64,000 nt of DNA from Schmidtea polychroa (lineage: Eukaryota). How positions within the stretch are numbered: position 1 is the first letter of the stretch; each line of letters opens with the position of its first letter. The translations under genes and the position numbers were made by a program. The stretch is taken from NCBI GenBank assembly GCA_044892525.1, contig CM097885.1, forward strand, positions 68,758,001 through 68,822,000, in the 5' to 3' direction. This document shows positions 1 to 64,000 of this stretch, one piece after another. Below the pieces are notes generated by a model that had not been told where the DNA came from, made no database searches, and worked only from the letters and a program-made list of their open reading frames with translations.

Positions 1-2
1 CT

Positions 3-743
3 ATAATTTATGATGATGGTCAATATTTATACATGAATTGCTTGAATAAGCCATTCGAAATTATATTTTCTACAGTGGCTGATGCTAAACGTCTTGGATT
101 TACCGATTTACGTAATGTATTTAATGATACAGTCAAAATAAATCTCTCTACAATTCCGAAAACTAATAATTTAGTTGAATTCAAATTTAAGCTATCATAC
201 TTTGAAATAACAGAGCATGCATATACTTTTAAAGATAATTTATATATTACAGACCTCGAACAATTACAAACTTATTTAGGTGACAATTGTAGCGATATTT
301 TAACAGTTTTTGAGCTTCAAAAAGATAAAGTATTTAGATTTAGTATAAATTCTAATCTTAGTCAAGTTAAATTTGACTCAAATTTGACAAAAACATTAGG
401 ATTGACTAAACCAGTATGTACACAAAATGAACAAATTTGTGAAGGAACAAACAAACCGAAAATCCTTAAACATCATCAGCAAATGTTCATTTACAGTAAT
501 ATCGTGGAACCAGTTATTGTTGGCGATTCTAGTGTTCCTTTAATGAAATCTATATGGATTGAAAAACATGATCAAGATGAAGTTGTACAAATCAATGTAG
601 AAAATCCCATGTATTTACCTGTTTCAACATCTTGTATAAACAATATAGAAATAAATATAAGAGATGATTCTGGTCAATTAATCGAATTTCCAAAAGGCTC
701 AAAAACTCATTTGACATTACATTTTCGTAAAATAAATGGCTAA
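3..743 (+). CDS. Polinton/adintovirus minor capsid protein (penton), 5'-partial
   Basis: C-terminal MFIYSNIVEPVIVGDSSVPLMK...MYLPV...IEINIRDDSGQLIEF...LTLHFRK fits the Polinton penton pattern. The frame is open back to position 3, so the real start may lie upstream of the ATG at 33. Confidence 0.85.
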   Translation: MIYDDGQYLYMNCLNKPFEIIFSTVADAKRLGFTDLRNVFNDTVKINLSTIPKTNNLVEFKFKLSYFEITEHAYTFKDNLYITDLEQLQTYLGDNCSDILTVFELQKDKVFRFSINSNLSQVKFDSNLTKTLGLTKPVCTQNEQICEGTNKPKILKHHQQMFIYSNIVEPVIVGDSSVPLMKSIWIEKHDQDEVVQINVENPMYLPVSTSCINNIEINIRDDSGQLIEFPKGSKTHLTLHFRKING

Positions 744-1107
744 TTCTGATATTATTAGTATGTATAGTGGTAGCCAATCTGGTGGTGATTTACCATATTT
801 TATTGGTAAACAGTACGGATCAGGATGGTTGAGAACAATAGGTAGATTTGCATTGCCTATTCTTAAACGTATCGGTAGTTTTGGTATGAAAACTGCAAAA
901 GATGTTATTATGAATGAACAGAAAATATTACCATCTCTAAAAACAAATGCTTTAGCAGAATTAGGGAAAGTTTTACCCGGGGTTGCAGGTATGTTTCAAA
1001 AACCAGCTCCAGCTCCAGCACCAGCTCATGCTCCAAAACGTAAAAGACATGGAATATCACGTATAAACAAACGAATGAAAGGACATGGAACTATATTTGC
1101 AAAATGA
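736..1107 (+). CDS. Adintovirus pX/pVI-like basic core or membrane-lytic protein
   Basis: QSGG and QYGSG motifs, amphipathic WLRTIGRFALPILKRIG, basic tail, adenain-type site MKGH|G. Overlaps penton and hexon stop/start codons. Confidence 0.75.
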   Translation: MANSDIISMYSGSQSGGDLPYFIGKQYGSGWLRTIGRFALPILKRIGSFGMKTAKDVIMNEQKILPSLKTNALAELGKVLPGVAGMFQKPAPAPAPAHAPKRKRHGISRINKRMKGHGTIFAK

Positions 1108-2324
1108 TTTGTGGTAAATCCGAATTATGTATATTTGATAGACCATCGCCCCAGGCTGTAATAGAATTTGGGGCATTTGAGGAAGTTTTTCCTATGAATT
1201 CAATTACAGATAGTAGAAACGATATCGAGTTTTATATTAATGGTTCACAAACCGAATATTTAGATTTGAACGATACTTTATTGACTGTTCAGATTAAGGT
1301 TGTAGATAAAGATAGAAAAGTTTTGGATGCCAATGCAGATGTAATACCGAACTATTTCCTGTTTCATACTCTTTTTAAAGATGCAGTGTTGGGATTTAAT
1401 AATATCAAGATTGAGGGCGGAAATAATACATTCATTCACAAGGCATTAATAGAAACTATTTTAAATTACAATTCCGATACTAAAAATACATGTCTTACTC
1501 CTATGGGTTATGGCAGTGATGATGAAATAAAAAAGTGGGTAAAAGGCTCAAAGGTTTTCACCATGTGCTCATCATTACAACTTGATTTTATGGATCAACC
1601 GAAATATTTACTACCGGGAGTTAATGTACATATTAGATTGAAAAGGTCTGATTCTGCATTATCTCTTACTAGTGCAACTACTGCACCAATATGTCAATTA
1701 GTTGATGCAAAATTATTGGTGAGAAGAGTTCGAGTAGACCCCTCTGTATTAGCAGGTCATCAATTGGGTCTTAATTCAAAACATGCAATTTATCCATTAA
1801 AAACAAAGGAAATTGTACAATTTGCTATTGCTAAAGGTGCTTCATCATTCTATAAAGAACAAATATTTGGTGACAGAAGAATGCCTAATTTTATTCTGAT
1901 AACATTTCAAAGTGAAGCACAATATAATGGATCATATACTGCGTCCAGCTCAATTTTCAAAAACTTTGGTGTTACATCATTGACTTTGTCGAAAAATACT
2001 GATTATAGAGAAACATATATTCAAGATTTCGAGAATGACAATTACTGCGCGACATATATGCAGAGTATTGTTAGAAATCTGGGTTATTTAGATAAAAATT
2101 TGAATTGCGGAATAACACTAGAAGATTTTAAAAGCAAATACCCATTTTTTACATTTGTTTTAGCCCCTGATTTTGATTTAAATCAAAGTCAATTACCACA
2201 AAACGGGAATTTACGACTGGATATAAAGTTTGCAAAAGCTATTACTGAACCAGTACATGTTATAATATATGGAGTATTTGAAAATGAAGTTCAAATTACT
2301 GCAAATAGAACTGTGTTGGTATAA
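1104..2324 (+). CDS. Polinton/adintovirus major capsid protein (hexon)
   Basis: N-terminal CGKSELCIFD...IEFYINGSQTEYLDLNDTLL and C-terminal GNLRLDIKFA patterns of the double jelly-roll Polinton MCP; 406 aa, intact. Confidence 0.9.
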   Translation: MICGKSELCIFDRPSPQAVIEFGAFEEVFPMNSITDSRNDIEFYINGSQTEYLDLNDTLLTVQIKVVDKDRKVLDANADVIPNYFLFHTLFKDAVLGFNNIKIEGGNNTFIHKALIETILNYNSDTKNTCLTPMGYGSDDEIKKWVKGSKVFTMCSSLQLDFMDQPKYLLPGVNVHIRLKRSDSALSLTSATTAPICQLVDAKLLVRRVRVDPSVLAGHQLGLNSKHAIYPLKTKEIVQFAIAKGASSFYKEQIFGDRRMPNFILITFQSEAQYNGSYTASSSIFKNFGVTSLTLSKNTDYRETYIQDFENDNYCATYMQSIVRNLGYLDKNLNCGITLEDFKSKYPFFTFVLAPDFDLNQSQLPQNGNLRLDIKFAKAITEPVHVIIYGVFENEVQITANRTVLV

Positions 2325-2737
2325 ATGTATATTGAAACACAAAAAGTTGTCATGGAGTAAGTTGTTTTTTTATACTCTGGATTTATTTAAATAGTTCTGT
2401 TCAGGTCAATAAAATCGGAAAACAGATATTGGGAAATGAATTTGTTGGAGTTTTTCCTCTTGATAAAATTCCATATTTGAGCAATAATCAAGCAATAATC
2501 GTCAATACTCAATCGTCTCATCTTGGTGGAGAACATTGGATAGCTATATATATGAAACCTGGTAATATATTCGTGTTCGATCCTATGGGTTTTTATTACC
2601 CGGCTTTGTTGATATCAAAACTACAAACAATGGGAAAACCTATTGTGTATAATAAAACTATGTTTCAAAATCCCTTGACCCAAACATGTGGTCAACATTG
2701 TTTAGCTTGGTTATTGTACAAAAAATTTGATGTTTAA
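2325..2737 (+). CDS. Adenain-family cysteine protease, probably two exons (2325-2356, 2395-2737)
   Basis: FVGVFPLD, GEHW (His), FDPMG (Asp) and QTCGQHC (Cys) motifs. Removing the 38-nt GTAAGT...TTTAAATAG intron gives MYIETQKVVMDSVQVNKIGKQILGNEF. Confidence 0.85.
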
Positions 2738-2780
2738 AGAAAAATGTTTAATAAATTTGATGTTTAATAAATGTATCCTT

Positions 2781-2968
2781 NNNNNNNNNNNNNNNNNNNN
2801 NNNNNNNNNNNNNNNNNNNNNNNNNNNNNNNNNNNNNNNNNNNNNNNNNNNNNNNNNNNNNNNNNNNNNNNNNNNNNNNNNNNNNNNNNNNNNNNNNNNN
2901 NNNNNNNNNNNNNNNNNNNNNNNNNNNNNNNNNNNNNNNNNNNNNNNNNNNNNNNNNNNNNNNNNNNN
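2781..2968. other. Assembly gap (N run)
   Basis: Run of N. Confidence 1.
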
Positions 2969-3097
2969 TATTATTATTTGTAACATAAAGACTGCCTTTG
3001 CATGAGGCATGCACAGTGCAAGTTAACAAAGGCATGACTAACAAAGGCAGTCACATGTAATTCTGACTGATTTACATTACATACATGCATGCGTGTG

Positions 3098-3188
3098 ATT
3101 GGTTGAGTGATTAAAATATTCAATGTATATGTGTGTGTGTCTATATTCTCATTGGCTGGGACAGGAAAATATTCATTCTCTTTATAAA
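3098..3188 (+). promoter_or_regulatory. Putative promoter: two CCAAT boxes (ATTGG at 3098 and 3151) and TATAAA at 3183
   Basis: Motifs lie in normal order 70-160 bp upstream of the ATG at 3261. Confidence 0.45.
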
Positions 3189-3260
3189 CATCGACAAATT
3201 TAAAATTTGTCACAATTATTCTAAATTTTTCAAATTTCGATTTCAATTTTAGAAATCTAA

Positions 3261-3925
3261 ATGGCTAACAATAATAAAAATGGAATTCTAAGAAATCTTT
3301 TGACGACAATGGGTAATTTATTTTATTATATTTTATTTTATTATTATTTTAGAACCATTCGATTGGTACGATGTAACGGAAGATGACTCGATATTAACAG
3401 TGGATAAGATCTTCGGTAAATTTATTATTATAATTTTTAATAAATTAATTTTTTTTTTTCAATTCAGAAAATGTTTACAATAGCGACGATGATGTCGTCT
3501 TTATCGGGGAAAGTAATGCTCCTAATAAGATCTTCGGTAAATTTATTATTGTTTTTTTATTAAATTATTTTTTTTTTCAATTCAGAAAATGTTTATAATA
3601 GCGACGATGATGTCGTCTTTATTGGGCAAACTGATGCCCCTAATTATGCCCCAGTTCTCAAAGAAAAAAGTAAATTTTATTATTATTTCTATTAAATTAA
3701 TTTTCATTTCAGAAACTGTTTTAAATGTCTTTAATGTTGATATTGACGAAGAAGAAATTAATGTCCTCGCATCGGATGATGGTGAAATCTGTGAGAATGA
3801 TGGGCATATCTCATCGGATGATGATCAAATCTCAGAGAATGATGGGCATATCTCATCGGATGATGATCAAATCTCAGAGAATGATGGGCAAATCTCTGAG
3901 AATGATTCCGACATGGAATCACTAT
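3261..3925 (+). CDS. Spliced acidic protein with tandem SUMO-interacting motifs (exons 3261-3312, 3353-3415, 3468-3536, 3586-3669, 3713-3925; 3' end unresolved)
   Basis: Four GT-AG introns (40, 52, 49, 43 nt), all phase 1, join an open frame MANNNKNGILRNLLTTMEPFDWYDVTEDDSILTVDKIFENVYNSDDDVVFIGESNAPNKIFENVYNSDDDVVFIGQ... A fifth donor GTAAG is at 3926. Confidence 0.8.
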
Positions 3926-4029
3926 GTAAGAAATATTTATTTTTATATATATTTTGTTTTTTTTTATTTATATGTTAAATTTGTAATAACTTATTTAAAT
4001 ATTTTGATAAAAAACTTTTTTTAAATATT

Positions 4030-4612
4030 TTAATAAAAATTATGATGAAACTTCTGAAGAAAATGATTTTATGATTTATGATGAAAATATACCGAAAAAT
4101 TATGAAGAAAAATGATTATATGTTTTATAAAGAAAATGATGAAAATATGACGAAAATTATGATGAAGAAAATTATGAATTTATGATGAAGAAAATGATGA
4201 AAATATGACGAAAATTATGATGAAAATGATTTACAACCAAAATTATGATGAAAATGATTTATGATGATATAATGAATTATGATGAAAATATGACGAAAAT
4301 TATGATGAAAATGACTTACAACCAAAATTATGATGAAAATGATTTATGATGATATAATGAAAATGAATTATGATGAAGATGTGACGAAAATTATGATGAA
4401 AATGATTTATGATGATATAATGAAACTTCTGAAGAAAACGATTTTATGATGAAAATTATTTATACCGGAAATTATGAATTTATGATGAAAATTATTTATG
4501 ATGAAAATGATGAAAATATACCGAAAATTATGAATTTATGATGAAAATTATTTATGATGAAAATGATGAAAATATACCGAAAATTATGAATTTATGATGA
4601 AAATGATTATAC
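4030..4612 (+). repeat. Degenerate tandem repeat of AAAATTATGATGAAAATGAT-like units
   Basis: Visible repetition; no frame stays open. Confidence 0.8.
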
Positions 4613-4712
4613 TAAGTTTCTGAAAGTTATTATTATCAAAATATTTAAAAAGTGATTACAAATTATAGTTATAAAATCCTTGTAGTTTGCAATGTGCATC
4701 TACAATAGTTAA

Positions 4713-4776
<64 letters not shown>

Positions 4777-4789
4777 TTAATAATATTAA

Positions 4790-4869
4790 TAATGTAGTCT
4801 ACAGTAAGCATGTAGCTACATAGTAGTCTGCAGTGGGCATGCAGCTACTTCTATTTAATATAATAATAA

Positions 4870-4919
<50 letters not shown>

Positions 4920-5135
4920 TTAATATATAAATAATAATCAGACCCCGCCTACAGTAGTTTGCAGTAAGCATGCAGCTACATAGTAGTCTGCAGTGAGCAT
5001 GCAGCTACTTTTCTTTTATATAATAATAATATAAATAATAATAATATAAATAATAATAATAATCAGACCCTGTCTACAGTAGTTTGCAGTAAGCATGCAG
5101 CTACATAGTAGTCTGCAGTGAGCATGCAGCTACTT
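4790..5135 (+). repeat. Array of TAGTCTGCAGTGAGCATGCAGCTA units separated by (TAA)n, upstream of PolB
   Basis: Several near-identical copies; each contains the inverted repeat CTGCA...TGCAG. Confidence 0.85.
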
Positions 5136-5142
5136 CTCTTCA

Positions 5143-5177
<35 letters not shown>

Positions 5178-5179
5178 TA

Positions 5180-5210
<31 letters not shown>

Positions 5211-5470
5211 TATAAATAATAATCTGACCTATCTACTAAAATCTCTCTAATATTCTATCGAATATATTAACCTATTTTCTATAATGATTTATCATCATTT
5301 GTTATATAGTTCATTTGAATTAAATAACAAATGATGATAAATCCTTGTAGAAGTAACAATTAATAACAATTAGAAAAAGAATAAAACTTTAATTTTATTA
5401 TTTAACAGGTAGACTATATCCGAACTATTGCCAATCTTCAATTGGACATAGTGATAAATGTCATAGAACA

Positions 5471-8400
5471 ATGACAAAATATTACCGAAAAAAGTTTAAT
5501 TCGGTCAACTTTTTTATATGCCCCAAATGTGTAACGAGCGAAAAAATAAAATATAGGGAATTTTTTAATAAACATCATAATCACTTAGGGCAATTTTCGA
5601 TATCAAAAAATGTTTTATTTAAAAAAATAAATAAAAAAAAATTACAAAAAAATTTATCAAAAAATTTACCAAAAAATACTATTAAAAAAGATATAAAAAA
5701 AGATATTAAAAAAGATTTAAAAAATATTAAAAAAAATATTATAAAAGAAAAAACAGATTCTATTAAAAAAGATACTATAAATATTATTAAAAAAGATATT
5801 ATAAATATTAAAAAAGATTCGATTAAAAGACCTGCTGGTTTAATTAAAAATTGCATTCCGAATAAATTATCGCGACCTGAAGTGATAGTCATCAGCAAAG
5901 ATGAATGTGTAGCTTCAACATCTTTCACACAACACGCACCCATTACACAACACGCACCCATTACACAACAAGAAGTGATAGTCATCAATGATGAATGTGT
6001 AGCTTCAACGTCTTTCAACATATGCCAAATAGGCGGCTCTTTGTTTGAACCTATGGTAGAATCCGATTTGAACGGATCGCGTAAAACTTTAAAATTTGAT
6101 ATTAGAAATCAAAACTTAGTAAAAATAGCCCTAACATCAAAAATTGAAGATAGATTAATAGAGGAAATAGAAAAGATGGGCAATGTAAAAATTCAATTCA
6201 CAATTTTAATTAAATTTGAAAAAGATGGGGAGATCCGGGATAATTATTTTTCAAACAATGCTCAAGTTTTTACATCAAACTTTATAAACGAGGGGGTGAG
6301 CAAATCAAATGAAAAGATTGAGCAATTCACCTATTTAGGAAGCGGGTGGCGAGTAGTGAATATTTTAGAAATAGATTTTATTTTAACGAAATACGCACCC
6401 GTTAGTAGATTATCCGGACATAGCTATATAAAAACCCCATCAGCATTAAAATTAAAACATGCAATAATTAATGTTAAAAACAACGACCATAAGTGCTTCT
6501 TGTATAGCATTCTTGCACTTTTAAAAAGAGAAGAAATAGGTCGTAATCACCAAAGAGCCGCCAAATATATAGAATTTTTACCTCTATTAAATTATGACGA
6601 AGACACTGATTGCCCGATGAGGCTATGCAACATTCCCAAATTTGAAAGAAAAAATAGAGATTTAAACTTGAGCATAAACGTTCTGTCTTATAAGCCAGCC
6701 AGTTCTGATTTAGATATTTCTGAGGATTATGTAGCTCACCACCCTCATCTTAATATAGTACATCGCTCCAAGGTTATAGACGGTAGACCAATTTATTTAT
6801 TACTTTTGAGTAATAAAGATAAATATCATTATACAGCCGTGACAGACTTGGACAAATTAATGAATTGTCATGAAAATGAAAATGTAAATGTTCAAATAAG
6901 GTGTAACTGGTGCCCACATTGTTTAAATGGCTTTAGATATAAGAATGCTTTCGATCAGCATGTTGCTCTATGCTGTAAAAATCAGACTGGCACAACATTG
7001 TATACACTTCCTAAAAATAAAGATTTATTATTCACAGATTACGCAAAAACAGTTACACCTCCCTTCGTAATTTATGCCGATTTTGAATCGGTTTTACCAG
7101 AACATGAAACATATCATCAAATACATTTACCCATATCAGCAGGTCTTTTATTAATTAATAATTATACACACACTAAATTTTATTATTATTTTTTTGGACC
7201 TAATTGTATTTTGGATTTTTTGAGGAAAGTGGAGGAAATTGCTGTCACAATTGTCCTGCCATATTATGATCTTGAAGGTCGTAAAGGTATGTCTACTTTG
7301 TCTTTTGCTCAGGAGCGTGCCTTTCGATCTTCCACTATTTGTTATTTGTGTAAAAAATCTATTATTAATCCTGTGAGAGATCATTGCCATTTTACAGGTA
7401 GATATGTCGGAGCGGCATGTAGGAAATGCAATGTCTCTCGCAGGATTAATAAATTGTTACCTGTTGTCTTTCATAATTTACGAGGCTATGACCTCCACCA
7501 TATTTTAAAACATGGTCTCAGTGATTTTCCCCTTTGGGAACTTAATATTATACCTACCTCTACAGAAAAATTTATATCTTTAATTGCATATATTAACAAA
7601 TTGCCTGTTCGTTTTATTGACAGCATGCAATTTGTTAATTGTTCTTTAGCAAAAGCTGTGAAAACCTTAACTACTTTTCCTTTGACTTCGTCTGTCTTTC
7701 AAGGGTCGATGATTCACTCTAAAGGTATCTTTCCATATAATTTCGCTACTTCTTTAGATGTTCTTGAATCGACTTTAGAATTACCTCCTATTTGGTCTGA
7801 TGTTACGGAAGATCAGTACGCTGAGGCTCAACTAATTTGGAGTCAGCATAACTGTAATAATTTGTTAGATTATATGTTAATCTACCTAAAATTGGACGTA
7901 TACCTCCTCGCAGATTATTTTCAGCAATTCCGCGGTAAGGCAATTGCTTACAATGGTCTGGATCCTCTTAATTTCTACGGGATTCCCGGTATGTCATGGG
8001 CCTCAGCGCTTATGACATTAACGGAACCAATAGAACTTCTGCAGGACATGGAAATGTATAATTTCTATGAGGGAGGTATCCGGGGTGGGTTAACATTTGT
8101 TAACAAACATTACACGGCTACTTCAGATGATACAGAATTATTGTACATTGATATAAATAATCTGTATGGTTGGGCTCTTAGCCAAAATCTTCCGTATGGT
8201 GATTTTTCTTGGGTGAATAATAACTTGAATGATGTTTTACTTGAATGTATGAACACGGATATTGATAACCTTCCATATGGGTATACTATGGAGGTCGATA
8301 TCGATATTCCGGAATGTGTGCATGACTTTTTGAATGATTTTCCGCTTGCGCCGGAAAAGTTGTGCCCGCCTAATTCAAAAGTTGAGAAGCTTATGCTTAC

Positions 8401-9445
8401 GCATTGGCCAAAGAGGAACTATGTTCTTCATTGGAGGCTTCTCAAATTGTATATAGAATTAGGTGCGGTTGTTGTAAATATTCATAGGTGTATAAAGTTT
8501 AAACAAGGACCTATCTTTAAATCCTACATAGACACCAACACCACTTTACGATCTCAGTCTACTAGCGAGATATATAGGGACTTGTTTAAATTGTATAATA
8601 ACTCTCTTTACGGTAAATCGGTTGAAAATTTGAAAAAAAGAATGAATTTGAGGTTGTGTAATTCATCCGAAAAGATGATAGTATACTCCTCAAAGCCGAC
8701 TTTCAGAAAGTCCATAAGAATCGATAACGATCTGATTGCGGCACATTTAGAAAAAGATGTGATTTGTTTAGACAGACCTAGCTACATTGGTCAAACAGTA
8801 CTAGATCTGTCTAAACTGCGGATGTACCAGCTCCAATATATTGATTTGGAGAAGTACAGACGCCAATATAAATGTATCATAAATATTATTGCCGGTGATA
8901 CCGACAGTTTCTTTTTGGAAATAAAAAATTTAAAATTAACAACTTTATTACCTCAGATGATCTCAGATAATTTATTGGATACGTCAAATTACGATCCAAC
9001 CCACCCCTTGTATAGTAGGAACCTTGACTCGGTCATCGGGAAGTTTAAAGATGAGAGCAAGGGATTAGGGTATTCTGAATGGGTTTTCTTACGCCCTAAA
9101 TGTTATAGTCTTTTAGGTAGTAAGGAAACAGTAAAAGCGAAGGGGGTTAAATTATCTGGGACATCAATAACTCATGAAACATATCTAAATTGCTTTAATT
9201 CAAATCAGGTGATTTCTGTACCGCAGACTAGAATAGGTACTAGAAATCACCAACTTTTTACTTTTAAAAATTCGAAAATTGCCCTAAGTAATAATGATGA
9301 TAAGCGCGCGTGGCTAGGAAAAAACTTAAGTTACGCATTTGGGCATTATTTAGGAGTTGACGAATTAAGCGAATATGATGAGGAATTCAGTGCAGCTCCA
9401 AGTCCCAGTTTTGACGACAGCGAATGGGACGAAGATCAAATTTAA
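5471..9445 (+). CDS. Protein-primed family B DNA polymerase with endonuclease VII-like insertion
   Basis: Exo motifs IYADFES, FHNLRGYD and YLKLDV; polymerase motifs DINNLYG, KLYNNSLYGK, AGDTDS and PKCY; RDHCHFTGRYVGAACRKCN His-Me finger; 1324 aa, intact. Confidence 0.95.
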   Translation: MTKYYRKKFNSVNFFICPKCVTSEKIKYREFFNKHHNHLGQFSISKNVLFKKINKKKLQKNLSKNLPKNTIKKDIKKDIKKDLKNIKKNIIKEKTDSIKKDTINIIKKDIINIKKDSIKRPAGLIKNCIPNKLSRPEVIVISKDECVASTSFTQHAPITQHAPITQQEVIVINDECVASTSFNICQIGGSLFEPMVESDLNGSRKTLKFDIRNQNLVKIALTSKIEDRLIEEIEKMGNVKIQFTILIKFEKDGEIRDNYFSNNAQVFTSNFINEGVSKSNEKIEQFTYLGSGWRVVNILEIDFILTKYAPVSRLSGHSYIKTPSALKLKHAIINVKNNDHKCFLYSILALLKREEIGRNHQRAAKYIEFLPLLNYDEDTDCPMRLCNIPKFERKNRDLNLSINVLSYKPASSDLDISEDYVAHHPHLNIVHRSKVIDGRPIYLLLLSNKDKYHYTAVTDLDKLMNCHENENVNVQIRCNWCPHCLNGFRYKNAFDQHVALCCKNQTGTTLYTLPKNKDLLFTDYAKTVTPPFVIYADFESVLPEHETYHQIHLPISAGLLLINNYTHTKFYYYFFGPNCILDFLRKVEEIAVTIVLPYYDLEGRKGMSTLSFAQERAFRSSTICYLCKKSIINPVRDHCHFTGRYVGAACRKCNVSRRINKLLPVVFHNLRGYDLHHILKHGLSDFPLWELNIIPTSTEKFISLIAYINKLPVRFIDSMQFVNCSLAKAVKTLTTFPLTSSVFQGSMIHSKGIFPYNFATSLDVLESTLELPPIWSDVTEDQYAEAQLIWSQHNCNNLLDYMLIYLKLDVYLLADYFQQFRGKAIAYNGLDPLNFYGIPGMSWASALMTLTEPIELLQDMEMYNFYEGGIRGGLTFVNKHYTATSDDTELLYIDINNLYGWALSQNLPYGDFSWVNNNLNDVLLECMNTDIDNLPYGYTMEVDIDIPECVHDFLNDFPLAPEKLCPPNSKVEKLMLTHWPKRNYVLHWRLLKLYIELGAVVVNIHRCIKFKQGPIFKSYIDTNTTLRSQSTSEIYRDLFKLYNNSLYGKSVENLKKRMNLRLCNSSEKMIVYSSKPTFRKSIRIDNDLIAAHLEKDVICLDRPSYIGQTVLDLSKLRMYQLQYIDLEKYRRQYKCIINIIAGDTDSFFLEIKNLKLTTLLPQMISDNLLDTSNYDPTHPLYSRNLDSVIGKFKDESKGLGYSEWVFLRPKCYSLLGSKETVKAKGVKLSGTSITHETYLNCFNSNQVISVPQTRIGTRNHQLFTFKNSKIALSNNDDKRAWLGKNLSYAFGHYLGVDELSEYDEEFSAAPSPSFDDSEWDEDQI

Positions 9446-9675
9446 ATAGAAAAAACTTTATATTTTTGATTTATAAAAACTTGTATAGTGATTTCATGAT
9501 TTATAAAAAATTGTATAGAAACTTTTATTTAAAAACTTGTACAAAAACCTGTATATTGTATAAAACTTGTATTTATATATACATATTCAATAAAATTTTT
9601 AATCAGATTTTTTTTTAATTTTTTAAGTATTTGGTGTTTTATTATAATTTTTTATATTTAATGGTGATTTTTATA

Positions 9676-9798
9676 TAGTCTGCAGTGAGCATGCAGCTAT
9701 AACAGTTTTTTATATAGTCTGCAGTGGGCATGCAGCTATATGTTTTATATAGTTTGCAGTGAGCATGCAGCTATATGTTTTATATAGTCTGCAGTGAG
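9676..9798 (+). repeat. Tandem ~33-bp array of the same TAGTCTGCAGTGAGCATGCAGCTA motif downstream of PolB
   Basis: At least three full copies and a partial one before the N gap. Confidence 0.85.
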
Positions 9799-9976
9799 NN
9801 NNNNNNNNNNNNNNNNNNNNNNNNNNNNNNNNNNNNNNNNNNNNNNNNNNNNNNNNNNNNNNNNNNNNNNNNNNNNNNNNNNNNNNNNNNNNNNNNNNNN
9901 NNNNNNNNNNNNNNNNNNNNNNNNNNNNNNNNNNNNNNNNNNNNNNNNNNNNNNNNNNNNNNNNNNNNNNNNNNNN
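9799..9976. other. Assembly gap (N run) inside the repeat array
   Basis: Run of N. Confidence 1.
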
Positions 9977-10232
9977 TTGCAACGGGTACTAGTCATGCTT
10001 ATTATTGTTATACATTTGATGGTTACAATTTCTATATTTTGATTGGTTATCACAATTTTATAAATGTAAAAACAAAAGTAATTTATTTATTAATAATGAT
10101 TTATACAAATAAAACCGATGAATGTGTAACACATTTGGTAACTTTATTATTTTGTCAATATTTTTTTATATATGGCATTTATAGCAAGGAAGAAATAAGG
10201 AAAAATTAAGTCCGACCGATTCCGAAATTTCA

Positions 10233-10724
10233 ATGAAATTTTTTTACAACACAGTTGAAGATTTTATAAATAATCATGATGCTTACAGTGATAAGCAACT
10301 CATAAATATTTTAAAGATTTTCAAACATTCCTCTATTGAATATTTGTTTGATTTATTTAATTATGAGAAATCCATTTTAAAGTTATCTTGTTATTTAATG
10401 TACTTAGAAAAAATAGCAGTAAACAATGATTCACTGAATGAATACTTTTGGAGTTGTATGTTTTTAAGGTTGAAACCTGGATATAGTAGATTGATTTATG
10501 ATTGGATAGCGAAAGCCGATTTGATTGAAAATAAGCTAACGAAAAAACTGAGCGATGTTAAGAAAAGGTATTTAACTTGCTCAATTTGTAAAGAAAATCG
10601 AGTTTCGGTTTTGTATTTACCGTGCGGTCACGTAATTGTTTGTTCTAAGTGTAACGAGAAGATTGTTCGCAAGTGTCAAGCTTGTTCAACACTGATTAAT
10701 GAATATCATACTATATACATGTAA
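10233..10724 (+). CDS. RING-finger protein (IAP/MDM2-like C-terminal C3HC4 RING, no BIR), Polinton accessory gene
   Basis: CSICKENRVSVLYLPCGHVIVCSKCNEKIVRKCQACSTLI at the extreme C-terminus; lies between PolB and the TIR. Confidence 0.85.
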   Translation: MKFFYNTVEDFINNHDAYSDKQLINILKIFKHSSIEYLFDLFNYEKSILKLSCYLMYLEKIAVNNDSLNEYFWSCMFLRLKPGYSRLIYDWIAKADLIENKLTKKLSDVKKRYLTCSICKENRVSVLYLPCGHVIVCSKCNEKIVRKCQACSTLINEYHTIYM

Positions 10725-10799
10725 ATAAATATTTAGTTTACCTTTGTTAATTTTACATTATTTTATTGTTTAAATAAATGTATGTTTTGTTGATTTGTT

Positions 10800-12108
10800 G
10801 AGCGTGACCAGTACCCTTGTGAGCATTACCCATAGGGGGACAAAATATTTTGTCGGATAGACTCAGAGTATATAGACTCGGTGTATATAGATTAATAATA
10901 ATAATAATAATAATAATAAGATATATGGCTCATTCGAAAGGTCTTGGATTGAGCTTTAAAATGAGCTATCGATTATTAATTTTCGTTGGCGGGAACTTTG
11001 AAAAAATTAAAAATAAAATAATAATATTTTTAAAAATAATAATATTTTTTAAAAATAATAATATGACCTTGATGAGTCATCGCGATGACTCATATGACCT
11101 TGGGAATGACCTTGGATGAGTCACGTGACCTTGAAAGTGACCTTGATGAGTCATAGGATGACTCAGATGACCTTGAAAGTGACCTTGAAAATTTTGATGA
11201 GTCATCGGCTGAGTCATATGACCTTGAAAAAAATTTTTCAAGGTCATATGAGTCATACTATGAGTCATATGACCTTGAAAATGTCCTTGATGAGTCATAG
11301 GATGACTCAGATGACCTTGAAAAAACTTTTTCAAGGTCGTATGCGTCATACTATGAGTCATATGCCCTTGAAAATGACCTTGATGAGTCATATTATGAGT
11401 CATATGACCTTGAAAAAATTTTTCAAGGCCATATGAGTCATACTATGAGTCATGGTCTTTGTTTCAGTGACCTTGATGAGTCATATGACCTTGGAAAAAA
11501 TTTTCAAGGTCATATGAGTCATATTATGAGTCATATGACCTTGAAAATGGCCTTGATGAGTCATGTTCTTTGTTTAAATGACCTTGAGAAAATTTTTTGA
11601 CCTTGATGAGTCATGTTATGAGTCATATGACCTTGAAAATGACCTTGATGAGTCATAGGATGAGTCATGGTCTTTGTTTAAATGACCTTGAAAATTTTGA
11701 TGAGTCATAGGATGAGTCATGGTCTTTGTTTCAATGACCTTGATGAGTCATATTATGAGTCATACGACCTTGAAAAAATTTTTCAAGGTCATATGAGTCA
11801 TATTATGAGTCATGTGTCCTTGAAAATGGCCTTGATGAGTCATGGTCTTTGTTTAAATGACCTTGAGAAAATTTTTTGACCTTGATGAGTCATGTTATGA
11901 GTCATATGACCTTGAAAATGACCTTGATGAGTCATAGGATGAGTCATGGTCTTTGTTTCAATGACCTTGATGAGTCATATGTCTTTGTTTAAATTTGACC
12001 TTGAAAAAAAATGTACTTTTAGACTTAGAATATTTTTGAAAATCTTACCGACGGGGGGGGGTACTGTGCTAGCGGTGCCCTGTGCCAGCGGTGCCCAATC
12101 CATCTACT
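10800..12108. repeat. Right terminal inverted repeat of the Polinton
   Basis: Contains the core motif shared with the TIRs of 49892-53255, a motif array, a G-tract and terminal CTACT. The inner boundary is approximate because the left TIR is absent. Confidence 0.75.
11064..12003. promoter_or_regulatory. Dense array of TGACCTTGA (NR5A/ERR-type) and TGAGTCA (AP-1-type) motifs
   Basis: More than 20 copies of each by eye, often adjacent as TGACCTTGATGAGTCAT. Function is inferred. Confidence 0.6.
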
Positions 12109-12265
12109 AATATTAAATATTTCATAACATTGAGCACGCATATAGAAATTTTAATTTTGAGAGAATGTAAAAAAGTGAGATATAGTTTAAAAAATTCTTT
12201 TTTCGGTTAGTTTTTCTATTTCTTTATTATTTCTTTTTATTAAAAAAAATTTTAATATTGAATAG

Positions 12266-13077
12266 AACATTGCTTTGTAATATCATACAATAAGTATGAA
12301 AATCCCGGAAAAGATCGTAAAACCGGAACTCATAAAGATTTAATAAGAATTAAGCAGATTTTTATCAAATTGGGTTACGAAATAGTAGTTGAAATATTTA
12401 TTAAAGTTTCTAAAGATATATTTGGTTGTAGAAAATATATAAAAACCAAACAACGGTACAATTGAAAGACAATCTTTCTTTGAACTTGAACGAAATTCAA
12501 GATTCATCTGATATTGTTTTTACTTTTGTTCTGAGCCACGGAGAAAAAGATGGTTTCTATACATACGATGGAATGATAGAGTTTTTGGAATTTAAAAAAA
12601 TTTATTGCGAAAATATTTTAAAACAAATTCCAAAAATAATTTTATATCAATGTTGTCTTGGGGATAAATTCAATGGAGGTTTGAATACTTTTTGATATAT
12701 GCATTTATACTTTAATTTCAGAACACCCTTCAAATGATAATGAAAACATTTACTTTGAATCACCACTGAAAATTCAGATAGAAAACCCAACTAAAAAAAT
12801 CCTTCCCAGATACTCCAATTTCTTCGAAGGTTTCTCTACTGTTCCTGAATATAAAAGTTGCCGAGATGTTACCGGTAGTCCTTACATACAGACAGTGCTA
12901 GATGTTTTCGAGGAAAATCATACAAAGTATACCATAACAGATCCTGATAGTCCCCCTAAGGACATTCGTGAGCAGATGGATGAAGTACAAGTGCGTATGG
13001 CTAAAAAAATACTGGAGGGTTCTCATTTTCAAATTCCGTCGTATACAACTTGTCTTATTGAAAAAGTTTATCTTTAA
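12266..13077 (+). CDS. Caspase-family protease (exons 12266-12384, 12432-12678, 12722-13077; 5' exon not found)
   Basis: Spliced frame HCFVISYNKY...RKTGTHKD...KLGYEI|KIYKNQT...VLSHG...IILYQCCLG...FSTVPEYKSCR...GSPYIQ...FQIPSYTTCLIEKVYL. Introns are 47 and 43 nt, GT-AG. Confidence 0.88.
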
Positions 13078-14517
13078 GAAACAACAATAGCATAAATTTT
13101 TATTCACCGTGTTTATTAGTATAAACCGTTTTTAGTGTCTTTTTTGTCATTTTCGAATCGTAAAAAAAATTATCGAAGATAACAGTGATTGCAAATAACT
13201 ATTCGTGTTTAGAATTATCTTTTCTGTAGAATCCACAATTGGGAGTATTCTCAGAAAGAATTCAGAGTAAGACAGACTTTTAGCTGATTTCTTGAAACCC
13301 AAGTTCTTTGATCTGCATAAAAATTATAATTTATAAGGAAATAAAAATAAAATTATTTTAAAATTGTATAATGCACACATCGTTACAATAGAAAATTTAT
13401 TATATTAATTCCAATATAATATTTTTGAATAAATATTTGTTTAATTCAATCAAATCTGAAAAAGATAAGTTATTAAATGTGAGCTGCTAAATTCAGACTC
13501 AATCTCCCCTTGTTGAAAAAAAAAGTTCCTTGGTTAGAACAAAACCTATGGCTCATACGGTGGCTCCTACTTCTTAATGGTCAACTTAGACTTAGGTTAT
13601 CACTCATGGTATTTTGCCAAAGTTCAACCTTGACAGTTCTTATACTCAACTGCCATCCTCTAACAATAATAATAATAATAATAATAATAAACTCTGACTA
13701 CGACTCAAAATGATCAACTAGGACTTTTATAGATGAAATTGTAGAGAAAATCTTAACATTAAGTAAATGATAATTCTTTTCTCTGACCACTTAAAGCGGA
13801 TGCCAACGTTAAAGCTTAAACATTAGGCAATATAAATTTATGCTACTTTGCTTTCAGTAAATAATATGTCCGCAAAAAAGATATAATGTTCCAGTCTTTG
13901 TTAAGTGGCATTTGCAGCATATTAAAATACTATTTTTCTACCTTATACTTCCTCTTTAGCTTATTTATCAATATTTAAATATTTGTCAAGCGAAGATGTT
14001 GTGCCTCAGGCTTCGACATCTCGAGATATTTATTCTACTCTGCCGTCCCTAAAGAAGATTTCAGAGTATATTTTTTAATGTCATATAATTTACATAGATC
14101 GGTTAATAACGCATCTTCGTTCAATATTTTTATTGAATAATTATTTAATTCTGGGTTGAAACAAAATTTATCAATATAATCCTCATTTAGATAAATTATT
14201 TAATTTGGAATTACTCATTTCTCAAAATTTTCCATAACAAATATATACATATATACGCGCGCGTGTGTGTGTGTGTGTGAGGAGATGGATTTGTTCCATC
14301 CACATCATGTCCCATAAATATAACAAGTTTTACAAAGTATGTGTACCCAAAAAATGCCGCTTGATCTAACATAAAAATCTGATGCTTAACCTGATCAAGT
14401 ACTCAAGATGATTTCCAACCATTTCAGTTATTCTACATTTATAAGCAGTATTTTCTTAAGAATCAAACCAAAAACAAATTGTCAAACCCGGTGAAAAATT
14501 ATGAATCACACTAGAGC

Positions 14518-14649
14518 AGTGGTTCGCAACTACTGTACCGCGGAATGATTCCTGGTGTGGCGCGAAGGGATAATAGGTGGAAGACATTCAATTTCTTAAT
14601 CATGAGAAAGCGCGCTGGAAATTGAATTCAAAATTTGAGTTTAAAATTG
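14518..14649 (+). mobile_element. 5' end of a Buster-type hAT transposon, interrupted by the solo LTR at 14650
   Basis: Starts CAGTGGTTCGCAAC; a Buster-like transposase resumes right after the LTR at ~19777. Confidence 0.55.
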
Positions 14650-17600
14650 TGTTGGGCTAGAACTGATTTCTAGACCCAAACTTATAATTGTGACTGAAAT
14701 GTGTAGGTACACAACATGCAAAAAGCAAAAAGTATAGTTAAATATGAAAAATACACCAAATAAACAATAATGATTAAAAGGGAAACAACAAAAATATAAA
14801 CACAGAAATTAAATAAAATTATACAAAAGCAAGAAGTTATGCAAAATCTAACTCAAAAATAACCAAATAAACATAGAGTTACAAAAAACAAACTCGAATA
14901 ACTTGAAAGATGGTAAAAACAGTAAAAATTTCCAGAAAAACCCAGAACATTCCATAAAAATGGCGATGACCATCATAAAAGCTACTTTAAACAATAAAAT
15001 TTAGAAAAATAAATAAAAAGTAATAAAAAAAAAAAAAAAAAAAATCTTAAAAAGAAATTCATAAAACATCGATTGAAATAAACATTAAATTAAAAGTAAT
15101 ATAGAATGTTCTGGAACCGTTCCAAATCCATCATGGACGTAAAATTAACGAAAAATAATTAAAAAATAAAAATTTAAAAATAAAAACAAAAATTATGGCA
15201 CAAAAATCGCCATTAAAAATATCAAAATTACAAAATAGAAAATTCTGGAATAAAAAGAATTCGAGTTTGTTTTAATGCATCAATACATACACGTGTACAA
15301 AATAGGTATATATACCGACGCATTTTAGTCACAATTTAATCTTTTTGTATGCCAAAAATTTTCATCGAAAATCTAATTGACACCGAGAGTAAGCATTGTT
15401 GATTATATTTATTTTATGATTGTTCTTTTATCATTATAGTTCATTTTATTAATTATAATTTTATCCTTTTTTTTCATATTTGATTATTACTGAACAAGAG
15501 TGACTAGCGTCGTCGTGAATGGGTAGCATCCGCGACGCTGATCAGTCTTGTTTTCAACCAGTAGCCACATGCACAATTTTTGGGTCTACGACCCCACATG
15601 CATAAAAATTTAAACATTTTTTATTAACCGGAGGTCGTCACGAACAAATGGTTCTAACCAGGAGTAGGGCGGTAAACCCATACCGGTAGTTGGCATAGTC
15701 ATAGGGACTATGCGGACGACATAAACTGCGGGAAAGTAATCGCGGGAAACATAGCACAATAAGGCCTATCGTACCGTATTCAGTTGAGTCGGGAAAGTAG
15801 GAAAATTTTAATTAACTCGACCTTTCGGTAAACGACATACCAAAAATAAACACTTAATTCTTCTATAGGAAATATATCACTAGGAACATCTAAACGGGAA
15901 ATATCCCAGACTCAAATTAATACAGAGGCTTTCGATAGTCGGCTAATTGCATAAACCAATATCTAATATTAACAGATTTTAGTACTACTATTCATAATTT
16001 TATTCAATGTAATTTAGTTCACGTCCAATGTGTATTTTTATAAACTAAAATCCCTTCAAAATTTTTATTCTTACCTCTATGTGTATTGAAATTTAGTAGA
16101 CATAAAATCTTCAAAGAATTTTTTTGAGTCCTAATAACATTATCAACTTTGGTATCATTACTATTATCATGATTGATTTTCTAAAATTACATTAATAAAG
16201 GGTATATCATCCCCATATAATGGCATATATAAGTATATTAAACTTTCTTAATACATATTTACATTATGCTTAGAAAATGATAAATTATAAATTTTCTCAA
16301 ATGACCCCCGGAATATATATTCATCACCCAAATGTCCTAAATGAACTTATTTTAATATATAATTTTAGATAGTAATATGTTAAAATGATATTTTAGCAAT
16401 TTCCATCTTTAGGATCGTTATTATTATTATTATTAATTTTCTTAAAATTACCTTACTAAAGTGTATATTATTACCATATAAAAGCATATAGGAGTATTTC
16501 AAGTTTCCTTAATGTATATCTAACTTATATTATGTTTAGAAAAAGCTAAATTACAAGTTTCTTAAATGACCCCCCCCCCCCGAAATATACCTTCATTACC
16601 CATTGCATAAATATCCTGAATTAACTTATTTTAATATATATTTAGAATTGTAGTATGTTAAAAATGACGATTTATAAATTTTCATAAATACCCCTGCCAT
16701 AAATCAACTTATGATGATATAGAAGGATTACTTATAAATTTTCATAAATAACCCCTTTTTGATCCCTATAGTCCTTGAGGACTACCTGAAAGTGTTAGTT
16801 CAATTTGCTTCGGAACCTAGTTAACTTACATTACTCTTAGAAATATCATTGTAAAATGAGTCCATAATTTCCCGCAAGTGATTCCCATATGTGGTAACCC
16901 TATACACTACGAATTTATATTTATTAGTATCATCATTAACCTTATTGTCATTGTTATTATTAATGTTATTATCATTACTAATATTACCATTCTCATTGTT
17001 ATGATTATTACTATTATTATTATTATCATTATCTTCATCATTATTATTGATATTATTATTATAATGAATATTATTATTAATATCTTTCGTATCATTATTA
17101 TTACTATTATTATTACTACCATCATTATTAAGGTTATTATTATTACTGTTATTAGTGTTATTACCACATTTTCACCCTTGTCATTTCCATTATTATTATC
17201 CCTATCATTATTATTACATTATTAATCAATTATAAAATTCCCTCAAGTTCAAACTATTGGCTTACATTTCCACGGCATAGATCCAAAATTGAATAATGAA
17301 TAGAAATTCCCATCTAAACACCTTACAAAGTGAGTAAGTCGGCATAATTTGGGTTACCGCCAAACAGTAATATGCCGAATACTCTATCCGATGGAGGTGT
17401 CGTGCCCGAAACGGAGGGTTTGGAAATCCATTTCTGAAATAAAACGAATTTATCAGGATCAAAATTTGACTTACCCACTGAATAGCAATAGATGATCTGG
17501 CCACCTACAACCACTATGGACAGGGATTGCGGAGAGCCGAAATAAATTCGGACAATGCCGTTTTCCATAGTGGGTCTTAGTAGCATAATTTTGTTGAATA

Positions 17601-18015
17601 AAAGGAAAATTTTTTTTTTAAAAAAAAGGAAACTAATGTGAAATAACAAGTTAAACTTTTAAATAAGTTAAACAAGTTCATTCGAATATGCGATTTTAAA
17701 TTAATTTATGAAATTCTAATTTTTCTATTTTTTTTGTCCACCCTTAAGTTGTTAAACCCAATTTACCAATCGTTAATGTATGAACTTAATTTAATTCAGT
17801 AATCTGGATCTAATTTATTAAATTGGATATATGAACCAAATATGGAAATTAATTCGTAAATTAATATACTTTACCTACAAAATCATTGTCTGTTGAATTG
17901 GTTGTGTATTATGCTTGAATATAAATTGTAATGGGGTGTTTGGACATTTTGGAGTGATCGAACGTAAATAGAAGTACAAAGATTTGTTTTAATATTTTTT
18001 TTTATCATTACAGTC

Positions 18016-18396
18016 ATGTCCAATGCTGAATTAAGGAACGTACAGGTAGACCGCTCGTCGACCGACTTGAGCCTAGGAATTACCGGCGAGGGGGCAGACG
18101 AAGCCGTCCGATTGAGGGAGGACGCAGAAATCGCCCGGCTACGGTCCAGATGGATCTGGTACAAGATTCATGATTGGACCTACCAGAATGTGGTCCCGGT
18201 GATTCCAAAGGTGGAGCCATATCTCAATCATTCGGCATTGGCTTTGATCGACGCATTCGACGATGCGAAGGAGGCGGTGGACCGGTTGCATCGGCTCAAA
18301 ATATCAGTCCTGGCCGGCGAGCTGGAAGACATCGACGGCTACGCCCGAGCCCAATGTCATCCAAAACGAACCCAAGAAGACCTCAACGGGAACTAG
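18016..18396 (+). CDS. LTR-internal hypothetical ORF
   Basis: GC-rich 126-aa ORF directly after the acceptor TCATTACAG at 18013; no recognisable family. Confidence 0.5.
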   Translation: MSNAELRNVQVDRSSTDLSLGITGEGADEAVRLREDAEIARLRSRWIWYKIHDWTYQNVVPVIPKVEPYLNHSALALIDAFDDAKEAVDRLHRLKISVLAGELEDIDGYARAQCHPKRTQEDLNGN

Positions 18397-18920
18397 AACG
18401 ACTGGGAAAACGCCGACGCCCGCGAAAAACCGCCAGCTCGACCAAGGAGAGCACGGGATCGAAGGCTAGCGGGCGCGGTACGACTAACGTCCGTGTTGTG
18501 TCAAAACGAAGAACTTGTGATAAAAACTAATTATTATGTGATGACCCGTTATTGGGTGTATTGTGTGATATTATGTACTGGGTTAAGCATTTTTGATCCA
18601 GGGTTCGAATATTATTCGTTAGGTCTTAATAGTTCATAATTGTTTAATGTTTGTTTGTGTCTTGGTGGTCGATGATAACTTAATTGTGTGGATTGTTTGA
18701 TTCTTAGTAATGTTCATGACGTGGAGTATCATTATTGCTGACTACAATTTTCTATAGCGTTGACAGCCCTATAAGGTTGGGTAAGATACATAGGACTCGG
18801 TTTTGGGGGGCGCGTAGCCGAGGACTGCGACGAGGGGATTACCTTCATTTAGCATTGATACTCATAATAATGCTCGACCCTCGATGCTGATGTAACATTC
18901 ATTGATGTTATCTCGTTTTA

Positions 18921-19385
18921 GTGCTAAAACTCCTGGAAGAGATGCGAGCAGATAGGGAACGGGCGCAACAACAGGCAGAGGAATACCGGGCCAAGCTAAC
19001 ACGAGTCAAGGCCCACTGCCGGAATTTCGAATGCACCTGGTTCCCGCCAGCGGAAATGAAAAAACGGATGGAGTTGATCACTCAACTACAACTCCAGAGT
19101 GCACAAGATCAGGTTGAGTTGCGGGCCCTCCGCCTGAGAGTGAGGGAGCTGGAGGTCAAGGTACACCAACAGGACCTTGACCGAGAGGTCATTGCCAAGA
19201 TCCGACCCATGAGTGAGTTGCTCCACCAATCGAAGGGGTGCACCCCAGCAACAGCAATCCCGAGGAAAAAGATTCGGCCGGGTAAAGCGGCGCGAGCGAG
19301 AATAAGGCAAGCCAGCCAGGCCCAATTAACTCTCCATTCTACTGGATCAGAGGCTACACCAAGAGAATCGACCAGGACACTATAA
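18921..19385 (+). CDS. LTR-encoded accessory protein exon: coiled coil, ExTWF motif, Arg/Lys-rich tail
   Basis: Acceptor TTTTAG at 18921. Ungapped similarity to ORF 60271-60750. Tail PRKKIRPGKAARARIRQ; AATAAA at 19403. Confidence 0.65.
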   Translation: MLKLLEEMRADRERAQQQAEEYRAKLTRVKAHCRNFECTWFPPAEMKKRMELITQLQLQSAQDQVELRALRLRVRELEVKVHQQDLDREVIAKIRPMSELLHQSKGCTPATAIPRKKIRPGKAARARIRQASQAQLTLHSTGSEATPRESTRTL

Positions 19386-19492
19386 GTTGTCCATGTTGTC
19401 CGAATAAATCTTTACTGGTGTATCCATGTCTGTATCTTTTGATTTTTTTTTTATGATGATTATTGCCACGGGGACGAAAAGAAACCGGACAT

Positions 19493-19674
19493 AGACCTTC
19501 TATCGGTAGTCCGTGAACCCCAGTGGGTACTAGACAACTATAGTATGTTAAGCATGCTCACTTTTTGCTAGTGCCCAAACCCTTGATACAGTACCAACGT
19601 TGATTGCTCAACGGGTATCAAGTGGTCAGCTATGAATTGTATTCTGGGTTACGCTGGAAACAGCATGAGGAGGT
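19493..19674 (+). ncRNA. Conserved structured RNA motif, copy A
   Basis: AGACCTTCTA, GAACCC, GCTCAC and AGTACCAAC/GG boxes; stems GGGTACTAG/CTAGTGCCC, AGTATG/CATGCT, CTTGATAC/GTATCAAG and GTTGA/TCAAC. Confidence 0.7.
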
Positions 19675-19776
19675 AAAGATTTTTCAGTACCTGTAACCCA
19701 CCAATTGTATTTAAAATATGATAAAAATTCTCTTAGATTTATTTTCTTCAATTTTAGATTTAATTCAACTTTAAAT

Positions 19777-20217
19777 GTGGACAAGTTTTACAAAAGAAAA
19801 CTTGATGTTGACAAAAATAGTTCTACAACTTCATTTAAAAAATCAAAGGTTCATCGGTTTTATAGTGATGATTACTTGAAATTTGGGTTTCACTGGACTG
19901 GAGATACACAAATTCCTTTTCTACTGTATGTTGTGTGTGGACAAAAGTTCTCTAATGAATCAATGGTTCCAAGTAAGATAAAAAGGCATCTTACTACAAA
20001 TCATCCTAATCTTCAAACTAAAAATGTCGATTATTTTCGATGGTTGTTAGAATCAAATGCAAGACGAAATCAACTATTTAAGAAAAACTGTGTCCGAAAT
20101 AGATCAATTTGCTTCTTATGGGGTGGCAGAAATTATTGCTTCCTAATCGAAGTCTCATGTTCTTGCAGAATCAATGATCCTTCCAGCATGCAAAAGGATG
20201 GTGAAAATTATGCTTGA
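19777..20217 (+). pseudogene. Buster/ZBED5-type hAT transposase N-terminal fragment
   Basis: DKFYKRK...YLKFGF...VVCGQKFSNESMVPSKIKRHLTTNHP, then frameshifted ASYGVAEIIA...LAESMILPACKRMVKIML. Confidence 0.85.
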
Positions 20218-20743
20218 CGACAAAAACTGTAGTGTAGCATTTATTTGTTGAAAGTAGTTTTTTAAATGTAAATATGAATTTTAATTATGATTTCTATTCG
20301 AGACATAGTTTATACGAACCAAATTTCTCTATAGTAATAATTTACTATAGAAAAATTAAAAATACAAAAATCGAAAAAAATCATAAAATAATAAAAGGAT
20401 TTGAATTTACTAGATTTCTATCAAAAAGAACAGAATAATATAAGTTAATTGAAAATTCAACTGAAAATAAATTCAAGAAAATAAACCAAATCAAATTACA
20501 CTGTTTTAATACTACCGAAGTACAATTCGATTCGGTTACGGAACTATCGAAATAACCTTTATCTTACTAATTACAAGAAAGTTATATTAGAAAAATTTCT
20601 CGTATTTCAAAAACACCATTTACAAACTAATTACAATTCGGTTTCAAAAGTTGATAAAATTGGTTAAAATTATCGCTATCGTTGTATATTGTTCATTGAA
20701 TACTATTAACTCATTACAAACCAATTACAATTCAACATCAACA

Positions 20744-20820
20744 TCTTTTCTGGGTTTGGCAAATTACTATAGACGATTTGTCAAAGATTATGTTAAAATA
20801 GCAGCACCCTTACATGCAAA
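20744..20820 (+). pseudogene. Short Gypsy RT-RNase H connection fragment
   Basis: SFLGLANYYRRFVKDYVKIAAPLH. Confidence 0.75.
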
Positions 20821-23569
20821 TTTAAAAACGGCGTTTTCGAAAAAATCATGGCAAAATTGTCTGGAATGGGAGAACCACGTCGACTTTCTGATAGAGCATG
20901 CGGATCTCCTCTTTCAATTCTATATTATCAGCGTTTTTATCTGTGCGCGAATAGCAGGGCTTGATGGAGTGTTGTATTTCCTACAACTAAAATATTTCGA
21001 AATGTTAGGAGGTGTTTAATTAACTAATTTTTTTATTTAAATATATTTTATTGGAAACATCGTGGGAAGGAATCGAGTAACGCACTCCGTAGTGTAACCG
21101 GAATCGCTGAGGATGATACATTTATTACACATATACCATTAAAAGATATGGACATATTATTAGTAAATGTTATCATGGATTTGGTGTCCATTAATGTGTC
21201 GAAACCTGTTTAATGTGATTAAGGGATTTAGAACTAACTGTTAACCATCTCTATTTCAAAACTTTGGCTATCCGTTGATCAGTGTACATTTAAGGATATA
21301 TGTGCTTGCCAGTTCTACCAAACCAATGAAACATGTGGGAAAAACTGCATCCAATTTACTGAATATTATTGATTAGGGACATTTTTGAAGTTTCTTACGA
21401 AGTTGTTTCTTACGAAAAAGGGTAATGGGAAATCTGTAGTGTTCAAATAAAATCTCTCAATAACTAGTGTGCAGTTTGTCACAAAAGAAGACATAACTAT
21501 CGCAATACTACTTTCCCACCCTGGTTTAACCAAAAAGGAAAACTCTCAATCGGATTTCCATATGCATTTTCCCCCAACAAATTTTTCTTTACCTTTTTTG
21601 GAATTATCTGTAGGTGTAGTTGTAAAAAGAATTAAAATCTGTAACACTTAAAATGCATGACCACAAAGTGATCGGCTTTATAATTTAGCATTTCCTATAC
21701 TCTAATAGAAGAATCAATAAATTTTTATTATAAGCAACACATAGACTTGTCTGTTTGTTGAAAATATCGCTGCAGAGTTTAACCATTTTATTTTGTGATC
21801 GACAAAATTTAAAAAAATAATAAAATATACCAGCAGAATTCTTGAATTATAAAAACAAGTAAATTGGCGCTGGAATTTAACGTTGCCCAAAATAGACCAT
21901 GGTTGCAACAAAAAGAAATTGAAAACCAAGTCTTTCCTAAGTTTCCAAAATCCACTTATTTTGAGTTGGATTAAAATTTCGGAATTTAAATTATTTTTAA
22001 GAATTTGAAAACTACTAACCACTGCTCATAATACTAAAAATTGGACAGTTAGGATTTAATTAAGATATAGTAAAAATACTGGATTTATGTACGAACACAC
22101 AGTATTAAATTATTGAATTTTGAAACCGGTAATCAGTCGTATTAAAATTAATAGTAAATAAACGTAAAATCAAACAAATTTTGAGTCAGTTTTTCATCTA
22201 GAAGTCAAGAGCTTCATAGTGTTAGAAGATGGGCGAATACTAAAGATTTTGAAATCTAAATATTATATAGTGTGAAGGATAAATATAGGGTAAATATACA
22301 TATTCAGAACAAGGAGTAATAATGAACTGTGGAGAAATTTGAGACTTCGATGATGATTTCATGACAATATATGATTAATTCATGTGATCTACTAACCTAT
22401 ATATTTGTATTTATTAAAAAGAGCTTGAAGACTATAAATCAGTAAATATATCGATGTTCTTGATAGTCTTCAAGACCTTTCTAATAAATAAAAACGTTCT
22501 TATAATCCTATATATTTGTGTTATTATATCGATTATGACAATTTTATTATTCTGATAACTGTAATTATATATTTTATTTCTATTGATTTATTTTTGGTAA
22601 CGGATTATTTTTTTATCTGTCATTATATTTTCATATTTTGTTTCTTGGCGGCATTATATATTAAACATTACATTTATTTTTCTTGATTTATGTTTCTTGA
22701 TAACGGTATAAATTAAAATAAACCCCCATATATAAATAATTAATTTATAATTAATTAAATATCGCCTTCTAGAGGCTAAAAAATATAATAATTTTTGTAT
22801 TAATTAAAACGTTCCCAACATGTTCTTCAGCAACCTCTAACGAAAATAATTAAGGAAAAAAGTGACAATTGACTCAAATAAACACTCAAAAATAACTCCA
22901 AAAAAATTTCTCAACTCAAAGATATATCACATTTTTAGTAATTAAAATTTTATAAATAGTAATAATAAACAAAAAAAATCATAAATATTGGTAACATAAT
23001 TATTGTAATAGTGATACTGTTTGGGTATTGGGTTGGTAAAAATATTTTAAATTTACCAATCAAATCGCTGACTCCAAAGTGCGCTTTATTTGATCCACAA
23101 AATAACTATTCTCAGACAATATAAACTTTTATTGATTATCACAATTGATTACATGTATTTTAAAAACACGATTGATTCAATACTCAAATAGGTAATTACA
23201 CAGAGCTTACTACTTATGGAATAGCTCTGCTCGTATAATCCCAATTTCTGAACAATCACCAGTCGTTGATCTGACTCAATAGTTTGGTAAATTGAATTGA
23301 GTTTCCTTTGCTTTGACTTGAATTTTTTCAGTATACTTTAAACCTTTTTTATCGAACTCAATTTGAGTTATGTTTTAAAATTGTTTTTGATATAATTATA
23401 AATATAACTGCATATAATAGCAATAAAGATGATAATGGTAATACTTATGGTAATACGTATACACCCTGTTGTAATGTTCCGGGGTTTATCTTTACCTAAT
23501 TGAATTACAGTATCTATGTAACGAACTATTGTGTGTGAAATGGGTATGTAGTTAGTATTTGAATGTCTA

Positions 23570-23990
23570 TGTTATAAGGAGCTTGATAAACCCGATAGAG
23601 TCACCGTTAAAAATTGCGGCGGGATAATCGGGGTGCGTGTATATATGTATGTTTATAAAACCCTGATAAAATGATAAATAACTAACAATATAACTACAAA
23701 ACGTTTATTAAAGAATAACATTTATTCGACCTGATTTAGGAAATATCTTTATTTTCTCGTGTTGATGAACTTAGATAATGAGTAATAGAGATTAATCTTT
23801 AGAAATATCTTTGTATCCTCTTTTAGATTAACTTGGAAGAAATGGGCAATTGTAATTAAACTTCAGAAATATCTTTGTATTCTCTTTTTGATTAACTTGG
23901 TTTCGATTTTTTTTTCGATTTTTTTTATTTTACTATAGTGATAATTTGCTATAGTAAATTATCGATATATTTTTTTTTAAGATTTTTATT
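23570..23990 (+). repeat. Dispersed repeat with 5' CCCGAT...ATCGGG hairpin and 3' TACTATAG palindrome (related copies 44171-44800 plus, 39612-40055 minus)
   Basis: Shared AACCCGATAGAGTCRCC in three copies; TACTATAG-N10-CTATAGTA at 23931 and 44754, with a variant at 20329. Confidence 0.7.
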
Positions 23991-24824
23991 TCAGGATGTT
24001 GGGGGCGCCAAAACAGGAATAAAAATAAAACCTAATTGAGGTTCTGTTTTGGCCCATAATTATCATTAAAAATGTAAAATCCATTTAAACAAAAATCAAA
24101 CAAATTATAATTATTGTAACAAAACATAGAAAAAGATGGGTTAAATGATATGCAGAGACCAACCCTTACATTTCTAATCTCAGGGACGCTGGAAATAAAA
24201 AATAGTAACTAATCTGTACTTTTAAAAATAAAAATGTGCTTATGAAAAAGTAAACACTACTGACATATTTGAAAGCCACAAAAAATAACTATATAAATCA
24301 TAGTTTTCCTTAGTCAAATCACCAAAAATTGTAAGCTAAGAAGAGTTATACATTAATAGTGACTCTATAAAATCAATATCTGTTTAATATAAATAAATCT
24401 AATATAATATGTTAACGTAATCGCCAATAATTCGACAGAAAACATTTATCAAATAATCTCATATCTTTGATTTTTTTTACATTCGTAATCCGTAAAAACT
24501 TTTAACACATAAGTCCGAAGTAGATGACAACAAAAAACATTAAGTAAAAAATAAAACGACACAAAGACGAGAGAAAGTGAGTCGCAATATCTTCTACGGT
24601 AGCTCATGAACCGAGAGGTTCTTCGGGTCATTAACAGTTCTTATTGTGAGCTCATCTTTTACCGACAGTCACTTGCTAAATCCACTACTAACTTGCGATA
24701 ACGGTGTAGTGGCTGATTGAAATAATTATGCGTGGTTGCTAGTGTTGGTTACTTAGGGGTGTGTCATTTTTACATTTTAGAATACGTTAAGGGTAATCAT
24801 AATCGTTCGACTCTTTCCTAAGCA

Positions 24825-24990
24825 CCTCCATGACTATTGCAATTTAAACCATTTGTGTACCCATGGCGACGACCATGTTGGTACTGTACACAAATGTGAA
24901 AAAACAATGAGCAGGTGAGCTCTATTACTAAAACTACTCCCCATTGTATTTTCTTTTCGGGTTCTAAACTGCCGATAGAAGGTCTTACGT
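24825..24990 (-). ncRNA. Conserved structured RNA motif, copy C
   Basis: Minus strand GTAAGACCTTCTA...GAACCC...AGTAGT...GCTCACCT...CATTTGTGTAC-AGTACCAAC-ATGG...CCAT-GG-GTACACAAATG...TGGAGG. Confidence 0.7.
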
Positions 24991-25830
24991 CATTATTCAC
25001 TATGTATGCTGTTTTAAGATCATTTGTGGTCCTCAATTACGGGTATTTCCAATTATTCTCTTATAAAACTTTGCACAGGGATCCGCCCTTATTTTCCATC
25101 TAATAATTATTGTTCTATACTTCCTATAATATCCAAATTATCCTTCAAAAAATTTGAGCAGGGATTGGCCCTTATTTCCAAGTTAATCCACACTTCCCAT
25201 AATATTTAAATTATTCTGCAAAAAATTTGCGCAGGGATCTGCCTGTATTTCTAAGTAAAACCTATTTCCGACTAGAAAATACTTACGGAGACGGACCAGG
25301 GGATAAGCCTCCTCGTTATGACCCGATCAATCCGTGAGAATCTGAAAAGCCAGCTGACCTACTCACAATAGGAACCACCAGTGTCCCTTAAGCTGTGGCC
25401 TACTGGATCTCAGCTTCACTGTAACTATTTTTCATAAATAATAAGCCTAACAATTGAACCAAATAAAAATTATTATCCAAAACTTAAAAATTAAATGAAA
25501 ATTAAACAATTTAACAACTAAACTAAATTGAATAAAAAATTTATTTAACTTAAAACATTACATAAAAATTTCATATTAAAATAAAATTAACCAGTCCAAT
25601 CCACGATGGCATAAAATCGAAAATTGAGAGCATATGTTCACTACCTGACAAACGATTTGTGGTGTAAATCTGAAAACTAATTTAACAAGTTCAACAACTG
25701 AAATTTCAATCCGTATTTATACTGATTGAATTGTACGCCTACGCATTCTCTGCTACTATATCCAATTAGAATGCGAGGCAATTCTGATTAATTTTTGCAT
25801 GCATGCGTGAATGTGTGCAATTGTTTATTT

Positions 25831-28766
25831 CAGTGTTTCGAACCCCGAAAATTATGGGTTCGGGTTCGGGTTCGGGTTCAATGGAATAAAATTTAATGGG
25901 TTCGGGTTCGGTTCGGGTTTGGGTTCGGTTCGGGTTTGGGTTCAGGTTCAAATTAAAAAAAGCGAAATTTTTAATTAATATTTTATTTTGAATATATAGA
26001 AATATATATCAGTATTAAAGTATTATATAATATTATTTAATTTATTTTTGGAAAAAATTTTCATTAAGTCTAACAAATAAAATGTTTCTTAAAGAATCAA
26101 CACTTAAATGTATTCTTTGTGGAGCTAAAATTAGTTTCAGCGCAGAAAATGCCCTCTCGACGCTGACTTGTGTAGCAGGAACAGCAAATACAATCTGAGC
26201 AGCTTCATAAAGTAATGGTGTTTCCATTTTTTTTTGCTCCCAGAATTCTAAAATATTTTTGTCTTTAGGAAGCCTGGGATAGCTTTCATAAATATCGATT
26301 TCGGTTTTGAAAGCCATACAAGCATTGGATTTGTTAAAATTTTTCGGCATTGATGCTGCAGCTGATATAGAATTTTTTTCTTTGTTCTTTAGCATTTCTT
26401 CCAGCATGTCTGCTTCTTCATCTGAGGAACTAGAGATTAAATTGGAAGTGATAGTAGTTTCGCTAGTTCGTGCTTTATTTTCAGTTTCCAGATGTAAATC
26501 TTTTAATTTTCTTATTGTGGATAAAATGTGATTTTGAGCTTTGGTTGTATTATCATCATTAAGCATCAATTTGAATCTAGGATCTAAATATATGGCGGCG
26601 TTTAAAAGTTCATTATCTATAAATGATTTTTCTCGTTTAATAATATTTGAATATAAATCTGCACCTAATTTTTTATTCGTGATTTTTTGTAAATCTAATT
26701 TAAACTTCAACCACAGCCCATAAAAATCTCCTAAATTCATCTGCTCATTTTGTAACTGCAAAGTTAACTTTTAAATGGCTCTAAAATTTCAACAAAATCT
26801 GAAATAAATTGCCACATATTTTCATTCATGCTTAGATCAGGATCTACTACATCTAAACAAAAAGTTTTATAATCCAACAAGCGTTTGAGCATATCGAAGG
26901 TGGAATTCCACCGAGTTGGACAATCCAACATAGCTTTCTTTAAGCCCAACTTTTTAGCTAATGAAGCTCTATTAGGTGTCCTCAACTTTTTGGAAATATC
27001 TCTGCATGTGGCAATCTTTTTTTTTACTGAAGAGTTACTAGTAGTGTCATAAACTGCTAATTGAGCAGTATGGGCTACGCACCTAAAATGAATAATATTA
27101 CCATATAAATTAGACAACATTTCCAGACCTTCTTCTTCATTCTCAACTATTAATTCCTCATCTTCATCTTCTACTTCTTCAAGGTCAGAAACTTCTTGAA
27201 ACTCATCTCTTAACAGCTCAGCCGCTTTAAGCATGTTTCTACCATTATCTGAAGTAACTGAATAAACTTGGCTTAATTGTATATCGTAAGATTGGATTAC
27301 TTCAATTATCACATTTTTTATGTAATTAGCTGTTTGACGATCGTCAACCTCATGCATGGCTAAAGTTCTCAAATTAATTTTTCCATTGTTAATGAACTGA
27401 ATATTTATGCCAATTACGCTTCTACCAAGCCGGGATGCTGAATCAATTTTTACAGATATTAATTTTTTTTTCAACTCGCCTTTAATCAAATTTTTCATTT
27501 CAATAGCCTTATTATTTACTAAATCCTTAATATTTTCAGAATTTACAGCCAGTTTTAATGATTTCATTATCGGTTCTATTATATCACGCATGCCAGAATC
27601 TTTGAAAATAGTAAACGGGCGCCCATTAACGGTAACTAATTTTATGCAGGCATCAGTGAAATATTTTGATGACATATTAATTTTAATCAAATTGAAATAA
27701 TTTTCAATGGAAACTGAATTTGTATCCTGAAGTTTAAACTTTTTGGTGGTTTGTGATGTAGACTCTTCAGTTATATTTCGATATTCATCAGGATGTTTCC
27801 GTTTGATATGGCGACCCAGATTTGCAGTATGTTTACCTTTCATAGAAAAAGAGCATTTTGTACATATTGACTGGTCTTTGATAGAATCATATTCGAAAAA
27901 TTTTTTTAAATGGTTTGCTGACATCTGAAGGACAAAAATTTTTTTTTAATATAATTTATAATTAAAAATAAAAACCGTAAAATGGAAAATTTTTTAATTA
28001 ATTACTACAAAAATTTAAGCACCTAAATTTATGTTAAAAAAGTTCCCACAAACATATATTCGAAGAAATATATTCGCAAGTTAAAAAAAAATTAATTAAA
28101 AAAGCGCGCTGGAATAAAACAAATGCATACATAAGTTGTAGTTAGTTATAGTTACCTTAATGTTTTATCCAAGTTTTTTCTGTAATACAGTATTTTTAAT
28201 TTTTTAATATTTATTTTCAATTAATTAATTTATTTAGCATCACACTTTTTTAAATATTACACACTTTTTAAATAATAGTATAATAATCAGGCTACAAATT
28301 TCTTTGACTGTTGAAATTGGAATAATTTTTCTTTCTGATTTTTAAATTTAATTTGAAAATGGAGAAAATAATATAATCACTATAACAACAATCTAGATTT
28401 GATGAACACTAGATGAAAATGATAAAAATAATATACATAAATCGCGACGATGTAATCAATACAAAAGTTTGTAACAAAACCAAATGTAAATTTGTTCATG
28501 TTCATTCACGCACGATTTACGGAACATTCATGTTCTGAGAAACAAACAAAAAATAAGAAAAATGTTTCTTAGAAAAAAATACATTTTTTCATTTTTTTTG
28601 TTATTCAGGAATAAAAAATTTCTCAAAAAAAATTAAAAAAAATTAAAAAAATGTTTTTTTTATAGAACCTGAACCCGGTTTTTGAATGGGTTCGGGATCG
28701 GTTCGGGTTCACAAATTTGTTTGAACCGGAGCGGGTTTTGGGTTCGGGTTCGGGTTCGAAACACTG
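25831..28766 (-). mobile_element. hAT DNA transposon, full length (2936 bp)
   Basis: TIR CAGTGTTTCGAACC; perfect 8-bp TSD GTTTATTT (25823-25830, 28767-28774); subterminal GGGTTC repeats. Confidence 0.95.
26042..27924 (-). CDS. hAT transposase (Ac/ZBED4-like) with one in-frame stop at 26764-26766
   Basis: BED finger CTKC...RHIKRKH, KIDS, TSDNG, CVAH, TRWNS and SVERAFS. ORFs 26764-27924 and 26042-26761 are in the same frame. Confidence 0.9.
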
Positions 28767-30014
28767 GTTTATTTTTTAATTTAATTAATCAAAATTCTAT
28801 TTTTTATTAATTTTTAAGATTTATTTTTATAATTCTATAATTTAAATGGTTTTTGCTAATTTTAATTTAGTTTTACAAGTTTTTATAATTTAAATAAGTT
28901 TAGTTAACTTTAATTTAGTTTCATTGATTTAAACAATCTGGTTTTATAAATTTTATAATTCATCTAATTTTTCTACTTTTATTCCACTTTTTATCATTTT
29001 ATCAGTTTAATCGATATTTTATTTTAAATTTTAAATTTATTTATTTAACAATTTTTCATATTATAAATTAATTTATTATCCATTATTTTATTATTATTTT
29101 TTTTTGTTAGCTATTCCGAATGCGATATTTCTCCTAACTGTGTTAGTGATCGCGACCTTTATTTGCGTTCCTTTATTTTATTACCCGGTCTTATTTATCA
29201 TCAATGTGTTATGTACTTTAATTTGTATTGATTGGTGTTCTAATTTAACTTGGTGCGATTTTTTTGTTATATATTTTTGATTCATTAAAACAAGCTCTCA
29301 ATTCTCGGTTCCAGCCCAACACCAGTGGAACGCGAAGACTGCGAAAATGTTGAGCAGATAAGCAGCTGGAAGGGATGGATTCTCTCAACACGTAACTCAC
29401 CATTACTAAAATTTCTAATGACGGGTAGAGGCTGGTAACTTCATGTTTTTGATTGGTTTTGCGTCGGTTGATAATTGATTTATATTAATGAAAACAATAA
29501 ATTGGTTTCATGCTTACTTTAGATGAAGGAAAAATATATATTATTATAATAAAATCAATATTTCCCTCATTTCCGCTAAATTCAATCACATATTAATTTT
29601 CATTTTGTAATATTTAATTAGGTTGTTTGAAAATTTTAATTTAAATAAAATTTAATAAGATATATTTGTTTCACTCAAATTATTAAGTATTATCGAAATT
29701 AGTTTTAATGATTAGTTTATTTGCATATCTAAATTCAAATAATTATATTTAATAATGAATAAGTGTGATTACATGTATAATGAATTGTGCGAAATTCTCT
29801 TGAACGAGATTAAAAATTTCGAATTGTCATGTAAAGAGCTTGAAGAAAGTAAAATTGAATTATGAACAATTTCCTTGATTTGGTTATTTAGTTTTTAACC
29901 CTGCATTGCCACGAATTGCAAGATATCAATCAATCTCTGAATTTGAGGTGCAAGCTGCCGATCTAAAGAAGATATTTCATAAAAAATTTAAAAAATGTGT
30001 GGTATTGGGAAGGT

Positions 30015-31235
30015 TGAATTTTAATATTTTCATTATAAAATAATTTTTAAAGTTAATTTCAATGATTATTATTTAATGACTTTATGATTTTTCATTATGT
30101 TTTCTTTACCATTATCCTTGGATTTTTGGGTATTTAATAGGAGATATATTACGCTTTTATTATTTGGTAGCTGAAATAATAAAATTACTAATATTAATGT
30201 CTTTGCAAATTCTTATAAATAAACTAAAAATTAGCCACCATCTTTTCTTTAATTGATTCAAATTTTCTTTTTTGCCTGGGCTTTATGTCAACTCAGTGAC
30301 TTTTAGACCAGTTGACTGCGGTTTCACTTTTTTATCTTCTGTATGTCATAAACTGAAAACGTATTTGTTTTACAAGTTTTTGTATGTTTTCTTGGTGTAT
30401 TTTTTGATTTTTATGCTTGATGAATTTTGACAAAGATTATGAAGAATAATCAACAAAAGTTATACCAATTTAATAATAGAATATAATAATCAAAAGGCTG
30501 GAAATAAGTAGCTTGTTTAAATAACAAGTTCATTTCAGGGCTTTATTTCTTTTGTTAATCATTATTATCATTATTTATCCAAGTTAGTCAATAGGTGCAG
30601 TTGAGGTTTCAGACATTCTTGGTAACAAATTATCGACGGATCAATATTGAATGAAAAGAAACACAAAATTCTCTTTGTTATCTGCACATCTCTATGTGTA
30701 ATAAAAAATTTCAATATTCTTAAAAATTAATTTTAATAATTTTCACATTTTTATATAACATTATTTTACATTCACATCATTTTGCCCGATATAACACTAA
30801 TAATACGACAATAGAAATACAAGCACATTTATTGCATTCATACTACTTATTAAACCTTTATTGTGCTCATTATTAATAATCAATCCCTTCAGTCAATAAT
30901 GATGAAGGACTTCAGAAAGGAGATAAGGGGTAGTCATTCCTAAGTATGTGATGTTGTATCCATGACATTTTAATTCATAACCGAAATTCTAAAACGATCT
31001 GAAAAGGATTTGATGTCCACTAATAAATATAAATACGAACTGAATTTTAATATTTTCATTATAAAATAATTTTTAAAGTTAATTGCAATGATTATTTTTT
31101 AATGACTTTATGATTTTTCATTATGTTTTCCTTACCATTATCCTTGGATTTTTGGTGTATTTAATAAATCTAGGAGATATATTATGATTTTATTATTTTG
31201 TAGCTGAAATAATAAAATTACTGATATTAATGTAT
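30015..31235 (+). repeat. Pair of ~190-bp AT-rich direct repeats (30015-30200, 31043-31235)
   Basis: Near-identical TGAATTTTAATATTTTCATTATAAAATAATTTTTAAAG... blocks. Confidence 0.7.
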
Positions 31236-31967
31236 TTTTAATTAATGGAAAACTATTATAAGTTTGTGCTGCAAATTGTTATAAATAAACTTTTTGAGAA
31301 AAATGATAAAGTAGAATGTAAGGTTTTACTGTGGATCCATTTTATCACATTTATACACTGTTTAACGCGAGAAATATCATTTATAATATAAGAAAAAAGT
31401 CAATAATTTTACCTGAGGGTTTATTTTGCTATTCTATGGAACAAAATCATGTAATATGACAATTGTAATATAATTTACGGAAAGTGGTAGAAATAAATAA
31501 TAAAATGCATTTCCAAAGCAAATGAAAAAGAATATTTGAAAGCAACTTTCAATATAATGTGCTTACTGAAAAGAATTAATACCTTATTGGGCTTGACAAT
31601 TTGAAAAAACATCAATTAAAAACGCCAATAGTGTTTACTTCGTGTCTTTTCTTCTTACGCTCCAAAACCTTCATTTTTATGCTTTAATCAATGATTTTTC
31701 CAGTTCACTCAAAAAATAGAAAACTGTTCGTAAGATTCTTTTTTAAATTATAAATAATTACTGGACTTTTTTGACTTAATATTCGGACAAAACCTTCAAG
31801 GTTGGCAAAGGATAATAGTGAGTATTACTTTAAATTTAAAATGTGCTAACACAAAAATTGTTCTCACCTTTTTAAATTTTCTTACTCGAAAGACATTTCT
31901 ATAATGTATAATTTCAACATAAAATATTAAATATAAGAGAAATGCCAAAAATATGCTGTGAGAATTA

Positions 31968-32900
31968 CAGTAGTCACTCGGTTAATTCCGTATACTGAAT
32001 CTAATTAAAAAATACGGAATTAAATGAATTGCGGACTTCGGCGATTGTCTAGAAAAGTGGCTTTTTGAGCATTTATTGATCCATTAATGAATCGTGTGAT
32101 TTTGATAGGATATTTAATTACCTTTGAATATCAAAATGACGAAAGGATCTGGTAAGAGACTTTCTTATGCACAAAGATTAGAAATAATTGGTTTGTTGTC
32201 ACTTCCAACTCCGAAGATGAGGAAAATAGCCCGAGATTACAATGTTAATGAAAAGTCAATTTGAAATATCAAAAATAATCAGAAAAAGATACAAATACAT
32301 TTTGAAAATCTCACTGACTCGGCCAAAATCACTACATATCGAGCCTCATATCCCAAATTTCCCCAATTGGAAAATGTTCTCGAGGAATGGTTATCTGCAA
32401 GCCGAAAGATGGGATTGGTAATCACGCTGTCGATTCTGAAAATGTAAGCAACCCAGATAGTTAAGACACTTGGAATAATCCAAGACGTATTCTCAGCGTC
32501 TGACGGTTGGCTTCAGAAATTTCAAAAGCGACGTGGAATCAAAAACACAAACTTGTATGGAGAAGGTTAAAAAGTTGATATAGATGATCCTATTTTGCTT
32601 AAGAAAATATTAGATTTTGAGCAATTAATTGACACTTATGATATTATGGATGTCTATTAGATGAATGAAAAAAGATTATTCTATAGAACGATGCCCAAAT
32701 ACTCTCCTGATGTCAGACAAGGATATCACAACTGTTCGAGGAATGAAAGTTCAGAAAGAGAGAGTTACATTGGCATTGTGTTGCAATGCAACTGGTTGTC
32801 AAAAAATGTCCTTTCAGATCATTGGTAAATCCCATCAGCCTGCTTGCATTGTCGGACGTCAGTGATCTTTGTGTTATCATTGCCAAAAAATATTATTTGA
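31968..32900 (+). pseudogene. pogo/Tigger transposon remnant
   Basis: TA|CAGTAGTCACTCG end; CENP-B HTH FPQLENVLEEWL...FSASDGWLQKFQKRRGI; GMKVQKERVTLALCCNATG...IIGKS; several stops and frameshifts. Confidence 0.85.
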
Positions 32901-33429
32901 CAATGCTGGTTTCAAGTCCTACTTAGATTATGTTGGGATCTAGGTTATGAATATTTATGTCATGGGTGTAAGACGACATACATTGGAAATACTACCCATC
33001 ATCTGCGTTGTCAAGTTCCTGATCACTATCGACTGAAGGAATTGGTTAATATTAGTAAACACAATTTTGTGAAAAATTTATTGAGATGTAGTTTGATTTC
33101 AACCGTTATAAGGTTAATATGAATTATTGGATTACCGTTTTACTTATTGTAATGTATAGTTATATATATTTTTTCTTTTTAAACAAGGATACGTGACGCC
33201 TTGCTATTTCGTTTGGCGTATGTCGCGCTTGAAAAAGGAATAAAGAAACTATACAAATATTGAAAAATCGGAAAAAAAATCGAAAGGGAAATTTTAAAAA
33301 GGAGAGATTTACAAAACTATATTGTCAAACCAAAATTCATTGAACCAAAGCACTAAAATAGTTTATCCAAGTGACTTTTCAAACTAACTATATTGTGTCG
33401 TCCATTCATTCTTTAAAATATGAATTAAT

Positions 33430-33780
33430 AATAGTTTTCAGGATTTCATGAATGAGTCTGTGGAAGAGAGTATTGATTTTAGAAATCGAATTGTCTTGAT
33501 GGATAATGTAAGATTTCACAAAACTGCTTCGATAATAGTTTTTTAGTTCAAAAAACATTGCTTATGATTTTTTAACCCTCTACTCGCCCGCATTAAATCC
33601 AATTGAAGAATGTTTCAGTGTTTACACAAAGATATTTTAATAAAAGACCACTACCACAAACGAATTCGGATATTAAACAGTTCGCTGCGGAAGTTTTTAG
33701 TGAAATGAATGAAGTCTTGACATGAATGCCTTGTACTTACACATGTGGGAGTTCATGGAGTTGGTCTACACTGGTGCCTT
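33430..33780 (+). pseudogene. Tc1/IS630-like DDE transposase fragment
   Basis: IVLMDNVRFHK and LYSPALNPIEECFS. Confidence 0.75.
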
Positions 33781-36700
33781 TTTTTAAATAAAAGTTTAGA
33801 GTGTTGAAAACTTGGTATAAAAATGTGGCATCAGTATATTCGAAATTTTAAAAGTTTTGTTCGTATTTCTTATTTCTTGATTATTTAATATGCTGGTATA
33901 AAAATATTTATAGTTGAACAAGCATTTAAAAAACCTAGAAAATATATATGATCGGCGCAATGCAACATTAGTCGTGTAATATAATATGGGATAATGCTTA
34001 ATTTAAACAACGAAAACACCGACAAACATTATATATATACTGATTTATAGTCTTCAAACTCTCTTTTTAAATAAATGGATAAAATAATCAGTGGTGAAAT
34101 TGGAAGAAATAAAAGTTATTATATTAATAATATTTATGAACTTTTATGTAAACCAATTTTAATATTAATTTTTTAAAAATTGAAATTGATTTTGGATATT
34201 GAAGGAAAATTTTAAATGTTGGTATTTGTTTAATAACAATTATTTTAACATAGATTTTTAATGTAATGAAATTATCTTAATTAAATAATTTTGTAAATAA
34301 ATTTTAAGAAAATAAATTGATTTTTGTAATTAATTTTCTAACAATTACATAATTACTTTTAATGATATTATTTTAAATTTTATTTAAATCAGGCGATGAT
34401 GCTGAAGATACCCAATAGTCAACCAGTGTCTGTTGATAACACAAGTATCAAGTAGAATAGCCACTGAGGAATTCCATTATAGCGAAACTAACCTGGGAAT
34501 ATAACTGCTGCTGTACGTGATGACGGTTCGATGATTGTGCAGCGAGAATAACTCAGATATCGAACATTGTCCGAAAAATGGCGGATGGAGTTAGTGTTGG
34601 CGACAATTATTCAACTGATCATGCCGAAATGCAAAATCTATTCGAAAAATGGAATAAATAGTCAAACTACTGAAATAAAATTTGAACCACGAATTCCCTT
34701 GAGCATATATGACAAACACTAAAGATTGATTACAAAGACCCTGTGTGTGGAAACGAGTATATAAATGATTAAAACAGCAAAAACAATCCTAAACAGTGCC
34801 TGACATTCCCATCATCGTTTGAATGTGAGACATACACAGTGACGACGATTAACAAGGCATATCGCAAATTCTGTCAAATATATAATAACGAGATACTCGA
34901 TGCTTATAAGTTAACAAATTAAATATCTATGTAAGGAGACTAACCGGCGTAAGTGTGGATTTTTAAAGTTTAAATTAATTAAATTTATAAAATTTTCCAA
35001 CTGAAATCAGGATAAACATTACCAAGAATCATAACATTCAGAGGCCTTCGTGTGGGTTTGGAGCGGTAATCTGAATCATACTCGAGCAGATCGGAAACTT
35101 AAAGTGTGGGCTAAAGCGAATACTAGGCAAACGATGGGAAATGGGAGAGGAGCGCCAATTGTGACGGAGAGAGGAAAGTAAAGGACCCCAGAGGGAAAAT
35201 TTACTGCCTTATCCATACAAGCGGAATCGATTATGCAAATAAAACTAATAGGAAATAGAACTAAAAAAATCGTTCACTCAAAATGTCAAAGATAACTCAA
35301 TGTCAAGTAAGATAACGAAATGTCTACACCCATTATATAAAAAACAGACACCACAAATCAGAATAATTACACCCGATATAATAAATATAATTAAAAATGA
35401 TGAAAGTAAATTGAATGTAATGTTAAAGTTAAAAAGTTTAAGTTTTGAAGGAAACCGAGCAAACCATAAAATAAAACACATGATTATAGAATAAGACAAA
35501 CGAATAGTACGGTAATGGAGAGAATGAATACTGAGGTGTGTTGAGAAAGATTCTGATTTAGGCGGCTGAGTAACGAAAATATGACGTGTTAAGACATTTT
35601 TACTTATTCACGATGACAAAATAGAATTTATTTTTGTCTAATTAATAATAAAATTATTTAAAATTTAATTTATAACTATAAATATTTTTCATTAATAATG
35701 TTTTATGTAGTCATGCTAAAAATGTTTTTCATATTCAAATTACAACCTGATTTAGCTAATTAATTTACTTATTCTAATATTTTTACAAATGAAAAGTTAC
35801 ATACAGCCTGCTATGTTACCTTGTATGTTGTGCGTATTATAAATATAGATAAATAATTATGGATGCATTTCATAGTCAAGAATAAAAACAAATTAGCCCA
35901 AGAGGGCTTTAATAAATATTATAATTAATATTTGGGGAGGTTAAATCGTATTTCATTGATAATCTAAATGTCGTCGTCATCAAAATATACAAGAAGATGA
36001 ATAACACAGAAATATACCTCAGAAATTATAAATAGGTTAATAATCACATAATAATCTACATGTAAATTTACTATTTATAGGAATCAGACTAATTTGTAGT
36101 ACTGAAATCATCACCAGGGCCTTACCAACAGTGGTGCGCGCGGTGCAGACGCACAGGGCGCACATCTGTAAGGGGCGCAAAATTGGCATGTAACATTTTT
36201 TAATGTTTCCAAAAAATAAAAAAATTATCAAATGGCATGCACGTAAAAAAACGACACCTAGCTAGCCAATCTTTAACATTAATGATTGGACTGGTAAAAA
36301 GGTAAGCACATTATTATCATCGTATAAAAATATTCTATAGTAGTGCCAGTGAAGCAGTTTTTTGGTGCTAATGTAGATATTAAATAAATTATGTTTGATC
36401 GGTAAAAACAATAAACGTCATAAATACATCATACTTTTCTCGATCATTATAATTAATCTTTAGTGGTTGTTTTTTATTTGAAAAAAAATTAAATATTTAA
36501 TATATAATTATTTCATATTAAATGTTTGTTTTAATATTGAATTTAGTTTTGTAATTTTTTAAATGTATAGTTGAGTGTTAAATTCATTTAAATTAAATTT
36601 TCAAGATTTTTACTGAATTAATTATATATTAAATATTTAATTTTTTTTTCAAAAAACAAACAACCTCTTGAAAATCACTATACCATCACTATACCGACAG

Positions 36701-36817
36701 CGGATTAAAAATGAAAGAAATTAGTAAGAAATAGGAAGAATTGATTCATCACCCCTACTTTTTATCTTAACATACACACAGCAATCATCTCTGAACCAGT
36801 TCATATGATAAGTGTAA

Positions 36818-39611
36818 GTAACTGTGTCGTCATACTTAGTGGTCACTGGTTGCTAACACACACACATCTAGTCCAGTACTAATCATACAACACACACATA
36901 CTACTATTATGTGAGAGTCCAGTACTAATGATTTGTGTATAGTTCAACACACACACACATCGACTACTATTATGCGAGAGTCCAGTACTATTTACTACTC
37001 TATGTGAGGATCCAGTACTATTCATACAACACACATCGACTACTAGTCTATGTGAGGATCCAGTACTATTCATACAACACACACACACATCGACTACTAG
37101 TCTATGTGAGGATCCAGTACTATTCATACAACACACACACACATCGACTACTAGTCTATGTGAGGATCCAGTACTATTCATACAACAACAACACACACAC
37201 ACATCTAGGACACTGGTGGTCTATATAAGAATCCAGTACTATTGACTACTCTATGTGAACATCAGTACTATTCATACAACCGATTACGACCAGTGCTAAA
37301 ATACAAGCACGACCAAGACCACGACCACGAACACGAACACGACCACGACCACGAGTACATCGATACAAACACTTCTCTGAGAGCTGATTCAACCAATAAC
37401 CTAGATAAGAACTACTTTAAGCTTTTAAATAATAGTCTTTATGGAAAATCAGTGGAAAATCTTAAAAAACGGATGAATTTGAGATTATGTAATTCTGCTG
37501 AAAAAATGATTACATATTCTTCAAAGCTGTCTTTTAGAAAGTGTATCAAAATTGATGACAATCTGATTGCAGCACATCTGAATAAAGATTTGATTTGTTT
37601 AGATAGACCTAGTTATATAGGTCAAACAGTTCTAGATCTATCGAAATTAAGGATGTATCAGCTTCAGTATCTTGAATTAGCTAAATATCGAAATCAATTC
37701 AATTGTAAGATTGACATTGTTGCTGGCGACACTGACTCTTTCTTCCTTGAAATTAAGAATTGCAAGTTAACTACACTTCTACCTGCAATGATTTCAGATA
37801 ATCTTTTGGATACTTCCAATTATGACTCTAACCATCCATTGTATTCAAGAAATCTTGACTCAGTAATAGGTATATTCAAAGATGAGAGTAAGGGACTTGG
37901 ATATAAAGAATGGGTTTTCTTGAGACCAAAATGCTATAGTCTTTTAGGTGAAACTGAAAGTAATAAAGCAAAAGGAATTACTTTGAAAGGAACTGAGATA
38001 AAACATCTTTCTTATCTTGACTGTTATGAGAACAATAAAATCTTTTCTGTAACTCAAACTCTAATAGGAACTCGAAATCATCAGTTGTTTACGTTTAAGA
38101 ATTGTAAAATTGCGTTAAGTAACAACGATGATAAACGACACTGGGTTGGTAAAAATAAAAGTTTTGCATACGGGTATAATTTAGATGTCAACCAAGATGA
38201 TGATGCCAACTATGAAGATGATCCAGAATTGATCGAGATTGATTTTAATGATCGAGATTTTATATGAAATAAATTTTTGTATTTTGAAAACTGTCTTTTT
38301 ATTATTTAATTAAATTAATTTAAAAATTATAGCTTTGGTTTGAGAATAAATCTGTTTGCTTCAAAAGTAATTTTATAAGTAATCGTGCTTTGATTTATAT
38401 AAATTATTATTATTATTATTATTATTTTGTGGGACTGATGGCTAAGTGGGAATTTACTTTTTGGTTTTTTGTTTTGACGTTAGGTATGAGGTTCAATTCC
38501 AAGTATGGGCGACTTTTTTCAAAATTAATTTTTACATGTTATTTCTAATATAGATCGAATCAGCATGCTTTATTTGCTATGAATTGAAATTTTCATAAAA
38601 ATCGGTTAATTATTTTTACTTAAAGGTTCATAGTATTTTCTCACCTACTGGCATAAAATGCAGTAAACAATCATTAAATAATAATTGATATTAATTTTCA
38701 GACGATTTGGGGATTTATTTTATTATACTTTGTGATTTCATTAAATATTTTGTGTTGTACCCTTTAAATAACAATAGAAAAATTTCATCTATTGACCATT
38801 TTTAATATAAGGTATGCAAACGTTATGAAATGTATAAAACAAGGAAAATGATCCATTTATAATACATAGAAACTAATAGTAGTAGTAGTAGTAGTAGCTG
38901 TCGTTGTCGTAGTCGTGGTCGTGGTTGTGGTTGTGGTCGTGGTCGTGGTCGTGTTCGTGGTTTTATTTTAGCATTGGTCGTACTCGGTTGTATGAATAGT
39001 AGTCAATAGTACTGGATTCTTATATAGACTACCAGTGTCCTAGATGTGTGTGTGTGTTGTTGTTGTATGAATAGTACTGGATCCTCACATAGACTAGTAG
39101 TCGATGTGTTTTGTATGAATAATACTGGATGTTCACATAGAGTAGTCAACAGATCCTTATATAGAGTAGTCGATGTGTGTGTGTATTGTACTATACACTA
39201 ATCATTAGTACTGGACTCTCACATAATAGTAGTATGTGTGTGTTGTATGAATAGTACTGGACTAGATGTGTGTTAGCAACCAGTGACCACTAAGTATGAC
39301 GACACAGTTACCATGGTATTGAGTCATCAATAAGTGGTCAGTTAGGAACAGGTTAGTATATGACGTAATGGATACGTGAGTGGTCAGTTAGTAACAATGT
39401 GTGTATGACGTAATGGGCACGTGACTGGTCAGTTAGTAACCATGTCTGTATTACGTAAAGGTCACCGTGTGGTTAGTTAGCAACTGACCTTTATATTACA
39501 TAATGGCCACGCGATTGGTCAGTTAGCAACAGTGTGTATATTACGTAATCGGTCATTATTACATAACCGATATCCCCCCTTTTGTATCTGAAGGGCTCAC
39601 ATCCCTCTACT
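36818..39611 (+). mobile_element. Internally deleted Polinton derivative: inverted arms around a PolB C-terminal fragment
   Basis: 36818-~37350 is inverted relative to ~38900-39311. The right arm continues to terminal CTCTACT at 39611; the outer part of the left arm is missing. Confidence 0.75.
37357..38267 (+). pseudogene. pPolB C-terminal third (second, diverged family)
   Basis: From YIDTNT onward it aligns with 5471-9445 (KLLNNSLYGK, AGDTDS, PKCY); fused in frame to TIR repeat sequence. Confidence 0.9.
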
Positions 39612-40329
39612 AGCGACATTTCAACTTTGGATCTAGCACAAATTCGTCATCATAATTGGTAGTTACTGTAACAATAATTAGTAAACCAGACACAAATAGT
39701 AGATTCTCGTACCGTTTCGGTATTATACAGTTATCGATATATCAAGTTAGGATCAGGCACAAATTCGAAATCTCAATTGACAAAAGCAATAACAATAATT
39801 AATAAGGTCTTTACTAATTATTGTTCTCATTATAGTTATATTATATCGTTAATAAAGTTTGTGAAAAACTGTTAGTTAATTGTATTTTATTAATTCATTT
39901 TTTGTCATCAATTTTTTCATTGCGACGAGCTATACATACACGCACCCCGATTGTCCCGCTACAATATTTTACCGGCGACTCTATCGGGTTCTCAAGATTT
40001 CCTCACACACACATACACTTACCAACACAAATATAATATAGTCTATATATAACACATAATATAATACCATTGAAACCTCCAATCATAATACTTATATTTG
40101 TTATTCAATTAATTAATTTTTAAATTCTTAAACAACATCAGTTTAAATCCACTTCATTTTCACATTTTTTTCCATGGAACACTATTAATACGGCAATACA
40201 GACACAAACACTTCATTCTTTGCACACACACTACTCGTGAAACCTTTATTTTGCTCAATCAGTCATTTCTGTCGAGTACGATCGAGAAAATGAATGGTTG
40301 GTAGTCATATATAGTCATATATATAAAAC

Positions 40330-40640
40330 CCTCACATTACAAGCTTTGTAATACCAAGTGCAAATCCCAATAGTAGACTAGTTTCGAGCTTTTGGCTCTC
40401 ATCAGTACAATGCAGGAGACACGAAGATTTCTCTTTGCGGCAGATAAGTATACAATATTGCTGATTCAACTCTATGGCATACTTTCCCTGGTACACCTGA
40501 AATCACATCACTTGCAAATTAGCTAAATCACAGAAAATATATCTGCAAACTTGTAAACATGGCGTACGAAAAATCATATTCACCTCTGGAGTCAGAGTAT
40601 ACACAGAAACTGTTTACAGGTGCATCCGTAAACCCTTAGC
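40330..40640 (-). mobile_element. Penelope-like element 3' fragment
   Basis: Degenerate coding-like sequence running into a minimal hammerhead, the arrangement known for PLE pseudo-LTRs. Confidence 0.55.
40370..40411 (-). ncRNA. Minimal type I hammerhead ribozyme
   Basis: Minus strand ATTGTA CTGATGA GAGC CAAAA GCTC GAAA CTAG TC^TACTAT: complete core, 4-bp stem II, palindromic stem III, stem I with one mismatch. Confidence 0.85.
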
Positions 40641-40670
40641 ATTTTTTAACTTGTAATGGTGTAAAATTAT

Positions 40671-41438
40671 GAATCCCGGACAAAATACCGAAAATTAAAA
40701 AAACTAAAACAAAAACACCGAAAATAAAATATCGAATAGAAAAAATATCGAATAGAAAAAATATCGAAAACAAAAATATCGAAAACAAAATATCGAAAAA
40801 TTAATAAAAAATTTCGAGTTTTTGGTTTCGGTGTTTTATCCGGATCCCATTAACAATTATTATTATTATCAATATTAGTGAAAACTTAAAATAATTTTTA
40901 CACACTAAGTTATGGGGTAGAGAATTATTATATGTTTGCAATATTCTGTGTTTACCTTTACAGGAAGTTGTCAATAAGGAGCGATAATTTACAATTTTAT
41001 ACATACATTCTATATACACATACCTTGTTTAACATGGGTGTATATACTCCTAGTTTATCCGACAAAATATTCTGTCCCCCTATGGGTATTGCTCATATGG
41101 GTAATGGTCACAAGGGTACTACTCACACTCAACATGTCGCAAGGGTATATTAATTAAGGTTAGTAAATAAAACCTATCACACATACTATTTTCGAAATTA
41201 GTTTTAAAAGTCAACAAATGTTAAAATTGTTACATCAACAACCACGCCTCCTCAAATGTCAAAATTTACAAACACGCCCCTCAAATGCTTTAAAAAATGC
41301 CTTAAAAATGCTTTCGATGTTTATGTTTTCGATATTTTATTTTTCGATGTTTTTGCATTTCGAAATTATATTTTTCGGTGTTTTTGTTTTCGAAGTTTTA
41401 ATTTCGAGTTTTTGGTTTCGGTGTTTTATCCGGATCCC
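40671..41438. mobile_element. Mutator-like composite element (768 bp) with captured DNA
   Basis: Perfect 9-bp TSD TAAAATTAT (40662-40670, 41439-41447); ~130-bp sub-repetitive TIRs; extra internal right end at 40848. Confidence 0.75.
41040..41150 (+). repeat. Isolated Polinton TIR core fragment
   Basis: TATCCGACAAAATATTCTGTCCCCCTATGGGT...GGTCACAAGGGTACT matches 51060-51140 and the reverse complement of 10808-10862. Confidence 0.8.
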
Positions 41439-41529
41439 TAAAATTATATATATATATTATAAGAACTTTTTTCTCCAATTTCACCGCTGATATTCTTTTC
41501 CATTTTATTTATTAATATATATATATTTA

Positions 41530-41930
41530 AAATGGAATTAAAAATGGAATATTGGAAAATTCAAAAGATCAACAAATTATCGAATTAAAATTTGAAAATC
41601 GGGTTAGATGCAAATGGGATAATGGGAAAAATCATGGCGATAACGGATTCATCAAAATATGACCAGAAAGGGTCGAAATACAAGAAAACGTACAAAAACA
41701 TAAAATCGTTAATTAATTAATCAAGGAAACCCCGAGTTAAGATAAACATATATAAATGTAAACAAAGCGAATTCTGAAAAACCATTATCATGACAACATA
41801 AGTAATGGAAAACGGGGAAAATATTCCCGCAAGAGGGACGCGCGGTGAAACAAATAATTATTTCTTGTGAAGGAGAAAAGATAAAAAAAGACGGCAAGGC
41901 AATGCTTGTCAGAAAAAGACTATCTAGTTG
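41530..41930 (+). repeat. Fragment related to the 3' (U5) part of the giant LTR; inverse copy at ~55540-55850
   Basis: Shared GGTCGAAA...CGTTAATTAATTAAT...GGAAAC(C/T)CGAG with 62085-62180. Confidence 0.6.
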
Positions 41931-42275
41931 AAATACCATTAAATAAGACGATTATTTCAATTATATAAGGGAGTACCATTATTATATAAATAAAATAGTT
42001 TTTGGGGGTCCGTCTCATCGCGTGCTCTGAATATATAATGTTAAATATTGAATTAATTATCATTTAATGCTTTCACAAGTAAATTTTTAATGAGATAATG
42101 GCAAAATCACTGTAATTTAAATGAGATTTTTATCAGTTTATATGAATTCCACTTTTATCAATAAAACTTCAAATTTATATTCATGAAAAAATCATGAAAT
42201 GAGTATATTTTTATTGTGGGATTCGGGAAATGTTTTGATTTAATGTAAATTTCTAAAGATATTTATTAAATTTAG

Positions 42276-45200
42276 AACATCATCTGGAAAATCAAGTTTG
42301 ATAAATGCCTTGTTAACAGAGGAAATTTTACCTACCAGCTGCGGGTCCACCTCGAATAGTTTCGTACAAATCAAGGCTAGTTCATCTAAAAGGGAATATA
42401 TAAGAATTAATAATGAAGTAATTATTTATAAAAATGAATATTATTTATTAATTTTTTATAATTTATTAAATTTCGATTGTAAGAATTATTAATATTAAAT
42501 CAATTATTAAGTCAATTTAAAATTAAATATTAAAAACCTAATGACGGTCATCATAAAAACCCCATTCAATTCAAATCAAAACATTTTCGCGTTCGAACCA
42601 GTAAGATCGTTTTTCGTCTGTAAAACTCCCCACCACAACTTGCAGGTTTGACCACGATCAAACACATAGTTTGCTTGTTTAGGTCAGTTTGTTTGAGAAC
42701 TTCGGAATGGGTGTAATTATATTTCAGTGATTTAAGGGTTAATTTATTGTGTATTAGAAACTTCACATATATTGCAAATATTAATATGAAAATCATTCAA
42801 TTAATTTAATTTATTAATTTTATAAAAATTATTAGAGAATAAATGTAACACGTAGAGAATTTTATTATTTAGGTGAAAACACTCAGCTCTTTGCTCGAAC
42901 TAACAAGTTTGTTATGTGAAGGTCATGTCAAAAATGGATCACATATTGATTTATTTTTTGATCGGGATAAATGTGACCTTTTGATGGAAAATATTGAAAT
43001 AGTCGATACTCCCGGTATTGATTCTGACAATGAATTGGATAAAGCAGTTATACAATATTGTAAAGATGCTGATCTGATAATATTAGTTGTTAATTCAATC
43101 ATTGGAATAAGTCTTATTGTAATTAATAAATTAACATTATTCTTTATTATGCTTTGTGAAAATAGGAAAAGGAATTTTTGAAAAAATTTCGAGTGCAGTT
43201 TTTGAAATTACATGTATTGATTGTGTTCAATTTTTGGGATATTCCAGATAAAGGTAAGAATAGGGCCGCTGTCCGTCAGCAGTTTATGATAAATGCCACT
43301 AAATTATTGACGGAAGAATTGGAATGCCCTAATAAACGTCTGAATAACCAAATATTCTTCTTGTCAGCTGAGGAAAGAAAAAACTTTTTGTCATCAGATG
43401 GTGAAAAAGGTTTTATATATTGACTGCTATTTTTGAATTTTATTAATATCAGAAAGTGAAAATTCTTTATGGAAGGCTCGGAATGAGAGTTTTGAACAGT
43501 TCTTTAATACTTTAAAAGTTACTGATTTATTGGTTGTCATTTAATTTATGGTTTCTCTTTATCAGGATGAACTGGCAAGTCTAGAACATCAAAGAAAAGC
43601 TTATTGTTTAAATGGATTACATTCATTGGTGTTAAATATATTCAATAACAGCAAGGCTTTTAATATGATAATGAATGAAAGGTTAATTAATTTTATTGTG
43701 GAACTTTATAAATTCTTCCTCTTTCTTTTTCGGAGTTAGGTACCGAGTTAGTAACAGGGGGGAAATTTAAAATAGATGTTGTAATTTCAAAATCATTTAG
43801 TGTTCCATGACAATGCAATTGAAATGTTCCTAGGAGTAACTAAATTTGTGGAATTTGGAATATTCATCGTATTAATATTGTCTATTTTATATGTGATATG
43901 CCTTTACAGTTAATTTAGGGGATAATTATTATTGTTGATTGGATATAATTTCAGAAAGATACATAAATTTTAGAATTTGCTTGATGGTTACCTCTTATGA
44001 TTAAGAATAACTCTTTAAATAAGTTTGCACAATCACTTACAAATTGTATTGGATCATTCGGTTTTTCTCCTTTGAAGCTATATCATAACTCTCCCGTTAA
44101 GATTTGTTATGAGTGTGTATTATTCTAAGTTGATTGTTATTTTTTATTAATGCTTTGTGTTAAGAAAATTTGTAGAACCCGATAGAGTCACCAATAAAAA
44201 TATGTACTGGGACAATCGGAGTGTTTGCGTGTTCGTTTGCAAAATATTACAAAATAACAAATATATAAAATTACAAATTTATTAATGAAGAAAATGATAC
44301 TTCGAGATACTATCACGATAATAGGATGGTATATTGATCGATTCTTTTATAATGATTCGGTTCTATTTCTATTATAATTTCAAGTTGTGTCTTTTAATAA
44401 TAATCTTTGGGGTGATTAGTTCTTGGACCAAATTTAGTAACTTTAGTAGTAATCTTGTCCGATTTTTCACTTTATTTTCTTTCGTTCTAGGTTTATTTAA
44501 TCCTTTAAATTAACTCCTCGGATTGTGAAAAGAAAGAATGTGCTTAGGATTGAAATTTATATTCGTTCTCAAATCTTTTCTTTTCTCCTGCAATTCTATC
44601 ATATCTCTTCCTCTTTCTTTGATGATAATTTGATGACTGATTTTTCAATATAGTTTCTGTTAATTTAGCCTCGTTAATTTTTAGCTTTCTGTTAATTTTT
44701 AACTCTTAGTTCTGTTTATTGATTTTTAATCAATTTTTTAATTTTTGATTTTTTACTATAGCGATAATTTACTATAGTAAATATCCTTTTTAAAATATCC
44801 TTCGCCTGGCGCTACGGGGACGACAATGACCAAAAGAAAACAAAGCTTAATTGAAATAACGTTGAAAAATACAATGACGGTTAAAATACAACAATCTATT
44901 ACAAGATTGATATTATTTATTTAGTTTATTTGATTCGTTGGCACCGCGTTGTACACCAATTTATATTCTCAATTATTATTTTTATAAATATTCGTTTTTG
45001 AATATTTTACACTTTATATTCTTAATCCTCACAAATTGGTATCTGTTTTTACCTTTTCATAAAAATAGAAATTATACTTTGATAATGAATTATTATTTTT
45101 GCAATAAAATTATTAATTGAGGAGTCCTTTATTTCAGAAACAAAGTTCATCAAATTTTTAACGAATCAATCAATGAAATAGACAAAATTTTAACAATGCA

Positions 45201-45642
45201 ATGTATTACTAAGTTATTTAAAAAACTTTACGAAGAATTTATTCGTGAAGGGAATTCGAAATTCCAAGAATTTTCAAATATAAAAAAAGAACTGAATATT
45301 AATACGAACAGAAAGATTCTAGAAATTAATAATAAGCTGCAAATATTGCTTCACAGTATTGCTAAAACGCACGAGGAACAGCTAAAATCATTGATAATTA
45401 GTAAATATCAACTGAATGATTTTCTATTGGTTAAAATTGATTTAGAGCGTATTGGAGAAACGAAAATGAAAAATTTAAATTCATGGATTTTAACAAAATT
45501 TTATTTTCCAAATTATTTTAATTTTAGTTATTTAATTAAAAACGATGTTATGGATTTAACCTTTCTTTACAATGAAATCGCAGAAATAGTAAGTTTTATA
45601 TTTAGTTCTTCAATCCATTACCTATGGAGATTTCAGAATTAA
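42276..45642 (+). CDS. Divergent mitofusin/Fzo-like dynamin GTPase, multi-exon, intactness uncertain
   Basis: Spliced P-loop (R)TSSGKSSLINALL...ILP, IVDTPGID..ELD...YCKDADLIILVVNS, VFNFWD, AVRQQF and IFFLSAEE match the mitofusin motif order. Confidence 0.7.
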
Positions 45643-46139
45643 TTATAAAATTAATCCTAAGTTTTATTAAATAAAAATTTCTAAATTTAAAAACAATAAT
45701 TTTCCAATAGTGTTTTTTCAATTTATTTCCTTTATAATTTATAGTTCAACCTGTTAACCACCACCACAAAAAAAATATGTCAATGACATTGAATTGACAA
45801 TAAAGTTTGTTTTTTATTTTTATTGTATCACTTTGAATTGGCTGATTTACAATGGTTTTCAGAATTTGCTAGAGATCGACATTTTCCTTTCAAACACTGG
45901 TAAAATGAACTACTATTTATAATTTTTCCACGCAGGCGCGTACGCAGGATGAATCCATGGGGGGTTATATATATATCGGCATTCGGAATATTTCTTAAAT
46001 TGTTTTAAGTTTATATATTTATTAATTATAGTTTTTTATATTGTTGTTGGAATCATGGGGGGCGGGCGGGGTTAAACCCCCAGTAAAATCCCAAGGCAAA
46101 TCAAAATGACTTTAAATTTTAATGTATTCGAACAGGAAC

Positions 46140-46600
46140 ATTTATTAGATTGAGTCAAGAAGTATTATACGTGACAAAACACTTTTAATGTAGTTTATTG
46201 TTGTTCTTTACGCATCGAAAAAATGTGTTTACTACATCCAGTTTGTTGACATCATCTTTCTTTACTTTCATTGTCCAAGGTATATTCCACCCTATCATAG
46301 CAATGTACCACATTTTAAAGGAATTCCGGGTGAGAACTCTTCTTAAATGAAAATCTAGGTACCACATTCTTCCCAGCGTCGGAAATCATATTGAAAAGAT
46401 ACCCTTCACTTGAGGATAGCACCCAGATTTTTCAGCCAACTTTTACTTGGCTGTTCCGTATGCATTTCTTGTAGAACATTTTTTGGGAGTATGAAATCAT
46501 TTGTTCGTCTGCTCTGAGGTCCACTGCAAACACCGAACGCTATCGATTGGTTCCAAGAATCGGCAACAACGTTTTCTACAATCTAAAATTTTATAATGTA
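46140..46600 (-). pseudogene. piggyBac-like transposase fragment
   Basis: DEQMISY, then frameshifted QPSKSWLKIWVLSSSEGYLFNMISDAGK, resembling the PGBD DEQM...KP.K.G.K.W.L..S.GY pattern. Confidence 0.6.
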
Positions 46601-47121
46601 CAATACAAAAGCTCGAAAACACAGTTTTACTAAAGGAACTGTTGTCTCAATTCCCAAAACTATTTTTACAGCGTGTTCCAAACAACAATCACAAAATGAA
46701 TTTTGATTAAATTGATAAAAATTAATTCATCGTTTTACCCAAATATATTTATCAATGGTTTTTAATGTTTATATTGAAATATTTTTAATTTTTTATCCCA
46801 TGTCTAAAAAAGCAAGTGAACAAAGCAAGAAAATATGTTTTGCAATTCAGTGAAAAGTTTATTATCTCGCCAAACAATATGAAATTCCGCTAAACATTCA
46901 TTTTTATTGCTCAATGTTACCAATTATACAAATGTTAAAAAACAAGAGTTTATAATACCACCTGCTAACAAATTTGTTGATATGTTGACAAAGGCATTGG
47001 TATCCGTGGATATCTCACTTAAAAGGTAAAAAACAAAGAATTCAGTGGCATTTTTAGATATATGAACTTTTCACTTCCATCCGAAACTTCAATAAGAGGA
47101 TATTTTCTTTCAAAATATACA

Positions 47122-48429
47122 TGTTGGGGTAGAACTGAATTCTAGACCCACAACTTGGAATTGTGATGGAATGTGGTGGCACACAACATGCATACTCAGT
47201 ATTAAGTGTAATTAAATCAAAACATACAAAAACATCAAATAAACAATAATAATAAAGAAAACAACACATAAAACTTAAAACACCCAAATAATAATAAATT
47301 AAAACACAGCAAGAAGAAATGTACGAAAACTTACTTAAATATAAAACAAGAAAAAACAAACTTGAATCAAGGCGATTAATAAAAAGTAAAATGAAACTTC
47401 TATAAAAGAAAATTATATCCAAATTTCGACTAAAAACCCAGGACAATCCATAAAAATGAAGAAATCCATCATGGCCGTCGACCGATCCAATAAAAGTTAA
47501 AAAAAATAAATATTTTATCGAAAATCTAAAATTTTAGAAAAATTTACAAAAGTAATTTTTAAAATAAGATCTAGATTGTTCTAGAAATTCCTCAATCCAT
47601 CATGGAGGCAAATTTAAAAAATAATCGAAAAATAAAATTTTGAAAACAAAAATTACTACGAAAAAATCGCCATCAAAATTAATACAAATTAAAAATTGAA
47701 TGTTTTAGAATTAAAATAATTCGAGTTTGTTTTACTGCATCAATGCACACACACATACTTGCACGCCAAAATAAGGTATATATGCCGCCACATTTCAGTC
47801 GCATGAAACTCTTTTTTGCCAAAAATTGTTTTTTTAAATTTGATCAAACCGAATCTTCAGTTTAACACTAAGGCCTATTGATTATTTTTTTTATGTTACT
47901 GTTAATAAATTACAATTTATGATGTTCAGGGCCTTTATAAATTTTTTTTGTTTTGTTTTCTGCAAGAGTGACTAGGATCTTTGTGTACATTTCATACTCG
48001 GGACCCGAGCCAGCCTTGCATCTCATTATTTTCAACAGAATCGATGCAGGGTCCACAACCGTCTTCTCTGACCTAACATGCAAATAAAATGAAATTCTTT
48101 TAACCAGGGGACGCCACAAACTACATAGTTCGCTCCATAGAGTTGTGTGGTAATCTCCTCAATGGTGGCTGGCACAGTAATTGTGACTATGGGGCTAGCA
48201 AATTATCATAAGTAATAGCTTCGACATTACAACACTTTTTATTGTAATGTCGACCAGTAGATAACAATCGGGCTTACCGTACTGAGCTCAGTGTAGTCGG
48301 GAAAGTAGGCAAATTTTAATTAATTCGACCTTTTGCTAAACTATAAGCCTAACTTGACATTTAAAGTATCTGAATTACATAACACTAGGAGCTTAAATCG
48401 GGAAATATCACCTGACTCAAATTATCACA
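47122..48429 (+). repeat. 5' fragment of an LTR-A-like giant LTR
   Basis: TGTTGGGGTAGAACTGAATTCTAGACCC and downstream blocks collinear with 14650-15924. Confidence 0.75.
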
Positions 48430-49891
48430 TTACAATTTTAAAAAAATGTATTCAATTAATTTCTAATAAATAGCAAGTATTCATCGTCTGTCCCTTCCCC
48501 AACGGTAAACCTCGTATCCAGCCATCCACATCACCTCAATCCCCAAAGCCCTGCGAACCACAACGCTCAGTCACACAGCAGTCAGAATCGCTAAATATAT
48601 TCCTATATTGATTTATTTTATTACCAATAGCATTGCCCAGTATAATAATTAGAAATAGCCACTTGCAATGTTAAACTGAAAAGACTTAAAAAATGAAATT
48701 ATTTAATTTATTCTAAACAAGTCAATAATTAACTTTTTATTTACACACTTTAAAATTGGTTTCAAAATTTAATTATAAATTCTATTTTAAAACATAATTT
48801 AGAATAAGAAAACAAAATTCCTTAAGCCGGCATTTTTAATTTCATCGGGCATAGGATTGGTTGCTGCTGTTGTTGCTGTATTTTTATTTATATTTATAAT
48901 AAATTCATTATTATTGGTAACAGGGTGTCCTTGGTGGTAAGAAGATGGCCACTGCCAGTGGATTTGCTGCTTATAATTTGTCAACAGCAGTTTTTAATAA
49001 TTATCCTTTATCGTGTGAAAATCTTTGGATTAACGATGCAAAATCAATTCAAAAATATTTAGATAACGTAATGAAACCTATTTGTTTTTTTTCAAGTCAG
49101 TTATTTTTAAACTTTTTCGATAAGTTCTCGTTGAACTTTCATGATCAATCTCGTTCAACTCCATCTTCATTTTAAAATCTTTATTTTTTCTCATAATTGG
49201 CGTCTAAACCTCCTGTGTCCGGGTATGTAGCTAGGGGTGGAGCATAAGAGGTGTTGCCCCCCCCCCCCATATAAATTATAGATTATCAAATATAAATTAG
49301 GGATGAAATAATCTAATAAAACCTTTATTTTGGTTTTCTAATGAGAATTGTATGAGAATAAAAAAACAATGTATTTTTTAGTTAAATCTTTTTTAAATCC
49401 GAGACAGTACAACTATGCTCGCGCTACCTATTCCCGTAGTTTATCGGTCTTTTCGGCACAACAAAGTACATAGATGAGTGCCGGTTACATGTATCGTTGA
49501 GCTCGGCTACGCGCGCAAACCATCCCCGTTTCTCCGTATTTGACTAATTTATTTGTGTTAGAAATACAATGGAAGAAAAAACGGTTAAACGGATTTTATA
49601 TTCATCAAGACATTAAAGTGTTAACGACGGCGTGGATCACCGGTGGGACGTATTTGATTGTGTTATTAAACGTAATATTAGAAAATTTAACATATTCATC
49701 AAAAACATTTATTTTTAATTACAATTATGATTAATAACGCATTATAAACATAACTTTTGTTAAATAACATAAATTGCGCCACCAGATGATGCGCTGCATG
49801 AAAATCGGCGCTGGCGTGAATGTATTAAAATAAGTCCGGACGAAATTCTGTCTGAATTATTGAAGGGACAAAGATAAATTAATATTATATT

Positions 49892-50966
49892 AGTAGGTAG
49901 TTATGTGCACTCTAGATCCAGATACCCCCCTATTTTTTTTAAAAATTTTTTTAAAAGACCCCCACCACATAATTTTCTTTTAATTTTTAAAATATCCCCC
50001 CTACTTTTTTTTTTAAATTTAAATTTTTGTTTTAATTATCGATTACGTAATAATTTCATTTTTTGTTTTAATCATTGATTACGAATTTTTTTTGTTTTAA
50101 TTATTGATTACGTAATATTTTAATTTGTTTTAATCGTCGATTATGTAACAATTCCTAAATTTTTAAAACGTTGATTACGTCATTGATTTTAATTTTTTAT
50201 GTCATTATACTTGAAATTTAATTTTCTGTTAAATGAGACTATGATGTAATCAAAATTCTGAAATTTCATTTTTAGTACACCATTTTTAAATTTACACATC
50301 TTTTTAAACAAATTGAGATATGTTCACTCAAACAATATATAGATAGAATTTTAATCTCTATAAAATGACATCATTATTTACTGCAAATTCATAATCATAA
50401 CACCTTAAACAATGTATTTTTCAGCCAACTTTTACATACACACATATTTTCATCTTTTAAAAAAAAAATACAAATTATTCATCTATACTTAACTCATAGT
50501 AAATAATTATATTAAAAGACATATTAAAAGATGTATTAAAAACTAAACATTTATTAAAATCCTAGAGAAATTCGATCACTATCTAATTTCCAAATCGGTG
50601 ATATGACATCTTTCTCATCTATTTTATATCCCTGTATTGACATATTTACAAACCAGCTTTCCCCATCTTTATATTCAATTTTATATAACAAAGACATATT
50701 GCATACAAAGACACACATGACTCATCATACTTTTTAAATATATTACGTTGCGGTATTTTAAAATTTAAATTTATTTTAAAAACTTGTTTTGACGGTTAAG
50801 TTGACAAAATAAAATTATTGCACATACTTTGTATTATCATATATAGTCTATCAGACAAGATATTCTGTTCCCCTAAGGGTAATGGTCACAAAGGTACTGC
50901 TAAAACTTTAACATATTATTACACACAATGTATAAAAAATCTTATTAGTGTCCACACATGCAACAA

Positions 50967-51032
<66 letters not shown>

Positions 51033-51576
51033 TTCAAAGTATTATAATTATATATAGTCCGAGTCTATCCGACAAGATATTCTGTCCCCCTATGGGTAAT
51101 GGTCACAAAAGTAAAGGTCACAAAGGTAAAGGTCACAAATGTACTGTTAAAAATATTCAAGACAGAACTTTAACAAAGAAATTCTAAATATTATACTTTA
51201 AATATACACTAAAATTTATTAACACATTGGGTAATGGTCGCAAAGGTAAAGGTAACTAATGTACTGCTCGCAAAGGTACTACTCACATTCAACGTGTCGT
51301 AAATTATTTTCAAATACAATTTCAAAGTATTATTATTATTTATTATTAAAATTAAAATTATTATTAAATTCTGACCAACTTAAATCAATGAAGGGGTAGG
51401 ACAAAAATATATTACGTTGCGGTATTTTAAAATTTAAATATATTTTAAAAAACTTATTTTGACACTAAAGTTTACTTATTTAACAAAGACATAATTATTG
51501 CACATGCTTTGCATAAATATTATTATTATTTTTTGAATTTTCAATATTTTCTTTCAAAGTATTAACACGCGCGGGA

Positions 51577-51621
<45 letters not shown>

Positions 51622-52177
51622 GTATTTCCCCTATAATAAGACCTACCTAGAAAATAAGACCTAGCATGAATTATTCGCCCACAAAAAATATAAGACCTAC
51701 CTTGAAAGATCTGTTTACTTATTTACATAACGAAAAAAATAGTAATTTTAATTCAAATTAGCCATAAATATATGCTTTAAACTTTACGTTGAATGTGAGT
51801 AGTACCTTTGCGAGCAGTACATTAGTAACCTTTACCTTTGCGACCATTACCCAATGTGTTAATAAATTTTAGTGTATATTTAAAGTATAATATTTAGAAT
51901 TTCTTTGTTAAAGTTCTGTCTTGAATATTTTTAACAGTACCTTTGCGACCTTTGTGACCTTTACCTTTGTAACCATTACCCAATGTGTTAATAAATTTGA
52001 GTGTATATTTAAAGTATAATATTTAGAATTTCTTTGTTAAAGTTTTGTCTTGAATATTTTTAGCAGTACATTTGTGACCTTTACCTTTGTGACCTTTACT
52101 TTTGTGACCATTACCCATAGGGGGACAGAATATCTTGTCGGATAGACTCGGACTATATATAATTATAATACTTTGAA

Positions 52178-52246
<69 letters not shown>

Positions 52247-53255
52247 TTGTTGCATGTGTGGACACTAATAAGATTTTTTATACATTGTGTGTAATAATAT
52301 GTTAAAGTTTTAGCAGTACCTTTGTGACCATTACCCTTAGGGGAACAGAATATCTTGTCTGATAGACTATATATGATAATACAAAGTATGTGCAATAATT
52401 TTATTTTGTCAACTTAACCGTCAAAACAAGTTTTTAAAATAAATTTAAATTTTAAAATACCGCAACGTAATATATTTAAAAAGTATGATGAGTCATGTGT
52501 GTCTTTGATATGCAATATGTCTTTGTTATATAAAATTGAATATAAAGATGGGGAAAGCTGGTTTGTAAATATGTCAATACAGGGATATAGAATAGATGAG
52601 AAAGATGTCATATCACCGATTTGGAAATTAGATAGTGATCGAATTTCTCTAGGATTTTAATAAATGTTTAGTTTTTAATACATCTTTTAATATGTCTTTT
52701 AATATAATTATTTACTATGAGTTAAGTATAGATGAATAATTTGTATTTTTTTTTTAAAAGTTGAAAATATGTGTGTATGTAAAAGTTGGCTGAAAAATAC
52801 ATTGTTTAAGGTGTTATGATTATGAATTTGCAGTAAATAATGATGTCATTTTATAGAGATTAAAATTCTATCTATATATTGTTTGAGTGAACATATCTCA
52901 ATTTGTTTAAAAAGATGTGTAAATTTAAAAATGGTGTACTAAAAATGAAATTTCAGAATTTTGATTACATCATAGTCTCATTTAACAGAAAATTAAATTT
53001 CAAGTATAATGACATAAAAAATTCTTATAAAAAATTAAAATCAATGACGTAATCAACGTTTTAAAAATTTAGGAATTGTTACATAATCGACGATTAAAAC
53101 AAATGAAATTATTACGTAATCGATAATTAAAACAAAAATTTTAAAAAAAAAGTAGGGGGGGATATTTTAAAAATTAAAAAAAAATTATGGGGGGAGCTCT
53201 TTTAAAAAAAACAGGGGGGGGGTATCTGGATCTAGAGTGCACATAACTACCTACT
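49892..53255. mobile_element. Non-autonomous palindromic mini-Polinton (3364 bp)
   Basis: Termini AGTAGGTAG...CTACCTACT; perfect 6-bp TSD TATATT (49886-49891, 53256-53261); TIRs ~49892-51296 and ~51786-53255; no genes. Confidence 0.92.
51619..51710 (+). repeat. pogo/Tc2-like MITE end in the mini-Polinton spacer
   Basis: TACCGTATTTCCCC...ATAAGACCT repeats. Confidence 0.45.
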
Positions 53256-56179
53256 TATATTGTAATATATTCTATGTAATATACATTGTTAATAATTAAT
53301 TATACATTTGTTAGATAAGTATTTTTTTCTATTTTTCTGTGTCAACTTTTTACACTGTTCGATGAATAGCAATAATCAATAATTTTGCCACTCTCCCTTA
53401 AGCTGAAATCTTGGCTATGTCATTTATATGTTTTATTTTAGTTAAATTTTCGGTTCTTTTGAGTTATAAAGAAGATAAATATATTTTCAGTCGGAATTTT
53501 ACGAAGCATTTATCCATGGACACAAAAAATTATCGTTTATAATAAAAAGAATTTCCCTATAATCACATCTGTTTTTGGTCTGCTTGGAGTTGAGATTTCA
53601 TTTTTTTTCTTTGTGGTTAGAAATCAAAAACTAATTTTCGGATTTGCCTTTACAATTATTAATTTTATTAATAAGTTTATTTTGAAAAATAAGGTAAGTC
53701 AAAAAGAAAATCGGAACTATAGCAGGATGTTAATGAAGGACTTTGCTTTTTGGTAAAAAAAGATTTTAGAATAAGTTTCTGTAAGCTGTTTTTAAATCCG
53801 TCTTATAACATTAAGCGTTTTGTTTAATCAATGGATTATATTAATTTATGTACTTTTTCCCTATGTTCTTATTAATTACAGGTTTTTATTTTAATGTGTT
53901 CATTGAGTTTATTCATTAAGTTTTATTATGACAAAAATATTTTATTGTAAAACGCCAAACAGTCTCGATGAAAAATATTTGATATTGAAGATTTACGAAT
54001 TTGTGATTTTGAGTGAGCTGAAATAATGAACTTCAGGCAGATATGAATAAAGCAATCAGTGTTGTAAGGAGGGTTCTGATTTTATTAGCAGTAAAGTTAT
54101 TTATGGAAATGAAGATATATTAAAGGCTTGTAGCTTTGCATTTTAGTGTTGTGTTTGTTTCACTGAGGTTTATTTAGAAAGTATTTTGCATTATTACATT
54201 TTACGGATAAATATTCTAGTGAAAGCATATTTTGATGTTTCCATATTTCTTCTATTTATATTGAATAATAACAATTTCTTGTTGCTTGTGTTCTTCTTCC
54301 AGTTTTTTGCATATCCTTTTTGTACATAGCGATATTACCTTACTGCATCAAAAACGGATGTCAATTCTTTTTTTAATTTCAATAAATTTGAACAAAATTA
54401 TAATTAATAATAGACATTAGTGAAAACCTTATATAATAACGTTTCGAACCATTTCTGGTTGTTCTGGTGTAGTCACAATTGTAGAAATTATGTAGTAGAA
54501 ATTATGTGTTTTTTCTCAGTCTTCCGTATTCTCGTCTCGTCTTTCAATTAGTCTTAGATTTAATTTTTTCTCCTTTTAAATATCTTCATTAATATTACTA
54601 CTGATAATGGAAATTATATTTTGTTAGTTGAAAAATGAGTTCATTGGAAAATATTTGAAATTTAAAGAAAGAGTTCACGATGATTTTGACAATGAAGTTC
54701 TACAAACTACAAATGAAATACAGTAAATAATTATTTTTATAAATCTCGATTTAATTTCTTCTAGGAATAAATTGAATGATTTGAAAGAAAAAATAGTAAA
54801 ATTCGAAACTCAATAATTTAATAAGAGGTTTTGAATGGATTTATTAATTTTGGAAATTGTTTTTTGACTTTTTTATTTTGAGTAACATTTTTGTTGTTTT
54901 CGTAACATAATTCCCTATTGCCAATGTCACAACCTAAGAGAGGATCTCTGTGATAAATATCCTTTAATTGCAATCACTAAGCTTTGATAATCTCTTTTGT
55001 AGTTAAAATCGTAAATTGTTTAAATATATAAACCTTTTCTTACCAATTATAGGGTGGCTCGACTTTGGATGTGAACATTTAATTTCTAGCACTGAACAAG
55101 CTGTTTAGATTTTGTTGTAAATTGAGCCGTTTTTAAATAGGGTATGAAATTTAGTTGAATAAATATAAATTATAAAGTAAATTCATTGAATATTTTACAA
55201 AAAATACAAATTTATTGTTATTTTAGATTTATAAATTATTACTATTTGATTTGTCAATCTCACGCACAAGCCGGTTGTAATATTTGCTAAAAGTTTGTTC
55301 GCAGATATCCGTTGAACCTAGGGACTTGCACATTTTAGTGTATTATTCAATAATGACGAACAAGGCGTTTAATCGCAACAATGATAAAAATTTAATAAAT
55401 CTCCCTTATTAATTTCGTTTCTCATTTCCATATTATTTTGGAGATCAATAATTTCAAGTTGGACTGCTTCAGGTGCATTTTCAGGTAGAATGGCAAACGG
55501 GCAAAAGTTTTGTTTTTTAAATTTGAATGTTGAGTTTTTTATTGGCGTCCCTCATGCTATAATCTCTTTCCCGTTTCCAATTTCTCATGTTATCATGATA
55601 ATGGTTTCCCAAAATTCACTTTGTTTACTTTTCTTTTTGTTTACTTAACTCGAGTTTCCCTTAATTAATTAATTAACGATTTTCGTTTTCTTGTATTTCG
55701 ACCTTTTTTGAACATTCTGATGAATCTGTTCTCAGCATGGTCTTTCCCATTATCTCATCTGCATCTTACCTGTTTTTCAAATTTTAATTCGATAATTTGT
55801 TGATGTCCTGATTTTTAATTTTCCAATATTCCATCTTTAATCATTTTTAATTCAACAACTTTAACATGAAAATCGAGTATTAAAAGTCGACTTTTAATCA
55901 TCCATTTTTTCAATGTACAATGGCTTTAAATCTGAAGAAAGCTTTTCAGAAATTTCTTTGTAATTAGGAAAGTGAATGTAATTCCTTGATTTTAATTGAG
56001 CTTGAATAAACCTGATTTTCATTGAAATGACAAAATAAGGATATGTAGTTCAGTTAACATTTGATTTTTTTCCTATAGTCGAGTAATTAACATGTTTAGA
56101 TGAGTAGTTATGTCTGTCAAAAAACTAAGTCGAATAACCAATCAGAATCTTATTTCGGGAATCTGTTTATATTTTTCAA

Positions 56180-56880
56180 TCATTAATATTTCGATTTCAT
56201 CAATTAAATTTAGAAACCTTTCCAGTGTGTGCCCACGACTAAACCACTTCACTTCCATGTAAAAGATTAATTAGATATTTTGAAGGTTTTTAAATTATAT
56301 TTGGTTACGCCCAGTGGTGAGCTGTGAAAAAAACAACAAAGGGTTCGCAAAAAAATTTAGGTGTTTTTCGTCCAGAAAAAAAATGGCTTTTTTCCGAAAA
56401 GGCTTTTTTAGTAAAATATAAAAGGGTCCAGAAAATTTTTTGTTCATATACAAATGCGGTTAAATTGTTTTAAAAATGTTTACTAGCAAAACAATAGAAA
56501 TTTTAATTTGAAGTGAAGCTCAAAATCACAGTTGAAAGAACAATAAGGGGCTCGCAAAATCTTTAAAAAGTTAACAATGGGCTTTGCCGAGCTCCCGCGG
56601 GACATGCATATCTCACCACTGGTTACGCCCCCGAGATATTATAAAATTAATAGTAGAATCGACAATTTGCATGACATACTCAAATCCTAAGTTCACAGGG
56701 CACGAACTCTCATGGTGAATTATGAATTGGAATTGAACCAGTTCATTGGCTTGTCTTCCAAAATATTGTTTTGGTAATTTCACTAATCCTGAATGAATTC
56801 TCATCATAGAAGGAGCTCCGTCTGTCGCAATGCCTGACAATTTTGTTAAATCCAAGTTCATTTTTGTGCAAATAAGGAAG
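56180..56880 (-). pseudogene. SPIN/GTF2IRD2-type hAT transposase fragment
   Basis: IATDGAPSM...IIHHES...VMQIVDSTINFIISRG, then after the MITE MEVKWFSRGHTLERFL. Confidence 0.8.
56312..56621. mobile_element. hAT MITE (310 bp)
   Basis: TIR CAGTGGTGAG/CTCACCACTG; perfect 8-bp TSD GTTACGCC. Confidence 0.92.
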
Positions 56881-57177
56881 ACATTCCAATTAATTCCAAT
56901 TAAAGTCCTCTGCTAGTCTTCGCAAAAATATTAACTGTTAATAATAAACGCTTAATTATCTAAAAATATATTTAAATACAAATGGATTGCCTAAATCTGG
57001 TATCATTAAAACAACCGATTTATATGGCGAATTAATTAATTTAATAATAATGATAATTATGAGTGCCAGCATCATACTTATTATACTTTTACTATATAAT
57101 AGTATTTGATACTTATAATACATATATATATATATATATATATATTTTTTATGTATAAATTAATTATTTAAATATCC

Positions 57178-57315
57178 CTAACATCTTCCCTGTTTAAAAG
57201 GTTTTAGCCATTCAACGTTGCGCATTATAATTTTTCCATTTCTGTCTCGTAATTGATAACTATTTGTATGGATCTTTCTAACTACGACAAATCGGTCTTC
57301 TTTTTTCCTCAAATC
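57178..57315 (-). pseudogene. Gypsy integrase C-terminus, polypurine tract and 3' LTR start (TG at 57183)
   Basis: FVVVRKIHTNSYQLRDRNGKIIMRNVEWLKPFK, then AAACAGGGAAGA|TGTTAG; cut by insertion of LTR B. Confidence 0.6.
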
Positions 57316-60270
57316 TGTTGGGCCAAGCTTTGAGAGTGTTGAAAATCAAGTCAAAGACGAAAAAAGAGACCACGCGAAGGAATAGAATAAATAAAAATAA
57401 AGTTTACAGGGAACTACAGAGAAAAATAGGAAGAAATAAATCAAATAACAATAAAAAGATAGGAATAAGTAATAAAAACAATAAAACTTTTAAGATGGAA
57501 AATAGGACAAAAGGAAATTACCCAATAAAGCGTAACAATGAAAGGAAAATAAAATAGCAAAATTTAAGAAAAATAAACGAGAAATTAAAGAAATAAAATA
57601 GAAATAAAACCATTCTCAAATAAATGCATAGACTAATTAAAACAAAGATTATATTACAATAAAATAGCAATAAATCCGCGGGAAAAATAGGAGAAAAATA
57701 ATAAAAAATAGGAAAATGAATAAAATAATAATAAAAAATAGGTAAGGTCGTTAAAATCTAGTATATTACAATAAAAAAACATATAAATAATAATAAATAA
57801 CAACATTACAAACAAATCGTCTCCTGATTGGACGAAAAATACCATATAAGAAACGCAAAATAGTTGTAGAGTACCATTTAACCAAAAAACAGGTAAAATT
57901 TTGTATTTTGATACACGACCATTTAACCAAAAAACTCTACAGGATTTAGGAACCACTTCTTAACCAAACAGGACTAGTAGCAGCATAGCAAGCAACACTT
58001 ATACTGACAATTCGACTACAAAGATCTAACCAAGTCAAAGAAAATCATCGTTCAAATCTAATACTCGAAAGCTTGAATTTTCAACACTCTCGGAGAAACT
58101 TTTAGTAAGTTATGCTGAATTATTGAATGTTATTATGATATTATTATGTAAAGAACGATAAGGCAAAACATTTTATTTTAATAAAATTTGTATAAAAGCT
58201 GACTCTCTTTCTCTATGGTATTGACGACGATGTCGTCTGGGGATCGGATGTGATGTGGCGAACTTGGACGTATGGCGAAGAAGATGTATGAGAACGAATG
58301 CCAGGATATGAGAGACTTGAATGGAGTGGTTACATGAAATGAAGTGTTATATGAATCGAACACCTGAGGTGAAATGGCATCATCATGAGGCATCATATCC
58401 GAAACTCAGACGGGTGGTCGCCAGGTAAATAGTTTTTTATTTAACCAGTATGTTTTCAGTCGAGTAGATTTATTTATTGAATTATTTCATTGTTCTGCGA
58501 TAATTGTTATGATATAATTGATGGAGATTGATGGAAGAGATAGATTCGTCCTTCCTGGCGGTCTAAGAGCGGTGGCAGAAATGTATGCCCTTCTTGGGTG
58601 GGTCATGAGGGGTAAGGACATCTAGCGAGAGGCGAAAATGTGTTGCGAAAAATCATTTCACCGATTGAGATCCGTTACTCTTGCCGTCGGAAATTATTTT
58701 TCCTTGACAATTGGTAGTCATAAAGCTTAATGCCAAGGATGAATTCGCAGAGAACTCTAGGAGAAATTTCAACTTGAAAATCGTCTACACTAGATCCAAT
58801 GGCAAATATTTTGAGCTTCGATTTTGATGATAACTATTTCTTACGTTTTCGAACAGTCGTTGTTTAGATATTCTCTAATAGAGATCGTTATTCTTGCGAA
58901 AATTCCAACAAGGTTCGTATTAAATGTCATAACAATCGGAATTTTCCAGGATTTGTATCGCCAGGGCATTCGCAGTTAGATCCATCATCGATGCACTTTT
59001 AGGATGAATTGCCGTTCTCGATTTACCGTTATCAGCGATAAGCGTTTTCTTGACAGTAAAGTAAACATTTCGTGATGAATTATCAAAACACTTACCATAA
59101 GCCTAAAAGCAACGGTCGTCGGAAATATCGTGAAATCGTCGGTTAATCTCAGTCAGCTGAGAGTCATGCATAGTAAATAGCCGATAATATTTCGATAAGA
59201 GAGATTGAGCATTGGTTTCTGGTGGACGTCGTTGAACGAACGAATTGATAGTTGTTATCCTGAATCAACATATTAGAAGGGAATCGGATTGTCGAATTAA
59301 GCTCACCTGTTAAACTCATGATTAACCCACTTACCCGTCGTGATAAATTTCCTTCCCCGGTTTTCGTCTAATATTGCTGATTATCAGGAGAAACCTGCAG
59401 AGATCCCAAATGGTATGAATTGAGAAATACCCAAACACTACGTCATATGTATCGATCGTCATGCACAACATTACACACATACCTCATCTGGTTGAACACA
59501 GTGCATACGATGACATCACAATCACATAATAACATGAATTTTCTCTGAAATAGCGAGACTGCATGTAGGAGTAAAGAATTAGATTCCATCAACTCAAAAT
59601 AATATAACTATGAATTTCCTCCAATAGTACAGACAGATAGTTGATCATGTAGCATATGTATCTTGACAAGCATAACGAGACTTAACAGCACACCTAGAAA
59701 ATAAGAGTAATACACAACTACACCCGAGTAGGTGTCACCGGGGTAGCATTTCCAGCGCAAAATTTAAAATAATCAAAATTATAATTTATAACTTGGTTTT
59801 AATAATATATTTAAATCGTCTTATAACTTTAATCGGGCCTAATACAGCACAGGTAGTCACAAGTGACATCGAATTATTCTTCCATAACACTACGCACGTA
59901 TAAATTTACAAAACATAGTGGCGAAATCCAAATTATTAAATAATAAGAAAGGAAATAAAGGGGATAGAACCGATAGAAATAAATGAATAAACGAGTATCG
60001 TATGGAATTTGTCAAATTCGGAAGCAAATCTAAAGGTTGAGTTTATATCGATTGAATTATTTTTCTTATATTCTTTTTCTTGAGTTGCAGGGATTGGGTG
60101 AATTAATTTGAATGTCTGCGGTTAAACGAATGTGAGTGTTGATAGATAGTACAGATTTTTGTATCATCGCTGAATCGGAGGATTGATCAGATTATAAAGC
60201 CTGCATCCAACCTTGTAAATGTCACATAATCGAATGTTTCGAATAAAAATAAAAACTGTTCCATCTTTAG

Positions 60271-60998
60271 ATGTCTACACCGACCAACACCAACAAGGAG
60301 CTTCGCCCGTGTTTCTCTTGTGCAGACAAGAACGCGGATATTGCACAACTTCACCTATACATCGGGGCTCTCAAAAAACGTATAGATCTGTACGAAGGAA
60401 CGTGGTTCTCCACGCCACAGATGAAAGAAGAGCGGAGTAAAATTCTGAGATTGGAGCACTGTCGAGACAGTCTTCTGGAGGAGAGCCGCTGTCAGAGGCT
60501 AACAATAAAAGCTCAATCCGAAGCTCTCCACAAAGTTTATACGGAGGCAGAACTGGTAAAACGAGTGCGTGAATACCCAATTAAGGATGGAGCAAATGTA
60601 TTCCATACCCACCACCAGTCCTCAGAATCTTCCACATCCGGTTGCCATGGGCATGGCCCACATCTGCCACCTATTCCAGCCCCAGTGCTATCGGGTTATC
60701 AACCGATGGCAGGGGCTCTTCTGATCCTATCCTGGCCCCAGTTCTCGTAGCAACCGTCGTAACATCTTCAGTAGAAAACAACCCGCCGCCTTGGAAACGG
60801 AAGCGACCGACTAGATCGGAAAAGAATCAAAAGCGTAAACGCTATGGCCGCACTCGAAGAGTCATTATCGGTGGCACGGTCGACAATTAAAGAAATATCT
60901 TCTACGCACTCAATCCCGACGAAGGAAGTTTTCGAATAGTTCCGGCCGAAGGAATCAAGTACATTTCGGATCGTCGGCTACCGGTCGACATCGATTAA
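60271..60998 (+). CDS. LTR-encoded accessory protein (coiled coil, ExTWF motif, basic tail), frameshifted or degenerate at the 3' end
   Basis: ATG directly after acceptor CTTTAG; YEGTWFSTPQMKEE aligns with LTR A ORF; alternative frame 60642-60890 carries KRKRPTRSEKNQKRKRYGRTRR. Confidence 0.65.
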
Positions 60999-61324
60999 AT
61001 GATCGCCGAAGGGGAAGGCTTCGTTTAAATCATTTTACAATCGGTCTCGATTTTCTTTCCGAGTTGCCAATCGACATTATGAAAATCTGATAGTGCTGTA
61101 TATTTTAACTTATTTGAAATTGGTTGATAGACAAATTGTTGTGATTAAATTTTCTTTCTGTTTCAATATATTTTTTTTCTAAATTTTTCGTTGTGGTTAC
61201 TTTTCGATATGTATGATTACGTGGTCAGCGTGAATGAAAGGGTGATTTTGAAGGAATGTAATTAGATTAAAGGTCGTCCCCTTGGACCAGGGTCGAGTTA
61301 TGCGAGGTATGCGAGTAGATATGG

Positions 61325-61486
61325 GTAAGACCTTCTAAGGCACCGTGGAACCCGAACCGAGAGTGGGTTAACAGTAGTCCTAAGGTAGGAACTCACCTAT
61401 TAACCGACTCCAACCCGTGTGAGCAGTACCAACGTGTAACATCACCACGGGCTCACATGAGGGAGTATCAGTGAAATCATTAGGAG
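61325..61486 (+). ncRNA. Conserved structured RNA motif, copy B
   Basis: Same boxes as copies A and C; stems GAGTGGGTTAACAG/CTATTAACCGACTC, CGTGTGAGC/GCTCACATG, GTG/CAC and CTTCTAA/TTAGGAG. Confidence 0.7.
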
Positions 61487-62809
61487 TATGTCGGGAAAGG
61501 GCCTGAGCAGGATGAAAATGATAGTGTGTTCTGTGATACTATTTTTCTTTTCCCCACATACGCCAACAAATCTATTGTAACTAAAACTTCTTCATTTATA
61601 TCGAATTCTCAGTGTATCCGGTTGTCATTTTTATAATTTAAAAATTTCTTTGTTTTGATTGCACTTCCTCCACTATTTTACTTCTATCGTTGTATATTCT
61701 TTTATTATTGTTCCATTCTCTAGATATCCGAAACTTAAATACTGATTCTGATGGACTTTTTCCAATTGTGCTTTGAATAGTGTTGAGGTCTGTAAATTAA
61801 AATTAAAAATTTAAATAAAATTTAGGATAATAATTCAAATGGAAAGTAAGCGAGGAAAAAAGGCAAATAAAAGCGGGATCGTGTACAGAATCAATAGTAA
61901 AGGAAAGTGTGATGGAAACAGTATTAGAAAATGCAAAAAGCAATTACGAAAGGCGAGAATCCGGAAATCCGAGAAAAATCAATAAATGGAAAAATCATCG
62001 AAATCGAATGGGAAAAACGGGACAGGTATAGATTAGCTAATGGTCAACAAGATGATGGTTAGGGATTTACCAGAAAAGGGTTAGGAAGGGTCGAAAAACA
62101 TTCAAACGTATGAAAACAGAAAACGTTAATTAATTAATTGGCTAATGGAGAACCCGAGAGATAAAGGAAACCCGAGCTGGGTAAACAAGAAGAAAGGCAA
62201 ACAAAAGGAAGATTTGGGCCCATCAGCTTGACACAATGATTAATGGGAAAAGAGTAAGGAGAAGATAGCGCGCGTAGGAAGACCGGTAGGGCCATTAATT
62301 ATCTGGATTCGTTGGACCATTATGGGTGACAGCCGAAGCAAACAAGTAGGAGAAAATGTCAAACGAAAGATTGGCTCGGCAATAACCATTTGTCATCCTG
62401 ATTTCGAGGAGTATATAAGCAAAAGGGAAATCAGAGAAAATCGGCATTTTGCCTCAGGTAGGGTAAGAAGAATCGAGAATAGTCGAGAGGTAAAAACGAA
62501 TTTAGGGAAGTAGGGTAAAGAAGAAAAAGAATTAAGAATACGGAAAGGTGAAAAGGGATCAAACCAAACAGAAACCGAGGAAAACGTGAATCGAGAGAAG
62601 CTAAAGGATCGAAAGGTGAACATTGTTTGTTTGCAAAGCATCAACGCCGAGCGGAGAATCGTATAAAACTTTGATCAGTAATTGTAGCGTGATAATCAAT
62701 TGTGAACCTGTTGTTTCAATATACGTTGGGTCGTTCATTGTTTTGATTTAAAGAACACTAGGAGTCAGAGAGAACCGACTTGAAATAATCCAAAACCCAA
62801 CATATATTA

Positions 62810-62827
62810 TGGTGAGCCCGACGTGAT
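62810..62827 (+). promoter_or_regulatory. Primer-binding site, tRNA-Trp
   Basis: TGGTGAGCCCGACGTGAT is one base from the complement of the animal tRNA-Trp 3' end (ATCACGTCGGGGTCACCA); 7 nt after the LTR end. Confidence 0.85.
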
Positions 62828-63112
62828 CGCAAGTCGGCGGAAATTTATTGAAAGTTAGTGAAAGAATTAATTATTGGAAAATATTACCGACGTGATTGAA
62901 AGTCGGAGGAAAAATTATTGGAAGTTAGTGAAAAAGAAATTATTAAAAAAATTTAGTACCGACGCGATAGAGAGTCGGCTGAGAATCATTGAAAGTAGTG
63001 AAAATTTGTGAAAATAGTGCTAACGAGATTATTAAAGGCTATTATTGGAAGATTTGAAAGAAGTTGAAAAGTAATTTTAAATTATTGTTTAACGTTTGAA
63101 GTTTAGCTCAAA

Positions 63113-64000
63113 GTGAACCGATACAACCTCAGAAGTCAGAAACAAGTCCAAATGGCAAATGATAATGCTGTTATGCCTCTCAATAGAGAGATGATTGATT
63201 TCGCAAGTTGCCAGAAATTACCCGTCAATCAATATGGAGGAGACCCTGTTGAATTTGCAGATTTCATGGGAGATTATTATATGTACGCCTCAGCAAACGG
63301 ATGGACACAAGCCATTATGGTTCAGAGATTCCCACTCTATCTGAAGGGTGCGGCAAGAGAAGCCTGGCAGGAAGTCGACAAACGAAATGTTGGTAATGAT
63401 TGGACCAAATTGAAGGATGCAATGGCACTGAAACTGGTGGGTGGAGATATCAAAAGAATCTTGCGACAGAAATTTTATAATCGAGTTCAAGGTCCAGATG
63501 AATCGGTCAGTGAGTTTGCTTATCATCTGACCACTTTAGCAAATAAAGCCTTTGAAGTTAAACCAGACCAAGCAGATATGGCGAAGCAGGTTAAAGAGCT
63601 GTTAGAAGATCAGTTTATAACCGGAGTCCACTCCGAAATTAAAAAGGCCCTATGTTATGTGGATTTTTCCAATTTCGATGAGCTCGTGAAGAAAGCCATG
63701 AAAATAGAGCTGAATTTAAAAAGTGCAAAAAGATCAGATGCTTTTTGAGTTAATGTGGAGAGACGTGATCGATCAATTACGCCTGCGTGAGCACCATGGG
63801 ATGAAAAGAAAATAAATCAAATCAGTAGTCCAATTCTGAGACCAAATAATAGATTTCAAGCCAGTAGATCAGCCATGAACGTACAATCAAATGGACAGGT
63901 AAATAATCCTCAATGCGAACATTGCAAAAAGTCCGGACACTATTCAAATCAATGTTGGTTCAAATATGGGAAAAATCCCAGCCCTAACAAGAGATTCACA
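63113..64000 (+). pseudogene. gag: Gypsy gag with two in-frame TGA stops before the CCHC knuckle; runs off window
   Basis: Capsid region YGGDP..F...FPLYLKGAAREAW...RVQGPDESVSEF...QFITG; CEHCKKSGHYSNQC at 63914-63955 in the same frame. Confidence 0.9.

Follow-up and report, generated by a model that had tools for sequence, protein, structure and literature searches.

The right terminus (position 12108) of a Polinton/Maverick element in Schmidtea polychroa is preceded, at a distance of 104 bp, by a real and unusually dense array of words that are, by sequence, optimal sites for AP-1 and NR5A/ERR factors. This array is probably the element's own cis-regulatory module, a host-factor enhancer (probability roughly 0.58). 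The evidence for this viral-type reading is drawn from sequence, and comes from the pattern of substitutions within the array and from its position relative to the terminus. All positions refer to the window, the whole stretch of 64,000 nucleotides that was analysed.

The array (11064-12004) holds 38 NR5A/ERR-type 9-mers (27 perfect and 11 with one mismatch) and 37 AP-1 sites (one mismatch allowed), for a total of about 75 sites. This count follows the removal of five two-mismatch receptor-like matches, which are junctions between an AP-1 site and a third word, and of one two-mismatch AP-1-like match, which is a receptor site. Exact copies of the receptor word TGACCTTGA number 26 in 11064-12003 (23 plus, 3 minus; a 27th reaches 12004), and exact copies of TGAGTCA number 36 (33 plus, 3 minus), of which 32 have complete A...T flanks. 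At the frequencies seen elsewhere in the window, 0.015 and 0.15 copies, respectively, would be expected in 940 bp. The remark in the earlier note that the two words are often fused holds (10 exact fused copies in the same interval). The description of about 940 bp made almost entirely of the two words was right about the density of the array but too strong in its wording, as exact words cover 52% of the bases, or 70% with one mismatch. The proposed alternation gives way to clustering, with 16 AP-1/AP-1 pairs (spacing 12 bp in 15 and 13 bp in one), eight receptor/receptor pairs at 12 bp, and five inverted receptor pairs with spacers of 11-12 bp; 33 of the 38 receptor sites face the same way and five are inverted. 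Higher-order periods of ~93 and ~279 bp are also present (TRF). The remaining bases are A/T tracts and seven copies of the third word, which has what we take to be an HMG-box-like core. This word could be an old derivative of the receptor site whose core has altered, in which case the statement that the core never changes would lose force; the occurrence of a similar word in the terminal inverted repeat (TIR) of another element and in a related metagenome element (L018:1840-1937, three copies at the contig end) suggests that it is separate from the receptor site. ERR-type receptors presumably share the NR5A word, and the candidate binder may belong to either class. Because tandem repeats enrich their own words, the enrichment is trivial on its own, and the substitution pattern and position of the array are therefore the useful tests.

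The features of the element and its insertion site are as follows.

1104-2324, plus strand: probable double jelly-roll major capsid protein (feature score 0.98 to a PF21738 cluster, recognition value under the tool threshold)
2336-2737, plus strand: adenain-type cysteine protease (PF00770, E 6.6e-06)
5393-9445, plus strand: open frame of a protein-primed family B DNA polymerase (67% over residues 850-1290 to P0121)
10185-10724, plus strand: RING-finger ORF, the last before the probable TIR, with a C-terminal C3HC4 RING of the IAP type (PF13920, E 1.2e-10)
10804-10919, unstranded: inner-TIR box and AAT microsatellite (each TIR arm of the 49892-53255 element matches at 83% over 116 bp)
12053-12108, plus strand: G-tract (12053-12061) and terminal segment forming the right terminus; the last five bases (CTACT, 12104-12108) equal those of the other termini, and loose ends lie behind 12108
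12109-12185, unstranded: high-copy host repeat, the insertion site, where summed depth is high and loose ends are conserved ahead of 12108 and past 12185
12266-12384, 12432-~12676 and ~12720-13077, plus strand: three 3' coding exons belonging to a caspase-family gene of the host (PF00656; SHG and QCCLG in the translation)

Membership in the Polinton/Maverick group (adintovirus-type) is indicated by the protein-primed polymerase, by the AG...CT-type terminal motif, by the protease and, on weaker evidence, by the probable major capsid protein; a 6-bp target-site duplication is seen at the neighbouring element (49892-53255). The polymerase at 5393-9445 has no direct PF03175 match, and P0121 carries this domain at E 2.7e-32. 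The capsid candidate has 166 homologues and matched no entry in Pfam or PDB. All cassette genes seen lie on the plus strand, and neither an integrase nor a packaging ATPase occurs among the ORFs of that part of the element inside the window, its left part lying beyond it. Continuity of the element is assumed across two assembly gaps (2781-2968 and 9799-9976), the latter falling between the polymerase and the RING gene. No BIR domain was found in the RING ORF, whose similarity clusters contain RING domains only. A repeat unit of ~29-35 bp occurs in direct orientation on both sides of the polymerase gene (4795-5133 and 9669-9798), with AAT runs interleaved upstream, and the region between protease and polymerase (3260-4610) contains a spliced-looking, acidic, low-complexity ORF with duplicated mini-exons.

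Read mapping, which covered 11985-13400 in four of 23 listed runs, demonstrates loose ends with mixed flanks behind 12108 (agreement 0.43). In run X1, summed contig depth, which is not a copy number, reached ~9e5 on 11985-12128 versus ~110-470 over the caspase; the values in run X5 were 1.2-2.7e5 versus 49-100. In 12 of the 15 listed joints, the last receptor site is connected to a terminal segment that varies. The high depth, mixed flanks and joints together indicate that a genuine and highly repeated terminus lies at 12108, and that the outer edge of the array is a feature of the family. The inner edge of the right TIR is probably near 10790, where it appears to be marked by the box at 10804-10919, which has the same orientation as in the right arm of the 49892-53255 element. 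The array is thus very probably bracketed by terminus and inner box within a TIR of ~1.3 kb, as judged from the intact TIRs of this neighbour. Of the "Polinton TIR" in the earlier note, the Polinton end is supported, and TIR status is very probable by homology, the 64-kb window containing no inverted copy of the array and the left end of the element lying outside it. A length of ~1.3 kb falls within the 46-1447 bp given for Polinton/Maverick TIRs in the available text of PMC8097293, which also describes a full (ACT)2 end, whereas the present element ends in CTACT.

Positions 12109-12114 are a candidate target-site duplication on the right flank, with its partner beyond the window. The Polinton sits in a short high-copy host repeat within a caspase intron, making a target preference possible, and both visible 6-bp Polinton targets in the window are A/T-only. 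The inner TIR edge in two families, together with a solo copy, contains a conserved box of ~75 bp (10804-10919, 41038-41118, 50845-50899, 51010-51128, 52082-52200 and 52314-52368), in which a TATA-like stretch is followed by a 16-bp imperfect palindrome and then by a C-run. This box is a candidate for an inward-facing core promoter, a packaging signal, or the site of an element-encoded dimer.

Two further Polinton derivatives in the window allow the position of the array to be compared.

39333-39611, unstranded: right end of a second Polinton derivative, with ~5 copies of a 45-bp unit carrying a CRE/PAR-type bZIP word
49892-53255, unstranded: non-autonomous Polinton derivative with ~1.4-kb TIRs and a perfect 6-bp target-site duplication

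Amongst 24 tandem arrays from the window and 22 fetched loci, all three beside a Polinton terminus have bZIP-type top 8-mers, versus 0 of 21 others (one borderline), with the bZIP class assigned by eye against known consensus sequences. These three arrays lie ~50-130 bp from their termini, and no sequence similarity was found among them. The element at 49892-53255 has PAR/CRE-type bZIP words at 50024-50199 and in its right arm, and, although it lacks genes, it keeps its bZIP array. In the second derivative the array of 45-bp units stops ~50-60 bp before the terminus at 39611 and its left counterpart is missing. This derivative (36818-39611) consists of a 3' fragment of the polymerase gene (71% to the first) between inverted repeats, and its left end is without the terminal ~290 bp, bZIP array included. 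An invariant word resembling a Myb site is likewise retained in its 45-bp unit.

The earlier note saw the same "NR plus bZIP" logic at all of these ends. The words that it listed are present and bZIP arrays do occur at all three termini, but the receptor part is weak there, since the other two elements have only two copies of AAAGGTCA per cluster, which are not conserved in homologous positions; CACGTG occurs once. The arrays are dissimilar, but their full independence is doubtful, since a 116-bp TIR segment with 83% identity is common to the present element and the one at 49892-53255. Judged from the letters of these ends, the recurring feature is a bZIP array beside the terminus, whereas the combination of receptor and AP-1 words is particular to the family described here, the receptor part being strong only there. 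No AP-1 or receptor array was found in the related metagenome loci (22 among the matches listed), of which only two (L003 and L014) appear to reach an end, recognized by eye as CTACT; each has one bZIP site within ~50-130 bp of it. In IMG/VR, the fused 17-mer had no exact match, and the capsid and polymerase queries returned no relative. Other repeats and mobile elements were also observed, including a 21-bp tandem array directly 3' of a related polymerase gene, without AP-1 or receptor words (L008:1370-2230), a hAT transposase in two frames (26042-27945, minus strand), a retrotransposon gag (63107-63748), and a 70-bp repeat with an ACGT-core word (62818-63004).

The closeness of the three bZIP arrays to their termini would also fit a reading in which the sites bound host factors mainly for protein-primed replication or excision at the terminus, which is compatible with an enhancer. 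It would account for a right-end copy that lies downstream of all genes and for the retention of a bZIP array by a gene-less element, and there are viral precedents, since host-factor sites in adenovirus inverted terminal repeats (ITRs) enhance replication (available text of PMC5717082) and baculovirus homologous regions (hrs) are described, in the portions of the literature at hand, as both origins and enhancers. However, the adenovirus replication sites, as far as the same text covers them, are single and lie in the first ~60 bp, with ATF and Sp1 classed as transcriptional, and 75 sites over 940 bp are more enhancer-like. A role mainly in replication or excision is consequently considered unlikely.

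The substitutions within the array bear on whether its words are constrained. The changes in the 11 variant receptor sites fall only at positions 1 (three), 7 (six) and 9 (two), such that positions 2-6 and 8 are never altered and 35 of the 38 sites agree with PyCAAGGPyCPu, the published FTZ-F1 consensus, in which positions 1, 7 and 9 are degenerate (PMC3630131, in the text available). The chance of such confinement is 0.004 when counted by five change types and 5e-5 when counted by nine context-separate events; events were delimited by the author's judgement, and with copies of common ancestry only a small number of events underlies the statistics. Variation at the edges is common to all motifs, but the internal receptor changes are all at position 7 (chance 0.003 to 6e-5). 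In the AP-1 pairs, the spacer of 3-4 nt takes six forms among 16 pairs while the sites are nearly unchanged, and at least six of 11 inferred changes fall on the three spacer columns out of 21 (p 0.002). In the cleanest duplicate pair, mismatches occur at 3 of 166 motif bases versus 6 of 81 outside (p 0.06), and receptor position 7 has changed more often than its counterpart in the AP-1 word, at p 0.017 if events are counted but 0.11 if change types are. Taken together, these data support the view that the array words behave like constrained protein-binding sites, with changes that appear to spare the cores and to gather in spacers and in degenerate NR5A positions.

Published gel-shift data from a flatworm are available for the same word class. 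The FTZ-F1 of Schistosoma mansoni bound seven of seven probes with the main word of the array, to which 30 of the 38 receptor sites belong, versus four of 30 others, and it bound neither of two probes with C at position 7, a variant that is present in three array sites (PMC8673669, S4 table). Because the tested flatworm protein rejected both of these probes, the six position-7 variants may be decayed; alternatively, they may serve another receptor.

Neutral minisatellite evolution, in which a chance two-word unit was spread by slippage or recombination at a linear end and kept perfect by homogenisation, is an alternative reading. Many tandem arrays inside Polintons and in their relatives lack such words, the 93- and 279-bp periods reflect recent duplication, and two of the constraint tests (p 0.06 and 0.11) are non-significant. 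Drift, on the other hand, would not be expected to limit receptor changes to positions 1, 7 and 9, to vary the spacers while leaving the AP-1 sites nearly intact, or to place a different bZIP word at the corresponding spot of each of three elements, making a purely neutral origin improbable.

The array could also have been selected for hairpins or cruciforms, or for the sites of an element-encoded protein, with the likeness to host sites being incidental. The predicted fold has an energy of -194.5 kcal/mol (z -39 versus shuffles), five palindromes of ~46 bp with A/T-tract centres and receptor sites on their flanks recall the palindromes of baculovirus hrs, and stems closed by a variable loop could arise from the AP-1 pairs. 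The strong folding energy, however, follows from the repetition of a near-palindromic word. Compensatory changes were found in 0 of 20 predicted pairs of the five palindromes, several pairs are broken, the central G-G mismatch is retained in 13 of the 16 AP-1 pairs, and most receptor sites share one direction. None of the 23 weak matches in an Rfam search reaches the gathering score. Selection on DNA structure or on the sites of an element-encoded protein is therefore regarded as quite unlikely.

The array does lie about 260 bp from a host caspase exon, as had been pointed out: the first exon in the window begins at 12266, 263 bp from 12003. The two introns of this gene within the window (47 and 43 nt, GT..AG) are skipped in contigs of two runs from two studies (X7 and X9) that are presumed to be RNA and that carry alleles other than that of the window. 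These contigs run upstream of 12266 into other sequence (~790 nt of it in one contig of 1546 nt), and the window contains no match, even with three mismatches allowed, to an 18-letter probe taken from there. A search with the caspase exon returned no longer homologue; the short introns, like the AT content, would suit a planarian host. The transcripts thus splice into 12266 from exons outside the window, which places the caspase promoter at least 12 kb away if the haplotype was assembled correctly. The Polinton most likely sits in a caspase intron rather than serving the caspase, and the link between the two looks incidental, the spliced transcripts starting in upstream exons beyond the window. 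That the array was co-opted as a caspase enhancer, as its proximity to the exon and its apparent location in an intron of an expressed gene might suggest, is hardly credible given that copies of the terminus occur at a great many loci, and the array is therefore older than this insertion, and that both presumed RNA runs enter the gene from such a distance, albeit on other alleles. The IAP-type RING gene (10185-10724) lies ~1.5 kb from this caspase-family gene, which has a non-canonical QCCLG catalytic motif; their closeness is probably due to chance. IAP homologues have been reported in adintoviruses (bioRxiv 10.1101/697771, accessible portion).

Under the preferred reading of a host-factor enhancer, tandem amplification just inside the terminal repeat would build a docking platform for host transcription factors. 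The array would also be present, inverted, at the left end of the element, and, with every observed gene on the plus strand, the gene cassette would lie downstream of that copy. Fos/Jun-type bZIP dimers and a host receptor of the NR5A/FTZ-F1 or ERR type would bind the array and open chromatin, and the bound factors would drive Pol II transcription inward, with the TATA-like element of the inner-TIR box as a candidate core promoter. Related families would keep the position of the bZIP array but swap its words, such that the location and the class of factor persist although the sequence is replaced. The suggestion that such enhancers are hormone-responsive finds no support, because the presence of NR5A/ERR monomer sites need not mean that a hormone acts as ligand. 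A wound response is plausible from the biology of AP-1. In planarians, motif presence by itself failed to predict regulation in the cases described in the available text of PMC10558129.

Comparison with known systems limits the surprise of these observations, as the principle of viral terminal or repeated regions full of host-factor sites is known from baculoviruses and adenoviruses. Baculovirus hrs are likewise non-coding arrays of several hundred base pairs with imperfect palindromes and clustered bZIP (CRE/TRE) sites (PMC13513840, PMC3230853), and the strength of hr enhancers correlates with the number of CRE/TRE sites (PMC13513840), as far as the accessible text of these papers goes. According to the same partial accounts, however, hrs are dispersed in a circular genome, consist of ~72-bp units with a 30-bp EcoRI palindrome, contain mostly CRE-type sites with 0-2 TRE each, and act with the viral protein IE1, whereas the present array is terminal, combines 37 TRE/AP-1 with 38 NR5A-type sites, and gives no sign of an IE1-like partner. 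Without the hr unit, the EcoRI palindrome or the dispersal, the array is not a baculovirus hr. Adenovirus ITRs also place host-factor sites, including the bZIP class (NFI, NFIII/Oct-1, Sp1, ATF), inside a linear protein-primed terminus (PMC5717082, available text), but those ITRs are described there as ~137 bp with single sites, in contrast to ~75 sites for other factor classes over 940 bp. The FTZ-F1/NR5A element of S. mansoni belongs to the same 9-bp word class, is bound in EMSA, and includes one bound site in repeated DNA (PMC8673669, text available); the sites reported in that text are single and upstream of host genes, while those of the array are many and lie in a virus-like element. No account of factor-site arrays in Polinton TIRs was found in the literature covered, a scope outside of which subscription journals, Repbase reports and bioRxiv supplements fall.

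A broader proposal, in which each Polinton family in this animal evolves a terminal "address code", is speculative and rather doubtful. In it, bZIP sites beside the terminus would receive stress or injury signals, and in the present family an equally dense set of NR5A sites, fused to them, would report the cell type, the two acting as an AND-gate on the timing of expression and amplification of the element. If it were true, thousands of ends with dozens of optimal sites could titrate host factors, and the family could spread injury-responsive enhancers through the genome. For animal Polintons/Mavericks, virions had not been observed according to the available text of PMC8097293. In planarians, SMEDWI-2 represses Polintons and differentiation de-silences them, with the activators unnamed in the accessible part of that study (PMC8532177). 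What activates animal Polintons/Mavericks, and in which cells, is the question on which the array bears, and by pointing to two candidate host activators in unusually clean form, the array makes this question testable.

Follow-up and report, generated by a model that had tools for sequence, protein, structure and literature searches.

The window, a 64,000-nucleotide stretch of the Schmidtea polychroa genome, contains two solo long terminal repeats (LTRs), each with an open reading frame (ORF) for a small protein. The first, of family A, is a Burro-like LTR at 14650–19703 (+), recognized by its TG...CA termini, its ATTG target duplication, and comparison with full-length family copies. It lacks about 700 nt internally relative to the family length of about 5.8 kb, and seven family A solo LTRs elsewhere measure 5.75 to 5.81 kb. 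The second, of family B, lies at 57316–61568 (+), is flanked by an AATC target duplication, and corresponds to the 4.1-kb LTR pair of a full-length copy. We searched the 781-Mb, AT-rich genome, which is represented by four large contigs, for related elements. A primer-binding site that we take to be of the tRNA-Pro type follows 7 to 8 nt past the LTR, is the same in full-length A- and B-type elements, and has 1,057 matches in the genome compared with 0 for the reversed control. Between the LTRs lie 31 kb in the A-type element and 26 kb in the B-type element, encoding Gag, CCHC knuckles, a mononegavirus-like fusion protein, PR-RT-RH-IN, and ankyrin, MATH, RING, or BIR domains. LTRs of 5.8 kb (A) and 4.1 kb (B) with TG...CA ends and 4-bp target duplications (ATTG and AATC), a fusion glycoprotein between gag and PR-RT-RH-IN, MATH/ankyrin/BIR/RING cargo, and a total length above 25 kb are all Burro-like features. 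The two solo LTRs with the ORFs derive from Burro-like giant Gypsy elements that carry env. Burro, or GYPSM1, denotes the giant Gypsy-like LTR elements of planarians, and the parts of its description available to us give the same inventory of Gag, CCHC, MATH, a mononegavirus-like fusion protein between gag and pol, PR-RT-RH-IN, ankyrin, and BIR-RING (PMC6431247). The elements found here, 26 to 31 kb long and present in thousands of candidate copies, also resemble Burro in size and abundance as given there (PMC6431247).

Two candidate extensions of LTR B were dropped: a near-identical B copy 51 kb downstream, considered as its 3′ LTR, belongs to a segmental duplication, and no primer site joins the LTR to a gag gene at 63107. 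Just upstream of the 3′ LTR, two elements lack a purine tract and share a palindrome, together with a run GGGCCCC that could pair in part with the primer-binding site. Elsewhere in the window, a near-perfect large inverted repeat with arms of about 1.2 kb occupies 50089–53138, and a second copy of it accompanies the B LTR region 51 kb downstream. By eye, the ORFs at 1–2737 and 5393–9445 are Polinton- or adintovirus-like (capsid-like, protease-like, and protein-primed DNA polymerase-like), and a shorter polymerase-like ORF lies between inverted repeats at 37209–38267. A complex tandem array with units TGAGTCAT and TGACCTTGA spans 11116–11980, and a family G LTR at 24743–29321 carries a hAT-like transposase inserted at 26042–27945 (minus strand).

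The family A ORF spans 18906–19385 (+) and is 159 aa long from stop to stop; its coding exon is placed at 18920–19385, with the acceptor at 18920–18921 and the stop codon at 19383–19385. Comparison with family copies places the family B homologue at 60271–61030 (+), where indels near 60714, 60836, and 60929 shift the frame of the window copy, so that its 159-aa frame (60271–60750) stops short of a basic motif present in intact copies; among the matches listed, 253 aa is the commonest length of family B proteins. An earlier note on this DNA had described the two proteins as homologous from an ungapped match of 39-aa segments at 12 identities. The count is exact, and 4 of 400 shuffles reach it; the two window proteins give a BLASTP E-value of 1e-4, and the two-sequence match alone is weak evidence of homology. 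At the level of the families the claim holds, with hhalign giving a profile match of 93.7% (E 1.9e-7) between 20 A-clade and 25 B-clade sequences. A hidden Markov model built from A sequences alone recovered 68 of 124 B-clade peptides at E < 1e-3 in a search of 25,158 sequences, among which no reversed decoy matched (best E 5.5), and in cross-searches between the clades no reversed decoy fell under E 0.4. The accompanying statement that the LTRs share little DNA also stood, as BLASTN of the full A and B LTRs returned low-complexity matches only.

Genome searches (limited to the matches listed) and chance neighbors together yielded at least six LTR families that encode homologues, which fall into two clades: A, C, and D, with proteins of 145 to 160 aa, and B, E, and F, with proteins of about 245 to 255 aa. 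In all of them, an E-x-T-W-F-x-P kink lies between a first helix and a second, long one, and a variable linker then leads to a basic motif with its own helix; the T-W pair is invariant and the basic motif common to all six families. The B-clade proteins also have a CxxC (50 of 50), and an acidic hydrophobic C-terminal tail is found in 39 of 43 full-length B-clade proteins and 2 of 63 A-clade proteins. No relative emerged from Pfam (30 members searched), from a PDB profile search, from the BFVD viral folds (0 matches at E 0.001), or from a comparison of the B-clade alignment with 6,689 candidates of near length. A protein database search returned one match, another family member at 83% identity, and among 1.84 billion representatives this member was one of two matches; the other, a repetitive 1,468-aa protein, was judged spurious. 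The ESM Atlas gave generic coiled coils (0.94, with low recognition) and leads below 0.9 that included hepatitis delta antigen (0.77). The LTR proteins form a real and apparently undescribed family, with no relative in the databases searched.

Purifying selection, which the earlier note had proposed as a check, is evident from pairwise Nei–Gojobori comparisons, whose pairs are not independent. Across 10 A subfamilies (45 pairs), dN/dS is 0.13 overall, with 0.09 in the core and 0.07 in the basic motif (44 pairs) and higher values in the linker (0.35) and tail (0.29); shifted sense frames give 1.4 to 1.8 and the mirror antisense frame 0.21. In family B, the ratio is 0.07 overall (27 of 55 pairs, saturated pairs having been dropped), 0.02 in the core, and 0.05 in the basic motif, and the core values for C, E, and F are 0.09, 0.03, and 0.05. 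For the subfamily to which the window copy belongs, 15 young copies have a ratio of 0.43, a value in keeping with decay once an element has inserted. These ratios point to strong, frame-specific purifying selection on the protein in five families.

The gene can be modeled from conserved signals in the LTR. A predicted TATA box lies at 15307–15314 (+), where all 8 aligned A copies and 8 C/D-type copies have the same sequence, TATATATA. The segment after it (15315–15394, +) holds a predicted short first exon whose last base is the A at 15388 and the first donor at 15389–15394. The TATA box lies about 650 nt from the LTR start in A, C, and D, about 535 in B, about 360 in E, about 400 in F, and 721 in H, placing both ORFs and both of the RNA blocks described below downstream of the predicted start site. 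Of 33 A-clade copies examined, two had no GTRAG match; in the remaining 31, the first GTRAG past the TATA box is always preceded by A at −1, while the bases before that vary. Donors end in G in B (9 of 10), E (2 of 2), and H (2 of 2), and in T in F. The claim that both ORFs follow a splice acceptor is borne out by YAG|TG in 65 of 68 distinct A-clade copies and by AG directly 5′ of ATG in 34 of 50 B-clade copies. B-clade coding exons carry their own ATG. Family C has no in-frame methionine among its first residues and D has one at residue 4, so that C and D seem to have no conserved in-frame start methionine other than one made by splicing. In the window, the TG at 18922–18923 would complete A|UG and is followed by 153 further codons. 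Because A-clade first donors end in A and the coding exons start with TG, the A-clade start codon is probably assembled by splicing, giving a 154-aa protein. Set against the fully spliced mRNAs of Rev, Rex, and Rec, the DNA offers a conserved donor and acceptor with a predicted split AUG.

Contigs of four sequencing runs were compared with 17900–19720; a joint from 18371 to 18916 in one run, presumed to be RNA, has non-canonical ends, undetermined letters between, and 80% likeness, and was not counted. Between the ORF stop and the RNA motif downstream lies AATAAA, a predicted poly(A) signal (19403–19408, +), found in 29 of 33 A copies, with none 3′ of the terminal RNA motif; AATAAA also follows the ORF stop in B (10 of 23), E (2 of 2), and F (2 of 8) and in none of the C (0 of 2) or D (0 of 16) copies. 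A second LTR ORF, A1 (18016–18396, +), begins with an acceptor, 2 nt, and an ATG. Members of its family end in an AT-hook-like RGRP motif, with (R/K)GRP(R/K) in 44 of 58 distinct ORFs; the window copy has a 28-nt deletion before this motif, and one of three tested A1 proteins matches Pfam AT_hook at E 0.0055, just under the cut-off. A1, in which an R-(S/T)-R-(W/Y)-I-W motif is conserved, occurs in families A, C, and D and was not detected in 15 LTRs of B, E, F, G, and H. A splice joining A1 to the downstream ORF was considered and dropped, as A1 has no conserved donor at its end and has its own stop. In B and E LTRs, a 25-nt direct repeat lies just past the TATA box with the donor after its first copy (57880–57945 in the window); both repeats end in YAG and are identical within each LTR copy. 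The repeat may delimit a mini-intron, its 3′ end possibly rewritten from exon 1 at strand transfer. Accessory ORFs within or overlapping an LTR are familiar from MMTV sag, HIV nef, and foamy virus tas/bel, which lie in U3 upstream of the start site. Here, in contrast, the predicted TATA box precedes both LTR ORFs, which would allow any solo LTR to contain an entire spliced gene.

The coiled coil that the earlier note had suspected is supported by a two-copy model, in which residues 4–87 (18933–19184, +), including the E-x-T-W-F-x-P kink, form a predicted parallel homodimer interface. Single-chain models have pTM values of 0.36 and 0.32, so that only their helices are reliable. The homodimer model scores 0.57 compared with 0.00 for the best control, its contacts agree at 79% or more, and its pLDDT is 70 to 71. 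In calibration, 21 of 30 solved homodimers from microbes attained the mark for this score, compared with 0 of 23 monomers; for eukaryotes, the figures were 17 of 29 homodimers (7 of 16 from animals; 1 of 7 without an older relative) and 0 of 30 monomers. The model supports dimerization as a parallel coiled coil, although a coiled coil may pass the test through its likeness to solved coils. The supposed Arg/Lys-rich tail proved not to be a tail: the basic motif is internal, at residues 113–133 of 153 in A (19260–19322, +; helix 121–138) and at about residues 173–192 of 253 in intact B copies. It is often lysine-rich, with 4R/6K in D and 5R/7K in F within 18 aa. Measured against an arginine-rich domain, the basic helix, a candidate for RNA binding, is conserved and selected but mixed in Arg and Lys; with as much Lys as Arg, it could be merely a nuclear localization signal. 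A pattern search, which non-canonical signals can escape, found no leucine-rich export pattern common to both clades. The matches that do occur fall in the coiled coil, in A inside the predicted dimer interface, and are missing from the D representative and from 3 of 7 E copies.

Near the end of each LTR lies a three-hairpin RNA motif with covarying stems, invariant loops, and no Rfam match, at 19482–19634 (+) in LTR A and at 61317–61470 (+) in LTR B. That the ORF adjoins this motif on its 5′ side was correct for both of these LTRs, but a third window copy at 24841–24996 (−), in the family G LTR of non-autonomous type, has no ORF homologue upstream. Across 23 diverse copies, two-sided changes occur in 26 of 31 predicted pairs while the loops are invariant, and 93% of cells pair compared with 30 to 44% when the partners are slid; the single-sequence folding z is −3.0. 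Such a pattern of compensating changes indicates a genuine covarying fold. No Rfam family reached the gathering threshold anywhere in the window, the best E-value over the terminal motif being 7.2, and HDV-like and hairpin ribozyme readings were rejected on topology as well as on this result. The motif is the only non-terminal DNA element detectably common to the A and B clades. It lies 60 to 280 nt 5′ of the primer-binding site and, in LTR A, downstream of the AATAAA that follows the ORF (29 of 33 copies). Its likeliest role is that of a primer-site or packaging signal, one that every family has. With the primer site adjacent and the loops invariant, a partner that is itself invariant, for example tRNA, nucleocapsid, or RT, is more likely. 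Its invariant CCAAC is complementary to the LTR start, TGTTGG, and might allow long-range end pairing.

A second structured block lies in the predicted first intron, at 15479–15858 (+), and is a response-element candidate. Its folding z is −3.3, and among 76 pairs in six A copies there are 4 two-sided and 12 one-sided changes; covariation is weak, with 4 two-sided changes each in the A and B clades. The A-type block is present in A, D, and H and was not detected in B, E, F, or G, and no relation between the intron blocks of the A and B clades is detectable by HMM. Family H has a D-like block (83%) and neither ORF. Between A and D, identity is 95 to 96% in RT DNA, 90 to 91% in U3, 79 to 82% in the terminal motif, 61 to 66% in the intron block, and 55 to 58% in the ORF. 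The ORF therefore functions alongside an almost unchanged gag-pol, and its divergence parallels that of the intron block. The basic helix is 18 to 47% identical between families, set against invariant loops in the terminal motif. Because it is confined to unspliced RNA and diverges with the protein, the intron block is the better candidate for a response element; linkage alone could produce this parallel divergence, and the comparison only ranks the candidates. RxRE and RcRE lie in U3-R. Unlike them, the terminal motif is downstream of the ORF's predicted poly(A) signal, and the geometry of the intron block is RRE-like.

Co-occurrence of gene and RNA, also proposed as a check, was followed in 30 elements, the first 30 of the 1,057 primer sites, taken regardless of ORF or motif. 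The motif is present in all 30, but an ORF homologue in only 21; the nine elements without it belong to family G (7) and family H (2). Six of these nine were read whole, spanning 10.6 to 12.3 kb; neither their LTRs nor the DNA between them contains a homologue. RT, integrase core, or env lies between the LTRs in 0 of these 6, compared with 8 of 10 ORF-bearing elements (10 of the 21, checked 4 to 24 kb past the primer site), the other two having no RT in the stretch examined. Over all loci examined, a set biased toward the ORF, a homologue lies upstream of 204 of 229 motif copies. With ORF and motif in one LTR, co-occurrence is nearly automatic, and coevolution on trees was left out of the evidence since the two are physically linked. 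These elements support the LTR gene being dispensable in cis, with the RNA kept by non-autonomous elements. Loss of the gene with retention of the RNA is the pattern that a trans-acting protein and cis-acting RNA predict, and it would also be expected from any replication signal and any trans-acting protein. Family G has a 1.6-kb LTR with gag only or nothing inside, and family H a 5-kb LTR with env and RT deleted internally; together they make up the 9 of 30 sampled elements noted above (for example, G000:C1:5730457 and 19489167), and their LTR pairs are 97.8 to 99.9% identical. LTR interiors can be only 55 to 66% identical on elements whose RT DNA is 95 to 96% identical, and LTR cassettes appear to have been exchanged between backbones.

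The conserved gene family, its selection, the promoter and splice signals, the two structured blocks, and their distribution lead us to propose, as a reading that we hold a shade short of probable, that the LTR protein is a dimeric trans-acting regulator that rescues and exports intron-retaining element RNA, in the manner of Rev, Rex, and the Cer1 protein CERV. Transcription would start from a promoter about 360 to 720 nt into a 4- to 6-kb LTR, and genomic RNA would keep an intron-bearing leader of 3 to 5 kb. By default, exon 1 would be spliced to the acceptor, creating the AUG in the A clade, so that the regulator, and A1, would be made first. As the dimer accumulated, its parallel coil would present two basic helices at one end, which would bind a structured RNA in the leader of their own LTR. 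Intron-retaining genomic RNA would then survive, escaping splicing or early polyadenylation, and leave the nucleus. The RNA bound in such a system would probably be the family-specific intron block and, with appreciably less likelihood, the terminal motif. The missing shared exposed export signal, the mixed Arg/Lys motif, and the acidic tail of the B clade count against a Rev-like role.

The terminal-motif version of this proposal, in which the basic helix binds that motif as an export or read-through response element, strikes us as distinctly unlikely. Motif and protein are both common to the A and B clades, the motif being the only non-terminal DNA that is, and it lies past the first donor and the predicted poly(A) signal, which would confine it to read-through RNA; non-autonomous elements also retain it. 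Replication signals are, however, expected beside a primer-binding site, and the contrast between loops invariant in 23 copies and a basic helix that varies between families (18 to 47% identity) fits poorly with a matched pair, as does a basic helix only 19 to 29% identical between A and C/D despite motifs 74 to 81% identical. The presence of the motif in every sampled element makes co-occurrence uninformative, and no export-signal pattern is common to both clades. At the other extreme, a chance open frame in a GC-rich segment of the LTR, with the likeness of A and B reduced to coiled-coil noise, would accord with the weak two-sequence match (12/39 reached by 4 of 400 shuffles). The family-level hhalign and HMM homology and the dN/dS results refute it, as frame-specific purifying selection in five families, an invariant T-W and a common basic motif across six families, and negative reversed decoys leave such an accident scarcely credible.

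A dimer acting on DNA or on promoter-proximal RNA, as an activator or repressor of the LTR promoter in the manner of Tax, Tas, or Tat, would suit a parallel coiled coil joined to a basic helix, as well as the CxxC (50/50) and the acidic hydrophobic tail (39/43) of the B clade, the latter suggestive of an activation domain, and the neighboring A1 ORF with its AT-hook-like motif. The bZIP signature is a basic region, N-x7-R/K, directly N-terminal to a leucine zipper. Here, the basic region is C-terminal to the coil, the N-x7-R/K plus zipper pattern occurs in 0 of 46 proteins, and none of 30 members matches a bZIP Pfam entry. The A and D promoters are 90 to 92% identical while the proteins are 46% identical, and A-clade proteins lack the acidic tail (2 of 63 have one); we therefore regard transcriptional control as an unlikely function. 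A further possibility is that the protein is host-directed cargo, for instance a silencing inhibitor or a dominant coiled-coil partner, with the basic motif serving only for localization and the RNA motif unrelated. Burro elements carry many host-modulating domains, including BIR-RING, MATH, and ankyrin, in the portions of the literature available to us (PMC6431247; PMC13465017), and the fast divergence of LTR cassettes on a near-identical pol fits an arms race. Against this, the other cargo genes are internal, whereas all six families keep the LTR-protein gene at its place within the LTR, and the basic motif is as constrained as the core, so that we rate a host-directed role, too, as improbable.

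Among known systems, the proposed regulator can be compared with HIV Rev/RRE, HTLV Rex/RxRE, and HERV-K Rec/RcRE. In the part of the source available to us, these have a small spliced product, a basic domain, an oligomerization region, a structured cis RNA, and the problem of the retained intron (PMC10746203), for each of which there is a predicted or candidate counterpart here. Searches of Pfam (30 members), of PDB by profile, and of BFVD linked the LTR protein to none of the three regulators, either in sequence or in fold. Unlike them, it has a long predicted parallel coiled coil, is Lys-rich in several families, and lacks a conserved, exposed leucine-rich nuclear export signal. By homology and export signal, it stands outside these families, but it may work like them. 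On the protein side, the earlier note's statement that Gypsy elements have no known pair of this kind has been overtaken. In the sections available of its report, CERV of the C. elegans Gypsy/Ty3 element Cer1 is a novel accessory protein made from a spliced mRNA, has coiled-coil segments, and is required for export of unspliced genomic RNA; its RNA element is unmapped there (PMC10309623). The LTR protein is likewise a Gypsy-family accessory protein, spliced (here by prediction) and coiled coil, a likeness at the level of description.

For Burro itself, the available part of the original description mentions no ORF, intron, or RNA structure inside the LTR (PMC6431247). In the literature searched, we found no LTR-encoded Burro protein or retrotransposon split start codon, which the Burro papers (Grohme 2018; Lee 2026, PMC13047482) and their supplements may mention. 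What seems to be undescribed is the protein family and the organization of its gene within the LTR; the class of element is a known one, and a Rev-like role is plausible. More broadly, Burro LTRs could be self-contained cassettes of promoter, splice-made start codon, dimeric RNA-binding regulator, and response element, each transferred en bloc onto gag-env-pol backbones that hardly differ, an idea that we entertain while thinking it on the doubtful side. Burro1 carries B-IAP, and Burro is reported to support stem cells and regeneration, in the portion of that work available to us (PMC13465017, for the latter point citing Lee 2026).

Should the Rev-like reading prove wrong, the annotation of these genomes would still have a gap, a protein family under selection and without database relatives in thousands of LTR copies. 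If the reading holds, an invertebrate Gypsy lineage would have evolved a Rev/RRE-type switch on its own, with every part of it in the LTR, and CERV would have a Gypsy counterpart for which candidate RNA elements are mapped. With a start codon that only splicing completes, production of the regulator would depend on the same splicing event that it would oppose, a simple negative feedback, and the regulator could come in trans from thousands of solo LTRs. For the most abundant retroelement of planarians, this would amount to an early-to-late switch like that of complex retroviruses.

Follow-up and report, generated by a model that had tools for sequence, protein, structure and literature searches.

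Can DNA that encodes nothing, and that consists nearly entirely of two inverted copies of one sequence, have been mobilized as a unit by the machinery of a virus-like transposon? The question is raised by a gene-less, hairpin-shaped element of 3,364 bp (49892-53255) in a window of Schmidtea polychroa DNA, the window being the whole stretch of 64,000 nucleotides that was analysed. On balance, we read this element as a gene-less, non-autonomous foldback of the Polinton/Maverick kind, a young copy of an abundant family that a Polinton integrase put into an intronic repeat.

Architecture of the element

The features on which the argument depends are:

49886..49891, no strand: left copy of the target-site duplication (TSD), TATATT, 6 bp
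49892..49930, + strand: left 39-nt tip, AGTAGG..., finishing in a C run; identical in the two ends; similar to the tip of the Polinton at 12108
49892..51295, + strand: left arm, 1,404 bp
50024..50199, + strand: subterminal 29-34-bp tandem units with TTACGT(A/C)A palindromes; 65 bp longer in the left arm than in the right
50845..50896, + strand: inner module, first copy, 92% to the second copy
50968..51032, + strand: (TTA)22 run, with its mirror at 52178-52245
51010..51121, + strand: inner module, alike at 83% of 116 nt to 10804-10919 at the right end of the gene-bearing Polinton
51296..51785, no strand: spacer, 490 bp, made of family-type sequence, a (TTA)14 run and then a one-ended piece from 51620
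51786..53255, - strand: right arm, 1,470 bp
51941..52069 (about), - strand: unit of 129 bp, doubled in the right arm and single in the left by arm comparison
53256..53261, no strand: right TSD copy, TATATT, 6 bp

The outermost 39 nt at 49892 and 53255 are perfect reverse complements. Among TSD lengths of 4-11 bp, 6 alone fits, and the similarity of the arms stops outside the TSD; two 6-mers from the surrounding DNA would match by chance with a probability of 7.5e-4, the frequency of TATATT being 2.2e-3. A TA-target (Tc1/mariner) reading of the ends, also considered, fails at the right end.

Aligned with each other, the arms show 6 substitutions in 1,317 columns and 11 indels (99.5% identity where aligned), and together they make up 85% of the element. 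The outer ~230 bp, rich in C runs, T runs and short tandem units, has 3 substitutions in 144 columns and 7 indels, as against 3 in 1,173 columns and 4 indels in the inner part (Fisher p=0.02, with an alignment that is ambiguous in C/T runs). We take the TTACGT(A/C)A palindromes of the tandem units to be bZIP-like sites. Within the spacer, 51375-51514 is family-type sequence, of which 51405-51514 is 80% like arm positions 50736-50834. A separate piece at 51620-51710, inserted at a (TTA)n run, begins TA/CCGTATTT and carries three TAAGACC repeats; it is one-ended and is presumably a Tc2/pogo-type transposon end.

No open reading frame in the element rises above shuffle level, the longest stop-to-stop frame having 86 codons against a mean of 74 (200 shuffles; 95th percentile 94), and an Rfam search of the element returned nothing better than E 0.96. 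When the element is folded as DNA, its first base is predicted to pair with its last, with 1,312 long-range pairs in all. An earlier note on this DNA had described AGTAG termini with a perfect 6-bp TATATT duplication, near-identical inverted arms of ~1.4 kb round a spacer of ~0.5 kb, an absence of genes and an ability to fold into a panhandle, and the figures above bear it out on each count, the last by prediction. Its report of a right-arm duplication of ~120 bp was right as to the extra unit, which measures 129 bp, and probably wrong as to direction: 15 of 129 positions are mismatched between the two right-arm copies, as against 1 of 129 between the inner copy and the left arm, so that loss of one unit of an old tandem pair from the left arm appears more likely than a fresh duplication in the right.

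Insertion site and integrity of the assembly

The element interrupts a repeat:

49590..49891, no strand: left part of the target, an unclassified high-copy repeat that resumes at 53262; loose end at 49891

Evidence from contigs was drawn from the assembled contigs of 4 runs aligned to 48900-50960, an interval that takes in the left flank and 1,069 bp of the arm next to it (19 runs were listed and 12 contain part of the stretch; the alignment covers 4 of those). In run X1, depth over the target repeat reaches 4e4-3e5, compared with 446 in unique flank, and 10 contigs depart from the window at 49891 and continue with 28 of 30 letters identical to 53262-53291, giving a single TATATT with the element absent. 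This empty form was seen for X1 alone among the 24 loose-end rows listed of 1,633. The flank being a high-copy repeat in its own right, these contigs probably represent other copies of the target rather than an empty allele at this locus. Contigs that carry the target repeat with a single TATATT and no element mean that the insertion scar is real. The earlier note had named in advance, as counting against it, an empty site lacking a single TATATT; the empty target form in the 10 X1 contigs has one.

The same contigs bear on a rival explanation that we regard as very improbable, namely that the inverted structure was created during assembly, by a fold-back read or by arms equalised in polishing. 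Such an artefact could go unseen in so far as no record spans the element, the short contigs having been compared with 48900-50960 only, and the near-private letters found in both arms (see below) could stem from polishing. However, the flanks are not mirror images of each other and join into the empty form, and the left junction is crossed without difference by contigs of X1 and X4, which reach 22 and 24 letters into the element (below the 31-letter threshold). Taken together, the empty form, the junction contigs and the non-mirror flanks make a fold-back artefact unlikely for the ends. Further in, the arms differ by 11 indels of up to 129 bp, and right-arm forms recur in independent contigs, with 3 extra C at 49924 in 18 contigs of X1 and the context of a 13-bp insert in 7 contigs of X5. 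The 6-bp TSD proves only that the two ends integrated jointly; a longer element may have lost its middle since, an account to which we return below.

Polinton ends in the same window

Two further AGTAG ends in the window belong to Polinton sequences:

1..12108, + strand: right part of a gene-bearing Polinton (context, separate from the element), ending ...TCTACT at 12108; left end and TSD beyond the window
1104-2324, + strand (Polinton): putative double jelly-roll capsid, 406 aa; predicted fold with pLDDT 89.5, best match E 1.7e-16
5471-9445, + strand (Polinton): family-B polymerase, 1,324 aa, with family-B motifs
within 1..12108, + strand (Polinton): adenoviral-type protease
10233-10724, Polinton right end: RING-finger accessory gene (PF13920)
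36818-39611: second Polinton derivative, in which inverted arms (36818-37358 and 38909-39311) enclose ~290 codons from the C-terminus of a polymerase; AGTAGA tip at 39611

None of Pfam, PHROGs and PDB sequences names the window's polymerase, which was assigned through its family-B motifs and 49% identity to a polymerase-sized protein of the related locus L031; a weak endonuclease-VII-like match covers its residues 607-661. Among relatives, L002 and L031 encode an rve integrase and an A32 ATPase. A capsid search of viral contigs produced 39 pattern matches, 0 of them confirmed by alignment.

The tip at 12108 reads AGTAGA...GCAC...C-run. Scored against the element's tip, it takes 2nd place among 109 other AGTAG sites, beaten by a single chance site, and surpasses 99.5% of 18,132 stretches of background; a first local-alignment scan had placed it only about 10th-12th of 111. 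Behind the tip, the inner module recurs over 116 nt at 83% and with unchanged orientation; its distance from the tip is 1,253 nt in the 12108 Polinton versus 1,178 and 1,115 nt in the element. This shared module may be a separate repeat. A further copy of the module lies at 41041-41142 with no tip nearby. For about 1 kb of the arm the window's Polinton offers no counterpart, and since the remainder of the arm is unmatched, the 12108 Polinton is a cousin of the element and not its parent.

In the second derivative, 215 of 287 residues of the polymerase fragment are identical to the polymerase at 5471. Its left tip and TSD were looked for and not found, and the likeness of its 39611 tip to that of the element is not significant (7%). 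It resembles a halfway stage from full to gene-less forms. Arrays of TTACGT(A/C)A occur in two different end families, at 50024-50199 and 53047-53136 in the element and at 39333-39549 in the 39611 end, with none in the 12108 end; 9 of the 11 distinct sites in the window fall in the element's two ends and the 39611 end, for a motif that was picked post hoc and whose sites lie within tandem units. Each of the two other AGTAG ends, at 12108 and 39611, has a C run in its first 60 nt and borders on Polinton polymerase sequence.

These ends weigh against the idea, which we consider quite improbable, that the element is a foldback of a cut-and-paste superfamily (IS3EU/GingerRoot, a 6-bp hAT-like group or the Galileo/FB type) whose Polinton-like ends arose by chance. 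Foldback/Galileo elements typically have long arms with internal repetition, which counts for this idea, as do the modest likeness of the tip to that at 12108 and the chance that the inner module is a separate repeat. A TSD of 6 bp is the Polinton value, and the other eukaryotic group named with 6-bp TSDs, IS3EU/GingerRoot, has ends TA..TA or TG..CA (PMC10045372, in excerpt). That group could likewise have made the duplication, but the AG..CT ends of the element conflict with its termini; moreover, the 12108 and 39611 ends begin AGTAG with the nearby C run and the adjoining polymerase sequence just described, and the 39611 end has the post hoc TTACGT(A/C)A arrays in common with the element's tips. 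The 6-bp stagger together with AG..CT ends suggests a Polinton integrase (PMC10045372, PMC8097293).

Several observations concern other parts of the window. The right end of the 12108 Polinton holds at 11060-12003 a 93/279-bp tandem array with 36 of the window's 46 TGA(C/G)TCA sites and 30 of its 31 TCAAGGTCA sites, motifs that in our assumption resemble AP-1 and nuclear-receptor sites, the motif of the 12108 end presumably being bZIP-like; judged from the motifs, the array is a possible enhancer array. A caspase-domain piece lies just past the Polinton end (12685-13077), a hAT transposase in two frames at 26042-27945 and a retrotransposon gag at 63107-63748. Two unclassified pairs of dispersed repeats are 80% alike (41525-41841 and 55545-55851) and 68% alike (14650-15360 and 47122-47827).

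An abundant family with matching arms

The arm is plainly an abundant, high-copy repeat. Relative to unique flank, contig depth summed across the arm body comes to 1,141-2,074x in X1, 92-278x in X4 and 710-1,722x in X5, and over the tip 366x, 39x and 223x, respectively, ratios that are not copy numbers. Contigs of the arm body are mostly 90-99% alike, and spacer-type context appears in 26 X1 contigs (27 of 30 letters like 51375-51404). No second full copy and no other insertion site with its own TSD was seen in the aligned contigs (left flank and 1,069 bp of arm, 4 runs). The exact 39-nt tip has 0 matches in viral contigs and 0 in metagenome contigs, and no gene-bearing element with that exact tip was seen in these two sets or in the window; the element, the Polinton end and the 39611 end gave no BLAST match at E 0.01 and no matching tips in 71 of 71 related metagenome loci.

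At 16 of 17 variable arm positions (taken from 40 rows listed, with 399 more), both arms carry the same letter. At 50383 and 50786 the arms share a letter where >99% of the X1 depth has another. Such rare variants common to both arms suggest that copying took place between the two arms once this copy had parted from most of the family, a pattern that assembly polishing could mimic. A reading of the letter at 50453 as a change unique to the left arm was also considered and rejected, X1 depth for that letter being ~8x that of unique flank.

These observations bear on the account deferred above, in which a longer element (a gene-bearing Polinton with ~1.4-kb terminal inverted repeats (TIRs), or a larger foldback) integrated, its middle was deleted later at the locus and the 3.4-kb form is a dead remnant. 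Long palindromes are deletion-prone, the arm length falls within the range of published TIRs, a 129-bp unit has probably gone from the left arm, and from 51620 the spacer contains a one-ended piece resembling a transposon. In addition, the independent module copy at 41101-41142 aligns 7 nt beyond the arm boundary on the left side only, so that the 51785/51786 joint is the derived one. Against this, 3 substitutions in 1,173 columns of the inner part point to a recent equalisation of the arms, the spacer includes family sequence and no gene remnant, and depth over the arm body exceeds that over the tip and is very high, beyond a few helper copies. We consider later deletion unlikely on this evidence and keep as the more likely reading a gene-less foldback that would have integrated in its present form.

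The host gene and read-through RNA

The element and its target repeat lie within a host gene:

42247-54780: spliced dynamin-family GTPase gene (PF00350), with exon matches to P0121
49068..54627, + strand: host intron containing the element, 5,560 bp, GT-AG

We take this gene to be mitofusin-like. P0121 matches one exon at 97% and others at 47-72%, and is a close relative or paralogue of the host GTPase. Among the runs containing part of the stretch, none is listed as RNA. A contig of run X7, a run only guessed to be RNA, covers 48924-49067 and runs on at both ends into neighbouring exons, the downstream exon starting at 54628 (29 of 30 letters); a contig that joins exons across 49068-54627 makes the element intronic. 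With the element in an intron of a spliced gene, read-through hairpin RNA is plausible, and pre-mRNA from the insertion-bearing allele would contain a 1.3-kb hairpin. Since nothing but the tip and one module is common to the arm and the window's Polinton end, such RNA would mostly match the element's own family and not the genes of a helper.

A proposed route of replication and integration

How might a gene-less palindrome spread? We propose that the element would be excised or copied out, that a displaced single strand would snap back into a panhandle, and that the duplex end of this panhandle could serve as origin for the protein-primed polymerase of a helper. Copying through the panhandle would keep the arms alike, with which the shared rare variants fit, and the helper's rve integrase would insert the duplex with a 6-bp stagger. 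The first such element may have arisen by internal deletion, or by a template switch that capped one parent end with an inverted copy of itself; both would leave the same sequence.

A bolder version, possible and offered tentatively, sees an abundant gene-less copy-back satellite of an endogenous virus-like element, an integrated equivalent of a defective interfering genome. Its panhandle would be replicated by the helper's protein-primed polymerase with the arms re-equalised at each round, it would compete with the helper, and its intronic hairpin RNA would act against the ends of its own family.

The published model of Polinton replication and integration rests on sequence alone (PMC4196379, in excerpt). 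If a gene-less, nearly all-arm family spreads in trans and copies rare variants between its arms, it would supply natural evidence for the racket-like intermediate. Setting the element's ends beside sister ends (the first ~40 nt, the C run, the subterminal palindrome arrays and the inner module) narrows the candidates for origin and integrase signals to a few. Elements of this sort would escape published surveys that take Polinton proteins as their starting point, and their genome share may therefore be underestimated. If the element is merely a deleted remnant, it represents ordinary decay.

Comparison with known systems

The element resembles Polintons/Mavericks in its 6-bp TSD, its AG..CT ends starting AGTAG, its long TIRs and the shape of the racket-like single-stranded intermediate proposed for them (PMC8097293, 10.1101/2023.08.22.554363 and PMC4196379, each in excerpt). 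Maverick TIRs measure 46-1,447 bp, and the terminal motif of vertebrate Polintons/Mavericks is (AGT)2, with (AG)3 also found (PMC8097293, in excerpt). The element's TIRs of 1,404 and 1,470 bp lie within about 100-1,500 bp; its tip, AGTAGG, has 5 of the 6 letters of (AGT)2 and is neither that motif nor (AG)3, and the local Polinton ends read AGTAGA. Unlike Polintons/Mavericks of 13-25 kb, it is 3,364 bp long, 85% arm and gene-less, with none of pPolB, rve integrase, capsid, ATPase and protease. The autonomous-family end in the same DNA, its tip and module at 10804-12108, is related and not identical. The earlier note saw here a minimal cis-requirement, which goes too far: arms of 1.4 kb match the longest ordinary Maverick TIRs in the 46-1,447 bp range (PMC8097293, in excerpt) and narrow nothing. 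Maverick expansions have been reported in Dugesia (10.64898/2025.12.11.693146, in excerpt).

Among other transposons, Foldback/Galileo elements and MITEs have long internally repetitive inverted arms and no coding capacity, like the element, and differ from it in TSD length and ends. MITEs are short, of a few hundred bp with short TIRs; the element, at 3,364 bp with 1.4-kb arms, is far larger, and foldback describes it better than the label MITE-like that it had been given.

Non-autonomous Polinton families were reportedly described by Kapitonov and Jurka in 2006, and 'N1' in Repbase names means non-autonomous. One such family, Polinton-1N1_DR, appears by name in PMC9341505 (in excerpt), and another, Polinton-N1A_NV, is said to encode a capsid (PMC11296320, in excerpt), so that N-type names need not mean gene-less or palindromic. 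On the reading preferred here the element, like these Repbase families, has Polinton ends and relies on a helper. In the titles and abstract openings searched, gene-less palindromic Polintons are not described, nor are they in passages of PMC6431247, PMC12220804, PMC8504770, PMC5499653, PMC4028283 and 10.1101/2025.02.07.637071; Repbase, Dfam or supplements may already describe such families.

A similar shape occurs outside transposons. In copy-back defective viral genomes an inverted copy of one end faces that end across a short loop, and Esteban et al. reportedly set out in 1997 a template-switch mechanism for the palindromic derivatives of phi29. Short palindromic DNA derivatives of this protein-primed phage are on record (PMC2175359, in excerpt). 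With these derivatives and copy-back genomes the element has in common an inverted end round a short loop and, on the route proposed above, a protein-primed, strand-displacement system; they are free replicons, whereas the element is integrated, with a TSD, in a genomic repeat family. Non-autonomous Polintons are a known category, and a gene-less foldback that is nearly all arm is a little-described variant of it.

Follow-up and report, generated by a model that had tools for sequence, protein, structure and literature searches.

The window analysed here, 64,000 nt of Schmidtea polychroa DNA, contains three solo LTRs, each of which holds towards its 3' end one copy of a candidate structured RNA motif (copies 1 to 3, Table 1). 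Copy 3 is carried by the LTR of a Burro-type Gypsy element, which starts with TGTTGGGC, ends with CCAACA and has the 4-bp target duplication AATC on either side, and of which the part at 60307-61568 is ~70% alike to the LTR of a 30.5-kb element found in L037-L040. The LTR with copy 1 represents a second Burro-type family, and an element in L276-L278 that has fusion, RT, RH, IN, MATH and ankyrin domains is bordered by LTRs of this type. Copy 2 lies in an LTR that is 71-81% alike to that of a 15.6-kb element (L034/L035), contains hAT ORFs at 26042-27945, and is flanked by CTGG and CTAG, with one mismatch between them. An earlier note on this DNA had placed the copies in giant LTRs, and while this is correct for two carriers (5054 and 4253 bp), the LTR of the copy 2 family measures 1645 bp and has been lengthened by hAT at this site. 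None of the three copies is followed by a primer-binding site (PBS), all being solo LTRs, and because of this the link to a tRNA-Pro PBS described below was missing from the earlier note; the gag gene at 63107 is that of a separate element, whose LTR is at 61781-62802.

Paired copies of the motif mark the 1645-bp LTRs of the 15.6-kb element (L034/L035) and the 4175-bp LTRs of the ~30.5-kb element (L037-L040), which in both cases are bounded by TG...CA and 4-bp target duplications. On the coding strand, the distance from the motif start to the LTR 3' end is ~250 nt, or ~210 nt in the copy 1 family. According to Pfam matches, the large elements encode gag, a fusion glycoprotein, PR, RT, RH, IN, ankyrin and MATH domains (L038, L039, L276, L277), with the fusion glycoprotein located between gag and pol; a zinc-knuckle ORF was found in the 15.6-kb element, but no match to RT. 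The planarian Burro/GYPSM1 elements are described as >30 kb long, with 4-5 kb LTRs and the same list of protein domains (PMC6431247), and the carriers share with them the size, LTR length, gag zinc knuckles, a fusion glycoprotein before the protease, RT, RNase H, integrase, ankyrin and MATH, the class being set by this description, which likewise points to a planarian as the host. They differ in that the excerpt of PMC6431247 gives proteins and size and no LTR RNA structure, and in that the domain is here also present in the 15.6-kb RT-less derivative. In Burro-type Gypsy elements and an RT-less derivative, the LTRs end in a conserved tail, and this is the folded stretch.

The giant LTRs also hold ORFs upstream of the domain (60271-60750, 17968-18396 and 18906-19385 in the window, and a 254-aa ORF at 5325-6086 of L037), for which there was no Pfam match; the ATG of the ORF in the copy 3 LTR is preceded by a pyrimidine run and AG, resembling a splice acceptor. 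Elsewhere in the window, a 1350-aa ORF and a 352-aa ORF (5393-9445 and 37209-38267) share 71% DNA identity over 830 nt and resemble by eye the remnants of protein-primed polymerases, followed by a RING-finger ORF (10185-10724). The stretches 50089-53138, 36818-39311 and 11060-12009 contain long inverted repeats (1209 nt at 97% and 318 nt at 86%) as well as a palindromic satellite rich in TGAGTCA.

Table 1. Positions of the carrier LTRs, the domain and its helices, and primer-related sites; positions are those of the window unless a sequence label is given
Feature	Position	Strand	Remarks
Solo LTR, 5054 bp, second Burro-type family	14650..19703	+	Carrier of copy 1; target duplication ATTG
Solo LTR of the 1645-bp-LTR family	24743..29321	-	Carrier of copy 2; hAT-interrupted
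Solo LTR, 4253 bp, Burro-type Gypsy	57316..61568	+	Carrier of copy 3; TG...CA
Copy 1 domain, P1 to LTR end	19487..19703	+	P4 5' strand from near 19637
Copy 2 domain, P1 to LTR end	24743..24991	-	
AGACCTTCTA box	19493, 24985(-), 61328		Copies 1, 2, 3
GAACCC box	19515, 24964(-), 61348		Copies 1, 2, 3
CTCAC box	19557, 24919(-), 61392		Copies 1, 2, 3
AGTACCAAC box	19590, 24885(-), 61425		Copies 1, 2, 3
P1, copy 3	61322..61345	+	3-bp covarying stem, internal loop, CC/GG stem, apical loop UUCUAA (T-loop-like)
Linker box GAACCCG, copy 3	61348..61354	+	Between P1 and P2
P2, copy 3	61359..61411	+	Long hairpin with conserved U / CAC internal loop
P3, copy 3	61414..61463	+	Hairpin with asymmetric loop AGUACCAA opposite G
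Predicted P4 5' strand, copy 3	61475..61492	+	RTYRT box, then G-rich run (the GGAG of the earlier note)
LTR end, inner half of predicted P4 3' strand, copy 3	61556..61568	+	Directly followed by the target duplication
Trp-primed LTR sites	62753-62769 and 62810-62827; L225, L228, L231		
D-arm and anticodon-arm complements	L124, L100, L126, L156, L093		

Folding and covariation of helices P1 to P3

The boxes named in the earlier note are found in copies 1 to 3 in the order and at the places it gave, as are its three 3' helices with their caps, and two copies (2 and 3) do start with GTAAGA. Pairwise identity among the three copies is 47-57% over the model, and a self-comparison of the window gave no long DNA match common to them. 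Two of the boxes are less general than proposed: GAACCC is present in the three window copies and in 28/30 PBS-anchored copies but in only 20 of 68 diverse rows, being missing from a whole group of families, and the closing GGAG is not a common box, as it occurs in only 10/68 non-redundant rows and, in copy 1 (19669), at another place. The length of ~160-180 nt given for the domain was too short, since it extends to the LTR end, ~30-80 nt past the earlier coordinates. Folded to the LTR end, copies 1 and 2 reached z-scores of -3.2 and -3.65, and they scored 110 and 153 bits with model R1, in the building set of which both were included; copy 3 alone (61319-61486) folded no better than its shuffles (z -0.69).

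Three pairs of P1 are formed in 61/67, 66/67 and 51/67 rows and show compensatory types, and a fourth is formed in 20/67. The apical loop reads UUCUA plus 1-2 nt across families, with U at the first base in 68/68 rows and A at the fifth in 67/68, in a sample partly chosen by loop sequence; the T-loop pattern (U at position 1, A at position 5, a closing pair and a few extra bases) is found in 30/30 PBS-anchored copies. The middle helix, P2, covaries as was claimed previously, with changes on both sides in 12 of the 13 lower pairs and three of the six upper pairs. P3 has the loop consensus AGYACCAA opposite one G, and the pairs beside this loop switch between A-U and G-C (e.g. 56 vs 49 of 115 rows).

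For 40 pairs in 36 diverse rows (set A2, which is the 44-row set A1 minus 8 rows that were degenerate or had long insertions), 81.9% were paired vs 65.4% after shuffling, and the covariation score was 0.503 vs 0.211 (0/500 shuffles) and 0.11-0.16 in slid controls, the structure having been derived from the same alignments as were counted and the shuffle test being inflated by relatedness. The values for 115 model-aligned rows were 84.4% and 0.541, in an alignment which leans towards the model. Removal of rows >88% identical or with >10% gaps from these 115 matches left 68 rows (<88% identity, mean 56%), where the top eight APC-corrected MI pairs were all helix pairs, as were 15 of the top 20 by eye. 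These tests across families bear out the earlier proposal of a covarying RNA structure in the LTRs. The linker is joined to the bases downstream of P3 by one additional pair, which occurs in 42/46 rows with four common pair types and may indicate a three-way junction, although it depends on the alignment and is absent in the copy 1 family.

G-U cells outnumber A-C cells (274 vs 84), which favours the sense-strand RNA of the element. This bears on the suggestion that the domain regulates a splice donor, which would be either the GTAAG in P1 or CAGGTGAG on the antisense strand. While GTAAG is present in 42/68 rows and CTCACCTG reads as a consensus donor on the other strand, the abundant copy 1 family has no GT at this place, CTCAC is already accounted for by P2, and the G-U usage points to the sense strand, so that splice regulation is a weak candidate and scarcely credible as the main role. 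Contigs of presumed-RNA runs cover parts of the LTR with no listed joint at the GTAAG site, such contigs being unable to show ends or absence.

The earlier note also listed a ribozyme among its candidates, and a compact fold of several helices with many unpaired yet invariant bases would suit a new self-cleaving or branching ribozyme. The CC-UUC...-GG hairpin looks slightly like P3/L3 of HDV-like ribozymes, the likeness being that of a short stem with a pyrimidine-rich loop of 6-7 nt inside P1, followed by a long hairpin. The P1 of HDV-like ribozymes has ~7 bp, whereas only three pairs are supported here. Such ribozymes need a nested double pseudoknot (PMC4908430), and the domain failed this topology test, with no P2 pseudoknot: columns 7-13, which hold the P1 internal loop, formed no helix of at least 4 bp with any column downstream in at least 70% of rows. 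A comparison with Rfam, proposed earlier as a check on novelty, gave eight weak matches at E up to 1, none overlapping any copy, so that no copy matched the hammerhead, twister, pistol, hatchet, hairpin or retroviral leader families. Cleavage within U5 would moreover be expected to part R from the PBS in the 5' leader, thereby blocking strand transfer. A ribozyme is very improbable, and the domain is likely to serve as a hitherto undescribed signal in replication, and not to cut itself.

Likenesses to several other motifs were considered as well and dropped as too short or without covariation, i.e. the branch point/U2, the U1 5' end, the 18S 3' end, the constitutive transport element, HCV IRES loop E and group II intron domain 5.

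Copy number, the primer-binding site and a predicted helix P4

A pattern of two 10-mers spaced by 60-90 nt had 1345 matches in the 781-Mb source genome and none when reversed, far more than chance would give, and two non-overlapping patterns from the 3' half had 1057 and 1271 matches vs 0 and 1 for controls, with only forward-strand matches counted, as double listing inflates the figures for the reverse strand. Judged by exact patterns, the domain is present in thousands of copies in this genome; the model search took in 100 of ~290 sequence sources. Viral and metagenome contigs gave 2 and 16 pattern matches, respectively, which are regarded as chance because they were without the middle boxes by eye and the best model score was 13 bits (E 0.24); these contigs contained no copies of the domain outside the source genome.

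In 5' LTRs, the LTR end is followed by a spacer of 7-8 nt and then by an 18-nt PBS which matches the host tRNA-Pro(TGG) and (AGG) genes, as read from L220 and L286. The motif is located 110-170 nt upstream of this tRNA-Pro PBS wherever a PBS follows (25/174 distinct stretches). A search with the PBS only, which avoids selecting on the motif, gave 740 matches, and all 30 loci sampled from them contain the motif, with the exact P3 box in 24/30. Among 14 further PBS loci, which were picked by eye as unusual, the motif was whole in 11, had internal deletions in two and was absent from one. No model match to the domain was obtained in the tRNA-Trp-primed sister LTRs (n=4). The tRNA genes themselves occur in long single-type tandem arrays, with units of 475 bp for Pro(TGG), 284 bp for Trp and 442 bp for Pro(CGG), from C1:130.90 Mb, C4:55.02 Mb and C3:142.54 Mb onward and with 821-2190 pattern matches per search.

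The stretch with the motif is probably U5, and hence would be included in the 5' leader of the genomic RNA: no AATAAA was present between the motif and the LTR end in 4/4 LTRs, but the TATA and AATAAA candidates differ between families. The earlier note let CTTCT pair with GGAG to close the domain, but no offset had four columns paired in at least 75% of rows, and the predicted partner of the G-rich strand is the LTR end. PBS-bearing copies would form a helix P4, in which the RTYRT box and the G-rich run are paired with the LTR end plus the 7-8 nt pre-PBS spacer, and the spacer is paired in P4 in 29/30 MFE folds of the PBS-anchored loci; the solo LTR of copy 3 is without the PBS and the outer half of P4, i.e. 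the spacer. Box and partner change together between families (TCAT/ATGA, TTAT/ATAA and TTGTAT/ATACAA). The P4 5' strand has a pairing energy of -14.9 kcal/mol with its own end, -13.9 within the same family and -7.8 with another family, and its own end was best in 16/18 cases with hand-set families, or in 10/18 with automatic, partly wrong family labels. Removal of the spacer costs P4 ~4-8 kcal/mol, and since the spacer is not part of the LTR, the domain would fold completely only at the 5' LTR, in the 5' leader. P4 is thus predicted to close the domain just before the tRNA-Pro start site for reverse transcription. An alternative in which the RTYRT box is the complement of the tRNA D arm was dropped, as P4 explains the box better because its partner changes with it.

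A spacer of 7-8 nt between LTR and PBS is found in both the Pro- and Trp-primed clades (e.g. L034 4452-4458 and window 62803-62809), where 2 nt is usual, and this bears on integrase end processing. At the other end of the elements, three Pro-primed families (L035 6685-6729, L039 8791-8835 and L278 5588-5632) have no purine tract before the 3' LTR and instead share a 7-bp hairpin, a GGGYCCC run and GAGTG, whereas the Trp-primed element has an ordinary purine tract, so plus-strand priming may be unusual in the Pro-primed families. Upstream of the 3' LTR there are also GTG and GTTGG, which by complementarity could pair with the domain loops CAC and CCAAC.

Candidate primer contacts in the Pro and Trp clades

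Pairing between tRNA and template outside the PBS is a common need of retroelements (PMC5371799), and in HIV-1 the primer activation signal (PAS), defined by raising tRNA-primed but not oligonucleotide-primed initiation, pairs with the T arm of the primer (PMC1865047). In host tRNA-Pro, the 5' strand of the T arm is the complement of the GAACCC(G) box, and the two may pair in a PAS-like manner. Complementarity of the whole domain to nt 1-56 of tRNA-Pro was not significant (138 vs 101.7 +/- 27.4, 39/400 shuffles), and the non-primer tRNA-Trp scored alike with the Pro-clade domain (33/400 shuffles). The tRNA-Trp-primed LTRs contain boxes complementary to tRNA-Trp, with 28 6-mer matches vs 7.9 +/- 4.5 (0/1000 shuffles) in a comparison of four LTRs of which two are close, while the tRNA-Pro control on the same LTRs gave 120/1000 shuffles. 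Their T-arm box, which reads GAACAC or GACACG vs GAACCC in the Pro clade, lies 40-60 nt upstream of the LTR end, and after it come 9-10 nt complementary to the anticodon arm of tRNA-Trp. Extended primer pairing is well supported in the Trp clade, and only suggested in the Pro clade.

Other complements were noted besides these boxes. Stretches of 8-9 nt complementary to the D arm of tRNA-Pro are located ~45-60 nt upstream of the LTR end in several families, and in older copies of the copy 2 family stretches of 8-10 nt close to the LTR end are complementary to the anticodon arm of Pro(AGG); both types also have partners within the LTR, so that a switch is possible. In most families ACCTTCT is a perfect complement of tRNA-Trp 40-46, which we take as coincidence, the elements being Pro-primed.

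We interpret the domain as a U5/PBS leader domain for primer loading and initiation, and put the probability of this at roughly 0.6. P4 would join the RTYRT box and G-rich run to the LTR end and spacer, so that P1 to P3 are set beside the PBS, much as by the U5-IR stem of retroviruses. The tRNA-Pro would then anneal by its 3' 18 nt, which would free the 5' strand of its T arm for pairing with the single-stranded GAACCC(G) box, as with a PAS, and we propose that the near-invariant loops UUCUA, CAC and AGYACCAA/G lock the tertiary fold or bind the tRNA, Gag or RT. The domain is kept in the RT-less derivative, as expected of a cis signal. This primer model leaves the most invariant loops unexplained, and the site beside the PBS fits packaging or dimerization equally well.

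In the main rival reading, the domain would be read chiefly by Gag as a packaging or dimerization signal, or be a nuclear export element, with its adjacency to the PBS reflecting the clustering of leader signals. Invariant asymmetric loops are typical protein-binding sites, and the RT-less element which keeps the domain still encodes a zinc-knuckle protein. Retroviral packaging signals are mostly downstream of the PBS, though, the alignment contains no conserved palindromic loop, and both the covariation of P4 with the spacer and the primer-matched boxes of the Trp clade are left unexplained. Even with the precedent of the 5' region of Ty1, where packaging, dimerization and initiation signals overlap (PMC4974528), we regard a mainly Gag-read signal as unlikely.

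A more elaborate version of primer recognition would be an RNA clamp which, like a T-box, reads the whole tRNA-Pro by shape and anticodon and captures it before annealing. In its layout, the P1 T-loop would contact the elbow, the CCAA of the P3 loop the UGG anticodon loop and the PAS-like strand the T arm, with P4 docking the complex on the PBS. CCAA is complementary to the anticodon loop encoded by the PBS-matching tRNA-Pro(TGG) genes, but a match of 4 nt is weak, and the first bases of the LTR itself are just as complementary to CCAAC. Pairing with the anticodon arm in the Trp clade agrees with a clamp, as does the isolated covarying pair outside the helices (42/46 rows), which points to a compact tertiary fold; against it, none of the families with the domain was found to use another primer, so that no codon switch was seen, and the sample was largely chosen by the loop sequence itself. 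Elbow recognition in T-boxes, RNase P and the L1 stalk is by two interdigitated T-loops (PMC4810234), and the domain offers a single candidate. On balance a clamp appears quite improbable, though less so than a ribozyme, and the U5/PBS leader domain for primer loading is the reading retained in the comparison below.

Comparison with known RNA systems

The literature searched, which consisted of titles and the openings of abstracts, reported no RNA structure in Burro or planarian LTRs, and the original Burro paper and Repbase may bear on this. Detailed leader structures exist for a few retroviruses and yeast Ty1, and the RNA structure of Ty3 has been called uncharacterized (PMC4974528). The thousands of copies from many diverged families constitute a natural covariation data set for the leader of an animal Gypsy element, here with four helices and three invariant loops, and raise the questions of how the tRNA primer of an enveloped Gypsy element is selected and activated, and whether this tRNA is read by an RNA fold or by a protein, for which the Trp-primed sister clade is a built-in contrast. 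If this is only the usual U5 stem system, it is still an uncatalogued RNA family and a clade marker; if the clamp were true, a T-box-like device would have been built anew in an animal retrovirus-like element.

Similarity to Stem I of the T-box consists of a U-N-N-N-A pentaloop candidate on a stem together with a loop containing the codon of the cognate tRNA (PMC4810234), but the domain has one T-loop candidate, resides in a eukaryotic retroelement and has no terminator, and the likeness lies in the sequence pattern, a T-loop proper being further marked by reverse Hoogsteen U-A geometry, a U-turn and a stacking gap. With Ty1 and Ty3 the domain shares template parts outside the PBS that are complementary to the T, D or anticodon arms, and a structured 5' region tied to initiation (PMC5371799, PMC4974528); the differences are that the PBS is here a continuous 18-mer and not bipartite, that no pseudoknot was detected in the domain, and that the extra tRNA-Pro matches are not significant overall.

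The closest parallels are with the retroviral leader. In the U5-IR and U5-PBS stems, bases of the LTR are paired with LTR-adjacent bases just before the PBS (PMC3601003), as they are in the predicted P4, and as with the HIV-1 PAS there is a short upstream box complementary to the T arm of the primer, which differs between clades with different primers. The domain differs from both in its size of 210-280 nt, in its three further covarying hairpins, invariant loops and 7-8 nt spacer, and in having no sequence or Rfam similarity to them, while its PAS-like box is not universal and is known here from the sequence. From these comparisons, the domain most likely works like a retroviral U5/PBS domain, but with an elaborate fold of its own.
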